Below are positions 1 through 32,000 of a DNA stretch of 32,000 nt, piece by piece. The translations under genes were made by a program, and so were the position numbers. The stretch is taken from NCBI GenBank assembly GCA_964480775.1, contig CAYZRF010000021.1, positions 1-32,000 of the forward strand, in the 5' to 3' direction. Within the stretch, counting starts at the first letter, position 1. Every line of letters starts with the position of its first letter. The notes below the pieces were generated by a model. That model was not told the DNA's origin. It saw only the letters and a list, made by a program, of their open reading frames with translations, and ran no database searches. This stretch comes from an uncultured Nitrososphaerota archaeon. Its GTDB lineage: Archaea; Korarchaeota; Korarchaeia; Korarchaeales; Korarchaeaceae.

Positions 1-133
1 CAGCTCACGCTGAGCGCCTTTATTCTCTTGCTACCTTCTGCTGCTTACATCTTTTATACAAAGGACAGGGACTTCCGCCTCGAAAATAGAATTCTATCTT
101 ATAGATTCTTAAAGAAGAAAAAGGGAGGAGTGA

Positions 134-358
134 TTAGATTAGTTGTTTCTTCTCTCCATCGCTCATTTCATATATATGAATGCAATTTACTGGACAAGAC
201 TGGGCAGCTTCCATGTTGCATCCTAAATCGTCGAGTTCAGTGTTCAAGGCTTTAGATTTCCCATCTTCAGCCATTTCCCAGTTATCTGGGCAAAGTCCAG
301 CACAGACTCCACAACCTATACATTCCTCCCTAACTTGTTCGATTACGTACTTGGGCAT
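134..358 (-). CDS. small 4Fe-4S ferredoxin
   Basis: 74-aa ORF with CIGCGVCAGLCP (CxxCxxCxxxCP) plus a distal SCPVNC. Size and layout match monocluster ferredoxins of thermophilic archaea. Confidence 0.85.
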   Translation of the reverse strand: MPKYVIEQVREECIGCGVCAGLCPDNWEMAEDGKSKALNTELDDLGCNMEAAQSCPVNCIHIYEMSDGEKKQLI

Positions 359-393
359 GAATGCACCTCCCTGCGTGCAGGTGAGGAGTTCAA

Positions 394-834
394 TTAAATA
401 TTTTTACTATTGCCCTTAACCTTCTCAACCACTCTAATGTCAGTTATGACCGTGTTTGGGTATTGGCCAAATTCATCCTTTTCGTACTTCTTTACCATGT
501 CCCATATGGCCAAAAGAGCGGCAGTAAGACCAGTTAAGGCCTCCATCTCCACGCCCGTTTTGGCAGAGGCCTTAACCTCCAAGTCGACCATCACGAAATT
601 TTCTCCCAATCGAAAATCAACCTTCACGTCCTCCACAAGAATTGGGTGACAATGAGGAATTATCTCAGGAGTTCTTTTCACGGCCATAATGGCCGCAACT
701 TTCGCGACCTCAAAGACATTTCCTTTCTCAACTCTTTGCTCTTTTATTCTTGTTAGACTTTCATCTGTTAATATTATCCTCCCAGTAGCTTTTGCTCTTC
801 TCTTTTGAACTGGTTTTGGTGAGATATCTATCAT
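394..834 (-). CDS. moaC: cyclic pyranopterin monophosphate synthase MoaC
   Basis: MIDISPKPV...RRAKATGRI...HCHPI...KTGVEMEALT are typical MoaC blocks. I prefer ATG 834, which sits 5 nt after GGAGGGAG, over the TTG at 849 used in the ORF track. Confidence 0.9.
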   Translation of the reverse strand: MIDISPKPVQKRRAKATGRIILTDESLTRIKEQRVEKGNVFEVAKVAAIMAVKRTPEIIPHCHPILVEDVKVDFRLGENFVMVDLEVKASAKTGVEMEALTGLTAALLAIWDMVKKYEKDEFGQYPNTVITDIRVVEKVKGNSKNI

Positions 835-862
835 CTCAACTCCCTCCAAATATGCTGTGCAT

Positions 863-1108
863 TTAATCCATTACGGACAAACCTTTAACCCCTAACTCAT
901 CCTTTACTTTTCTCTTAAGAACTCTTTCAATTCTTTCCACCCCAACCTCATTCGCATCTATTAGTTCTAAGAAGAGGCATGCTAACTTTTCTGCTGCCTC
1001 TTCAGCTATTGGATTAGTGATTCTTATCTCGCAAATCGCGGACTTCATTAACTCAGATAGCTTCTTTTTCGACTTCTCTCTTGAGGGCCTAAAAAATGGA
1101 AGGAGCAT
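863..1108 (-). CDS. hypothetical small helical protein (start uncertain)
   Basis: An ORF directly upstream of moaC on the same strand. The long 127-aa version runs into the divergent promoter, so I took the internal ATG (MLLPFF...). No motif recognised. Confidence 0.3.
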   Translation of the reverse strand: MLLPFFRPSREKSKKKLSELMKSAICEIRITNPIAEEAAEKLACLFLELIDANEVGVERIERVLKRKVKDELGVKGLSVMD

Positions 1109-1237
1109 TTTCAACTTGATTTTAATAGAGCACACAGTGAAACATTGGATTGTAGAGTAAAGGTAACCAGTCTCTTTTCGAAAATTATTACGAAAACCAC
1201 CTAAGAAATATCTCATTTCATTGATTAACCAATTGAG

Positions 1238-1615
1238 TTGAACCAAACCATATCCTACGCAATAATCGGGACATTGGGCTTAGTTAGCTTAGTTGTATCC
1301 TTGCACGGCATCCAGCCATTTATCTCTGATATTGAAAGAAGAGTCGAAACTGGTTGTGTATACTCAGTTCTCAGTGCAATAAGCAACGTAGTCAATTCGG
1401 TTGTTGGTGGAGGGTCCGCTAGCGGAATAATATTTACTCCATTCCAAGTTAACCTTTCAGTTGTTGACAGAATCCTTTTTGCCAGTTGTGGCGATTACAG
1501 GGCAGATCTTGAATTTCCTTTCGAAATATCTCCATTAAATGCCTCAATAAGGGGGTTGGTCAGAATAAAGGCAACATGGTCTGAAAAGGGAGTTTCACTG
1601 GTGATTAAGGGATGA
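1238..1615 (+). CDS. hypothetical N-terminally anchored protein (locus 1 accessory operon, gene 1)
   Basis: 125-aa ORF with no ATG codon at all, so it needs a TTG start. It has one N-terminal hydrophobic helix (ISYAIIGTLGLVSLVVSL), and its stop overlaps the next start (ATGA). Confidence 0.5.
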   Translation: MNQTISYAIIGTLGLVSLVVSLHGIQPFISDIERRVETGCVYSVLSAISNVVNSVVGGGSASGIIFTPFQVNLSVVDRILFASCGDYRADLEFPFEISPLNASIRGLVRIKATWSEKGVSLVIKG

Positions 1616-1965
1616 ATGTAGAGATTGATGAAGCTTTAAGAACCTTAGTTTTTGTAGCATTACTCCTTGCTTCAGGGGCAATCTCCAATAGATTAGCATA
1701 CTTGAGAGTTAAGAACTTTGGATACAGACTAGCTTCTACCCTTACGGCCCTAAGCGAAAGATCAGTAAATCACAAAGTGGGTATAGCGCTAGAACTACCA
1801 GAGGGTAATTATTCCTTGATTTTCTTCGACAATGGTTCAGCTCTTTTCTCAATGAACGGGTACGAAATAGTTCTGAACGGCATTTCAACGGACTTAAGGG
1901 GGGAGATCCGAGGCGGGAAAGAATTACAGATTACAAGCAGAGGGGAGCTAATCCAAGATGGATGA
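1612..1965 (+). CDS. hypothetical pilin-like/anchored protein (gene 2)
   Basis: N-terminus MNVEIDEALRTLVFVALLLASG (an acidic residue, then a hydrophobic helix), followed by a beta-rich-looking C-terminal part. ATGA overlap with gene 1. Confidence 0.55.
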   Translation: MNVEIDEALRTLVFVALLLASGAISNRLAYLRVKNFGYRLASTLTALSERSVNHKVGIALELPEGNYSLIFFDNGSALFSMNGYEIVLNGISTDLRGEIRGGKELQITSRGELIQDG

Positions 1966-2059
1966 AGAAATTGCTGATGCAGTTTGGTTCATAATCGTGA
2001 TAGCAGCCCTAATACTAGCTATTTTGGCTAGCAACCCACCGCCCTCGCCAATAGGGTGA
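1958..2059 (+). CDS. possible 33-aa single-TM micro-protein (gene 3)
   Basis: Not in the ORF track because it is under 60 aa. ATG 1958 gives MDEEIADAVWFIIVIAALILAILASNPPPSPIG. It overlaps gene 2 by 8 nt, and its TGA overlaps the next start (GTGATG). Confidence 0.3.
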   Translation: MDEEIADAVWFIIVIAALILAILASNPPPSPIG

Positions 2060-2337
2060 TGAAGCTGAGGACAATTGCCTTTTTGATTGCCCTCTTGCTT
2101 TTATCTCTTCTAGTTATTGATCTTTCAATAAAGAGCATAGTTCCTTCTTGGGCAGTTAAGGCGAGAGAAGATATTGCTATTAGAACAGTCGAACTCTTTT
2201 GGAAGAAGGGTGTTCGACTCGTTTGGGAAGGAGGCTACAGAGAGAACCTCGATCCCTATGGATTAAGCGTTAAAATCAAAATTCCAGTGCCAAGCTCGCC
2301 AAATCAGATATGTGTTGAGATTTCATATAGGAGATGA
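2059..2337 (+). CDS. hypothetical N-terminally anchored protein (gene 4)
   Basis: MKLRTIAFLIALLLLSLLVIDL signal-anchor. The start is ATG 2059, or GTG 2056 as in the track. Confidence 0.5.
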   Translation: MKLRTIAFLIALLLLSLLVIDLSIKSIVPSWAVKAREDIAIRTVELFWKKGVRLVWEGGYRENLDPYGLSVKIKIPVPSSPNQICVEISYRR

Positions 2338-2341
2338 GAGC

Positions 2342-3331
2342 TTGAGAGAGGTTTTAGCTATCATAACGATTTTGATCTTGATACTTCCAACATTTATCGT
2401 CCCGGATACTAATATCTTGGATAGCAGAATAATTGATGCCGCTTTTGCGGAAAGTTCTGCATGGATGGAGTCCGAAATAGCCCTACCAAGATATCTCTCA
2501 TTCATTAGATGTCTGATAGATGAGTGGCTAGCCAATAACTATGGAAAGGATGTAGATCAAGTAAGACTTCCAAAGATCATAAATACAGAGGATTGGAAGA
2601 CATATGCCGAGAACGAAGCCAGGAGTAGGGGAATCATACTCTTTTGCAATGTAACGCCCGTAATATTGAGTAGGTCTTATGCAGCTAATGAACTACAAAA
2701 CAAGGTATTTGCTGGAGGATGTAAGCCAGGGGCTATAGGTGTGCAAAGTTCTTTATCCATCTTTGTAGTTTCGAAGAGGGGTTTTGCAGAAGCAGTCGCA
2801 AAGAGAAATTACTCTATTTCAGTTTGTCACCCCTGCCTCTATTTTCTAATAAAGGAAGCTCACAAAAAAATAGAAAAAGAGTTAGAAAACTTGATACCAG
2901 ACGAAACAGTAGTTGTTGGTGTGAGAAATGACTACATATCAGCAGTATTTCTGCTTAAATCCAAACTTTTAGATTTAGATAAGAAAATAGACGATCTTCT
3001 CACTTCATTAAAGAGAGAGTTCTCCTCAAAAGGAATAGAAATAGAATTCGACGTTAAGAGAGAAATTTCTATATCAAAAAGCGGAAATTCCGTGAGATTA
3101 ACTGTATCATACAAGTTTTACATAGAAGTCTGGGATAAAGAGGTTATTTATTGGGTTAGAGGCCTTCGAAAAGGCTGGTATTTGAAAAATGATCTCAAAT
3201 TGAAAGCCAAAATGTTGTGCAGGGTTCAAGAGGCGTTCAAAAGGATACCTACCAAAAATAGAGAGAAAGGACCTGAAAAAAGAGAGAAATCAAGGGAGAG
3301 GACAATACCTTGGCTAATACCGCCCAGATGA
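2342..3331 (+). CDS. hypothetical anchored protein with Lys/Arg/Glu-rich tail (gene 5)
   Basis: TTG 2342 lies 8 nt after AGGAG; the track uses GTG 2312. N-terminal helix LREVLAIITILILILPTF, then about 300 aa of soluble part ending KNREKGPEKREKSRER. No known motif recognised. Confidence 0.6.
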   Translation: MREVLAIITILILILPTFIVPDTNILDSRIIDAAFAESSAWMESEIALPRYLSFIRCLIDEWLANNYGKDVDQVRLPKIINTEDWKTYAENEARSRGIILFCNVTPVILSRSYAANELQNKVFAGGCKPGAIGVQSSLSIFVVSKRGFAEAVAKRNYSISVCHPCLYFLIKEAHKKIEKELENLIPDETVVVGVRNDYISAVFLLKSKLLDLDKKIDDLLTSLKREFSSKGIEIEFDVKREISISKSGNSVRLTVSYKFYIEVWDKEVIYWVRGLRKGWYLKNDLKLKAKMLCRVQEAFKRIPTKNREKGPEKREKSRERTIPWLIPPR

Positions 3332-3645
3332 GGATCATCCTTCTATTTAATGGCTTTAAAATATCAACCTATGATTGGTTCTTAGGATCAGAGACTATAT
3401 TCAATATTTTAAGGAGAATTCTAAAAAGCTTGCTTCTCGAAGTAGATAAAGGACTTCAATTCCTTAACAGAGTATTTACAGCTTTACTTCCAATTATATT
3501 CTTCATCTGGGTCCTGCTTTGGATCATGAACTTGGAGGAATTAAAAGGCCTTCAAAAATACATCAAGTGGTGGGTTCTATTCTGTTTTGTAATGATAAGC
3601 ATATCTCAAGGGCTTTCTTTCCTAATAAATGCGAAAATCGACTGA
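3328..3645 (+). CDS. hypothetical small membrane protein (gene 6)
   Basis: ATG 3328 overlaps the previous stop (ATGA). Two clear hydrophobic segments (LLPIIFFIWVLLWIM, WWVLFCFVMISI). Confidence 0.5.
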   Translation: MRIILLFNGFKISTYDWFLGSETIFNILRRILKSLLLEVDKGLQFLNRVFTALLPIIFFIWVLLWIMNLEELKGLQKYIKWWVLFCFVMISISQGLSFLINAKID

Positions 3646-4036
3646 GCTTTAGGTTTTTTATCAACTTTGGAAAGAGAACAATTGTAAAAGAAAACAAAAA
3701 ATAGTAGGAATGGAAATACCCCCTTCCTCTACTCAAACCAATGATGCAAGCAATAAACAAGATTTTTCCAAGGTCAAAGGAGGAAATAAGAGGGGAAATA
3801 GCAATAATGAACTTACAATCTCCGCCTCCAAAGCCAACGCCGTATAATGACAAAGCAAAAGGAATAGCAGCAAATATTCTAATGAAGACAGAAAAATGTG
3901 AATTTCTTAATAAAGAAAAGATGGAATTTAGAGAAAATAGGAATATATTCAATCTATTAGGTATCTTGCCTGTCTTGACATCTATCAGAGAACTCAACAA
4001 TGCTTCCAACATGGCTATAGCCATCATGAGCATCAT
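3563..4036 (-). CDS. minimal A24-family prepilin peptidase (TadV/CpaA-like)
   Basis: 157 aa and polytopic. It carries the two aspartate motifs of A24 peptidases: LIDVKTGKIPN and GFGGGDCKF. It follows the platform genes directly (TGA then ATG, 1-nt gap). Confidence 0.7.
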   Translation of the reverse strand: MMLMMAIAMLEALLSSLIDVKTGKIPNRLNIFLFSLNSIFSLLRNSHFSVFIRIFAAIPFALSLYGVGFGGGDCKFIIAISPLISSFDLGKILFIACIIGLSRGRGYFHSYYFLFSFTIVLFPKLIKNLKLSRFSHLLGKKALEICLSLQNRIEPTT

Positions 4037-4037
4037 A

Positions 4038-4613
4038 TCACCCGAATAAATTGCTGAGTAAGAAAGTTGTCATCAGAAAAGGTATTGAATAGTACATTAG
4101 CCACTTTAGGCCCCTTTCCACTTCTTCCGCAATAAATACTGTAAAAGCAGCTCCGATTAATCCAAAAGACACGAAATTGCTGTGAGGCTTTCCAAGAAGC
4201 ATGTACCAAAGGAGTTCAGATATCTTCGAAAAGGCAGCTGACATGACTCCCAACATCATGATCAAGAACCTTGCTAAATTCCTTCTATTTTTCAAGAGAG
4301 CTGCTCTCTCGGCCTCCAGCTCTTCTACAACTCTCACAATGGATGCAGTGTCCCTAAGCACTCTACCGATAAATTCTGGCTCTGCTCCAGAGGTCAATAT
4401 TTCAGCTAACCAAGGACCATAATCTCCGAGAACGGTTTGGAGATTCACCATAATTTCTTCAATTGTTTTGTCGTCGGCAATAGCTTTCATAACGAGATTC
4501 TTGATTTCAGGGTCAAAGAGAGCAACTTGCCTCAGTGCAACGACTGGGTGTCGATTAAGTTCCAGTGAATCGGCTAGTGCCTCTATTATCACCGTTTTCG
4601 AAGTCTTTTCCAT
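4038..4613 (-). CDS. single-domain T2SSF platform protein (TadC-like half)
   Basis: 191 aa with a helical T2SSF-type cytoplasmic domain followed by TM segments. It has its own AGGAGG 8 nt before ATG 4613 and overlaps the upstream gene by 25 nt. Confidence 0.7.
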   Translation of the reverse strand: MEKTSKTVIIEALADSLELNRHPVVALRQVALFDPEIKNLVMKAIADDKTIEEIMVNLQTVLGDYGPWLAEILTSGAEPEFIGRVLRDTASIVRVVEELEAERAALLKNRRNLARFLIMMLGVMSAAFSKISELLWYMLLGKPHSNFVSFGLIGAAFTVFIAEEVERGLKWLMYYSIPFLMTTFLLSNLFG

Positions 4614-5089
4614 AACTTAAACCTCCTAAATGAATATCTGAAGATTGAAACCACGAATAGACAAATAGAGGTTGGACCGATAAGAGAGGAAGGTATTGTA
4701 CCGAGAGCAGAAGCGCTAGCCAATAGCATCATTGTTAAGAAAGCCATAGATAGTCGGATGGCCATTTTATGGTCAAGTTCCTTATTTTCAAGCTCTATTT
4801 CCACTCTCATGAAGTTCTTTAGGGTATTAACGATGTCTTGAGAGTTTGCCCCTTGAAGAAGGGATCTAATTGCCACAGCTAAAGGGCGATAACTCAATTG
4901 TTCACAAAATGCGTTTAATTTGCTCTGAAGAGTGTATCCTTCAACAGAGGAAGTAAGAAACATAGTTCTCATTTCTTTAGCGTAAGGTTCAAGTTTGGAC
5001 CTAGCTACAAGTTCAACGGCCTTAATCGGACTCCAAGTGAGTCCTAGAGAAAACAGCTGAATGAACCTCATAACTTGCTTTCGATCCAT
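4589..5089 (-). CDS. single-domain T2SSF platform protein (TadB-like half)
   Basis: 166 aa with the same helical-domain-plus-TM pattern. AGGGAG lies 7 nt before ATG 5089, and it overlaps the end of the ATPase gene by 22 nt. Confidence 0.7.
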   Translation of the reverse strand: MDRKQVMRFIQLFSLGLTWSPIKAVELVARSKLEPYAKEMRTMFLTSSVEGYTLQSKLNAFCEQLSYRPLAVAIRSLLQGANSQDIVNTLKNFMRVEIELENKELDHKMAIRLSMAFLTMMLLASASALGTIPSSLIGPTSICLFVVSIFRYSFRRFKLWKRLRKR

Positions 5090-6501
5090 GAAGTAGCTCC
5101 CTTTATCCTCTTGATAACTTCTTCATTGGTCTTCAAGTTCAGCGAAGATCTGATCATTGAGAGAAACCTCTCTGAGGGTTTTGGTTTTACCTCCTCCCAA
5201 CCACTATCCTCATACCTGTAGAGTTTTTCGGCAACCCTAAATTCCATAAACAACGTTAAACACCCCATTAGAGCATCTTCCATTCCCCATCTAAACCATT
5301 TCCTCTCCAACGAGACAGGATCCTTAGCATGCGTTGTTGCGATCACCCTGAATCCGCTTTCTTTTGCTAGAGCAAAGGCTTTAGCGTGTTCTTCTGTAAG
5401 AATTTCCCCTAAAAAGACTAAATCAGGATTTCTATGCAAAAAGGTGGTCACCACACTCTCCCTTTCACCAGGAAAGACGTAGGGATGATGTTTAAGGCCA
5501 TAACGAGAAAAATCTTCAATTTCCCTTACTTCCTCGATGCTTATGATCCTCCATTCCCTAGCGGAATATGCTAGAAGAGAGTTAGCTAGTGTGGTTTTGC
5601 CTACGCCCGTTCTTCCAACAATCATGATTGGCTGTCTTTCGTACATGGCTTGTACTAAATAGGCTGCAAGGCTTTCACTTATCGTCCCTAACGCTATTAA
5701 GCGCGACATTGGAAGTCTCGGCAAAGCAGAAAGATTTCTTGCGTCAAACGAAGGTTTTGATATTGGAGGAATGTCAACTCCAAGTCTAATCTTAGAGTCC
5801 TTAAAGGTAAACTCAATCTTTACGGTGGGTTGGTTGAGGTTAAGGGACCCATAGGGATGCAACTCCACTATCGTTCTAATCTTTTCAAACTCCCTCCTAT
5901 CTAGGATTAAATTGCTAATTTCAACCCTACCTGCCTCGATGTGATCTATGTATACCGGAGAACCCTCAAGGCCGTAGATCTCAGTTATATCATTGCCAGT
6001 TGCCAAGATAAGAATGGGCCAAGCCTTTGTAGATCTTACAGCTGCTTCTAAGATAATGTCATCTCTTAAAATCTTATTAGAGCCGAGTATCTTTTTTATC
6101 TGGTTCTTTCGAAAATTTATAACGTCCCAAAGATCGATTTCCAATGAATCTTCTGGATAAACTCCTTCCATTAACCTAGAGAGACCTATTGCAAAGATCA
6201 CACTTCCTGAACCGCAAATCCAGCTCTTGGGTATGAAATAAGTCCTTTTACCATTCATGCCAAGCATAGCACATCCGAGATCCTCTATTATTTCATCAAA
6301 ATGTATCTTTGGGGTTTTTAGAGGAGGATAGGGTACTTCCTTTACAAACGCAATGTGCTTCTCGCTTCCAAGTGCTGCCAACAATCTTGCCTTGTCGTAG
6401 GTCTGATAAGGACTGAGAAAAAGATCTAAGGAAAACTCCTCTACCCACTTTATAGCTGCATTTACGAATCTATGATATGAGTTCTCCTCGTTAAGGCCCA
6501 A
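5068..6501 (-). CDS. PilT-class type II/IV secretion ATPase (TadA/CpaF/EpdL-like)
   Basis: Walker A GRTGVGKTT, Asp box IISIEEVREI, Walker B PDLVFLGEI, His box VIATTHA. TTG start 9 nt after the pilin stop, preceded by GGGGTGA. Confidence 0.9.
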   Translation of the reverse strand: MGLNEENSYHRFVNAAIKWVEEFSLDLFLSPYQTYDKARLLAALGSEKHIAFVKEVPYPPLKTPKIHFDEIIEDLGCAMLGMNGKRTYFIPKSWICGSGSVIFAIGLSRLMEGVYPEDSLEIDLWDVINFRKNQIKKILGSNKILRDDIILEAAVRSTKAWPILILATGNDITEIYGLEGSPVYIDHIEAGRVEISNLILDRREFEKIRTIVELHPYGSLNLNQPTVKIEFTFKDSKIRLGVDIPPISKPSFDARNLSALPRLPMSRLIALGTISESLAAYLVQAMYERQPIMIVGRTGVGKTTLANSLLAYSAREWRIISIEEVREIEDFSRYGLKHHPYVFPGERESVVTTFLHRNPDLVFLGEILTEEHAKAFALAKESGFRVIATTHAKDPVSLERKWFRWGMEDALMGCLTLFMEFRVAEKLYRYEDSGWEEVKPKPSERFLSMIRSSLNLKTNEEVIKRIKGATSWIESKL

Positions 6502-6510
6502 CTACTTGGT

Positions 6511-6792
6511 TCACCCCGTGGTGAGGTTGCCTCTGGCTAAATTCTCACTTTCTGAGCCCCAGAGGCTGCTAAGATGTTCGCTTAACCAATCAATGAAATC
6601 CGAAAATTTCTCTTCAGTAAGATCCGGTAGATTCCACAAGAACTCCAAAGCGTTTGCTACAGGGTTTACAACAAGAGCGAAGAAAGCAGCTATGGTGGCA
6701 GCAATCAAAAGAGCAGTTTCTGTTGTCTGAGTTAAACCAGATTCATCCTCTAAAAAACCCTTGATGAATCTTTTAATTTTCTTAAACAGCAT
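6511..6792 (-). CDS. Flp-type prepilin (93 aa)
   Basis: ATG 6792 is preceded by GGAGGTGAAA. The leader junction KGFLEDESG/LTQTTETALLIAATIAAFFALV resembles bacterial Flp/PilA (FLKDESG/ATAIEYGLI). The 119-aa version in the track is a spurious 5' extension across the promoter. Confidence 0.7.
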   Translation of the reverse strand: MLFKKIKRFIKGFLEDESGLTQTTETALLIAATIAAFFALVVNPVANALEFLWNLPDLTEEKFSDFIDWLSEHLSSLWGSESENLARGNLTTG

Positions 6793-6826
6793 TTTCACCT
6801 CCCAGAGGGGGAAAGCTTGGAAAGGG

Positions 6827-6834
6827 TATTTAAG
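6827..6834 (-). promoter_or_regulatory. putative TATA box of the Flp-like gene
   Basis: The minus strand reads CTTAAATA about 35 nt upstream of ATG 6792, which would leave a short SD-containing leader. Confidence 0.35.
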
Positions 6835-7064
6835 ACGTCTCTTAGCAGAATACATTGTTCTTGCAATCATTATTGGGCGTTTATGCTACTAAACACGTTG
6901 TTTTACTGATATCACTCATCAGAAAAACATAGGATATATTCAAGAGTAACAGGGTAGATATCCAAAGTTTTGCACTTAATTTATCATTTATTATCCCATC
7001 AAAAGGTTAATCTAGGAGGGGATTAGGACTAAAAGGATTCCTTTCTTCAAACTTTCTCATCAAC

Positions 7065-8225
7065 TCATCCAAAGCCTTCCAATACCAGAAGCATCCTATG
7101 GGCATCGGTTCTGGTAGCTTCAGAAGGGTTAATTGCTGCCCATATCAGTCTCTTTATCCCTTCTCCTTGAGGATCGCTAATTGAGCGAAGTTCATGCGGC
7201 CTTACTTCTAGAGATTTAGAAATAAGCCTAATAAACCAAGGAAATAGGGCCAAGATACAATTCTTAATGTCACCTGAATTTAAGAGATGTCTCGCTGCTC
7301 TAATTTCTTTAGATCCCTCTCTTCTTAACTTACTAACTAGTAAACAAAAAGAAAGATCTCTCAACGCAATTCCCAAAAAACCTATGGAGGAAATCAAAAA
7401 GAGAAAGGTGTTGAAGCACCCAGTTAAGACGGTGAATAGAGCAGATAAGATCAGCCTCTTTTTTGCTAATTGCTTCGATGTCTTAATTAGATCAAAAACA
7501 TCTAAATTTTCTACTTCTTTGCTTGGAATAGTTAGACGGCTTGATAACTTAAAAACCAAAAAAGGGCTGAGAAATAGGGCAAAAAAAGATAAATTTGTCT
7601 TCAAACGATAGATTAATGCAAAAACAGTAGAAGCTATGTTTAAACTAAATGCTATGTGGGAGAGTCTTATTTCTCCCTGGTAGCTCATATAACTAAGTAG
7701 AGGAATGCCAATAATTGATGAAAGTAGAAAATAGAAATTTGGAAAAGAAAAACTAACGACATTGAAGTCCCCCAAGAAAACTGCTATAGAAAATGTAACA
7801 GAACTAACTAGGGCCGAAATTGAAAGGTATTTTAGGAACGTAGGGAAGTTCTTTCTCTTCCCTATCTTCCGAGCTAGCAATAGGCTAACTGAATCACTGA
7901 AACCATACAACGAAGTCCATCCATACAGGAGCGCATGAATTGTTGATATAGAATTATCCAAATTCACAAAGGCTGGCAGATATAGAAACATCAGTACACC
8001 AGATATTCCAAGGCTTGTAAGACTTTGGAGATAAGAACATGCTCCTAGCATGGCCCCTAGAACACAAACGAGAAATAAACCTCCAAGATCGTCATAGGAC
8101 ACTTTTATCTGCCAAGCTAGACTATCCCCTATGCTTACTTCTCTTTTAAGTGCGCAAAAGTAGAGAGAGATTAACAGCACACCGTAAAGAATAGTTAAGA
8201 GATACAGGGCCTTATTTGGGTTCAA
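7065..8225 (-). CDS. hypothetical polytopic membrane protein with about 100-aa C-terminal soluble region
   Basis: 386 aa with many hydrophobic segments and a TTG start. It overlaps the stop of the ParA-like gene by 14 nt, which suggests co-translation. No motif recognised. Confidence 0.6.
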   Translation of the reverse strand: MNPNKALYLLTILYGVLLISLYFCALKREVSIGDSLAWQIKVSYDDLGGLFLVCVLGAMLGACSYLQSLTSLGISGVLMFLYLPAFVNLDNSISTIHALLYGWTSLYGFSDSVSLLLARKIGKRKNFPTFLKYLSISALVSSVTFSIAVFLGDFNVVSFSFPNFYFLLSSIIGIPLLSYMSYQGEIRLSHIAFSLNIASTVFALIYRLKTNLSFFALFLSPFLVFKLSSRLTIPSKEVENLDVFDLIKTSKQLAKKRLILSALFTVLTGCFNTFLFLISSIGFLGIALRDLSFCLLVSKLRREGSKEIRAARHLLNSGDIKNCILALFPWFIRLISKSLEVRPHELRSISDPQGEGIKRLIWAAINPSEATRTDAHRMLLVLEGFG

Positions 8226-9498
8226 TGAAATCCCTTCCCATGCCTTTGAGTTTTAGAAATGATAGTGCAAGATCCAAGAACATTCTATACTCTTGCGATA
8301 AGGATGAAATATCTAATTCCTGCCTAGCTGTCAAAGAGCTAGCTGTTTTCTCATCAAGACCCGCCAAAAGAAGTGCTTCCTTTAGATTTTTCCTCGTTAT
8401 GAATGCTTCCATTCCATCCGAGAACCTAAGTCTAACCTTTCTTCTAAAGAAAGGGAATAAATCAATGTGAAAACTAGAAGATTCTATCTCTCTGTAAATA
8501 TCTTTAGGAACTGGAACCTCTTTGGCCTGAACAATTCCCTTTATAGCTTCTAGTCGTGGATTGGTTTCTTCCAACAAATCACTGTACTGATTTGATAAAT
8601 AACCCTGTCCCGACGCGCCTAAGTCAATAGTTGGAACTTGATTATCAAAATTTCTTACAAAATGAAAGTCCTTACGAAATATCTTGATTAAATGCTTGGC
8701 CACACTCCTTTCTTTATAATCAATATCACCGTTGAAACCTTCAATTAGGGAGTGATAGAAAGTTGCCTCATGCATTCTTGAAAGTGAAATTGAACAACTT
8801 TGAATGCATCGAGAAAACGACTCATCAAAGGGCAATAAATAAGCAGGGACATTCCAATAAGTTTTTACTAGCTCTTGCAGTTCAGTTGATTGTAAATTAT
8901 GCCCATATTTGTTTATTATGACAAAAGGAGTCGAGAGATTGTTAATATCTAAAGAAAAAAGGTGTCTTTTTGTTTGAAGAATGGAATTTTTGTCTGGAAG
9001 CAAGACTGGGATTAGCAAACTGACCCATCTTGAGAGAGCCTTAAGCAGAACCCTTGCTGAGTAGTCCGATGATGGAAAATCTACTATGAGGAACTCAACA
9101 CCAATCTCGCGAATATATTCCTCTAAAGATCTTAGTCTAAGCAAAAGAAGATCAATTGGTTCGTACAACAGCGTCGAAACATCATCGCTTCCAGCAGGAA
9201 TTACTTTAAGCTTAATGAGATCAGAAAGTTTGCGCCTGATACTCGAGTCTTCGAGTGAAATCAACGGATCATATACTACTTCCTCAGGGAATTTATTCCC
9301 AAGTAAAACATCGTGAAGACCATGAAATCCCTCATTTCCAAGGAATAAGTACGTTAGATCGGCGTTATGTAGATTAGCATCCATAACCGCAGCCATCTTA
9401 CCCTCTTCTTCCATTAGATATGACATTATGAAGGATAGAGCCATGCTAACCGAGGTCTTACCAACCCCTTCGGTGCCAAAGAAACCTACTTTTAGCAT
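8212..9498 (-). CDS. ParA/MinD-family P-loop ATPase (TadZ/CpaE-like) with unknown C-terminal extension
   Basis: From ATG 9498 the protein opens MLKVGFFGTEGVGKTS, with the P-loop at the extreme N-terminus as in MinD/ParA. LIVDFPSS is a Walker B-like strand. The last 190 aa or so are unrecognised. The track's TTG 9573 start would overlap moaA. Confidence 0.7.
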   Translation of the reverse strand: MLKVGFFGTEGVGKTSVSMALSFIMSYLMEEEGKMAAVMDANLHNADLTYLFLGNEGFHGLHDVLLGNKFPEEVVYDPLISLEDSSIRRKLSDLIKLKVIPAGSDDVSTLLYEPIDLLLLRLRSLEEYIREIGVEFLIVDFPSSDYSARVLLKALSRWVSLLIPVLLPDKNSILQTKRHLFSLDINNLSTPFVIINKYGHNLQSTELQELVKTYWNVPAYLLPFDESFSRCIQSCSISLSRMHEATFYHSLIEGFNGDIDYKERSVAKHLIKIFRKDFHFVRNFDNQVPTIDLGASGQGYLSNQYSDLLEETNPRLEAIKGIVQAKEVPVPKDIYREIESSSFHIDLFPFFRRKVRLRFSDGMEAFITRKNLKEALLLAGLDEKTASSLTARQELDISSLSQEYRMFLDLALSFLKLKGMGRDFIEPK

Positions 9499-9539
9499 TA
9501 ACCCATCAATATGATGAACGCCTGTCTCAAAGACCCTAT

Positions 9540-10502
9540 TTAAGGAGATCTTGCCAGCGCAGTTTTCGGACAATGGGCTTCTGTGGACTTAAAGTAAGGT
9601 TCTCTTTGTGCAACAGCTCTTAATAAGGAGTTGACAACTCCGCCCCAGCTTCCTGATCTAAGTTCCTTTAGAAACTTAACAGGAGGTTTACTGGAAAGAA
9701 GGCATGTTTTAAAAGCGCCAAAATGAGTGACTCTAATTTTAGTGCAGTGATAGCAGAAATCAGGATTGCTCATAGACCTTACAAGCTCAACCTTAACATC
9801 TCCTAGGTCATATACTGGCCTATCGTGCATATCTTGACGTATTTTAATCGAAATTGCCTTTTCCTTTATTCTTTCCTCCAGCTCATGGAAATCTACGCCG
9901 TATTTCCTAAGAAGAGGGGAGTTTGGATCTCTATCTTGTAGTTCAATTAGCTGGACGTCAGCACCTATGTTAGCCGCAAACTCGATCAAAGAATCGAGTT
10001 CTCCTTCATTTAACCCCCTTAACATGACGCGGTTAATTTTAAGACGTTTTATACCGAACGATATAGATTTTTCTATCCCCCTCAACACCTTTTCGAGGCT
10101 ATCTACACCAGTAATTCTTTGATAAACCTCCTTTTTCAAGGATGGGAGGTTTACGTTGACCCTGTCGAGACCAGCTTCAATTAAGCCTTGAATTCTTTCC
10201 TCCAGAAGGGTTCCGTTTGTAGTGAGTCCTATGTCCTTTATGCCCTCAACCCTCCTGATCTGAGCTACTATCTCACTCAGATCTTCTCTAAGGAGGGGCT
10301 CACCCCCAGTCAGCTTTATTGTTCTGACGCCAAAGTCAGCAAGGATGGCAACGAGTCTACCAATGTCCTCAGGAGTCATTATTTCATTTTCTTCGTTATG
10401 ATAGCCCTCAGCATGGCAAAAGAAGCATCTTAGATTGCATTCATGGTTAACTGAGATCCTCAAGTTGAGCAGAGGCCTGTCATAGGGGTCTCTGAGTATC
10501 AT
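9540..10502 (-). CDS. moaA: GTP 3',8-cyclase MoaA (radical SAM)
   Basis: CNLRCFFCH radical-SAM cluster motif, a TIM-barrel-like body and C-terminal Cys residues (CYHC...C) for the second cluster. Confidence 0.92.
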   Translation of the reverse strand: MILRDPYDRPLLNLRISVNHECNLRCFFCHAEGYHNEENEIMTPEDIGRLVAILADFGVRTIKLTGGEPLLREDLSEIVAQIRRVEGIKDIGLTTNGTLLEERIQGLIEAGLDRVNVNLPSLKKEVYQRITGVDSLEKVLRGIEKSISFGIKRLKINRVMLRGLNEGELDSLIEFAANIGADVQLIELQDRDPNSPLLRKYGVDFHELEERIKEKAISIKIRQDMHDRPVYDLGDVKVELVRSMSNPDFCYHCTKIRVTHFGAFKTCLLSSKPPVKFLKELRSGSWGGVVNSLLRAVAQREPYFKSTEAHCPKTALARSP

Positions 10503-10560
10503 GACGAATTGCCAACTATGTCATATCGAATTTAATAATAACTCTTACCTTTTACGAAGG

Positions 10561-11100
10561 ATGGAAAGCCCAGTCCATGAACATAGAGCCAAATCCCCTC
10601 ATAGATTGAGATATGCCGTTTATACGGTTAGCTCCTCTAGATATAAAGCGATAAAAGAAGGAAGAGACTTTACTGATCCTACTGGAGACTTAGCAGTGAA
10701 GTTGATAGAATCGGCTGGAAACTCAGTTGTCATAAGGAAAGTACTTCCTGACGAGAAATCATCAATAAGACGCGAGTTAGAGAGTGCTCTAAAAGAAGCA
10801 GACGTCATCATTCTGTGTGGTGGAACTGGATTACATCCAGAAGACGTAACTGTCGAGGCCGCAAGCGGAATATTTGAGAAAGAAATACGGGGCTTTGGCG
10901 AGCTATTTAGGCATCTTAGCTTTCAAAGCATCGGATCTGCTGCTATGTTAAGCAGAGCAACAGCGGGAATTTGTAGGGGAAAGGCGATTTTCTGTCTTCC
11001 AGGATCAACGAAGGGAGTAGAGCTAGCCCTCAAGAAACTTATCCTGCCAGAGGCTGGGCACATAATTTGGGTTGCTAGAGGGTATAAGAACGGTTCTTGA
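10561..11100 (+). CDS. moaB: molybdenum cofactor biosynthesis protein MoaB/MogA family
   Basis: CGGTGLHPEDVT...GFGELFR...LSRATAG...CLPGS blocks. ATG 10561 is preferred; the track's 10501 start overlaps the moaA start codon. Confidence 0.85.
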   Translation: MESPVHEHRAKSPHRLRYAVYTVSSSRYKAIKEGRDFTDPTGDLAVKLIESAGNSVVIRKVLPDEKSSIRRELESALKEADVIILCGGTGLHPEDVTVEAASGIFEKEIRGFGELFRHLSFQSIGSAAMLSRATAGICRGKAIFCLPGSTKGVELALKKLILPEAGHIIWVARGYKNGS

Positions 11101-11103
11101 ATT

Positions 11104-13080
11104 CTAACCTAGAAAAAAACCAATATCATCGCCAACAACATATCCAGGCATGTTAGAGAGCTTATTTTTGAAGTCATCAGATTTGAGAACCTGAAGAAAC
11201 AGCTTAACAGAGCGTTTATCCAATCTGTCCATCCTTACAAGGAAATCGTACCTCTCAGTAGTTAGAGGAATGAAATCCAACCCTTTAATCCTTGCTACAT
11301 ACTCTATTCCAAGGCCTACGTCTGCTTCTCCTCTTGCCACGGCCTCAGCAACACCAGAGTGAGTTTTCCTCTCGAATCCATACCCGTTTATACGCTCTTT
11401 TAGCGTCTCAACTGAAATACCCTTCTCTGCAGCCAACCTAGCGATGAAGTAATCCAAAAGTATCCTTGTTCCAGAGCCTCTATTCCTGTTCACAAACCTT
11501 ACGTCGTTCCTCAACAAGTCCTCTATCCTGCTAATTCCTTTGGGATTTCCTTTTGCAACAATTAATCCTTGAACGCGTTCGTACCCTCTAACGAGCTTTG
11601 CTACGCCCTTTAAAGAGTAATCCTCCAAGAATCCAACGTTGTACTCACCTGTCCTAGGATTCAGCGCATGAACCCCTGAGATGTCTGCCTCTCCAGCCCT
11701 AATAGCTTCAAAACCTCCCAGAGATCCAACGTTCACGCGGACTATCCTTAGATTTTCCTTTTTCTTGAGCATTGAGAGGAGAAGTTCAGCTCCTGGGCAG
11801 TGACTTCCTATGAATCCAAGATCTGCAGGTCTAACCCCTTCCTGAAAAGGAATGACGAGGACCTTTTCTCCTCTTTCTACGTATTCCACATTCTCTGATA
11901 TTTCTACATATCCGTCTGCCCTGCTGAGAGTTGATATAGCCTCAGATCCTGTAGGTATTGGAAAAGCCAATATCTCTCCCTTCGCATCTGACAGCAAAGC
12001 AACGGGGAGGAAGTTCCTCCTCCCAAGAGTGGAGCGCACTCTCCTTCCCATCTTTGCTTTTATCGGAACTTGCTCCAAGGTCTTAATTCCAGCCATTTTC
12101 CTCACTAAAGGAGATACAAACTTTCTATAGGCAATGAGCGCGCTTGTTGGATATCCTGGCAACCCAATTACGAACTTATTTCCGATAACACCGAGAATAA
12201 AGGGCTTTCCTGGTTTCATAGCCACGCCATGAACGAGTACCCCAGGTTTTCCCGCTTTGTCTATCGCTTTATACACTACATCACCAGCCCCAGCACTTGT
12301 ACTTCCAGATACGAGAACTAGATCAGCCCACTTGAGAGCTCCCTTTATTTCACCTAAGATAGACTCTAGGTCGTCTGGTAATATCCCTAGAACCTTTGGC
12401 TCTCCTCCATCCTGCCAAACAGATGTTGAAATAGTGTATGAGTTTATGTCATAGATCTTACCGTAATCCAATGGATTTCCAGGAGCAACGAGCTCGTCTC
12501 CTGTGCTAAGAATGGCCACAACAGGTTTCTTTACCACTTTTACTTTCGTTCTCCCTATGGCTGCTAGCAATCCTATCTCCCTGGGACCTAGAATGCTGCC
12601 GGAGTGCAATAGGGTTTCTCCTGCAGCCACATCAGTACCCGTGCCCTGAATATTGGCTCCTGGTGCAACAGATTTGAAAATAAGGAGGAGATCTCCCTTA
12701 ACTTCTGTTCTCTCCACTAGGACAACCGCATTTGCTCCTGGAGGAATAACGGCTCCTGTAGCTATCTCAACCGCTTCTCCCTCAGAGACCACACCTTTAA
12801 AGGGCTTTCCAGCCTCTGCAATGCCTATAATCCTTAAAGTTACGGGGTTCTCCTCGTCCGCGCCGAAGGTGTCCTCTGCCTTCAGGGCATATCCATCGTA
12901 CATGGCCCTATCGAATGAGGGGACATCCACCTCTGAAGGAATGTCCTCTGCAAGCACCCTACCAACGGCATCCTTGATAGGTACATCCTCTGATTTAGGG
13001 ACATAGGAGTAATGCCTTTCTATTAAGCGAGAAACCTCTTCAACGGAAACTAGCTTTCTAAACTCTTTTCTCTCTCCCAT
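11104..13080 (-). CDS. moeA: molybdopterin molybdo/tungsto-transferase MoeA fused to a C-terminal PBP-like binding domain
   Basis: The N-terminal 410 aa or so are MoeA ([35 protein letters not shown]). The C-terminal 230 aa or so resemble periplasmic-binding-protein-like domains. This fusion is known in archaea. Confidence 0.9.
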
Positions 13081-13089
13081 ATAGATCCC

Positions 13090-14376
13090 TCAGAGCGTGC
13101 TTAATTCTGAAACATTCGTAGATATGTAGCGCTTGAATGGGAGAACCTCTACGATCTCTCCCTCCTTATACCCCTCTACATCCTCAGGTACGATGAGAAA
13201 TGCGTCCGCTTTTACCAATGAACTTGCAATTCCAGCACCGGAGATCCTAACAGGGATTGCCAACCACTCATTTCCACTTCTCTTAAGCTTGACTCTAGCG
13301 AAATGCAAAATTCCTGGTCTTGAAGGTACCTTGCCCACAAGCCTAGCCCTAAGGGTGTTTATCATCCTCTCACCCTTAATCCCAAGAAATCTCTCAATTA
13401 AGGGGACAAGAAATAGCAATGCAGCTACGGCAGCAGATACAGGATAGCCTGGAAGACCTATAAATGGCTTCCCATTTGAAAGAACTGAAAGCAGGGTAGG
13501 TTTCCCAGGCATAACCCCTACTCCATGAACGATTATCTTTGCTCCAAGTTTTTCAAGAGCATCTGGAACGAAATCGGATGTTCCAACGCTGGTTCCTCCG
13601 CTCGTTAGGATGACATCTGCCTCCTTGCACTCGCTTATTCTCCTTGCGAGTTCATCTGCATCATCGTCTACAATTCCCTTGTAAGAAAAGAGACCCCCGT
13701 GTTCCTCTACAATTCCTTTAACGAGCCATCTGTTGGAATTCACAATTTTTCCTGGGGCTTCCTTATCTCCTACCTCAATTAACTCATGTCCCGTGCTTAT
13801 CATGCCAATAACAGGCTTCTTACGAACCAAAACCTCTTTTTTGTTGATAGAAGCTAGCAAACCTAGTTCAAAGGCCCCTATTATGGTTCCCTTTGGGAGC
13901 AGGACTTCACCTGCCCTGATGTCCTCACCCCTCCTTGAAACGTTCCGGAACGGCGGAACTTGTTCATAGATTCTGACCATTCCACCACTTTCCTCAGAAT
14001 TCTCCACCTCTACAACCGCATCGGCCCCTTTTGGCAAGACTGCCCCAGTGTGGATCCTTACAGCCTCTCCAGCCCTGACTTCCAAGCTTATCTCCCTGCC
14101 AGCTTGAATTTCTCCAATGACTCTGAGTGCAATTGGAGAATGTTGGGATGCTCCGTATGTATCCTCAGCCCTGACGGCGTATCCGTCCATAGCTGCCCTG
14201 TCAAACGGCGGAACATCTTCTTGAGCTCTTATATCTTCAGCTAAAACCCTGTCTAGGGCATAATCTAGCCCTACGTACTCAGCCTCGGTGGGCTTTAGGT
14301 CAAGAGAACTCATGAAAGTTTCCAGAGCTTCTCTTACCTTCATGATCGTTCTGAAACCCTTCCATTTGTGGGACAT
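13090..14376 (-). CDS. moeA: molybdopterin molybdo/tungsto-transferase MoeA (stand-alone paralog)
   Basis: [29 protein letters not shown] and GLPGYP. The N-terminus aligns with that of the paralog (KGFRTIM vs KEFRKLV). Confidence 0.9.
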
Positions 14377-14429
14377 CTTGGAACATTTGCGAGTGCACTT
14401 ATTACGTTTGATGTATTTATCATACTGAG

Positions 14430-15185
14430 ATGAAAGGAGGAACAGGTGGTGTTCTTACAACCAGAGATCTTATTAGATACGATAGACAACTTCTGATCAT
14501 TGGTAAGGCTGGCCAGGAGAAACTAAAGAGAGCATCCGTTGCAATAGTGGGAATAGGTGGGTTGGGTAGCCCGGCTGCTTTCTACCTTGCTGGGGCTGGG
14601 GTGGGAAGGCTGATATTGATAGATCCTGAGAGACCAGAGCTGAGCAATTTGAACAGACAAATAATACATTGGGAAGGCGATTTTTCTCTTCCCAAAGCCC
14701 AGTCTGCCGCAGAGAAATTGAGAAAATTCAATTCTGACATCGTTATAGAGCCTAAATCAGTCAAAATTACAAAAGAAAACGTTTCAGAAGTCTTAAGTGG
14801 GGTAGATGTGGTTGTTGATGGACTTGACAACTTCGAGACAAGGTACCTCCTCAATGAGTACTGTTTGGAGCACGGAAAGCCATTTGTACACGCAGCAGTT
14901 AGGGGGTTGGTTGGTCAGGCAACGACAATCGTACCTCAAAGATCTCCATGCTTAAGGTGCATTTTTCCAGAGCCTCCAAAAGCTGAGAAAAAATTCCCGA
15001 TTTTGGGGGCAACAGCAGGAACTCTCGGCTGTATTGAAGCGTTAGAAACGATTAAACTGATAACTGGCTTTGGGAGACCTCTGACAGGGAGACTTCTCAT
15101 AATAGACCTTGAGGACATGACTTTTAACCTGATAGGGGTGAAGAGGCGGCCAGACTGTCCCGTGTGTGGAGGCCTCCATAGTTAG
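14430..15185 (+). CDS. moeB: ThiF/MoeB/UbaA-family E1-like adenylyltransferase
   Basis: RYDRQL...VGIGGLGSP nucleotide-binding fold and two CxxC pairs (CLRC, CPVC). It sits next to moeA and moaB. Confidence 0.85.
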   Translation: MKGGTGGVLTTRDLIRYDRQLLIIGKAGQEKLKRASVAIVGIGGLGSPAAFYLAGAGVGRLILIDPERPELSNLNRQIIHWEGDFSLPKAQSAAEKLRKFNSDIVIEPKSVKITKENVSEVLSGVDVVVDGLDNFETRYLLNEYCLEHGKPFVHAAVRGLVGQATTIVPQRSPCLRCIFPEPPKAEKKFPILGATAGTLGCIEALETIKLITGFGRPLTGRLLIIDLEDMTFNLIGVKRRPDCPVCGGLHS

Positions 15186-15239
15186 TTGAATAATTAATAT
15201 TTTTAATGCCAAATTCCCAACAGCCGCTAAGACATCCAA

Positions 15240-16409
15240 ATGACCCTTATAGGAGAAAATAAGCGAAATTTTGCGTCTCTAACGGTTTCAAGGTCTCTAA
15301 AGGGCTTTTTCGATTCTATACCAAATACCATCCTGACACCCTATCTATACGATCTAGGTGCATCCTTTACCCTTCTAGGATCTTTTAGGGCCTTTCCTTC
15401 ACTGATAAGCTTGATTTCTTCGAGATTTTGGGGAGCTCTCAGCGATGCTACCAACAGGAGGAAGCCATTTATCCTTCTCTCCTTCCTCCTTTCAGTACCC
15501 TTTTTTCTTGCTTACGCCTTCATAGCCAATAGTCCAGAGGACTACCTTTTGATAAGGATCCTAAACTCCTTCTTTTCTCTGGAAGTCGGGATTATGCCGG
15601 CAACCATAGCTTCTACCTCCACAAGACTTGGAAGAGCATTCGGTGACTATTCCTTCGCTACATCGGCAGCATGGACATCTGGCGGTATGCTTAGCGGCTG
15701 GTTTGTGGAACACTACGGCATTAATCAAGCTTTTCTGCTAAGCATTTTTGGAACCCTTCTGGCGTCAACTACCTTCCTGTTCACTTACAAAGAGAAGAAT
15801 GACAGCAGACGTCACAACATAGATTCGCAAAAAATTATACTGAAGACTATTTCATTTGATTTGAACCGAAGGGCACAGAATCTGGCCTTAATCGCTGTTT
15901 TTACGGCCTTAAGAAGTGCTTTTTTCGGTTTGCCTGCAATGATGAAGATGTACGTCCTTCTGGGTAGGTCAAAAACGAGCTATACCGTCATCCTAAGCCT
16001 AGCTGGATTGACTGGCATAGTAACATCACCACTTTATGGAAGGGCGGTAGACAGATTCGGTGCAAGGAACTCCGCGATCGCTTCTCTCTTAGCCTACACG
16101 ATTTATCTACCGCTCATGGCCCTTACCAACGATCCTGTCCTTTTTGCAATTTTATGGGCAATCCCAATAGGAAACCTTGAGTACGCGGCCCTTATGTCCC
16201 TAAAGGTAAGGGTTTCTAATCCTAATGGTAGGGCAACGGACATAGGTACGATGGAGTCTATTTCCTCTTTATTCTCAGCTTTTGGCAACATAGCAGCAGG
16301 AGTTGTAATAGACCGGCTGGGCACAGCACCTTCTCTCTTCACAGCAACTACTTTTGACGCAATTGCCCTTGTATTATTGCTTCGAAAGCCGGATCTCGTG
16401 ATAAAATAA
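15240..16409 (+). CDS. MFS-type transporter
   Basis: 389 aa with about 11-12 hydrophobic segments in two halves, and an MFS-like loop motif (GALSDATNRRKP). Confidence 0.75.
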   Translation: MTLIGENKRNFASLTVSRSLKGFFDSIPNTILTPYLYDLGASFTLLGSFRAFPSLISLISSRFWGALSDATNRRKPFILLSFLLSVPFFLAYAFIANSPEDYLLIRILNSFFSLEVGIMPATIASTSTRLGRAFGDYSFATSAAWTSGGMLSGWFVEHYGINQAFLLSIFGTLLASTTFLFTYKEKNDSRRHNIDSQKIILKTISFDLNRRAQNLALIAVFTALRSAFFGLPAMMKMYVLLGRSKTSYTVILSLAGLTGIVTSPLYGRAVDRFGARNSAIASLLAYTIYLPLMALTNDPVLFAILWAIPIGNLEYAALMSLKVRVSNPNGRATDIGTMESISSLFSAFGNIAAGVVIDRLGTAPSLFTATTFDAIALVLLLRKPDLVIK

Positions 16410-16448
16410 TAACAAATTCAATTAATTTGGAGGGTGAAGGTATCCTAA

Positions 16449-17159
16449 ATGCCCTCAACTTCACAGTATACCATAGCTGGCCCGTTGACTAGAGGAACGT
16501 TCCTGTCCAGACCAAACAGATTTACTGCTATGATAAAGGTGGATGATGAGACCTTGAGGCTTCATTTGAGAGATCCAGGAAGGTTAACGGAGCTCTTAAT
16601 CCCAGGAAGAGAGGTGATTTTCAGGAGAATCGACGATCCCAACAGAAAAACGAGAGGAGAAGTGATAGGCATTCGTTCAGATGGCACATGGGTGCTGGTA
16701 AACTCCTCGCTACATTCAAAGATTGCTAGATGGCTTATTGAAGCAGGCCATATAGAAGAGCTGAGGGACTGGAACATAGAGAAGGCAGAGTGGAAGTATG
16801 GAAAGAGTAGAATAGACTTTCTACTGACGAGGGTAAGGGAAAGGGGTCTCCTCGAAGTAAAGGGATGCACTTTAGTAAGGAAGGGTGTGGCCCTGTTTCC
16901 AGATGCGCCTACAGAGAGGGGAAGTAGGCACGTTTTAGAGCTGATAAATGCTAAAAAAGAGGGTTTTAATGCTAGCATCCTGTTTCTGGTGCTACGGGGT
17001 GACGCGACTGAATTTTCACCAAACTGGGATACTGACCCTAAGTTCTCAAGGAACTTGGTGCTTGCACATAAGACCGGGGTTAACGTGATTGCCTATTGTT
17101 TGAACTTCAACGGGAGAGCTTTAGAACCAAAAAGTAGGCTTAGGGTAATCTTGAATTGA
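16449..17159 (+). CDS. sfsA: SfsA-family nuclease / sugar fermentation stimulation protein homolog
   Basis: RPNRF..., KSRIDFLL, LEVKGCTL and FPDAPTERGSRHVLEL blocks match E. coli SfsA. Confidence 0.8.
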   Translation: MPSTSQYTIAGPLTRGTFLSRPNRFTAMIKVDDETLRLHLRDPGRLTELLIPGREVIFRRIDDPNRKTRGEVIGIRSDGTWVLVNSSLHSKIARWLIEAGHIEELRDWNIEKAEWKYGKSRIDFLLTRVRERGLLEVKGCTLVRKGVALFPDAPTERGSRHVLELINAKKEGFNASILFLVLRGDATEFSPNWDTDPKFSRNLVLAHKTGVNVIAYCLNFNGRALEPKSRLRVILN

Positions 17160-17211
17160 TTAGATGGTTTTGGAAAACCGACTTTTTTACCCAAGTAGGT
17201 TCGATATCTTG

Positions 17212-17493
17212 ATGTTAAGGAGCAAGGTTTTAGAGGCAATAAAAGAGTTTAACGAATTTAGAAGTCCAGAGGCAACAGCAAACTCGTTTTAATTAAAGAT
17301 AATAGGATTATCGTTAGGATGAATGGAACCTATTGTAGAACATGTGGCCTCTATGATTACTTTGAGGATCTTTCATGGAAAATCAAGGGATTACTTGAAA
17401 GCTAACGTAAAGATTCTGTCGACGAGAAGAATAGATCATTTCTCCTATGAAATCATATATGAGGTGGAATCTCTTAGTAAAAGATCTAAATGA
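17212..17493 (+). pseudogene. small gene apparently disrupted by two compensating frameshifts
   Basis: Frame A runs 17212-17292 (MLRSKVLEAIKEFNEFRSPEATANSF, then stop). The -1 frame from 17280 to 17405 reads KLVLIKDNRIIVRMNGTYCRTCGLYDYFEDLSWKIKGLLES. Frame A resumes around 17389 and runs to 17493 (DYLKANVKILSTRRIDHFSYEIIYEVESLSKRSK). Confidence 0.35.
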
Positions 17494-19084
17494 GAAGCAT
17501 CACCGCAAACGCAAGCAGAGAGAATATGAAAATCTCTCTAAAGGACGAGGTAAAGTGTCCTGTTCTAACAAGCCCCAAGGTTCCTCCCATCACTAACGTC
17601 TGAACAAAGGCTTGCATCATAATTCCTTCTCTGATTCTCTCTGCTTCATGAGGTGCGAGAAGAGGGATGTTTAGTATGTTCACTAACATGGCATAGGAAC
17701 CTATAACTAGCATGAAAGAAAACATTGCAGTAAAGTAATTTCCCATTTTCTCGCCCTCCGTTTCGATCCAGAGTTCCCTCAACCTAACGGCAAATTCTGA
17801 AATTGATGAAAAAGCCTCCTTAAGATCGGCTCCAGCCTCCAAAGCGGTCATAATAAGCAAAGTTGACATTCTCGAAACGCTTAGCTTTTGCCTCTCAGCC
17901 ATCCTCTTTAGAATTTCAGTATAAGGAAGTTTCAGTCCAGCCCAAGCCTTGACCCTGTTGGCGAAATCCTTCAAGGATTTGTATGTTATCTTCATGTATG
18001 TTATAGCGTCGCTAAAAGACCTTCCACTCCTTAGTTCAGAGAAGAGATCTTGAAGGAAAAGTGGGAAGTCAAAAGTCTCGCTTCTCAGCCTTTTTTCCTC
18101 CTTAAATATTTGCAAGAAGCCAGCTAAAGCCCCAAGGGAGGTAGAGATGGCTAATCTTTGCCACAGATTGAGAGAAAGAATTGGAATCGGGGATTTAATC
18201 AGCTTTACCAAAATTCGTGGGGGTAACTTATGAATTAGAACTGTAAAAATAAAATATACAGCAAAGAAAACGGCAATAAAAGATAACCAGGCTTTTATGA
18301 CGGTTCTTTTCTTAAAATAGAAGTACCTAGGGGCTAGAATCTTAAACAACAATACGAAGAAAGGAGATGGGAGTACTGAAGTCATAAGGACAAGGTTGCT
18401 CATTCCTCCTCCTCCGAATCCAGAGACCAAAGACTGAAACGTGAACATCAACATCAACACAAATGGGAGGGCGGTGGACGTCAGAGTATAAACGATTAGG
18501 ATCATCATCAGTCTTTCCATGCTACTTCTTACGTCCATCATGGTTTTCTCTACTGACTCATCAAGTTCCAGCTTTAGCATTTCATCTATGGCTTCTCCTC
18601 TAGTGAAGTAGTAATCGTGCAGTCTCGAGTAGATTCTTTTCCATACGCCACTAGGACATAGCCTGATGTTTGCCTCAAGCCCTTCTATTGTTCCAGCAGC
18701 TAACATTCTAGCTGATGCTGCTTGAAAATACTTTCTCACGTCAGTATCCTCTGCTATGTTACTAATCGCCTTGAATGAAGAGCCTAAAGATTTGCCCACC
18801 TTTTGTAACATCCAGAGAGTAGCTAGATAAGCCCAGATATCCTTTTCAAGCTTGCTAGCTATATTCAGATAGGATAGAAAAGGGGTAAATAGCATTAACA
18901 GTGATGGAAAGATCACTATGAACATAAGACGTACAGGATCCCTCATATAGCCAGTACGATAAAGAGCAGCAGCTATAGCCATCATAACGCCTCCAACGGA
19001 GGCGATTCTAAAGATAAACTCCTTCGGATCTTGGTCTGGTATCCCTGCTTTTATGAAGAACTCTTCATCGAAGAAGAGTACCAC
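17486..19084 (-). CDS. two-domain T2SSF platform membrane protein (FlaJ/TadC-like)
   Basis: 532 aa, with two helical cytoplasmic domains each followed by TM bundles. Its GTG start overlaps the ATPase stop by 1 nt. Confidence 0.8.
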   Translation of the reverse strand: MVLFFDEEFFIKAGIPDQDPKEFIFRIASVGGVMMAIAAALYRTGYMRDPVRLMFIVIFPSLLMLFTPFLSYLNIASKLEKDIWAYLATLWMLQKVGKSLGSSFKAISNIAEDTDVRKYFQAASARMLAAGTIEGLEANIRLCPSGVWKRIYSRLHDYYFTRGEAIDEMLKLELDESVEKTMMDVRSSMERLMMILIVYTLTSTALPFVLMLMFTFQSLVSGFGGGGMSNLVLMTSVLPSPFFVLLFKILAPRYFYFKKRTVIKAWLSFIAVFFAVYFIFTVLIHKLPPRILVKLIKSPIPILSLNLWQRLAISTSLGALAGFLQIFKEEKRLRSETFDFPLFLQDLFSELRSGRSFSDAITYMKITYKSLKDFANRVKAWAGLKLPYTEILKRMAERQKLSVSRMSTLLIMTALEAGADLKEAFSSISEFAVRLRELWIETEGEKMGNYFTAMFSFMLVIGSYAMLVNILNIPLLAPHEAERIREGIMMQAFVQTLVMGGTLGLVRTGHFTSSFREIFIFSLLAFAVMLLI

Positions 19085-20499
19085 TAAGCTCCCCTCCTAG
19101 CCCTTTCAACCCGCCTTCTTAGGTCTGCCACTTTCTCCTGATACTCTCTAACTATCGTTGATCTTGGAACTCCTTCTTTTGCAGCGATTTCAATGAATAT
19201 TTGGCTATTCTTTATTGGATCGCCTAAAAGCTCCCTACCCCTCTTCCTAACAAAGATGTCTCTTAGAATAACGTCGTCGGTTGTTGAATCATAGCTCAAT
19301 TCAGCTATCCTCACAACCCCCCTAAAGTTTCCTTCTTTCCTAAGCAGCGCTGCCACCTTAAAATCAGCTATCTGCTCGTTTGTGAGATTGATGGGATCAC
19401 CTCTAAGCCTCGCTAAGACTCCCTCTATGACGCTTGCATGGAATGTCGTGAAGCTGGTGTGTCCAACGTGTATGAACTGAACGAGCAATCTGACCTCGGC
19501 TCCCCTCGACTCTCCGACGACTACGTAATCGGGTCTCATCCTGAGCACGTCTCTCAGCAAATCGGGAATCTCCATTCCCTTGACTCCCATTCCTGGTGGT
19601 TGACCTATGAGAGAGGTCCAATTCTTGTGTTCAGGAAGGTATATTTCAGGGGTATCCTCGACCGTGACGATATGAGCGTGCTTTGGAAGGAGTGAGAGAA
19701 GGGCATTGAGGAAGGTTGTCTTCCCTGAGCCAGTTTCACCAACTATAAACCCTGAAATTCCATGTTCGGCCAGCAACCACAAATATGCAGCCGCTTCTAC
19801 TGAAACGGCTCCCCAAGAGATTAGTTGTTCAATCCTCGGTCTTACAACAAACTTCCTTATGGTAAAGGTAGTTCCACCTTCGCTGACCGCAGGTCCATAA
19901 AGGGCGTGAACCCTAGATCCATCTGGTAGTTTTCCCTCTAGCCTAGGAACAGCAAGCGACACCTGCTTTCCTACTCTTTCCGCTAGTTTGAGCACGATTT
20001 GTCTGGCTTCTTCCTCTGTTAACTCTATGTTTGTCTCTAACCAAGTCCCTTTCCCAGCTAGGTAAACAAAAAGCTTTCTACCCCCTCTCGCTGGTAAAGT
20101 CACATCTTCTACATAAGGATCCTTCATAATGGGATCGAGTTTCCCCAAACCCTCTATATCTCTTCTCAAATAGAATATAATAGAATTTAGTAAATCTTCA
20201 TCATATTTCTTCTTGAATTCCTTTAGAGTTCTCTTTGCTGCCCACTCATAAAGTTTGGTAAGCTTGTTTAGATCCTCAAAACTTATCCTAGAAAGAACGT
20301 AATCCTTTGCTTTCTCAAGTATTTCTTTATCTGGCATTGGGGGCTCTATAACAATGTATTTATCACCCTTGATACCCCTCCATGCAATTCCTTCAACCAG
20401 CTCAATGACTTCTTTTAGATCTTTAAGCTCAAGTTTCTTCCTCTTTTCCACAAGCGCCTGCTTTTCAGGCGTCGCTACCTGTTTCATGTGAAGGTGCAC
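19084..20499 (-). CDS. archaeal type IV pilus/FlaI-like assembly ATPase
   Basis: Walker A GETGSGKTT, Asp box IVTVEDTPE, Walker B PDYVVVGESRG, His box TTFHA. The start is GTG 20499 or ATG 20487. Confidence 0.92.
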   Translation of the reverse strand: MHLHMKQVATPEKQALVEKRKKLELKDLKEVIELVEGIAWRGIKGDKYIVIEPPMPDKEILEKAKDYVLSRISFEDLNKLTKLYEWAAKRTLKEFKKKYDEDLLNSIIFYLRRDIEGLGKLDPIMKDPYVEDVTLPARGGRKLFVYLAGKGTWLETNIELTEEEARQIVLKLAERVGKQVSLAVPRLEGKLPDGSRVHALYGPAVSEGGTTFTIRKFVVRPRIEQLISWGAVSVEAAAYLWLLAEHGISGFIVGETGSGKTTFLNALLSLLPKHAHIVTVEDTPEIYLPEHKNWTSLIGQPPGMGVKGMEIPDLLRDVLRMRPDYVVVGESRGAEVRLLVQFIHVGHTSFTTFHASVIEGVLARLRGDPINLTNEQIADFKVAALLRKEGNFRGVVRIAELSYDSTTDDVILRDIFVRKRGRELLGDPIKNSQIFIEIAAKEGVPRSTIVREYQEKVADLRRRVERARRGA

Positions 20500-20761
20500 C
20501 TACTCCCATAATGTGATAGACCGGGTTGATTTAGATTATTGAACAAATAAAATGCTGTGGATCAACATTAAAATCTACCTATGTTTACTAGAAATTACTT
20601 ATATTTTACAAAATATGATAAAGAAATTCTAGATAAAAGCCAGAAACAGTTGATTCTAGTAGAAAACAATTCATATAGAATTTTTTGGTTAAATTAACTT
20701 ATTTTTAAGTTTTCCAAATAGATGGTGATCTTTGATAAGTAAAAAATGAAACCTAAGTAAG

Positions 20762-20799
20762 AAAAGATAAAAAAGAGATGAAAGGAGGGCCTACCCTCC
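20762..20799 (-). terminator. hairpin plus oligo-U terminator after pilin gene 1
   Basis: The minus strand reads GGAGGG-UAGG-CCCUCC, a 6-bp stem with the stop codon in the loop (20784-20799). It is followed by UUUCAUCUCUUUUUUAUCUUUUC, with the T6 run at 20769-20774. Confidence 0.4.
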
Positions 20800-21240
20800 C
20801 CTGTAGAGGTATTCGGTCTGGGTGCCACCAGGACCATAGACTATTATAGAGTAACTCTGTGTAGCACTGTAGTTACCTAAGTTTACAGTAAGCTCTGCTA
20901 CTCCATTTACTTCTAAAACGTCATCGGAACCGCTAACCGCGCCAGCGAGATTGCTTACATCAAGCTTCTGGTTGTCGATAAAGACTTGCCAAGCGGCAGT
21001 ACTTCCCGCGCCTGAAATATCATTGGGCCCTAAGTTCTTTACGTATATTATGCCATTACTTGATCCCATTCCTGATACTGAAAGTACGGCCAGCGTTGTC
21101 TGCCCACCAACGGCCGAAGTCCTTCCTAAGGCGCCAAAGATGTAGCTTCCAATTGGACTAAAGATTAGTAGGGCTAATGCCACTCCTATTACTAGAATTA
21201 TAACCTCGACGGCAACTCTCGATATTCCTGCTCTTTTCAT
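20791..21240 (-). CDS. archaeal type IV pilin, paralog 1
   Basis: ATG 21240 follows GGTG. Class III signal peptide MKRAG/ISRVAVEVIILVIGVALALLIF. It shares blocks with paralog 2: YVKNLGPxDI, WQVFID, (Y/F)GP. Confidence 0.8.
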   Translation of the reverse strand: MKRAGISRVAVEVIILVIGVALALLIFSPIGSYIFGALGRTSAVGGQTTLAVLSVSGMGSSNGIIYVKNLGPNDISGAGSTAAWQVFIDNQKLDVSNLAGAVSGSDDVLEVNGVAELTVNLGNYSATQSYSIIVYGPGGTQTEYLYRGG

Positions 21241-21290
21241 ATCCCACACCTTCTATTCTTTTGTTGACCATGTAGTATACTAATGGAGAG

Positions 21291-21343
21291 TATAAAAATC
21301 CTACCATGAAAATCCATGAAAAACCATGAAATACTGTGAAATC
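21291..21343 (-). promoter_or_regulatory. pilin-1 promoter: TATA box plus four phased TGAAA[A/T] repeats
   Basis: The minus strand has TTTTTATA (21291-21298) 50 nt before the ATG. Immediately upstream, plus strand 21304-21343 reads CCATGAAAAT CCATGAAAAA CCATGAAATA CTGTGAAATC, an exact 10-bp period. Confidence 0.5.
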
Positions 21344-21436
21344 TTTTTCTAAACACATCAAACTTTAAAATTAAAGCATTAGAGCGTTTTTCCTTTTATC
21401 CAAGAATTTGGAATTTTTTCAAATTAGAAACTGTTT

Positions 21437-21877
21437 TTATCCCGAGGGTTCAGTTCCTACCAAGTTTGAGACTATGACGAAGTAGGACCCAATGGTCTCA
21501 TTATAAAACAAGAGGAAGATGATCTCTCCATTATAGACTTTGGGAGGGGCTTTAACAGGAACAGTGGAGAAAAAGGTAGTATTAGCCATAACAGAATGCG
21601 TACCTGCAACTAGCCTAACGACCACACTGCTATTGTAGACCATAATCTCAGCAACTTTGTCACCCTCTAACTCTATGTTAACCACTCTTTGACCAGAGAG
21701 AGCCCCACCCTCCTTCATTCTGGACATAAAAGATATCTCAGACGCCACAACTTCTGCTATAGTTTGAGCCTCCTTTCTCAAATTCAATTCGAAGAAATAT
21801 GGCCTCAAAAACAAGAAGAACGAAGCTAGGATAAGGCCTATTAGTGCAAGAGCAACCCAGATGACCGCTCTCCTCAT
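21437..21877 (-). CDS. pilin-like/anchored protein
   Basis: MRRA/VIWVALALIGLILASFFLF, a basic leader followed by a hydrophobic helix. SD GGGGAGG lies upstream, inside the end of the previous gene. Confidence 0.55.
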   Translation of the reverse strand: MRRAVIWVALALIGLILASFFLFLRPYFFELNLRKEAQTIAEVVASEISFMSRMKEGGALSGQRVVNIELEGDKVAEIMVYNSSVVVRLVAGTHSVMANTTFFSTVPVKAPPKVYNGEIIFLLFYNETIGSYFVIVSNLVGTEPSG

Positions 21878-21881
21878 GATA

Positions 21882-22373
21882 TCAGCCTCCCCAATTTATC
21901 CGTATGTATCCAACATGCGAGGTCGTGTTGTAGAAATAGTAGTCGATCGTAACATAGTTCTGTCTACCAGACGACGCGAGTCCAGTCATGGTAAGATTCC
22001 ATCCTCTCTTAAGGTAAACTGAGAGAATTATTTTGTTCGTAGTTGGCTGAAGGGTTACGTATGTGATCGAAAGATTTGAAAGGGTAACATTCCTCTCATA
22101 TCGTGGGGGATTCATTACAACTACGTTTACAGAATTGTTCCCATAGATTACAACTATATCGTCAGGTAATACTATGGATAGTGTTAGTGAGGCCCCCACT
22201 CCTGATGCCACAACCCCTTCAATGCTATTTGCAAGAGAATAAGCTATTCTTTTACCTGCCTCCAGACGCTGTTCGGCCTGTCTTGTTCTTATGTATGGAT
22301 ACGTTAACATTAGGCCAGCCACTATTATAGCAGTTGCCAGAACTAGGGCCACCACCGATTCTACTACTTCCAT
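21882..22373 (-). CDS. pilin-like protein without basic leader
   Basis: MEVVESVVALVLATAIIVAGLML, followed by a beta-rich body with 5 N-x-S/T sequons. AGGGGA lies 6 nt before the ATG. Confidence 0.55.
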   Translation of the reverse strand: MEVVESVVALVLATAIIVAGLMLTYPYIRTRQAEQRLEAGKRIAYSLANSIEGVVASGVGASLTLSIVLPDDIVVIYGNNSVNVVVMNPPRYERNVTLSNLSITYVTLQPTTNKIILSVYLKRGWNLTMTGLASSGRQNYVTIDYYFYNTTSHVGYIRINWGG

Positions 22374-22376
22374 GAT

Positions 22377-23408
22377 CTATCCCCTAGGTGCAACGGCCTC
22401 AACCTCTATTCTCACCGTGTAGGGGAATATGAAGAATGGTATATTGGCTCTACTTGATGGATTTCCAACCATTAGAACCGAAGCATTATAAGGACCTTGA
22501 GCGAAAATGATGTCATCAATATCCATTGGCAGACCAATGCTCGTTATGTTTTCTCTAATGCTCGTCACATTCATTACGTTGCAACTTCTACCAAAGATCG
22601 TATCTCCAACATAAAAGTGATATGCGGGCTGTGCTGTTTCATTGACCAGCAGCTGATTCTCCCCTCTCCCTGTGGGATCTCCATTATCTAAGTCAATCCA
22701 CATCTCTCTCGTAGCGAAGTTCTCTCCGTTCGGTCCAGTGTAGTCAACGAATGCATGATATTTTCCTGCGGGAGCACCTTCTTGAATTCCTACATCTATT
22801 GTAATCTTACAAATTCCATTAATTAGCTGGGCTCCTTCTGTTGTAATCAAAGTAGTATCAGCATAAAGAGTTACCTGGGCATTTCCTCCCTGAACAGGAA
22901 GACCGTCTTTTGTATATGCTACGATATAAAATCGTGCACTCTCTCCTTCCCAGTGATTACCATCTATTTGTCTTTTGTAGTATGGCTCTCTGTAAGAGAG
23001 AACATACCAATGTATTTGGGTGTCATTGCTCCCAGGCATCACTGGAAATGTAACAAGCACCACATCTCCACGCGGTCTAGATGCGTTTGAGCAATTTATG
23101 TAAAACTTTGTCTCTGATCCATTCAGGTAAACTAAATACATGCTGACATTGAACCAAATGCCCGTTCTATTCCAAGCAAGCGTACAAATCTCTCCAACCT
23201 TGTTCTTAAACTCTCTTAGTGTCATATTTCCATTCATCACAAAGTCTCTGGAATATATGTCACCTATGACGCTGGCTATGCTCCTTGCTAGAACTCTTTC
23301 AGAAGCCGTCTCTTGTTTAGTCACCACCCTAGTGAAGGAGACAGCAGTGGCTATAGCTATCGTTACTAGGACCACGGCCAGTATGACTTCAATAGGTTCA
23401 CTAACCAT
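22377..23408 (-). CDS. large pilin-like/adhesin-like protein without basic leader
   Basis: ATG 23408 lies 8 nt after GGAGGTG; the track's 23417 start is a GTG inside the SD. N-terminus MVSEPIEVILAVVLVTIAIATAV. I count 11 N-x-S/T sequons. Confidence 0.6.
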   Translation of the reverse strand: MVSEPIEVILAVVLVTIAIATAVSFTRVVTKQETASERVLARSIASVIGDIYSRDFVMNGNMTLREFKNKVGEICTLAWNRTGIWFNVSMYLVYLNGSETKFYINCSNASRPRGDVVLVTFPVMPGSNDTQIHWYVLSYREPYYKRQIDGNHWEGESARFYIVAYTKDGLPVQGGNAQVTLYADTTLITTEGAQLINGICKITIDVGIQEGAPAGKYHAFVDYTGPNGENFATREMWIDLDNGDPTGRGENQLLVNETAQPAYHFYVGDTIFGRSCNVMNVTSIRENITSIGLPMDIDDIIFAQGPYNASVLMVGNPSSRANIPFFIFPYTVRIEVEAVAPRG

Positions 23409-23409
23409 T

Positions 23410-23901
23410 TCATCCACCTCCTGACACTATTACCCTAACCTCGCACATTGTTCCGTTTGATAGCCGAGCTAGAGCTCTTCTTACACCTCTAACCTGGCCT
23501 ATTATGTTTGAACCAACTATCAAGTTAGGAGAGGGAGGGAAAGAGTGTGAAGTCTCGTTGTAATAATAGAAAGCAATTCTAACATCAAACTCAGTTAGAG
23601 AAAGGCCTGCTTTTATCATACTATAATTCAAGGATAACAAGAGATTGAGTTTGTTAAGGTCTATTACATATGGATATACAAGTTCACCAGCATTACCCAT
23701 TTCAGAATAAGCCAAACCTATTGAGGGGGGCGAAACAGACCAATTTCCTGGATTTTCCAATAGCTGCCTGACAACTAGATCTGCCTTATGCTCAATTCCC
23801 TCGCTTATTTCTGCACCAAGCGTTCTAAGTTGCCAAATCCCATAAAAGCCATAAATCGATAGTATTAGCGTTGATACGATGAAAGCTATTATTTGCTTCA
23901 C
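23410..23901 (-). CDS. hypothetical N-terminally anchored protein
   Basis: GTG start 9 nt after AGGGGGG. N-terminal anchor MKQIIAFIVSTLILSIYGFYGI. No known motif recognised. Confidence 0.5.
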   Translation of the reverse strand: MKQIIAFIVSTLILSIYGFYGIWQLRTLGAEISEGIEHKADLVVRQLLENPGNWSVSPPSIGLAYSEMGNAGELVYPYVIDLNKLNLLLSLNYSMIKAGLSLTEFDVRIAFYYYNETSHSFPPSPNLIVGSNIIGQVRGVRRALARLSNGTMCEVRVIVSGGG

Positions 23902-23962
23902 TTTTCTAAGCCCCCCTCTATTTCTCCTTAGCTAATGTTAGCCCATTCTCCAGCTGGTAGGC

Positions 23963-24955
23963 TCAGTCAGGTGGCTCTGGGGGAGGTGGTAGTTCTGGCG
24001 GCTCAATGCCGAATAGATCTGCACCCATTGATCTCCAAATCCAGTAGTACTCCACTCCCTCCTGATACCCTTCATAACTGATCCGATATGCCTCGTATGG
24101 ATCGTCGCAGTAGTAAACATCTATAGTTGCCTCAGAACCAGGCCTGTCTTGTGGATTTATGATTATTTGATCGGTCTCCATGCCAGATTTCTTGTACCTT
24201 ATGTTAAAATATGCAATTCCACCGAGACCTGTTAGACCTGGCGTACCTCCAAGAACAACCGTATCAGAAGCAAAGGGACCAAATATTCTTTTTATCTGGA
24301 AGGGCTCCAACGATATGTATTGACCCCAGAGAATCCTCCCATCTGTGTCAAAATCGAACTTGATCTCATAACTATTGCCTTCAAGGTTGAAAATTATTCC
24401 ATGGAAGGTAATTACCTGTCTCCTTCCACCTATGAACGGTAAGGAACTCTGCATCCAGAAGCACCATTTAGAGGGTAATATCCCGAACGGAGGCAAACCT
24501 TCTCCTCCTTCGTCGCCTCCTCCGCCCCCTCCACCACCGCCACCTCTGCCTTCACCTATCCTGTATTGAATGTCAGTTAGGTTGGTGCCTAGTATGCCAG
24601 TGAAATAGGTATCCCCTTTAGCAAGGGTGTAAATTACGATAACGTTTTCTCCGCCACCACCAATCAAAGGCACGGTAATGTTGTGATACCACAGCTCTAC
24701 CTGCTTAGTTAACATCTTCTCGCTAAGATACTTAAGGTGGTTATCTATGAACGAAGCCTGAACATCAGAACCCCCAGGCAGCTCGGCTGCCGTATTGACG
24801 ACTGTTGTCATGTAGGCTAGGGTGTCCACAAAATCCTCATGCACTCCTTCCTCAAGTTTTACTTCCGGCGGGCTCATGTAAGTAGCCAGCGTCATTATGA
24901 GCACTGTTATTACGAAGCCTACCAGCAAGATCGTTCCTGCGCCTTTTCTATTCAT
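23963..24955 (-). CDS. pilin-like protein with Gly10 linker and Pro-rich tail
   Basis: Class III-like MNRKG/AGTILLVGFVITVLIM. Ten consecutive Gly codons at 24515-24544. C-terminus PPELPPPPEPPD. The start lies 6 nt after GGAGGAGGA. Confidence 0.6.
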   Translation of the reverse strand: MNRKGAGTILLVGFVITVLIMTLATYMSPPEVKLEEGVHEDFVDTLAYMTTVVNTAAELPGGSDVQASFIDNHLKYLSEKMLTKQVELWYHNITVPLIGGGGENVIVIYTLAKGDTYFTGILGTNLTDIQYRIGEGRGGGGGGGGGGDEGGEGLPPFGILPSKWCFWMQSSLPFIGGRRQVITFHGIIFNLEGNSYEIKFDFDTDGRILWGQYISLEPFQIKRIFGPFASDTVVLGGTPGLTGLGGIAYFNIRYKKSGMETDQIIINPQDRPGSEATIDVYYCDDPYEAYRISYEGYQEGVEYYWIWRSMGADLFGIEPPELPPPPEPPD

Positions 24956-24958
24956 ACT

Positions 24959-25429
24959 TTATCCTCCTCCTGGAGACCACCCAGCATAAGCAATCGTGGC
25001 TCGGGGACCAAAAACTTTGATCGTATGCGAAACATTAGCATTGATTGCCTCCGAGAGAGTTATATTAATGGATTCTCCAACCCTTAAAGATCCTGAAGCA
25101 GGATCTAGCGAACTTATAGTCTTGAACTCATCATCTATAAAAACCTGCCATTCCGAGGGACCAGAGAATTCAATGTCAGAAGGACCCAAGTTCTTCACAT
25201 AAACCTTTGCATATGATCCCGCTGTTGCATTCCCAGGATCAAATGCCATTATCTGAATGTTTGATTTAGGGGTTCCGGCCTCAATTTTTCTGTAACTACC
25301 CCTAGTAGCCCCCAAAACCACTTGATAGACTAAGACGGCCAAGGCAATACCAAGTACCATTAGTACAATGGCCGTAGTAACCTGAGAGACTCCTCTCCTT
25401 CTTTTGCGAAGAACTTGCTGGGTGGTCAT
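24959..25429 (-). CDS. archaeal type IV pilin, paralog 2
   Basis: From ATG 25429 it reads MTTQQVLRKRRRG/VSQVTTAIVLMVLGIALAVLVY, a classic archaeal Pilin_N-type signal. The track's 25489 start would cross the TATA box. Confidence 0.8.
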   Translation of the reverse strand: MTTQQVLRKRRRGVSQVTTAIVLMVLGIALAVLVYQVVLGATRGSYRKIEAGTPKSNIQIMAFDPGNATAGSYAKVYVKNLGPSDIEFSGPSEWQVFIDDEFKTISSLDPASGSLRVGESINITLSEAINANVSHTIKVFGPRATIAYAGWSPGGG

Positions 25430-25454
25430 CCTAACATTAGGTGTATCCTTTGAG

Positions 25455-25556
25455 AATAAAAATGCTTTTGTATGCTTAGAATTTCGCATATAACCACGCT
25501 TTGAAATGAAATGAAATAATAATGAAATATTAATGAAATTCAGTGAAATATGAAAT
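25455..25556 (-). promoter_or_regulatory. pilin-2 promoter: TATA box plus seven TGAAAT repeats
   Basis: The minus strand has TTTTTATT (25455-25462) 25 nt before ATG 25429, implying a leaderless or very short leader. TGAAAT (plus strand) starts at 25502, 25507, 25512, 25523, 25534, 25544 and 25551. Confidence 0.5.
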
Positions 25557-25777
25557 AAATATATAGCATTTAATTTAAAGTTTTTTCGAGATAGAAATAA
25601 TTACTACTTCCTAATCCGTAGACAGATCATGGACTGAGAAGATAACAATAACAGGTGAAATAGTTGTTAGTTAAAAAATTTGAAACTTTTGCTTTCTCGC
25701 TGATACCCTTACTCCTTTCTGAGCACAAGATCTTTACTCCCAATTTATTAATTATCGCTTGATACCTTGTCGAGTTG

Positions 25778-26512
25778 ATGCCTAGAATAGAGCAAATTAG
25801 AATAACTGCCTCTTTATTAGTTCTCTTGATTGCAACCCTACAGGACATTAAAGATAGAGAAGTTGATGATGTAATCTGGCTGGTTGGTCTCTCTATAGGA
25901 GGAATTTTAGATGCCTTCCTCTTGTTTTCCGCGACACCAACAACACAGGAAATTTTACAGTATGTGAGATTCTCCATTCCTTTTCTGTTTATTATACTGA
26001 CTTCATGGCGCTTCAAGCTCATGGGAGGCGCCGATATACTTGCTTTCATCACTCTGGCGATACTTCAACCGAGTCATCCGCTAGGAAAGTGCATGTTTCC
26101 TCCGGCTTTCTGTACGATGCTGTACTCAAACTTTCTTATGCTTCTTGTTCCGTTTTCTTTTCTAATATGGAACGTGAGGCTTATACTAAAGGGAGAGAAT
26201 ATTTTTGATGGATTTAAAGAATCTTCTCTCAGAAAATTCATAGCAAGCCTTTTTGCAATAGCAATTCAAGCAGAAAGTGCTAAGAATTTCAAATTTTTCT
26301 CAGTGGCTCAGGAAGGGGGCTCCCCCGAGAAGAAATTTAGACTCGTCTCAGCACTCTCGATTCCAGAAACGAAAGAAGAACTGCCGAAGACAGAAGAACA
26401 TCTAGTGTGGATCTGTCCTTCGATCCCCATGATTCCATTTATTCTAGCTGGGTACGTGCTAACCATATTGATAGGGGACCCCGTGCTATTGTTGATAGAG
26501 ATCTTCAAGTAG
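25778..26512 (+). CDS. PibD/FlaK-like A24 prepilin (class III signal) peptidase
   Basis: Polytopic, 244 aa. Catalytic Asp motifs LQDIKDREVDD and LMGGADILAF. Divergent from pilin paralog 2. Confidence 0.8.
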   Translation: MPRIEQIRITASLLVLLIATLQDIKDREVDDVIWLVGLSIGGILDAFLLFSATPTTQEILQYVRFSIPFLFIILTSWRFKLMGGADILAFITLAILQPSHPLGKCMFPPAFCTMLYSNFLMLLVPFSFLIWNVRLILKGENIFDGFKESSLRKFIASLFAIAIQAESAKNFKFFSVAQEGGSPEKKFRLVSALSIPETKEELPKTEEHLVWICPSIPMIPFILAGYVLTILIGDPVLLLIEIFK

Positions 26513-26524
26513 ACATGAAGCAGC

Positions 26525-27340
26525 TTACTTTCTGGTAGCCTCTCCACCAACATCCTTAACAAGAGATAGAAGCAAACCCTCTGCTTTTTTTACCAGAGCT
26601 AGTGCTTCATCCCTTTTTTGAGCCCTTGCCGACAAGTGAATCAGTAATAGAGGAACTCCCAACTCCATCCCCCTTGGATGGCTTTTCACGTAGACCTCGG
26701 GATACTTTTTTACAACTTCATCGATGAGAGGAGCTATCGACGACTCAGGAACACCAGAAATATATAATTCTGTCTCGGCTACTGTTAATTGAGTTCTTGC
26801 CCTCAATTCGTCCATCAAATTGTTGAAGATGGCCTTCATCTCCTTCGGAACTCCTGGCAAAGAGATTATCAGACTATCTCCTTCCTTGATCATTATTCCA
26901 GGAGCCGTGCCCGCTGGATTTTCAAGAGGAATAGCTCCTTCAGGTAGTTTTGCCATCTTTATCCTGTGTTCTGTGATTTCCATCCCAGCCAACTCATACT
27001 TTCTTTTCACAATCTCTAGAGCTCTCTCATTAATTTCCCACGCCCTGCTAAGGGCATAAGCCAGCGCTTCACTCGTTTTATCATCATAGGTTGGTCCTAA
27101 GCCACCTGTGGATATTATGAGATCTGCTCCTGCGGACAGAGCCGTCTTAAATGCCCAAGAGATCTCTTCAAAATCGTCCATCACAGTTATACCTCTTTTT
27201 ACCCTGTAACCTATCGAAGTGAGCTGTTTTGCGAGCCAAGAAAAGTTTGTATTTACTACCTTGCCAATAAGCAATTCGTTTCCAATGGATATTATCCAGG
27301 CCTCAACTTCATTTGAAGCTTTGGAATCCATCTTTCTCAT
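26525..27340 (-). CDS. CinA-type MoCF-binding-domain protein
   Basis: IISIGNELLIGKVVNTN...STGGLGPTYDDKT is the CinA/MoCF_BD N-terminal signature. It has the roughly 270-aa archaeal architecture. Confidence 0.75.
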   Translation of the reverse strand: MRKMDSKASNEVEAWIISIGNELLIGKVVNTNFSWLAKQLTSIGYRVKRGITVMDDFEEISWAFKTALSAGADLIISTGGLGPTYDDKTSEALAYALSRAWEINERALEIVKRKYELAGMEITEHRIKMAKLPEGAIPLENPAGTAPGIMIKEGDSLIISLPGVPKEMKAIFNNLMDELRARTQLTVAETELYISGVPESSIAPLIDEVVKKYPEVYVKSHPRGMELGVPLLLIHLSARAQKRDEALALVKKAEGLLLSLVKDVGGEATRK

Positions 27341-27470
27341 ATGACCAAGACAGATTATTTACCTTCCCTTTTTACAACCCAACGAATAATGAAATCATTA
27401 AGATAATGCTTGGATCTTAACAGCTCCCTTAATAAGAGGTTTTTATGCTCTAATTCATAAACATATTAGG

Positions 27471-27893
27471 ATGAGAAAAGTACCACCTGAAATTCTGATA
27501 TCCACCGTTCTAATGATACTATGTGGACTTTTCTTCATCTGCATTGGAGTTCTCTTTCTCAAAGTAGAGGTAGAACAAACACAACTACTCTTAATTTCTT
27601 ATGTTTCAATTATCTTTGGCTTAATATTAGTTGTATTATCAGCTTTCCTGTGGATGGGTTACAACGAAGCTAGAATTGGCGCGATAATCATTCACACCTT
27701 GATCTTAGTCCTTTCTCCAATTCCATTTGTCTATAGTGTTCCTTTAATGTGGAGGGTTGGAGAGATAAGAGGTCTCTTAACATCCCTCTCTCTGACTCTT
27801 CCAACAGCCTATTCCCTGTTTATACTTTACCTTTTAACTAGACCTGGAGCAGCTTCGCATATGAAGAAGGTTAGGGCACCGCCATTAGTGTAA
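27471..27893 (+). CDS. hypothetical 4-TM membrane protein
   Basis: 140 aa with four hydrophobic segments. No motif recognised. Confidence 0.5.
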   Translation: MRKVPPEILISTVLMILCGLFFICIGVLFLKVEVEQTQLLLISYVSIIFGLILVVLSAFLWMGYNEARIGAIIIHTLILVLSPIPFVYSVPLMWRVGEIRGLLTSLSLTLPTAYSLFILYLLTRPGAASHMKKVRAPPLV

Positions 27894-27929
27894 AGTTATG
27901 ATATATAATTACATCTTAAGGGGTAATGC

Positions 27930-28610
27930 TTGATCAAATTGCACAAAACTGCTGTAGTGATACCCGCGTACAATGAAGCCCAGTTCATAGCAGACGTTGT
28001 TTCAAGGGCTAAGAAATATGTAGACAAAGTTATAGTTGTAGATGATGGTAGTACAGATGAAACAGCAAGATTAGCTGCTGAAAAAGGTGCGATAGTGATA
28101 GTGCACGAGAAAAACATGGGAAAATGGATTGCACTCCAAGACGGATTTAAAAAAGCGGTTGATATATCAGATCTAATCGTCCAGATGGATGGAGATGGGC
28201 AGCACGACCCTGAAGAGATACCTAAGTTCATAGCGGCCTTAGAAGAATTTGATGTAGTCCTAGGGTACAGGTCTAAGAAAGGAATGCCCATCATAAGGAA
28301 AATCTCTAATTTTATTACTACAGCAATGTTAAGGCTCTTTTTCTCGTTACAAGTTTCAGATTCACAATGTGGATATCGGGCATACAAAAAGGATGCTTTA
28401 AGAAAACTAATGAAGGTTAAGGCAAAAGGATTTGAGGGGGAAACTGCTTCTCTGATCTTGGCTAAAAGACTGGGTCTAAAGATAGGAGAAGTTCAAATAA
28501 AAACAATTTACGGTAGGGAGAAATCCAAGATGAAAGTCATAAGAGATACTTACAGGTTTCTAAGTACTGTTTTATCCATGAAAATTAAGGCGACAAAAGG
28601 AGAGATTTGA
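27930..28610 (+). CDS. family 2 glycosyltransferase (dolichyl-phosphate sugar synthase-like)
   Basis: VVIPAYNEA...VIVVDDGSTDET...MDGDGQHDP are the GT2 (GT-A fold) DxD-type blocks. TTG start. Confidence 0.85.
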   Translation: MIKLHKTAVVIPAYNEAQFIADVVSRAKKYVDKVIVVDDGSTDETARLAAEKGAIVIVHEKNMGKWIALQDGFKKAVDISDLIVQMDGDGQHDPEEIPKFIAALEEFDVVLGYRSKKGMPIIRKISNFITTAMLRLFFSLQVSDSQCGYRAYKKDALRKLMKVKAKGFEGETASLILAKRLGLKIGEVQIKTIYGREKSKMKVIRDTYRFLSTVLSMKIKATKGEI

Positions 28611-28702
28611 TTTAGAATTTTTCTTGATTCTTATCAACAATTCTTTCGACTCACTGTTTATTCAACCTCTATCCTCCACCAAAAAGGCCACATGGAGATA
28701 CT

Positions 28703-30556
28703 TTATCCATTGGAACACAATATGTTCTTTCTAACTACACTACCTCCCGGGCCATGTATTACGATCTCAATGGGCATCTTCTCTTCTCGACAAGAAATTT
28801 CCAAGATGATTTCATCACCTGGCCCGATAGTTTTATCCCTAGAGGAAAGGGATTCTACTCCTAAAACATCGCAAGGTGTGCCTCCAACATATACAACCCA
28901 GTTTTTCGGATCTAATACAACTTCTAAAGGTGCTGATTGTTCTTTGCATACAAGTTTAACCTTAAGGGGATTTAGCTGGCACGATATAATCTCGAAAACA
29001 GGAGGTTCACACCCAACAACTGGCTGATAGGCCACAAACCTCGAAGTTCTGAAGGCTTCTACAAAGCAAGGTAGAGTGAGCCTATACTCTGGTGGCATGT
29101 CTAAGCTTACAGCTATCAAGTGAGCTCCCTCCCTCAGGGAACTGTCCCAGGGCTGTGCTACTTTTCCTACAACGTTGCATCCCACTACTTCTAAGTAGTT
29201 CGTTACTCCCATGAAGCCAAGCAAAACAACCTTTTTTCCAGATGCTAAATCACGAAACCTTCTCATGTCATTCCAAATAGCCCACTGATCTTCTCTAATG
29301 ACGGGATTTGTCAAAAACCAAGCTATGACGATAATTAATGCTATGGGAGCCATATTAGACAAACGAAGAAGTGAAAGAATTTTTCTTAGAGATAGAGCCG
29401 AAATTACAGAAAAAGGTAAGGAAAGCTGGAGAACGAACCTAATGCTGAAGCCAATAATCGTTATTTGGGCAAAAGAGAGATATGCCAAGGTTAAGTATCC
29501 TAAAGTGTAGAGCAACAGCCATTTCTCGCATTCATCCTTGAATCTAAGTAGAATAAGTCCTGATAATGGGATTGCAACCCAAAGACCCAAATCTAGTTCC
29601 ATCTTCTTAATGAGCGATAGTAAGGAGTAGATTACTCCTAAAGGATTCAAGTTGATGGAAGAAATGGAAAGCTCTTCTCTTATGTAAGTAACCAGCTCGA
29701 AAATAACTCCAGGTATCAATAGAGTGGTTATGAAAGCAGAAACCAAAGGAAGGGCGAAAAACAGCTTCTTTTTTCTAAGAGCGACTATCAACAAAAAAAC
29801 CAGCAGATACCAAGAAGATATATGCGCAAGAGGAAGCAGGGCTCCTATCAGAACACACCAGACGAGCTTGCGTTTAAGCAAAGAATAGACTAAGAATAAA
29901 GATATAACATCACAAACCAAATTTGCATAGGTTCCAACATCAAAAAGATGTCTAATTCCAGAAGAAATTGGAAGAAGGCTCCAAGCAGAGAGAAGAGCTA
30001 TTCTTTCACCATAAATTTCCCTTATTATCATGTAAACAAGCCCGGCTTCAACTGGAATCAAGGAAGAGAGAATCAGCCTAAATGCAAAAACCCAGCCATC
30101 GTAGTCCACAACGGATTTAATTGCTCCTCCAGCCAAATGAATTAGGAAAGGGTATGTGTGAATGACTTTACCGTTTTCTGCATAATTGATGGACGCCAAG
30201 AAGTGAAATGGCTCATCAGGATTTATCCATGAAGCTACTAACGGTCTGTAATATATAGACAGAAGAACACCCAAGATATGTGGAATAACAGCGTACGCTA
30301 ATCCTTTAGCCTCGGATCTTGATACTTCAACCGTAGACAAACGCCAAGAGGAGAAAATGGCAACGATAGACATAGGATAAATCAACAGAGGGAAAATCCT
30401 GAGTAAAGGAACAGCTAAAGTTAGCAATAAGAAACCCATAACAGGAGATATAACTATGGATTCTTCAAATTCAGCATTAAACAGCATGTTTGCTACGGAA
30501 AATCCTCCAAATAATACGAAGATTGCAATCGCTGCTAAGGAAAATATCAATGCCAC
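28703..30556 (-). CDS. GT-C fold membrane glycosyltransferase (PMT/ArnT-like), putative
   Basis: 617 aa, with more than 10 TM segments and a C-terminal soluble domain of about 150 aa. The first-loop motif INPDEPFHF resembles the FDEVHF acidic motif of the PMT family. No STT3 WWDYG motif seen. Confidence 0.55.
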   Translation of the reverse strand: MALIFSLAAIAIFVLFGGFSVANMLFNAEFEESIVISPVMGFLLLTLAVPLLRIFPLLIYPMSIVAIFSSWRLSTVEVSRSEAKGLAYAVIPHILGVLLSIYYRPLVASWINPDEPFHFLASINYAENGKVIHTYPFLIHLAGGAIKSVVDYDGWVFAFRLILSSLIPVEAGLVYMIIREIYGERIALLSAWSLLPISSGIRHLFDVGTYANLVCDVISLFLVYSLLKRKLVWCVLIGALLPLAHISSWYLLVFLLIVALRKKKLFFALPLVSAFITTLLIPGVIFELVTYIREELSISSINLNPLGVIYSLLSLIKKMELDLGLWVAIPLSGLILLRFKDECEKWLLLYTLGYLTLAYLSFAQITIIGFSIRFVLQLSLPFSVISALSLRKILSLLRLSNMAPIALIIVIAWFLTNPVIREDQWAIWNDMRRFRDLASGKKVVLLGFMGVTNYLEVVGCNVVGKVAQPWDSSLREGAHLIAVSLDMPPEYRLTLPCFVEAFRTSRFVAYQPVVGCEPPVFEIISCQLNPLKVKLVCKEQSAPLEVVLDPKNWVVYVGGTPCDVLGVESLSSRDKTIGPGDEIILEISCREEKMPIEIVIHGPGGSVVRKNILCSNG

Positions 30557-30819
30557 TCTCCATCGATTATAATTTGAACTAAAGTCATAATTCTATCTGA
30601 CTCACAAAAGCCCATGTTTAAAGCAACGTCACACGGATAGTGAAAATTGAATCACATTTCAATTAGTGCCTAGAAACTTTCTTTCTCTTGTCTTGGGTCT
30701 TTTCAGTAGTAAAATATCTCGTGAGCCTTCAGTAGGGCATTGTACAACAAGACTGATCCGCTTTAGGTTTGATTTCAAAATTTTTATTTAGCTAATTAAC
30801 TTGGAAAATGGAATAAGCA

Positions 30820-31761
30820 TTGCATAGCGAGAAATTCATAGTTACTGGTGGCGCAGGATTCATAGGAAGCAGACTAATAAAACGCTTGCTCGAAAGAGGA
30901 TGTGAAATTATAGTCATAGACAACTTCCACACAGGATCCTTATCAAACCTAGAAGATGTACTTGACGGATTAAAATTAGTAGAAGGAAGGAGTAAGAAAA
31001 TATCTGATCTTGAAATAAGGGTTGATGGAGTTTTTCATTTAGGAATTTACTCCTCCTCACCAATGTATAGGGAAAACCCAAGAATGGTATCAGATGTCAT
31101 AGAAGATGGGATAGCTGTTCTTGAGTATTGCAGGAAGACTGGCTGCCCGCTAGTTTTCGCCTCAACATCGTCTCTCTATAACGGAAATCCCCTCCCTTAT
31201 AGGGAGGATATGCCTGTTTTTGTAACAGACTACTATACTGAAGCTCGTTACTATCTTGAAAGGCTTTCAGAGCTATATAGGAGTATGTACGGGGTCAAAA
31301 GCACGGGTCTGAGGTTGTTCAGCGTGTATGGGGAGAACGAAATCCCTAAAGGAAAATATGCAAATATGATCTCTCAATTCATTTGGTCCCTACTGAGGGA
31401 GGAGCCTCCAGTTATATATGGAGATGGCAGCCAAACGAGGGACTTCATCTACGTGGAGGACGTCGTAAGCGCTTTTTTGACTTCAATGGATTCCGAAAAG
31501 GATGGCATCTTTAATGTAGGAACTGGTATTGAAACTTCTTTCAATGAGGTATTTTCTATGATTAAAGAAGCTTTGGGATCTAAATTGGAACCAAAATACG
31601 TTCCGTGTCCGATAAAGAATTACGTCTACAGGACTAGAGCTGATACCACGAAAGCCGAGGCTCAACTGGGATTTAAGGCTAGAACAGGCTTGGATGAGGG
31701 TATAAGAAGAGTTGCTGCGTACTACAGGGGGAAAATAGACGAGATAATTGTTGGTAAGTAG
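30820..31761 (+). CDS. NAD-dependent sugar-nucleotide epimerase/dehydratase (extended SDR)
   Basis: TGGAGFIGS Rossmann motif, ASTSSLY serine block and a C-terminal substrate domain. The catalytic motif reads YTEAR rather than YxxxK. TTG start. Confidence 0.85.
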   Translation: MHSEKFIVTGGAGFIGSRLIKRLLERGCEIIVIDNFHTGSLSNLEDVLDGLKLVEGRSKKISDLEIRVDGVFHLGIYSSSPMYRENPRMVSDVIEDGIAVLEYCRKTGCPLVFASTSSLYNGNPLPYREDMPVFVTDYYTEARYYLERLSELYRSMYGVKSTGLRLFSVYGENEIPKGKYANMISQFIWSLLREEPPVIYGDGSQTRDFIYVEDVVSAFLTSMDSEKDGIFNVGTGIETSFNEVFSMIKEALGSKLEPKYVPCPIKNYVYRTRADTTKAEAQLGFKARTGLDEGIRRVAAYYRGKIDEIIVGK

Positions 31762-31763
31762 AG

Positions 31764-32000
31764 CTACCTATCACCACTTATCCAACTATTAAGAAGCTCC
31801 ATTTCGCTCAAAAACCATATAATTGCCTTTCCAACCGCACCTGTCCTACTGAAAATTAGTTTCAGCCTCTCAAGATCTTCTTTACTCACTCCTTTGAGTA
31901 CAAGGATTAATACAGAATAGGTGAGTAATCCCACCAATCCTTCAATGAGAACCCTAATTAATGGCACTAAGGAGACGAGAATGTGTTCTATAAGGGAGAT
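31764..32000 (-). CDS. C-terminal part of a membrane protein, truncated by the window edge (flippase-like?)
   Basis: The reading frame stays open from 31967 up to 32000 (ISLIEHILVSLVPLIR...). It is hydrophobic, and its position in the glycosylation cluster suggests a Wzx/MATE-like protein, but too little sequence is present to tell. Confidence 0.4.
   Translation of the reverse strand: MSLIEHILVSLVPLIRVLIEGLVGLLTYSVLILVLKGVSKEDLERLKLIFSRTGAVGKAIIWFLSEMELLNSWISGDR

Follow-up and report, generated by a model that had tools for sequence, protein, structure and literature searches.

Bacterial Tad pili are thought to have descended from an archaeal Epd-like system, and to our knowledge almost nothing is known about the accessory parts of the archaeal relatives of Tad. 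Archaeal loci of clade 1, which encode the Epd pilus, contain five or more minor pilins and extra membrane proteins (PMC4858521). Here, a stretch of 32,000 nucleotides of archaeal DNA (the window) was analyzed, in which six plus-strand open reading frames (ORFs), p1 to p6, form a block at positions 1238 to 3645 and are chained through overlaps or a 4-nt gap. Together with a neighboring gene, p0, this block makes up a seven-gene module. We interpret the module, at what we judge to be an even chance, as an operon supplying accessory proteins to an archaeal Tad/Epd-like Flp pilus, namely leaderless pseudopilin-like primers and a membrane-anchored base or collar.

Several features of the locus recall bacterial Tad systems. 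Like TadE, TadF, and TadG (CpaJ, CpaK, and CpaL in Caulobacter), the block encodes small one-helix proteins and one larger membrane-anchored protein; it is found with genes for Flp, a TadV-like peptidase, TadA, TadB/C, and a TadZ-like protein, and p1 resembles the cognate Flp in its N-terminal design. In contrast to the bacterial systems, the block proteins have no leader, Gly(-1) site, TadE/TadG Pfam signal, or vWA domain, and their acidic residue lies at +6 or +7 or is absent. The block also adds a protein with two transmembrane (TM) helices and a protein of 33 aa, and its host is an archaeon, with no secretin.

The archaeal Epd pilus (clade 1, or system 1, of Makarova; minor pilins EpdA to EpdD) has a core of matching architecture. 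In Epd, and apparently in the locus too, the platform is split and the pilin is short, with no globular domain; both also have a short, dedicated peptidase, a MinD/ParA-like ATPase, and at least five accessory proteins with N-terminal anchors (PMC4858521, PMC6668835). However, Epd minor pilins have class III signal peptides that are processed by EppA, whereas the block proteins do not. There is no sequence similarity between the two sets, and the lineage of the block is TACK/Korarchaeota-like, while Epd is found in methanogens or Thermococci.

Conserved genes of the block and its divergent neighbor

Re-reading of the ORFs bore out the coordinates and junctions given for the block in the preliminary description. 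The first ORF, p1 (1238 to 1615; 125 aa, TTG start), overlaps p2 (1612 to 1965; 117 aa, ATG start) at an ATGA, and p2 in turn overlaps p3 (1958 to 2059; 33 aa, ATG start) by 8 nt. The ATG start of p4 (2059 to 2337; 92 aa) lies in a TGATG junction, with an alternative GTG at 2056; p5 (2342 to 3331; 329 aa, TTG start) follows after the 4-nt gap and overlaps p6 (3328 to 3645; 105 aa, ATG start) at a second ATGA. Several of the ORFs had been said to need TTG or GTG starts, but a non-ATG start is required in p1 and p5 only, in both cases a TTG. Similarly, p1 had been described as containing no ATG at all; this holds for its reading frame, but three ATG triplets lie out of frame in its DNA.

For every ORF, including the 33-aa p3, homologs in the same order were found in close relatives, at 51 to 78% identity, and homologs were found again in distant GC-rich loci at 27 to 47% identity. 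The block recurs in at least seven archaeal lineages. Nonsynonymous variation (pN) was well below synonymous variation (pS) for all six ORFs, with dN/dS ratios of 0.07 to 0.29 across p1 to p6 (p1, 0.07 to 0.14; p2, 0.09 to 0.19; p4, 0.15 to 0.29; p5, 0.11 to 0.15; p6, 0.12 to 0.15). For p3, pN was 0.17 to 0.23 against a pS of 0.62 to 0.76; this mini-protein is conserved in eight loci, Korarchaeota included, at 40 to 79% identity, and was found in locus L095 too. In a public collection, gene callers had already placed the starts of p1, p2, and p4 at these very positions. Since gene order is kept, amino acids are conserved, and pN is well below pS, the six ORFs are real, conserved genes under purifying selection, far more so than chance would allow.

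The proteins had been described as belonging to no recognized family, and in line with this none of p1 to p6 had a Pfam, NCBIfam, or PDB sequence match. When all block proteins and their distant homologs were scanned against Pfam and NCBIfam, nothing rose above noise; weak matches to DUF7261 and DUF7317 (E of about 0.08) lay at noise level. Profile searches of p0, p1, p2, p4, and p5 against PDB sequences likewise found none, a dPPR10 match of p4 being a repeat artifact with no stretch over threshold.

On the minus strand at 863 to 1108, p0 encodes a soluble, helical, charged protein of 81 aa without a hydrophobic segment, whose start at MLLPFF was deduced from the alignment. It is divergent from the block in the window and overlaps p1 on the same strand in L008. 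Homologs of p0 adjoin the block in L001 to L003, L005, and L008 (34 to 70% identity; dN/dS, 0.09 to 0.19), and no Pfam, NCBIfam, or PDB match to p0 was found. This gene, which the preliminary description did not name, belongs to the unit as its seventh conserved member, and its product probably serves the module in the cytoplasm, as a partner or a regulator. Between p0 and p1, two AT-rich boxes lie at 1180 to 1211 on the plus strand (GAAAATTATTA at 1180 to 1190 and GAAATAT at 1205 to 1211), both invariant in an alignment of four relatives in which the flanks vary. These boxes are candidate archaeal TATA elements with a putative promoter function. As the second box is located ~30 nt ahead of the p1 TTG, a nearly leaderless p1 mRNA would be implied.

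The pilus core and its linkage to the block

The pilus core of the window is encoded on the minus strand. A short, TadV/EppA-like A24 prepilin peptidase (3563 to 4036; Pfam Peptidase_A24, E of 8.5e-11) has 157 aa and both Asp motifs (DVKTGKIPN and GFGGGD), and the 3' end of its gene overlaps the 3' end of p6 by 83 nt. Two small polytopic proteins of 191 and 166 aa (4038 to 5089) were read as a split TadC/TadB-like platform. They have no Pfam match, T2SSF included, and are weakly alike (P of 3.5e-4); they correspond, respectively, to the C-terminal and the N-terminal half of fused 306- to 313-aa proteins in L018 and L020, of which the L020 protein has a weak T2SSF match (E of 0.034). A TadA-like secretion ATPase is found at 5068 to 6501 (Pfam T2SSE, E of 2e-12) and an Flp-like major pilin at 6511 to 6792, with a leader ending in FLEDESG and the mature N-terminus LTQTTETALLIAATIAAFF. 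The predicted Flp cleavage site (DESG before, LTQTTETALLIAA after), in a nearly invariant sequence, and the mature length of ~70 aa are conserved across lineages, and the Flp homolog of L006 has a weak Pfam Flp_Fap match (E of 0.036, below the cut-off). Farther along, at 7065 to 9573, a 386-aa polytopic membrane protein and a ParA/MinD-like (TadZ-like) ATPase are encoded (weak CbiA match, E of 0.0014, below the Pfam cut-off), and their synteny is kept in L002, L003, L006, and L008. The core thus comprises a T2SSE-family ATPase and an A24 peptidase without a methyltransferase domain, as in Tad/Epd-like type IVc systems. The bacterial loci returned by the ATPase scan had no Flp-motif ORFs and are therefore unconfirmed as Tad loci.

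Co-occurrence of the block with Flp/TadA-like genes, proposed earlier as a check on its pilus association, was found in six of seven lineages whose gene context was informative; in these, the block adjoins a Tad/Epd-like core or Flp. Three arrangements of block and core were observed: convergent, co-directional, and interrupted by a TFIIB gene. In the window clade and L005, the block is convergent on the genes for the A24 peptidase, TadC, TadB, the ATPase, and Flp, and in the Korarchaeota loci L006 to L008 it is convergent on the pilus core with the TFIIB gene in between. In L017, L020, and L022, it lies co-directional and directly downstream of the genes for the ATPase, a fused TadBC, and Flp, and in L095 it is convergent on an Flp gene. 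These varied arrangements support a functional link of the block to the pilus. Against such a link, the block of L010/L011 lies beside the molybdenum (Mo)-cofactor genes MoaB and MoeA, ~150 kb from the Tad-like ATPase and Flp, and a block of this kind is missing from the related Tad-like cores of L015, L016, L018, and L019. Genes for a Tad-like ATPase, a peptidase, and Flp are still present in the L010 genome, and Mo-cofactor genes flank the block in the window as well. In L017, L020, and L022, the presumed major Flp-like pilin is itself leaderless (MQQTIE... or MINTLE...), and no A24 peptidase gene was found within the retrieved flanks.

Pilin-like and anchor-like features of the block proteins

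Kyte-Doolittle hydropathy gave one N-terminal hydrophobic segment each in p1 to p5 and two internal segments in p6 (residues ~45 to 72 and 83 to 100), as originally described. The acidic residue said to precede the helix is present in p2, p3, and p5 but absent from p1 and p4. Class III signal-peptide prediction had been suggested for the block, and neither such a signal peptide nor a Gly(-1) cleavage site was found in p1 to p6. In p1 to p5, the hydrophobic helix begins 1 to 10 residues after Met1, with no Gly or Ala preceded by a charged residue ahead of it. Without a leader or Gly cleavage site, none of the proteins is a canonical prepilin. Curated pilin models, applied at E≤1 to the window proteins and their distant homologs, gave no match to TadE, Flp_Fap, Pilin_N, Arch_flagellin, or similar models; homology to TadF, TadG, FlaF/G, PilN/O, or any pilin family was likewise not detected, and no vWA or adhesin domain was detected in the Pfam/NCBIfam scans. 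The preliminary suggestion that the block encodes minor pilins, pseudopilins, or assembly factors in place of TadE/F/G is thus partly upheld, by the N-terminal anchors, the linkage to the core, and the pilin-like N-terminus of p1; signal peptides, family homology, and the modeled fold of p5 gave it no support.

The p1 protein begins with a pilin-like helix without a leader (MNQTISYAIIG...), contains a GGG motif that is invariant, and is beta rich in its C-terminal part; matches to its hidden Markov model (HMM) were found in L010, L014, L017, L020, and L022 (E of 1e-11 to 1e-13). A TAA stop lies three codons upstream of the p1 start; therefore, the ORF is not extendable upstream. In hhalign comparisons, where P values were modest and can be inflated by transmembrane-helix composition, Flp aligned with p1 at a P of 4.2e-4, with Met1 of p1 at residue +1 of mature Flp; p2 to p5 gave a P of >0.01 against Flp (P>0.1 for p4 and p5), and the block proteins formed six separate families rather than one, only p2 and p3 being alike, at the N-terminus only (P of 9.7e-5). 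The distant p1 homologs start with MEEVVEY, MKGSLER, MILSIER, or MINSLEK, all with Glu6, as in mature Flp. Residue 6 is Glu in L010, L014, L020, and L022, Ala in L008, and Ser in the window clade and L005, and the L010 homolog has Glu6-Tyr7, as in Flp. When an HMM of Flp N-termini was compared with 3351 ORF N-termini, the best non-Flp matches were p1 of L022 (E of 3e-5), L017, and L020. The match of the window's own p1 was not significant, and it has Ser6 instead of Glu6, which counts against the pilin reading. The AF2 model of p1 from a single sequence (pLDDT, 40) is unusable for judging the fold; its secondary structure shows a helix at residues 5 to 23. The positive-inside rule was ambiguous for p1 and p2 across their homologs. 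Judged by its N-terminal sequence, p1 resembles a pilin that lacks a cleavable leader of the usual kind.

In p2, an N-terminal helix with an invariant Glu7 (xxLREAL-type motif) is followed by a beta-rich C-terminal part containing two N-x-S sequons that are kept among close relatives. In the p3 mini-protein, a single hydrophobic helix lies between an acidic N-terminus and a tail rich in Pro. The p4 protein, with homologs in L005, L006, L008, and L014, starts with a basic signal anchor (MKLR...) that is followed by a small predicted ectodomain; its P-x-W and LVW motif is invariant.

The largest protein, p5, has a conserved M-[RK]-E N-terminus, in which Glu3 is the acidic residue ahead of the helix, followed by the TM helix and a predicted alpha/beta ectodomain of ~280 aa. 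Its TTG start is backed by homologs (MRE[VI]LAI). The charged tail with which p5 was said to end is present as a charged stretch at residues 305 to 320 (nt 3254 to 3301), but TIPWLIPPR follows it, so it is not the C-terminal end; the basic C-terminal tail is predicted to be disordered and is missing from distant homologs. An exhaustive HMMER search of 1.84 billion representative proteins returned only eight relatives of p5. The invariant residues C57, H163, and H174 could have indicated an enzyme, but this idea was rejected because they are not retained in the distant homologs P0067 to P0071. The AF2 model of p5 (pLDDT, 84.6; pTM, 0.76; helix at residues 2 to 19) was used for the fold search that the earlier pilin proposal had called for. 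Foldseek gave nothing at E≤1e-3 among 350,542 PDB chains (best TM score, 0.16) and no meaningful match in BFVD (best TM score, 0.19). Low-probability matches to kinesin, CD1, NTF2-like, and ssRNA-phage maturation proteins, all with TM scores of <0.2, were discarded. As modeled, p5 matches no known minor-pilin (GspK/PilX) or alignment-protein (PilN/PilO) fold and no ferredoxin-like fold.

An amphipathic N-terminal region and a two-TM hairpin are predicted for p6. Its homologs in L005 and L014 start with a signal-peptide-like segment, which would place the N-terminal region of p6 outside the cell. This is consistent with the fusion of p5 and p6 in L003 (P0004, 436 aa), which could be an assembly frameshift. 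Because p4 and p5 have basic signal-anchor N-termini and p6 has two TM helices and is fused to p5 once, p4, p5, and p6 are more likely to be membrane resident than to be parts of a filament.

A proposed accessory apparatus and its alternatives

We infer the membrane topology, assembly roles, and interacting partners of the module as follows. The p1 protein, and probably p2 and p3, would be leaderless pseudopilin-like subunits with the initiator Met where cleaved Flp has residue +1, and with this arrangement they would enter the TadB/TadC platform unprocessed. They may prime the Flp filament or sit at its base. N-terminal signal anchors would hold p4 and p5 with their ectodomains outside the membrane, and together with the two-TM p6 these proteins may make up a collar that stays in the membrane and links the machine to the envelope of the cell. 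The functional counterparts of such a collar would be FlaF/FlaG of the archaellum or, in bacteria, alignment or TadG-type components; p0 would be a cytoplasmic partner. A precedent is FlaF, an archaellin-like monotopic protein that is not processed (PMC4425475). The GspH-I-J-K set of type II secretion systems and type IV pili, with its large, Glu5-less GspK, is similar in its size pattern of three small proteins and one of ~330 aa, and a priming role is plausible.

Alternatively, p1 to p5 might all be minor pilins of the filament tip, with p5 as an adhesin, pulled from the membrane to cap the Flp pilus as a stand-in for TadE/TadF/TadG or GspH to GspK. Tip-most minor pilins (GspK/PilX) lack the Glu, and so does p1 of the window. 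The pattern of sizes and numbers also fits, in that every protein has a single N-terminal helix and all are small except one of ~330 aa, as do the resemblance of p1 to Flp and the linkage of the block to the core. However, the basic signal-anchor N-termini of p4 and p5 are unlike Flp, three TM helices would hold p5 in the membrane when fused as in L003, and p5 has neither a GspK-like or other pilin fold by Foldseek nor a detected vWA or adhesin domain. We consider this explanation unlikely.

The module could instead contribute no filament subunits and act as a monotopic anchor or stator of the FlaF/FlaG type, by which the machine would be fixed in the S-layer or pseudoperiplasm. FlaF/FlaG sit in the pseudoperiplasm (PMC4425475). 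Like these proteins, those of the block are predicted to be monotopic, with a pilin- or archaellin-like N-terminal helix and no signal peptide, and are encoded in the operon of their machine. The absence of a class III signal peptide from all of them repeats the argument made for FlaF (PMC4425475); each is predicted to have an anchor at its N-terminus and a beta-rich domain after it, and p1, p2, and p5 have conserved sequons toward their C-terminal ends. Yet the searches revealed no homology to Arch_flagellin, FlaF, or FlaG, the partner is an Flp pilus rather than a rotary archaellum, and a simple anchor does not require the in-register similarity of p1 to mature Flp. Moreover, since the presumed major Flp of L017, L020, and L022 is leaderless, a missing leader does not exclude polymerization here. 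A purely anchoring role is, on this evidence, rather improbable.

It is very improbable that the block is unrelated to pili and is a membrane-protein operon for envelope or S-layer biogenesis or for a Mo-cofactor-linked role, with its pilus neighborhood reflecting inherited synteny. The position of the block in L010/L011, the Mo-cofactor genes flanking it in the window, and the lack of any domain tying it to pili would agree with this. However, its adjacency to the core or Flp survives three rearrangements in Korarchaeota, Thermoproteota, and Nitrososphaerota metagenome-assembled genomes whose other flanks differ, and the L010 genome keeps its pilus genes. Finally, the TTG starts, very short lengths, and absence of database families might suggest that some or all of the ORFs, especially p3, are not genes, but this is already refuted, with next to no probability left, by conservation despite very different GC content, kept gene order, and a pN well below pS everywhere.

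Returning to the proposed accessory operon, the module defines seven unannotated protein families that are extremely rare yet are kept with an Flp-type pilus across several TACK lineages. It holds a confidently predicted 280-residue ectodomain without a PDB or BFVD match, as well as pilin-like proteins that start where cleaved pilins start. Tentatively, and against our own expectation, this Tad-like lineage of archaea may build filaments with pilin subunits that never undergo processing and carry the initiator Met at mature position +1; in the window, these may be the accessory proteins p1 to p3, beside a conventionally processed Flp, and in L017, L020, and L022 they may include even the presumed major Flp-like pilin. 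If leaderless subunits do polymerize, they would be an exception to the requirement for prepilin-peptidase processing of type IV filament subunits and would offer a simple natural test case of what purpose the leader actually serves. The lineage would then possess a type IV filament machine independent of prepilin peptidase, and the seven-gene module, including the p5 fold unmatched in the libraries searched, would be its dedicated priming and anchoring apparatus.

Six chained genes and their divergent neighbour

In the archaeal window, a molybdenum-cofactor gene set accompanies a pair of distinct type IV pilus loci. Re-reading of the plus strand reproduced exactly the coordinates that the preliminary description had assigned to six ORFs, here p1 to p6: p1 (1238-1615, TTG start), p2 (1612-1965, joined to p1 by an ATGA overlap), p3 (1958-2059, 33 aa, 8-nt overlap with p2), p4 (2059-2337, TGATG junction), p5 (2342-3331, TTG start after a 4-nt gap), and p6 (3328-3645, ATGA overlap with p5). 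Non-ATG starts had been invoked for several of these ORFs, but they are needed only in p1 and p5, the latter start being set at TTG by alignment (MRE[VI]LAI). Similarly, p1 had been said to contain no ATG at all; it has no in-frame ATG codons, but ATG triplets do occur.

All six ORFs were found in the same order in loci from four close relatives (L001-L004; 51-78% identity; blastp and HMM searches against the fetched loci), and the order is also kept in a more distant clade (L005; 27-45% identity) and in GC-rich Korarchaeota contigs (L006-L008). Nei-Gojobori counts gave dN/dS values of 0.07-0.29 across every ORF, including the 33-aa p3. p1 to p6 are genuine genes, and these conservation data refute the notion of chance ORFs, to which we give next to no credence.

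Divergent from p1 on the minus strand lies p0 (863-1108), which encodes an 81-aa soluble helical protein. Its position beside the block is kept in the window clade, L005, and the Korarchaeota locus L008; in the last, p0 is on the same strand as p1 and overlaps it. p0 is the seventh gene of the unit. The divergent p0/p1 intergenic region has two AT-rich boxes (1180-1211; GAAAATTATTA and GAAATAT) that do not vary among four relatives; they are candidate archaeal TATA elements. The second, GAAATAT, is ~30 nt upstream of the p1 TTG, a spacing that would fit an archaeal TATA box and a near-leaderless p1 mRNA beginning at the TTG codon.

The neighbouring core and its linkage to the block

The minus-strand genes that converge with the block make up a divergent Tad/Epd-like system. 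They encode a short A24 peptidase carrying both Asp motifs, two small polytopic proteins that correspond to the halves of platform proteins occurring fused in other loci, a T2SSE ATPase, a 386-aa membrane protein, a ParA-like ATPase, and a Flp-like pilin whose leader and mature N-terminus are near-invariant across lineages (...F[LI]xDE[SR]G|[LV]TQT[TV]E.ALLIAAT). This layout agrees with the clade-1 (Epd) systems of Makarova et al. and the Epd-like/Tad clade of Denise et al., which combine numerous accessory proteins and a short pilin with a split platform, a peptidase of their own, and a MinD/TadZ-like ATPase (PMC4858521, PMC6668835). The nearest named homologues carry NCBI source labels of Thermoproteota or Candidatus Korarchaeota MAGs, and all are annotated as hypothetical.

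The convergent p6 and A24 peptidase genes overlap tail to tail by 83 nt (3563-3645), as they do in L002. The overlap is created by a ~23-residue C-terminal extension found only in the window and L002 peptidases; other homologues stop near residue 130. Relatives encode, in the pilus locus or next to it, one or two large secreted proteins of CARDB/Ig-like type that may be adhesins (L002 7188-9814, L004 5421-8005, L014 7409-8824, L020 5883-7958); no such gene lies in the window between the genes for Flp and the 386-aa membrane protein. Small proteins of three Heimdallarchaeota loci found with the ATPase alignment (L027-L029, ~8095-8325, plus strand) match the Flp HMM (E 2e-5 to 1e-2), so Flp-type pilins may reach into Asgard archaea.

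The p5 family is very small: 15 clusters came from a word-seeded search across 5.8 billion clusters, and eight relatives from an exhaustive HMMER profile search covering 1.84 billion representative proteins. Genomic context was gathered for each lineage obtainable. The block and the core are convergent in the window clade, L005, and Korarchaeota, the last with a TFIIB-like gene between the peptidase gene and the block (L006 12614-13420; L008 12746-13579), consistent with the association of TFIIB with archaeal type IV pilus loci reported by Makarova et al. (PMC4858521). Homologues of p1 and p5 in L017 (Thermoproteota), L020 (Nitrososphaerota), and L022 follow directly, in the same direction, after the genes for the ATPase, a fused TadBC protein, and a Flp-like protein. 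In L095, the p2-p6 genes converge on a Flp gene with the signal KRKG|ISGTIEQ, and in L014 the block adjoins the gene for a CARDB-domain protein, with the contig ending 900 nt further on. The exception is L010/L011, in which p1-p5 analogues have MoaB and MoeA beside them and, 4.7 kb away, a FlaI/FlaJ-type pair that is unrelated, and the Tad-like ATPase, peptidase, and Flp of the genome are ~150 kb off on the same contig. The co-occurrence with Flp/TadA-like genes that the preliminary description had proposed as a check was thus seen as adjacency in six of seven informative lineages, in three arrangements and with other neighbours differing, which is good evidence that the block is functionally linked to the pilus. 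No recognisable block was found at four related ATPase/TadBC loci (L015, L016, L018, L019).

Molybdenum-cofactor genes bracket the window pilus locus (394-849 and 9540-15185; MoaC, MoaA, MoaB, two MoeA, and a ThiF/MoeB-like protein). In the distant locus L010 (5021-8842), the block retains its MoaB/MoeA neighbours without a Tad core.

Architecture of the block proteins

Hydropathy analysis bore out the hydrophobic segments originally reported and gave one N-terminal segment in each of p1-p5 and two internal ones in p6. The proteins had also been described as belonging to no recognised family, and neither p1-p6 nor their distant homologues matched Pfam, NCBIfam, or PDB sequences. The hydrophobic helix starts 1-10 residues from Met1 with no Gly or Ala cleavage site ahead of it, and a stop three codons before the p1 start closes its frame. 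The block proteins are not canonical prepilins. The preliminary suggestion of minor pilins, pseudopilins, or assembly factors is favoured by the pilus linkage and the pilin-like character of p1, but not by the missing leader, cleavage site, and family match.

Profile-profile alignment of the Flp and p1 families (P=4.2e-4) placed p1 Met1 on the first residue past the Flp cleavage Gly. Distant p1 homologues (M-EEVV-E-Y, M-KGSL-E, M-ILSI-E, M-INSL-E) each have Glu at position 6, like mature Flp. When an HMM of the mature Flp N-terminus was run against 3351 ORF N-termini, the best non-Flp matches were p1 of L022 (E 3e-5), L017, and L020; window p1, which has Ser6, was not significant. These alignments indicate that p1 is pilin-like. 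p2, with an invariant Glu7, and p3 have a common N-terminal pattern (P=9.7e-5). A single-sequence structure model of p1 was unusable (pLDDT 40).

The Flp-like protein of L017 (2864-3190, minus strand), L020 (10977-11261, minus strand), and L022 (1736-1939, minus strand) itself appears leaderless, with Met at +1, Glu at +6, and an N-terminus of MQQTIETILL... or MINTLEVIIL...; in L020 no upstream start is possible. Homology with leader-bearing Flp scores weakly (E 0.011) but has positional support. No A24 peptidase gene was found within the fetched flanks of these three loci.

Unlike those of p1-p3, the N-termini of p4 and p5 (MKLR..., M[RK]E...) are basic signal anchors and show no resemblance to Flp. 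A p5 model built from a 14-sequence alignment (pLDDT 84.6, pTM 0.76) consists of a TM helix, then long helices against long beta-hairpins, and then a disordered tail. Foldseek searches with this model returned nothing credible from PDB (none at E<=1e-3, TM<=0.16) or BFVD (TM<=0.19). The charged tail thought to end p5 exists as a basic stretch, but nine further residues follow it; it is predicted to be disordered and is missing from distant homologues. The invariant Cys/His residues of the close p5 family are not retained in distant members, which leads us to read p5 as structural and not as an enzyme. p6 is a 2-TM protein. In L003 (10001-11311) it is joined to the p5 C-terminus in one 436-aa ORF (protein P0004), a true fusion or else the product of a frameshift in the assembly. 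The p6 homologues of L005 and L014 have a signal-peptide-like start. Both observations fit an extracellular location for the p5 ectodomain and for the N-terminal region of p6.

The other archaeal type IV pilus locus of the window, at 17486-26512, stands apart from the first. It encodes a T2SSF protein (532 aa), a T2SSE ATPase (471 aa), an A24 peptidase with an archaeal type II C-terminus, two pilins (152 and 176 aa), and its own unannotated N-terminally anchored proteins (146, 163, 346, 163, and 330 aa). Several of the anchored proteins are also leaderless (MEVVESVV..., MDEMVSEPIEV...), and the 330-aa protein contains the run GGGGGGGGGDEGGEG.

A possible accessory module of the Flp pilus

With regard to topology, partners, and role, we infer, at roughly even chances, that the block and p0 form a two-part accessory module of the Flp pilus. 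p1, and probably also p2 and p3, would be leaderless pseudopilin-like subunits that prime the Flp filament on the TadB/TadC platform or sit at the filament base; with Met1 at +1, they would need no TadV cleavage. p4, p5, and p6 would together make a collar or anchor, a complex of ectodomains resident in the membrane, and p0 would be a cytoplasmic partner. In function, the nearest precedents for the p4-p6 complex are bacterial TadG or alignment proteins and archaellar FlaF/FlaG, monotopic archaellin-like proteins that are not processed (PMC4425475).

An all-tip minor-pilin complex would share with this module the pilin-like p1 and would have to accommodate the Flp-unlike p4 and p5; we regard it as unlikely. 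Somewhat less probable again is an anchor purely of the FlaF/G kind that contributes no filament subunits; it would leave the in-register match of p1 to Flp to be accounted for. An unrelated membrane operon, as the L010/L011 arrangement might suggest, is improbable beside the adjacency seen in the other lineages.

In functional terms, the two-part module is comparable to the sets of minor pilins and accessory proteins in Tad, Epd, and T2SS systems, but it does not qualify as a member of any of them, having no leader, no family matches, and no fold match. Untraceable accessory proteins of crenarchaeal type IV pilus loci were noted by Makarova et al., who guessed them to be minor pilins (PMC4858521), so this kind of accessory protein is already known. 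A full-text literature search for the phrase "leaderless pilin" gave no paper using it among the matches listed. What is new are the seven specific families, the p5 fold unmatched in PDB/BFVD, and the leaderless, in-register pilin-like design. It is conceivable, if on balance doubtful, that this type IV filament system builds its polymer from subunits that are never processed.

Follow-up and report, generated by a model that had tools for sequence, protein, structure and literature searches.

The question raised by this locus is whether a compact set of pilus genes in an archaeon stands close to the ancestor of the bacterial Tad systems, was transferred back from bacteria, or belongs to an archaeal family of its own. 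The window, i.e. the whole stretch of 32,000 nucleotides that was analysed, contains five minus-strand genes that an earlier note described as a pilus core of the Tad/Epd type with a bacterial-style Flp prepilin (locus 1). Probably, the region of approximately positions 1238-9573 holds all the genes that an archaeal type IV pilus of Tad/Epd-like architecture needs for its assembly, as one self-contained system. It would belong to a fast-evolving archaeal family, which on this explanation occurs in Thermoproteota/Korarchaeia, Bathyarchaeia, Asgard and Marsarchaeota.

Organization of the locus

All five core ORFs are present where they had been placed (Table 1), every one preceded by a Shine-Dalgarno sequence, as are the motifs quoted for the ATPase (GRTGVGKTT, IISIEEVREI, PDLVFLGEI and VIATTHA), the peptidase (LIDVKTGKIPN and GFGGGDCKF) and the prepilin (KGFLEDESG/LTQTTETALL). 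The prepilin and ATPase genes are separated by 9 nt, the ATPase gene overlaps ORF166 by 22 nt, ORF166 overlaps ORF191 by 25 nt, and a single nucleotide lies between ORF191 and the peptidase gene. The conserved unit is, however, larger than the extent of 3563-6792 given earlier, which left out a ParA/MinD-like gene, the gene of a 386-aa membrane protein and a divergent operon of small anchored proteins; these are members of the same conserved unit as the five core genes. The order ParA-like gene, membrane protein, pilin, ATPase, two platform halves and peptidase, together with the divergent small ORFs, is kept in the related locus L001 and in the Korarchaeota locus L003. Independently assembled genomes show this gene order again, and the arrangement cannot be attributed to chance.

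Among the relatives, TFIIB-like genes adjoin the homologous loci L003, L006, L007 and L018-L020; no TFIIB gene was found beside locus 1 of the window in the ORF list and profile scans. In the relatives L005 and L008-L010 the ATPase gene is accompanied by that of one 313-aa membrane protein only, with no recognisable pilin nearby.

Table 1. Features of locus 1, with locus 2 of the same window
Feature	Position	Strand	Basis
Five divergent ORFs (125/117/93/339/111 aa)	1238-1615, 1612-1965, 2056-2337, 2312-3331, 3310-3645	+	Conservation
A24 aspartyl prepilin peptidase, 157 aa, without methyltransferase domain	3563..4036	-	Pfam Peptidase_A24, 42.7 bits (cutoff 26.5)
Platform half ORF191, 191 aa, C-terminal T2SSF domain, TadB-like	4038..4613	-	hhalign; collinearity; Shine-Dalgarno AGGAGG
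Platform half ORF166, 166 aa, N-terminal T2SSF domain	4589..5089	-	hhalign; collinearity; Shine-Dalgarno AGGGAG
Secretion-superfamily T2SSE ATPase, 477 aa, TTG start	5068..6501	-	Pfam T2SSE, 46.9 bits (cutoff 24.9)
Prepilin, 93 aa	6511..6792	-	Leader/helix/tail layout; homologues beside homologous ATPase; no profile match itself
Polytopic membrane protein, 386 aa, C-terminal soluble helical tail	7065..8225	-	Conserved in relatives
ParA/MinD-like (SIMIBI) NTPase, 453 aa, P-loop GTEGVGKTS	8212..9573	-	Sub-cutoff profile matches; synteny
Locus 2, ordinary archaeal type IV pilus	17486-20499		

Prepilin and prepilin peptidase

The prepilin is nested inside an ORF of 119 aa, with the Shine-Dalgarno sequence GGAGGTGA before the ATG of the 93-aa product, and a 32,455-bp contig at NCBI carries a gene call for an identical product. 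The basic/acidic leader of 19 aa ends in FLEDESG and is followed by a hydrophobic helix (LTQTTETALLIAATIAAFFALVV) and then by a tail of about 45 aa, acidic and rich in Trp, with an N-L-T sequon at its end. The description as a bacterial-style Flp prepilin is apt as regards the short length and the Flp-like leader, but the window protein fails the Flp_Fap profile; in the Pfam and NCBIfam searches it matched no class III or other pilin profile either, and tblastn gave no match to plasmid-borne Flp. The Flp leader of a fetched bacterial tad locus (L169) reads LFKEEDG/QGMTEYALI, and the junction in Caulobacter PilA is FLKDESG/ATAIEYGLI. The departures from canonical Flp that had been pointed out were confirmed: a Glu at +6 if the protein is cut after Gly19, no Tyr, and the acidic tail. 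The residue at +1 would be Leu, whereas EppA substrates carry Gln at this position.

Homologues of the prepilin adjoin the homologous ATPase gene in L001, L003, L006, L007, L017-L020, L024 and L097, and the same layout of leader, Gly and acidic helix is found in Thermoproteota, Korarchaeota, Asgard and Marsarchaeota. A regular expression for this layout ([DEKR]x[RS][GA], then 4-5 residues, an acidic residue and a hydrophobic helix, near a family ATPase), applied to 30 archaeal sources, returned candidates in 12, the window among these; at least ten look genuine, and four archaeal lineages are represented. The sole Pfam match of the Korarchaeota homologue is Flp_Fap (sub-threshold, E 0.036), while the Asgard homologues match the archaeal Pilin_N family, also sub-threshold (E 0.019 and 0.087).

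The peptidase is, as proposed, a minimal A24 enzyme. The motifs LIDVKTG and GFGGGDCKF hold its catalytic Asp residues, and both are kept in the peptidase ORFs of L001, L003, L006, L015 and L021. The NCBIfam models EppA (E 2.8e-4) and FlaK (E 0.025) match far under their cutoffs.

The split platform

ORF166 comprises a cytoplasmic helical domain followed by two TM helices, and ORF191 a similar domain followed by approximately three. That both are T2SSF-like, as had been claimed, is borne out by profile-profile comparison, but not by Pfam or NCBIfam, which gave no match over any curated threshold for either window protein. With hhalign, the ORF166 family aligned to the T2SSF core of eight bacterial TadB/TadC proteins with a probability of 91.4 % (P 9e-7; reversed control 4.9 %) and the ORF191 family with 92.1 % (P 6e-7; reversed control 1.5 %); unrelated membrane proteins used as controls gave 0.1-0.4 %. 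ORF191 is closer to TadB (74.8 %) than to TadC (47.2 %). Pfam T2SSF appears sub-threshold in 3 of 12 platform family members (best E 0.0044) and is the top Pfam family by the number of members matched. HMM searches of the PDB with the platform halves returned no match, and Foldseek searches with the AF2 models, which are of low confidence (pLDDT 62 for ORF191 and 71 for ORF166), gave no significant match, although weak matches of ORF166 to the cytoplasmic domains of EpsF/OutF recurred. The remote T2SSF homology of both halves upholds the view of a platform divided over two proteins of one T2SSF domain each.

In other loci the homologous ATPase gene is followed by a gene for a single protein of 303-313 aa, with which ORF166 and ORF191 together align end to end. 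The existence of this fused gene in some relatives, and the location of the 25-nt overlap in different frames, might suggest a single gene that a frameshift of assembly or sequencing origin has interrupted, or a locus in decay. This is highly improbable. The same split with the same overlap occurs in L001, the split is also present in the Korarchaeota loci L003, L004 and L088 from different samples, and independent assemblies yield five clusters of 166-aa and eight of 184-191-aa products. More distant split pairs are found in L006, L015 and Asgard loci. Moreover, each half has, as first noted from the sequence, its own strong Shine-Dalgarno sequence, which lies at the correct spacing, 8 nt before the ATG. 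The two ORFs are separate genes, and retention of the split in L003, whose ATPase is 44 % identical, argues against a frameshift. Loci with split and loci with fused platforms are intermingled on the ATPase tree, so that fission or fusion must have taken place more than once inside the family, and the split cannot be relied on as a derived character shared with Tad/Epd.

The ATPase and the origin of the locus

The 477-aa ATPase is probably the assembly motor of locus 1 and contains Walker A, Asp box, Walker B and His box motifs. It is unusually divergent, and its Walker B context (LGEILTEEHA) is without the usual Arg/Asp after GE. The best NCBIfam matches, all far under cutoffs, are FlaI (57 bits), TrbB (53 bits), VirB11 (47 bits) and the TadA family (47 bits). 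Searched against the PDB, the ATPase family profile scores FlaI at 105.6, afGspE2 at 104.7, CpaF at 75.8 and PilT at 45 bits. The label 'PilT-class' used for this protein is therefore wrong, as the profile is nearest to FlaI and archaeal GspE2, which outscore CpaF by about 30 bits. At E<=1e-30 the archaeal family numbers 269 representatives, and among the sampled top matches of an exhaustive search the named relatives are all archaeal (0 bacterial). Bacterial matches of pattern scans proved to be conjugation loci with TrbB, which the patterns had picked up as an artefact.

It has been suggested that locus 1 truly belongs to the Epd/Tad clade, either as a near-ancestral relative of Tad or as a bacterial Tad system transferred back. 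The leader FLEDESG indeed resembles bacterial Flp leaders, the first matches beyond the ATPase family in a word-indexed search are CpaF proteins, and some members of the wider family carry the pipeline labels 'CpaF family' or 'TadA'. In addition, the short pilin, split platform, ParA-like gene and minimal peptidase are characters given for the clade that unites Epd-like and Tad systems (Denise et al. 2019, PMC6668835). Nevertheless, such membership is unlikely. A profile of 70 CpaF proteins gives the 477-aa ATPase 77.7 bits, less than the locus-2 ATPase (205 bits) and less than TrbB (235-265 bits), and the family profile itself favours FlaI and afGspE2. The pilin lacks the G/XXXXEY motif and would have Leu at +1. 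Profile searches found no TadE or RcpC/secretin profile among the neighbouring proteins scanned, in agreement with the absence of a secretin noted earlier, and the base composition reveals no clear foreign island. The alternation of platform forms and the wholly archaeal set of named relatives, with TrbB loci as the only bacterial pattern-scan matches, point in the same direction. The Tad/Epd designation consequently holds for architecture and part list and not for clade membership; neither proximity to the Tad ancestor nor return transfer from bacteria is supported, and locus 1 represents a divergent archaeal family that shows no sign of either.

Comparison with known systems

The bacterial Tad/Flp systems (type IVc; Caulobacter Cpa, Aggregatibacter Tad) match locus 1 in part list and order. 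In both, the pilin is short and its acidic leader ends in Gly, the A24 peptidase is small and has no methyltransferase domain, and a ParA/MinD-like NTPase, a T2SSE ATPase and a pair of platform proteins, each with one T2SSF domain, are present; the parts of the bacterial locus L169 (Flp, A24, CpaE, CpaF, TadB and TadC) form the same list. Unlike Tad, locus 1 has no secretin, RcpC, TadD or TadE/F/G profiles, its ATPase is not CpaF-like, its ParA-like protein has no match to a receiver-like N-domain, and its pilin differs by the Glu at +6, the missing Tyr and the acidic tail of 45 aa, which carries an N-glycosylation sequon. In size the platform halves reach about half of TadB/TadC; they have no N-terminal TM segment, and Pfam does not recognise them. 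Their genes are ordered N-domain half, then C-domain half, whereas in Tad tadB corresponds to the C-domain and tadC to the N-domain (Denise et al., PMC6668835).

Like locus 1, the Epd system (EpdJ/K/L, EppA) of Methanococcus maripaludis and the systems of the 'Epd-like' clade are archaeal. Their major pilins are short, two genes encode platform proteins of a single T2SSF domain each, and a dedicated peptidase for the prepilins and a TadZ-like ATPase are present (PMC6668835), all of which they share with locus 1. EppA is also the best NCBIfam match of the locus-1 peptidase, but a very weak one (20 bits versus a cutoff of 450), with 157 aa set against a model of 334 positions. Furthermore, the lineages of locus 1 are Thermoproteota/Korarchaeia and Asgard, not methanogens.

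Two Thermoproteales clades described by Makarova, Koonin and Albers (2016, PMC4858521) also fit members of the locus-1 family, TFIIB neighbours included, when compared by description. In clade 4G the ATPase and TadC are diverged and are accompanied by a FleN/MinD ATPase (arCOG05608), by additional membrane proteins and by many small pilin-like proteins that evolve fast, but the pilins of 4G are members of the PilA family and not Flp-like. Clade 4D combines an ATPase, a protein with 4-5 TM helices (a suspected degenerate short TadC) and a TFIIB homologue; no pilin was known there, while locus 1 encodes both an Flp-like pilin and a peptidase. Locus 2 shares the superfamily ATPase and T2SSF platform with locus 1, but its platform is one two-domain protein of 532 aa with a Pfam T2SSF match and its ATPase scores higher (T2SSE 99 bits, CpaF profile 205 bits). 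By comparison, locus 1 is minimal, has its platform split and has diverged much further.

Accessory genes

The ParA-like assignment of the 453-aa protein is suggested by its P-loop region. Pfam CbiA scores 19.1 bits (cutoff 25.4), NCBIfam minD_arch has E 1.6e-4, and BLASTP against the bacterial CpaE of L169 aligns the P-loop only (E 0.001). The gene is kept upstream of the pilin and ATPase genes in L001 (55 % identity) and L003 (24 % over 433 aa, E 1e-19), and by position the protein may be an analogue of TadZ/CpaE or of archaeal FleN/MinD. The 386-aa membrane protein, an accessory component and possibly a scaffold, has no match in Pfam or NCBIfam, but shows 50 % identity to its counterpart in L001, and its N-terminal membrane part matches a 267-aa gene of L003. 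By eye, its C-terminal tail resembles an adjacent 127/129-aa gene.

Most of the five divergent ORFs begin with an N-terminal hydrophobic helix. None of the five matched Pfam, yet all have counterparts at the corresponding position in L001 (51-66 % identity); L003 retains the 339-aa and 93-aa ORFs, and L012, L014 and L090 the 125-aa ORF. They may be minor pilins or accessory parts.

Proposed mechanism and function

From these components a tentative assembly pathway can be drawn. The prepilin would enter the membrane via its hydrophobic helix, after which the operon's own A24 peptidase would remove the 19-aa leader, most likely by cutting after Gly19 (FLEDESG/LTQTTE). The ATPase would dock on a platform formed by ORF166, equivalent to the N-domain, and ORF191, the TadB-like C-domain, and ATP hydrolysis would drive polymerisation of the mature pilin of about 74 aa. 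The product would be a thin filament that exposes on its surface the acidic Trp-rich tail, which is probably N-glycosylated. Positioning or scaffolding of the machine, cf. TadZ, is the probable task of the ParA/MinD-like NTPase and the 386-aa membrane protein, and the five small anchored proteins may prime or cap the filament. The function of such a filament is likely adhesion to surfaces or cells.

Alternatively, the machinery might derive from a type IV pilus without building an adhesive one, and form a short pseudopilus for secretion or DNA uptake, or a transcription-linked regulatory device. A non-pilus role has been raised for the TFIIB-paired clade 4D (Makarova et al. 2016, PMC4858521), and the TFIIB-like neighbours of several relatives, the relatives with only an ATPase and a 313-aa membrane protein, and the divergent ATPase with its atypical Walker B context would be compatible with it. 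This alternative is nonetheless improbable for locus 1, which has no neighbouring TFIIB gene. Locus 1 and its closest relatives encode a conserved set of pilin, dedicated peptidase and small anchored proteins, as a filament-building system needs, and the catalytic motifs of ATPase and peptidase are intact.

Organization of the pilus locus

Locus 1, the minus-strand type IV pilus genes of the window, is a real, coherent and complete type IV pilus assembly locus with a Tad/Epd-like architecture, from a Thermoproteota/Korarchaeia-type archaeon. The five ORFs that an earlier note had read as its core are all present, encoding a prepilin, an ATPase, two platform halves (ORF166 and ORF191, the equivalents of the N-terminal and C-terminal T2SSF domains, respectively) and an A24 peptidase, and every motif quoted for them is found. 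The peptidase gene and ORF191 are separated by 1 nt, ORF191 and ORF166 overlap by 25 nt, ORF166 and the ATPase gene overlap by 22 nt, and a gap of 9 nt lies between the ATPase and prepilin genes. The sequence GGAGGTGA precedes the start of the 93-aa prepilin, and Shine-Dalgarno sequences are located 8 nt ahead of the ATG codons of ORF166 (AGGGAG) and ORF191 (AGGAGG). In a 32,455-bp NCBI contig the exact 93-aa prepilin is a called gene, accompanied by identical ATPase, ORF166 and ORF191.

The conserved unit extends beyond these five genes. The whole arrangement is repeated in L001, a close relative (ATPase 78 % identical), and most of it in the Korarchaeota locus L003 (ATPase 44 % identical), which contains genes for a ParA-like protein, a membrane protein, a 97-aa pilin, the ATPase and platform halves of 167 aa and 187/190 aa, followed by an A24 ORF without a gene call and by small ORFs in divergent orientation. 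BLASTP confirms the homology for each gene. Most locus-1 genes are unnamed or hypothetical in the sources checked. Between the membrane protein and the pilin, L001 carries two genes that are absent from the window; their products, of 464 aa and 420 aa (the latter with weak CARDB and faint MG4 matches), are possible adhesins or surface proteins.

Positions of the pilus genes and neighbouring features in the window and in comparison loci
Feature	Source	Position	Strand	Remarks
Five small ORFs	window	1238-3645	+	downstream of the pilus genes, opposite direction; most with an N-terminal hydrophobic helix
Convergent 111-aa ORF	window	3310-3645		overlaps the peptidase gene by 83 nt
A24 peptidase	window	3563-4036	-	157 aa
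ORF191	window	4038-4613	-	C-terminal platform half
ORF166	window	4589-5089	-	N-terminal platform half
ATPase	window	5068-6501	-	477 aa, TTG start
Prepilin-containing ORF	window	6511-6870	-	119 aa; 93-aa prepilin from an internal ATG at 6792
Sequon-containing pilin tail	window	6511-6560		GNLTTG
Polytopic membrane protein	window	7065-8225	-	386 aa; upstream of the prepilin, same strand
ParA/MinD-like NTPase	window	8212-9573	-	453 aa; CbiA 19 bits, minD_arch E 1.6e-4
Molybdenum-cofactor gene	window	394-849		MoaC by synteny with L001 only
Molybdenum-cofactor genes	window	9540-16409, 26525-27340		
Locus 2	window	17486-25489		archaeal type IV pilus locus
Two additional genes	L001	4950-7603		464 aa and 420 aa
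TFIIB-like gene	L003	10614-11420		
TFIIB-like gene	L006	10963-11952		
TFIIB-like gene	L007	5960-6991		
TFIIB-like gene	L018	5514-6563		
TFIIB-like gene	L019	6635-7693		
TFIIB-like gene	L020	6594-7652		

Peptidase and prepilin

The Pfam searches proposed in the earlier note bear out its reading in part: Peptidase_A24 and T2SSE match above their cutoffs, and neither the T2SSF assignment of ORF166 and ORF191 nor the Flp_Fap assignment of the prepilin is recovered. The 157-aa protein matches Peptidase_A24 (PF01478) over residues 10-101 with 42.7 bits (cutoff 26.5) and contains both catalytic Asp motifs, LIDVKTG and GFGGGDCKF, the second being the GxGD motif. Both are kept in the peptidase homologues of L001 and L003 and of the family loci L006, L015 and L021, where the family comprises the relatives of the locus-1 ATPase and their loci. 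Compared with its L001 orthologue, the window ORF has 23 additional aa; four of its first five codons encode Met, and the Shine-Dalgarno spacing favours the fourth or fifth codon as the true start.

The 93-aa prepilin matches nothing in Pfam and NCBIfam at E<=1, and Flp_Fap (PF04964) gives no match at E<=10; no direct connection to Flp emerges either from NCBIfam searches with the pilin family or from a tblastn comparison of the prepilin with plasmids. For a Korarchaeota homologue (56 % identical) Flp_Fap is the sole Pfam match (14.3 bits, E 0.036, cutoff 32.2), and two Asgard homologues match the archaeal Pilin_N family (E 0.019 and 0.087). As a control, a genuine bacterial Flp from the tad locus L169, which looks truncated, scores 24.6 bits on Flp_Fap against the same cutoff of 32.2.

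The processing motif of Flp/Tad pilins is G/XXXXEY, in which a Glu at +5 is followed by Tyr. The departures from it that the earlier note had listed are confirmed: the window prepilin reads G/LTQTTET, with Glu at +6 and without Tyr. Tyr is also absent from the Asgard and Marsarchaeota homologues, whose G/SPLLEEG junction has Glu at both +5 and +6. The class III layout is present, with a short charged leader ending in Gly/Ala, a hydrophobic helix of ~20 residues and an acidic residue near +5, in the company of an A24 peptidase and a T2SSE ATPase, and it recurs in four lineages, in pilin homologues that adjoin the family ATPase. A regular expression ([charged]x[KRSQ][GAS], cleavage, 4-6 residues, an acidic residue and >=13 hydrophobic residues) was applied to every ORF of the window and of 29 archaeal family loci. 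Matches occur in 12 of the 30 sources, including L013, a duplicate of L006 on the same contig, and L022, whose 46-aa match is doubtful, and each lies a few kb or less from the family ATPase.

Two junction types are seen, [DE]E[SR]G/[LV]T..[..][ED].ALL[IV]A in the window, L001, L003 and L006, and [KR][GA]/SP[LI][LIT]EE.[LI]L[IV]G in Asgard and Marsarchaeota. A MAFFT alignment places Glu25 of the window prepilin opposite the Glu of bacterial Flp (EEDG/QGMTEYALI in L169), with a one-residue insertion after the Gly in the pilins of the window clade. On its sequence, the 93-aa protein is most aptly called a short type IV pilin-like protein; its leader is Flp-like, and the protein fails the Flp_Fap profile. 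Its tail ends in an N-L-T sequon, which L001 shares (GNLTQG), and the Korarchaeota pilin tail has N-T-T and N-V-T sequons (NTTTNVTEP), which suggests a conserved N-glycosylation site on the exposed tail.

A split platform of diverged T2SSF domains

The platform is split, as the earlier note had claimed. The arrangement of two genes with this short overlap recurs in L001 and in three Korarchaeota contigs from different samples, and in independent assemblies the halves occur as separate products (166 aa in 5 protein clusters, 184-191 aa in 8). Two platform genes are also found in L006 (240 + 193 aa), L015 (204 + 219 aa) and the Asgard loci (269-275 + 205-243 aa). A single gene is present in other Thermoproteota (303-313 aa), L021 (448 aa) and Marsarchaeota (about 400 aa), and a concatenation of ORF166 and ORF191 can be aligned over its whole length with the fused proteins of 303-313 aa. 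The alternative that one platform gene was broken by a sequencing frameshift is excluded, because the split recurs across relatives and independent assemblies and the fused relatives align over their full length.

Neighbour joining of the ATPase sequences (415 columns, 100 bootstraps) recovers a clade of the window, L001 and L003 with 99 % support. Support is 100 % both for the group with fused platforms of 306-313 aa and for a clade uniting the Asgard (split) and Marsarchaeota (fused) loci. The backbone is weak (11-22 %). Under any resolution of this backbone the split and fused states interleave, so the platform gene has been split or fused at least twice in the family. Such repeated change makes a split platform alone poor evidence of common descent with Tad/Epd and weakens its use as a marker of Tad ancestry.

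Neither ORF166 nor ORF191 matches any Pfam or NCBIfam profile at E<=1, PF00482 (T2SSF) included. T2SSF is the Pfam family matched by the largest number of family members, at sub-threshold scores in 3 of 12 (best E 0.0044). The halves were compared by hhalign with a profile of eight bacterial TadB/TadC proteins, taken from the tad loci L169-L172, which were reached through CpaF proteins. Both half families align with the T2SSF core of TadB/TadC (N-half 91.4 %, P 9e-7; C-half 92.1 %, P 6e-7); the controls give 4.9 % and 1.5 % for the reversed N-half and C-half sequences, and 0.1-0.4 % for unrelated membrane proteins. The motifs at the aligned starts read SLGLTWSPIKAVELVA and ALADSLELNRHPVVALRQV in the halves versus SLRAGYSFQQALDLVG in TadB/TadC. 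For both halves, TM helices preceded by five or six short helices are predicted, and platform genes lie directly downstream of the ATPase in all family loci. On this profile-profile homology, helical bundle/TM layout and ATPase adjacency, rather than on curated thresholds, ORF166 and ORF191 are classed as minimal, highly diverged single-T2SSF-domain proteins.

The C-half is nearer to TadB (74.8 %) than to TadC (47.2 %); the preference of the N-half is ambiguous (85.6 % versus 82.5 %). When the two-domain platform of locus 2, the window's ordinary archaeal pilus locus, is subjected to the same test, its C-domain pairs with TadB and its N-domain with TadC, which is the pairing reported by Denise et al. 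(PMC6668835). HMM searches of the PDB with both half profiles return noise only. AF2 models of ORF191 and ORF166 from shallow alignments are of low confidence (pLDDT 62 and 71), and a Foldseek search of the PDB with these models gives nothing at E<0.9; cytoplasmic domains of EpsF/OutF recur among the weak matches of ORF166 (target-normalised TM-scores 0.42-0.51). Between the two halves themselves the hhalign signal is weak (15.5 %, P 0.0017), and an internal duplication was left out of the evidence.

Affinity of the ATPase

The locus-1 ATPase matches T2SSE (PF00437) with 46.9 bits (cutoff 24.9) and contains the Walker A, Asp box, Walker B and His box motifs. Invariant columns of the family are G296/G301/K302/T303/T304, E323/E327, G365/E366 and T389/H391. 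The protein is roughly equidistant from all NCBIfam subfamily models (FlaI 57, TrbB 53, VirB11 47 and TadA-family 46.9 bits), and every score is far below its cutoff, which is 373 for the TadA family. Annotation pipelines label family ATPases inconsistently, as CpaF family, TadA, FlaI or generic.

A word-indexed search returns about 48 archaeal relatives and then bacterial CpaF proteins at E 1e-8 to 1e-5. The Tad affinity that the latter matches would indicate is not upheld by the three comparisons that follow. An exhaustive HMMER search with the family profile yields 269 representatives at E<=1e-30, of which the best 150 all score >230 bits, and the named members sampled are all archaeal (Bathyarchaeota, Lokiarchaeota/Promethearchaeota, Freyarchaeum, Borrarchaeum and Asgardarchaeia). 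Among PDB entries the family profile ranks FlaI (105.6 bits) and A. fulgidus GspE2 (104.7 bits) before CpaF (75.8), VirB11 (59), GspE (48), PilT (45) and PilB (38 bits). Reciprocally, a profile built of 70 CpaF proteins scores TrbB at 235-265 bits, the locus-2 ATPase of the window at 205 bits, Asgard family members at 115-139 bits and the locus-1 ATPase at 77.7 bits. The locus-1 ATPase is not closer to CpaF/TadA than to the other subfamilies of T2SSE.

Pattern scans of genome and metagenome contigs, based on the ATPase alignment, retrieve about 25 archaeal loci. All eight bacterial loci inspected (L026, L029, L031, L033, L035-L037 and L044) are TrbB conjugation loci of the P-type Trb kind (TraG, TrbB, TrbC, TrbD, TrbE) and none is Tad; most of the remaining bacterial loci are presumably also Trb. 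These bacterial matches are an artefact of the pair of peptide patterns that steered the scans and do not argue for any link to bacteria. Since the named relatives sampled are exclusively archaeal and FlaI and GspE2 outscore CpaF, the sequence comparisons do not point to a special relationship with CpaF or to a bacterial origin, and the ATPase occupies a long archaeal branch. The two evolutionary readings offered in the earlier note, a near-ancestor of Tad or a return transfer from bacteria, find support in none of the tests run.

In PilB/GspE-type ATPases an Arg/Asp follows GE (GEIRD). The Walker B context of the locus-1 ATPase (residues about 359-372) is PDLVFLGEILTEEHA, without Arg/Asp after GE, and the consensus across the wider family is LGEILxxEHAEAF.

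Proposed assembly and relation to known systems

By analogy, the A24 peptidase would cleave the prepilin, probably after Gly19, and the ATPase, docked on the two-protein T2SSF platform, would polymerise a pilin of roughly 74 aa. The ParA-like NTPase, the membrane protein and candidate minor pilins may assist assembly, and the pilus would likely serve in adhesion. Locus 1 offers a concrete pilin/peptidase pair with an unusual predicted cleavage context (ESG/L, Glu at +6).

TadZ/CpaE proteins join a receiver-like domain to an atypical ParA ATPase. For the ParA-like protein, similarity is seen at the P-loop level only (CbiA 19 bits; BLASTP match of 52 aa to CpaE at E 0.001), and there is no Response_reg match. 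Tad systems also include TadE/TadF pseudopilins, RcpC and, in diderms, the RcpA secretin. In the neighbouring ORFs scanned, no TadE, Tad, RcpC or Secretin profile is found; for an archaeon, a secretin is not expected.

The clade of Epd-like and Tad systems described by Denise et al. (2019) is characterized by short pilins, a platform gene divided by fission into two single-T2SSF genes, and relatives of arCOG00589 and arCOG05608 that resemble TadZ (PMC6668835). Two Thermoproteales clades of Makarova et al. (2016) are also relevant (PMC4858521). In clade 4G, a diverged ATPase and TadC occur together with additional membrane proteins and a FleN/MinD ATPase (arCOG05608). Clade 4D pairs an ATPase with a TFIIB homologue and with a protein of 4-5 TM segments that the authors suspect of being a short, degenerate TadC; no pilin was known for it. 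Family members resemble both clades as described in that paper, also in their TFIIB-like neighbours. On contigs of Korarchaeota, Thermoproteota and Asgard archaea, TFIIB-like genes (Zn-ribbon + cyclin-type) directly adjoin loci homologous to locus 1, which echoes the unexplained TFIIB link of clade 4D; none lies beside locus 1 in the window.

The family ranges over Korarchaeia/Thermoproteota, Bathyarchaeia, Asgard and Marsarchaeota. We consider it unlikely, though the long branch of the ATPase limits the similarity tests, that it represents the TACK/Asgard counterpart of the euryarchaeal Epd lineage, sister or ancestral to Epd/Tad. If it did, short pilins of the Flp type, a TadZ-like NTPase, a minimal peptidase and a readily split platform would be ancient archaeal traits and no innovations of a methanogen lineage, and the 'missing pilin' of the TFIIB-linked clade 4D systems would be supplied. 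A literature search returned no paper on the family or on Flp-like pilins in TACK or Asgard archaea. Locus 1 leaves the accepted view of how type IV filaments evolved in place. It extends very small single-domain platform proteins and Flp-like pilins beyond methanogen Epd to Thermoproteota, Korarchaeota, Asgard and Marsarchaeota; platform halves and pilin escape all curated profiles, and the locus may explain archaeal loci that combine an ATPase and a membrane protein without a known pilin.

In the Thermoproteota with fused platforms (L005, L008-L010 and L089), where no Flp-like pilin is detected, a conserved protein of ~228 aa with N- and C-terminal TM segments precedes the ATPase. A protein of ~830-860 aa is encoded further upstream in L005 and L010, and an SMC gene follows in L005, L009 and L010, joined by ScpB in L005.

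Genomic surroundings

Scans of the window for tRNA and Rfam families are both empty. Locus 2 encodes a 532-aa two-domain T2SSF platform and a T2SSE ATPase (99 bits), together with a series of ORFs of small to medium size (146-346 aa) that lack Pfam matches and may encode its pilins. Locus 1 is set among molybdenum-cofactor genes, including MoaA, two MoeA (one fused to a PBP-like domain), two MoCF_biosynth and ThiF/MoeB. L001 shares the MoeA/MoaA neighbours, so the linkage of pilus and cofactor genes is conserved at 78 % ATPase identity.

Follow-up and report, generated by a model that had tools for sequence, protein, structure and literature searches.

Phased ATTTCA repeats upstream of two paralogous pilin promoters in a korarchaeal type IV pilus locus

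According to PMC4858521, very little is known about the regulation of archaeal type IV pili. As described in PMC5512572 and PMC10665913, EarA acts at an archaellin promoter through a set of four 6-bp sites placed just upstream of the BRE, and these sites are required for activation; the protein belongs to the pfam07381 family (PMC4858521). At the flaB promoter of Sulfolobus acidocaldarius, ArnR boxes lie at about -43 to -84, and the regulators also act on aapF and upsX, as given in PMC6396743. They are presented in PMC4858521 as membrane-bound HTH proteins found in Sulfolobales and Desulfurococcales only. In Pyrococcus, each monomer of the Lrp/AsnC protein FL11 (PH1519) reads the 5 bp TGAAA/TTTCA, with Leu24, Ala34-Thr37 and His39 as contact residues (PMC2715240; PDB 2e1c). 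On the account given in PMC5512572, archaeal activators typically bind upstream of the BRE, and repressors usually overlap the BRE/TATA or the start site.

The window (the whole stretch of 32,000 nucleotides analysed here, from an uncultured, heat-loving archaeon of the Korarchaeia) displayed four TGAAA pentamers on the plus strand, starting at 21307, 21317, 21327 and 21337 and reading (A/T)TTTCA on the coding strand, upstream of the promoter of pilin gene 1 (p1). The plus strand at 21304-21343 was CCATGAAAAT CCATGAAAAA CCATGAAATA CTGTGAAATC, and the coding (minus) strand from the array through the TATA box was gaTTTCAcagtaTTTCAtggttTTTCAtggatTTTCAtggtaggATTTTTATACTC. The four sites spanned 21307-21342 (minus strand) at exact 10-bp spacing, with their plus-strand cores (21307-21311, 21317-21321, 21327-21331 and 21337-21341) at -13, -23, -33 and -43 when the first T of the TATA box is taken as reference. 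Support for the array came from the pentamer positions, from shuffles and from in-register conservation in the related loci L009, L003, L012 and L014. A period-10 array was also called at 21303-21331 by Tandem Repeats Finder, and each unit alternated a 4-5 bp A/T tract with CATGG. The TATA box (21291-21298; TATAAAAA on the plus strand, TTTTTATA on the minus, coding strand) was part of the core promoter ATTTTTATACTC (21288-21299, minus strand). An 8-nt gap separated it from the proximal site (21299-21306, minus strand; tggtagga on the coding strand) and occupied the expected BRE position, an assignment made by position only. A GGTG Shine-Dalgarno-like motif (21247-21250, minus strand) preceded the pilin 1 ATG by 6 nt. 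The BRE, TATA box and start site were placed from conservation and spacing. The original prediction had described four TGAAA copies in 10-bp phase, directly 5' of the TATA box and on one face of the DNA. The copies were correct to the base, the array ended 8 nt upstream of TTTTTATA, and the one-face geometry held at p1 and extended to the promoter of pilin gene 2 (p2), where the conserved sites were 10-11 bp apart.

Like the EarA boxes, the p1 sites are several short 6-bp words just upstream of the BRE/TATA of a gene whose product is the major subunit of a filament built by a type-IV-pilus-like machine. The two sets differ in the word (TACATA for EarA versus ATTTCA, with an array consensus of A-TTTCA-T), in the host, which is euryarchaeal for EarA, and in the filament, which is there an archaellum; strict 10-bp phasing is not described for EarA boxes in the parts of the reports drawn on here. 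The FL11 operator TGAAA[AAT/ATT]TTTCA has a half-site pentamer identical to that of the arrays, all of whose cores are TTTCA, and FL11-type 13-bp boxes occurred in the same intergenic regions (21409-21421 in the window, with 1 mismatch; a perfect one in L012; TGAAATGATTTCA in L008). That operator is, however, an inverted repeat (abcdeWWWedcba), whereas the p1 array is a direct repeat of the half-site every 10 bp, which is not a canonical geometry for symmetric Lrp dimers. ArnR/ArnR1 boxes are also upstream elements of a filament-subunit promoter but consist of 15-bp inverted repeats, TCGAC-N5-GTCGA, and no such element was found in the p1 or p2 sequence. ParR/parC, omega heptads and PhoB boxes are examples of head-to-tail repeats with a spacing of about one helical turn, to which ribbon-helix-helix or winged-helix proteins bind cooperatively from one side of the helix; unlike the arrays, they belong to bacterial or plasmid systems and have different sequences. 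Members of the Lrp family occupy multiple phased sites and wrap the DNA around them, and in E. coli pili are under Lrp control. Regulator-site arrays upstream of the BRE at filament-subunit promoters are thus already known, and on sequence grounds the korarchaeal ATTTCA array joins them.

Pilin 1 (20791-21240, minus strand; ATG at 21238-21240) is a protein of 149 aa that carries a class III signal peptide and matches Arch_flagellin weakly. It starts with MKRAGISRVAVEVIILVIGVALALL, and its N-terminal 46 residues were nearly invariant among 28 homologs; homologs came from Korarchaeia-type MAGs and metagenomes, under names such as Ca. Methanodesulfokora and isolate Kor4. A terminator-like hairpin with a T-run lay across its stop codon (20781-20802, minus strand), an arrangement suggestive of a monocistronic pilin transcript from p1. 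Pilin 2 (24959-25429, minus strand; 156 aa, 32% identical to pilin 1) is the first gene of a minor-pilin operon, and the intergenic region between it and the divergent prepilin peptidase gene (Peptidase_A24 and Arc_PepC_II; 25775-26512, plus strand) holds the p2 array. The minus-strand order of the type IV pilus locus was pilin 2, five further ORFs without confident Pfam match, pilin 1, the secretion ATPase (T2SSE; 19084-20499) and a TadC/FlaJ-like membrane protein (T2SSF; 17486-19084).

Several other features of these genes were recorded. The pilus ATPase was intein-free in the window (471 aa), and orthologs carried one or two LAGLIDADG inteins (L003:853-3468, L004:10785-13529 and L006:7487-12082, of 871, 914 and 1531 aa, respectively). 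A period-12 CCTCCTCCGCCC repeat (24504-24550) encoded a poly-Gly stretch (GGGGGGGGGDEGGEG) in a 330-aa protein of the pilus locus, which ended in a proline-rich C-terminal tail (PPELPPPPEPPD). A conserved 85-87-aa ORF (MRKSKVLEAIKEFNEFRSPEATAEL...GTYCRMCGLYDYFEDL... in L009 and L014) was split across three reading frames in the window (17164-17493), and in L003 and L004 a frameshift after GTYC cut it short, reflecting either a pseudogene or recurrent assembly/frameshift behaviour. Positions 1-9600 harbored a second type-IV-pilus-like locus. It comprised a T2SSE-type ATPase whose P-loop is nSTAND3-like (5068-6501), a second, short prepilin peptidase (3563-4036) and several ORFs lacking any Pfam match; no TTTCA arrays were present there.

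The p1 array was beyond chance occurrence. The pattern TGAAA-N5-TGAAA-N5-TGAAA, allowing at most 1 mismatch, had two matches in the window, both within this array, against 0.02 expected from dinucleotide shuffles (0 of 100 shuffles reached two). TGAAA occurred 148 times in 64,000 strand positions, a frequency at which a run of four with exact 10-bp spacing would be expected about 2e-6 times per window. When all 1020 non-homopolymer pentamers were scanned, same-strand clusters of at least four copies in the window derived only from the p1 array and from the array at 25502-25555. Across about 404 kb of related DNA, same-strand clusters of at least three TTTCA were restricted to p1 and p2 and always in coding-strand orientation, and three further loci (61 kb in total) held no TTTCA cluster. 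The specificity scans covered the window and about 465 kb of related DNA. The original prediction had raised the question of phased arrays elsewhere, and no other intergenic region in this related sequence had one.

A contig scan with the ATPase retrieved only two loci, both of which broke off at the ATPase start and so included no promoter. Syntenic loci were obtained via pilin homologs, and their p1 promoters were compared with the TATA box TTTTTATA as anchor, which was invariant in 8 of 8 aligned orthologous promoters, array-less ones included. TTTCA was found at -13, -23, -33 and -43 in the window and in L009/L017. The same four positions were occupied in L012, with the two proximal units degenerate (TTCCA, TTTCT), and L014, L013 and L018 displayed TTTCA at -13, -23 and -33. 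L014 had exactly one 10-bp unit fewer, its upstream module being shifted by 10 and the phase kept. In L003, whose contig begins inside the array, one unit contained a 1-bp insertion. In L008 the array had decayed, the distal unit remaining as the near-palindrome TGAAATGATTTCA. Arrays were therefore present in five lineages (the window and four further) and decayed in one more (L008), with an unchanged register to the TATA box.

The motif repeated upstream of the BRE/TATA was conserved above background: pairwise identity was 0.77-0.85 in the TTTCA cores against 0.43-0.58 around them (0.49-0.58 in the spacers, 0.43-0.57 in the flanks), with 0.69-0.75 for the 8 nt at the BRE position and 1.00 for the TATA box, in statistics that rest on about five lineages of related sequences. 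The phase-averaged conservation profile peaked on T-T-T-C-A, plus one spacer G, and the GG of the Shine-Dalgarno-like motif was invariant in the ortholog alignment. Conservation in orthologous pilin promoters, which the original prediction had proposed as a check, was thus observed, with a fixed TATA register and cores more conserved than spacers.

Upstream of the paralogous pilin gene, where the same hexamer had been reported to cluster, seven ATTTCA sites occupied 25502-25556 (minus strand). Their plus-strand TGAAA starts were 25502, 25507, 25512, 25523, 25534, 25544 and 25551, corresponding, relative to the TATA box, to -44, -49, -54, -65, -76, -86 and -93. The p2 core promoter ATTTTTATTCTC (25452-25463, minus strand) stood 33 nt before the conserved ATG, a TATA-to-ATG spacing that implies a leaderless or nearly leaderless mRNA, and the layout was ...tttaTTTCAtaTTTCActgaaTTTCAttaataTTTCAttattaTTTCATTTCATTTCAaagcg-N33-ATTTTTATTCTC-N22-ATG. 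The ATG of the longest ORF (25487-25489) was not conserved among orthologs and aggATGacc was, so that the p2 array is promoter DNA and not coding sequence. The core ATTTTTAT(A/T)CTC, previously noted as common to both promoters, was present at 21288-21299 and 25452-25463. An inverted half-site, CGAAA (25482-25486, minus strand; about -24 to -20), lay between the p2 array and the TATA box and was TGAAA in L009 and L014.

The p2 spacers were AT-rich, and 5- and 7-bp spacings also occurred, the five sites with 10-11 bp spacing being those conserved in most lineages. In four lineages (the window, L009, L012 and L014), the p2 array was conserved at -93, -86, -76, -65, -54 and -44. The half-turn site at -49 was restricted to the window and L009; the sites kept were those spaced by 10-11 bp, two of them degenerate in L014. 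Over 38 exact sites, the consensus was A(34/38)-TTTCA-T(24/38). The helical phase derived from the site positions was 8.0-9.5 (mod 10.5) from the TATA box for all phased sites of both promoters, a suggestive common phase.

Both arrays were absent in L004/L005/L015 and in L006/L007/L016, where the core promoter was retained. Identity of the TadC and ATPase proteins to those of the window was 79-85% in these array-less lineages, comparable to the 83-87% in the array-bearing L012/L001 and L014. The p1 and p2 arrays were either both present or both absent in 6 of 6 lineages, the pattern that dependence on a single trans-acting factor would produce. Judging from the absence in L004/L006, the decay in L008 and the single degenerate units in L003, L012 and L014, the array is dispensable or replaceable. 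As a separate observation, L004 (9400-10573; also L005 and L015) carried an additional pilin copy that shares 82% identity with pilin 1 and is preceded by a coding fragment of the ATPase N-terminus (KELKKKYDEEALESLIYYLKRDIEG...), which looks like a recombination or cassette-insertion scar with a duplicated core promoter.

Further upstream, each promoter displayed a distal module: TTTCTA-att-TGAAAAAATTCCA at p1 (21409-21430, minus strand), centred about -117 from the TATA box, and ATTTCTA-tct-CGAAAAAACTTTA at p2 (25576-25598, minus strand), centred about -120. The two were identical at 20 of 26 positions, with the common form ATTTCTA-N3-(T/C)GAAAAAA(T/C)T..AAATT. A 13-bp part of the p1 module (21409-21421) was the one place in the window that fitted the FL11-type box TGAAAWWWTTTCA with at most 1 mismatch, a count that is not significant alone (0.61 expected). 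Over 465 kb, five of the six such matches fell in the intergenic DNA of p1 or p2 in members of the array-bearing clade, and a perfect FL11-type box, TGAAATATTTTCA, was present in L012 at 7294. Between the distal module and the p1 array, an element GCTCTA-N5-TTAATTTTAAAG (21362-21385) was conserved in the window, L009 and L012 and partly in L014 and L008; it could be a second TATA-like box or the terminator of the upstream operon.

A wider comparison included 51 metagenomic pilin loci. In a Methanodesulfokora-like group of more distant Korarchaeia (pilin 45-51% identical), a perfect palindrome, TGAAATATTTCA, was located 7 nt upstream of TTTATATA, and its half-site was the hexamer of the window arrays; its centre is 2 bp, versus 3 bp in the FL11 operator. 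The palindrome occurred in 22 loci, many of them close relatives and so not 22 independent cases. The copies checked were upstream of pilin genes, and no further occurrence with at most 1 mismatch was found elsewhere in those loci. Palindrome loci included L021, L028, L030, L031, L039, L043-L045, L047, L050-L053, L057 and L063 (e.g., L047:2389-2400). A second promoter class (L024, L040, L041, L056) displayed GAGAATATTCCA in place of the palindrome, and the higher-GC, more distant pilin loci L066-L068 had neither arrays nor palindromes. Divergently upstream of palindrome-bearing pilin genes, a small AbrB/SpoVT-like protein (VRMDDKGRVLIPKELRK...) was encoded, adjoined in L047 and L044 by a gene that by eye is PIN-like (L047:1353-2062, L044:2254-2963, L030:779-1069 and L045:3933-4223). 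This pair is probably a VapBC-type toxin-antitoxin system with strain-level synteny; as a DNA binder, the AbrB/SpoVT-like protein is also a possible candidate regulator.

No recognisable transcription-factor gene was found in the window (Pfam on 30 ORFs, with no match to the EarA family pfam07381 either), and tblastn with E. coli Lrp as query retrieved no Lrp-like gene in 465 kb of related loci, a weak match in L064 not being an Lrp. The conserved 85-aa ORF and a 140-aa ORF were considered and set aside: the first resembles a CxxC protein, with a frameshift in the window, the second resembles a membrane protein, and neither has the look of a DNA binder. The array could not be read as overlapping Lrp palindromes, having at least 3 mismatches to TGAAAWWWTTTCA; matches to that box with up to 3 mismatches numbered 66 in the window against 64 expected. 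Since the array pentamer equals the FL11 monomer half-site, an FL11-like Lrp/AsnC (FFRP) protein is a candidate for binding the array, offered by analogy and as a lead only. A ribbon-helix-helix or winged-helix binder of direct repeats is a possible alternative candidate. The literature search returned nothing specific on ATTTCA/TGAAAT motifs in archaea or on korarchaeal pilus regulation.

It appears quite probable that the arrays are a selected protein-binding regulatory element. For the fuller reading, in which an ATTTCA(T) module is read by one sequence-specific protein that would co-regulate and activate both paralogous pilin promoters of the korarchaeal type IV pilus locus, the balance tips slightly in favour. 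Several protein copies would line up on the same side of the helix at successive turns, covering about -13 to -43 (p1) and about -44 to -86 (p2) as counted from the TATA box. The proximal p1 site adjoins the BRE position, so the copy bound there may contact or stabilise TFB/TBP and so activate transcription of the major pilin, as EarA, Ptr2 and ArnR-type activators do. The regulator is probably an activator, since the arrays lie upstream of the BRE position, where archaeal activators bind, in the manner of the EarA and ArnR boxes; relative to the predicted start sites they extend from about -39 to -73 (p1) and from about -70 to -123 (p2). The interpretation in the original prediction, a cooperative activator bound upstream of BRE/TATA, was supported in part, namely for a selected cis-element tied to the two pilin promoters.

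The opposite sign of regulation is less likely but a real alternative, and p1 would suit it just as well: a silencing filament or other repressor could polymerise over the repeats and block TFB/TBP at the p1 BRE/TATA, the pilin being switched on only when it leaves. With only 8 nt between the proximal p1 site and the TATA box, a bound protein could overlap the BRE, and the inverted half-site of p2 (-24 to -20) is near that element as well. The array-less L004 and L006 keep an intact core promoter, consistent with an array unneeded for basal activity, and surface filaments are often kept off by repressors, such as ArnA/ArnB and AbfR1 in the account of PMC6396743. Against a repressor, most of the p2 array is 44-93 bp upstream of the TATA box, a range typical for upstream activating sites, and no site covers the TATA box or lies downstream of it; by the account of PMC5512572, archaeal repressors are usually placed over the BRE/TATA or the start site.

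Three further explanations fared less well. An effect of DNA shape, with 10-bp phased T-tracts bending the DNA or positioning an archaeal histone or chromatin protein by the TATA box and thereby tuning promoter strength, seems improbable. An alternation of A/T tracts every 10 bp favours bending and histone wrapping, the p1 units do alternate such a tract with CATGG, and the repeats keep a conserved phase to the TATA box; yet the C and A of TTTCA, which bending does not need, were conserved as well as the T's, the p2 array has AT-rich spacers and 5- and 7-bp spacings, and the palindrome of the same hexamer in distant relatives points to base-specific recognition. The predicted curvature of the two arrays was only at the 82nd and 78th percentile of the window, a weak measure from a rough wedge model. 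That the array is a functionless by-product of slippage, an ancestral 10-bp minisatellite in slow decay, is still less credible, although it would account for the period-10 tandem repeat call, the difference of one unit in L014 and the decayed units in L008, L012 and L003. It would leave unexplained that cores were conserved over spacers in a fixed TATA register, that the same hexamer recurs with another spacing at a paralogous promoter whose gene is 32% identical, that both arrays are present or absent together, and that the window holds no other such repeat. Finally, the repeats could belong to a 5' leader RNA transcribed from an upstream promoter (e.g., TTAATTTTAAAG, about 21362-21373) and act as UUUCA protein-binding or structural elements, in line with the conserved A/T-rich element about 25 nt upstream of the first repeat. 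This is highly improbable, given the invariant TTTTTATA downstream of the array, spaced for a start about 27 nt before the ATG, and the conserved GGTG. The predicted fold was no better than shuffles (z = +0.2), the window had no Rfam match, and at p2 the array is followed after 40 nt by the TATA box, which is itself 33 nt from the ATG.

A broader conjecture, which we hold to be rather unlikely, would link the two promoter types: one regulator would use the ATTTCA half-site in two geometries, as the dimer-type palindrome TGAAATATTTCA in Methanodesulfokora-like Korarchaeia and as head-to-tail arrays in the lineage of the window, there polymerising over about 40-50 bp on one face up to the BRE and joining the distal box at about -118 in a wrapped or filamentous activation complex. 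If this were true and the protein were an FL11-like Lrp, it would represent an undescribed binding mode for the family and the first defined regulon in Korarchaeia, for which no pair of transcription factor and site was found in the literature. Korarchaeia are almost entirely uncultured, and the array offers a 7-bp consensus, defined positions, natural array-loss variants and a candidate protein family. Array-bearing genomes, such as GCA_037917635.1 (Kor4), and array-less ones, such as GCA_964618805.1, provide a comparative handle for profiling the regulator, and a half-site that one lineage repeats head-to-tail and another pairs into a palindrome is useful for the study of how archaeal promoter architecture evolves.
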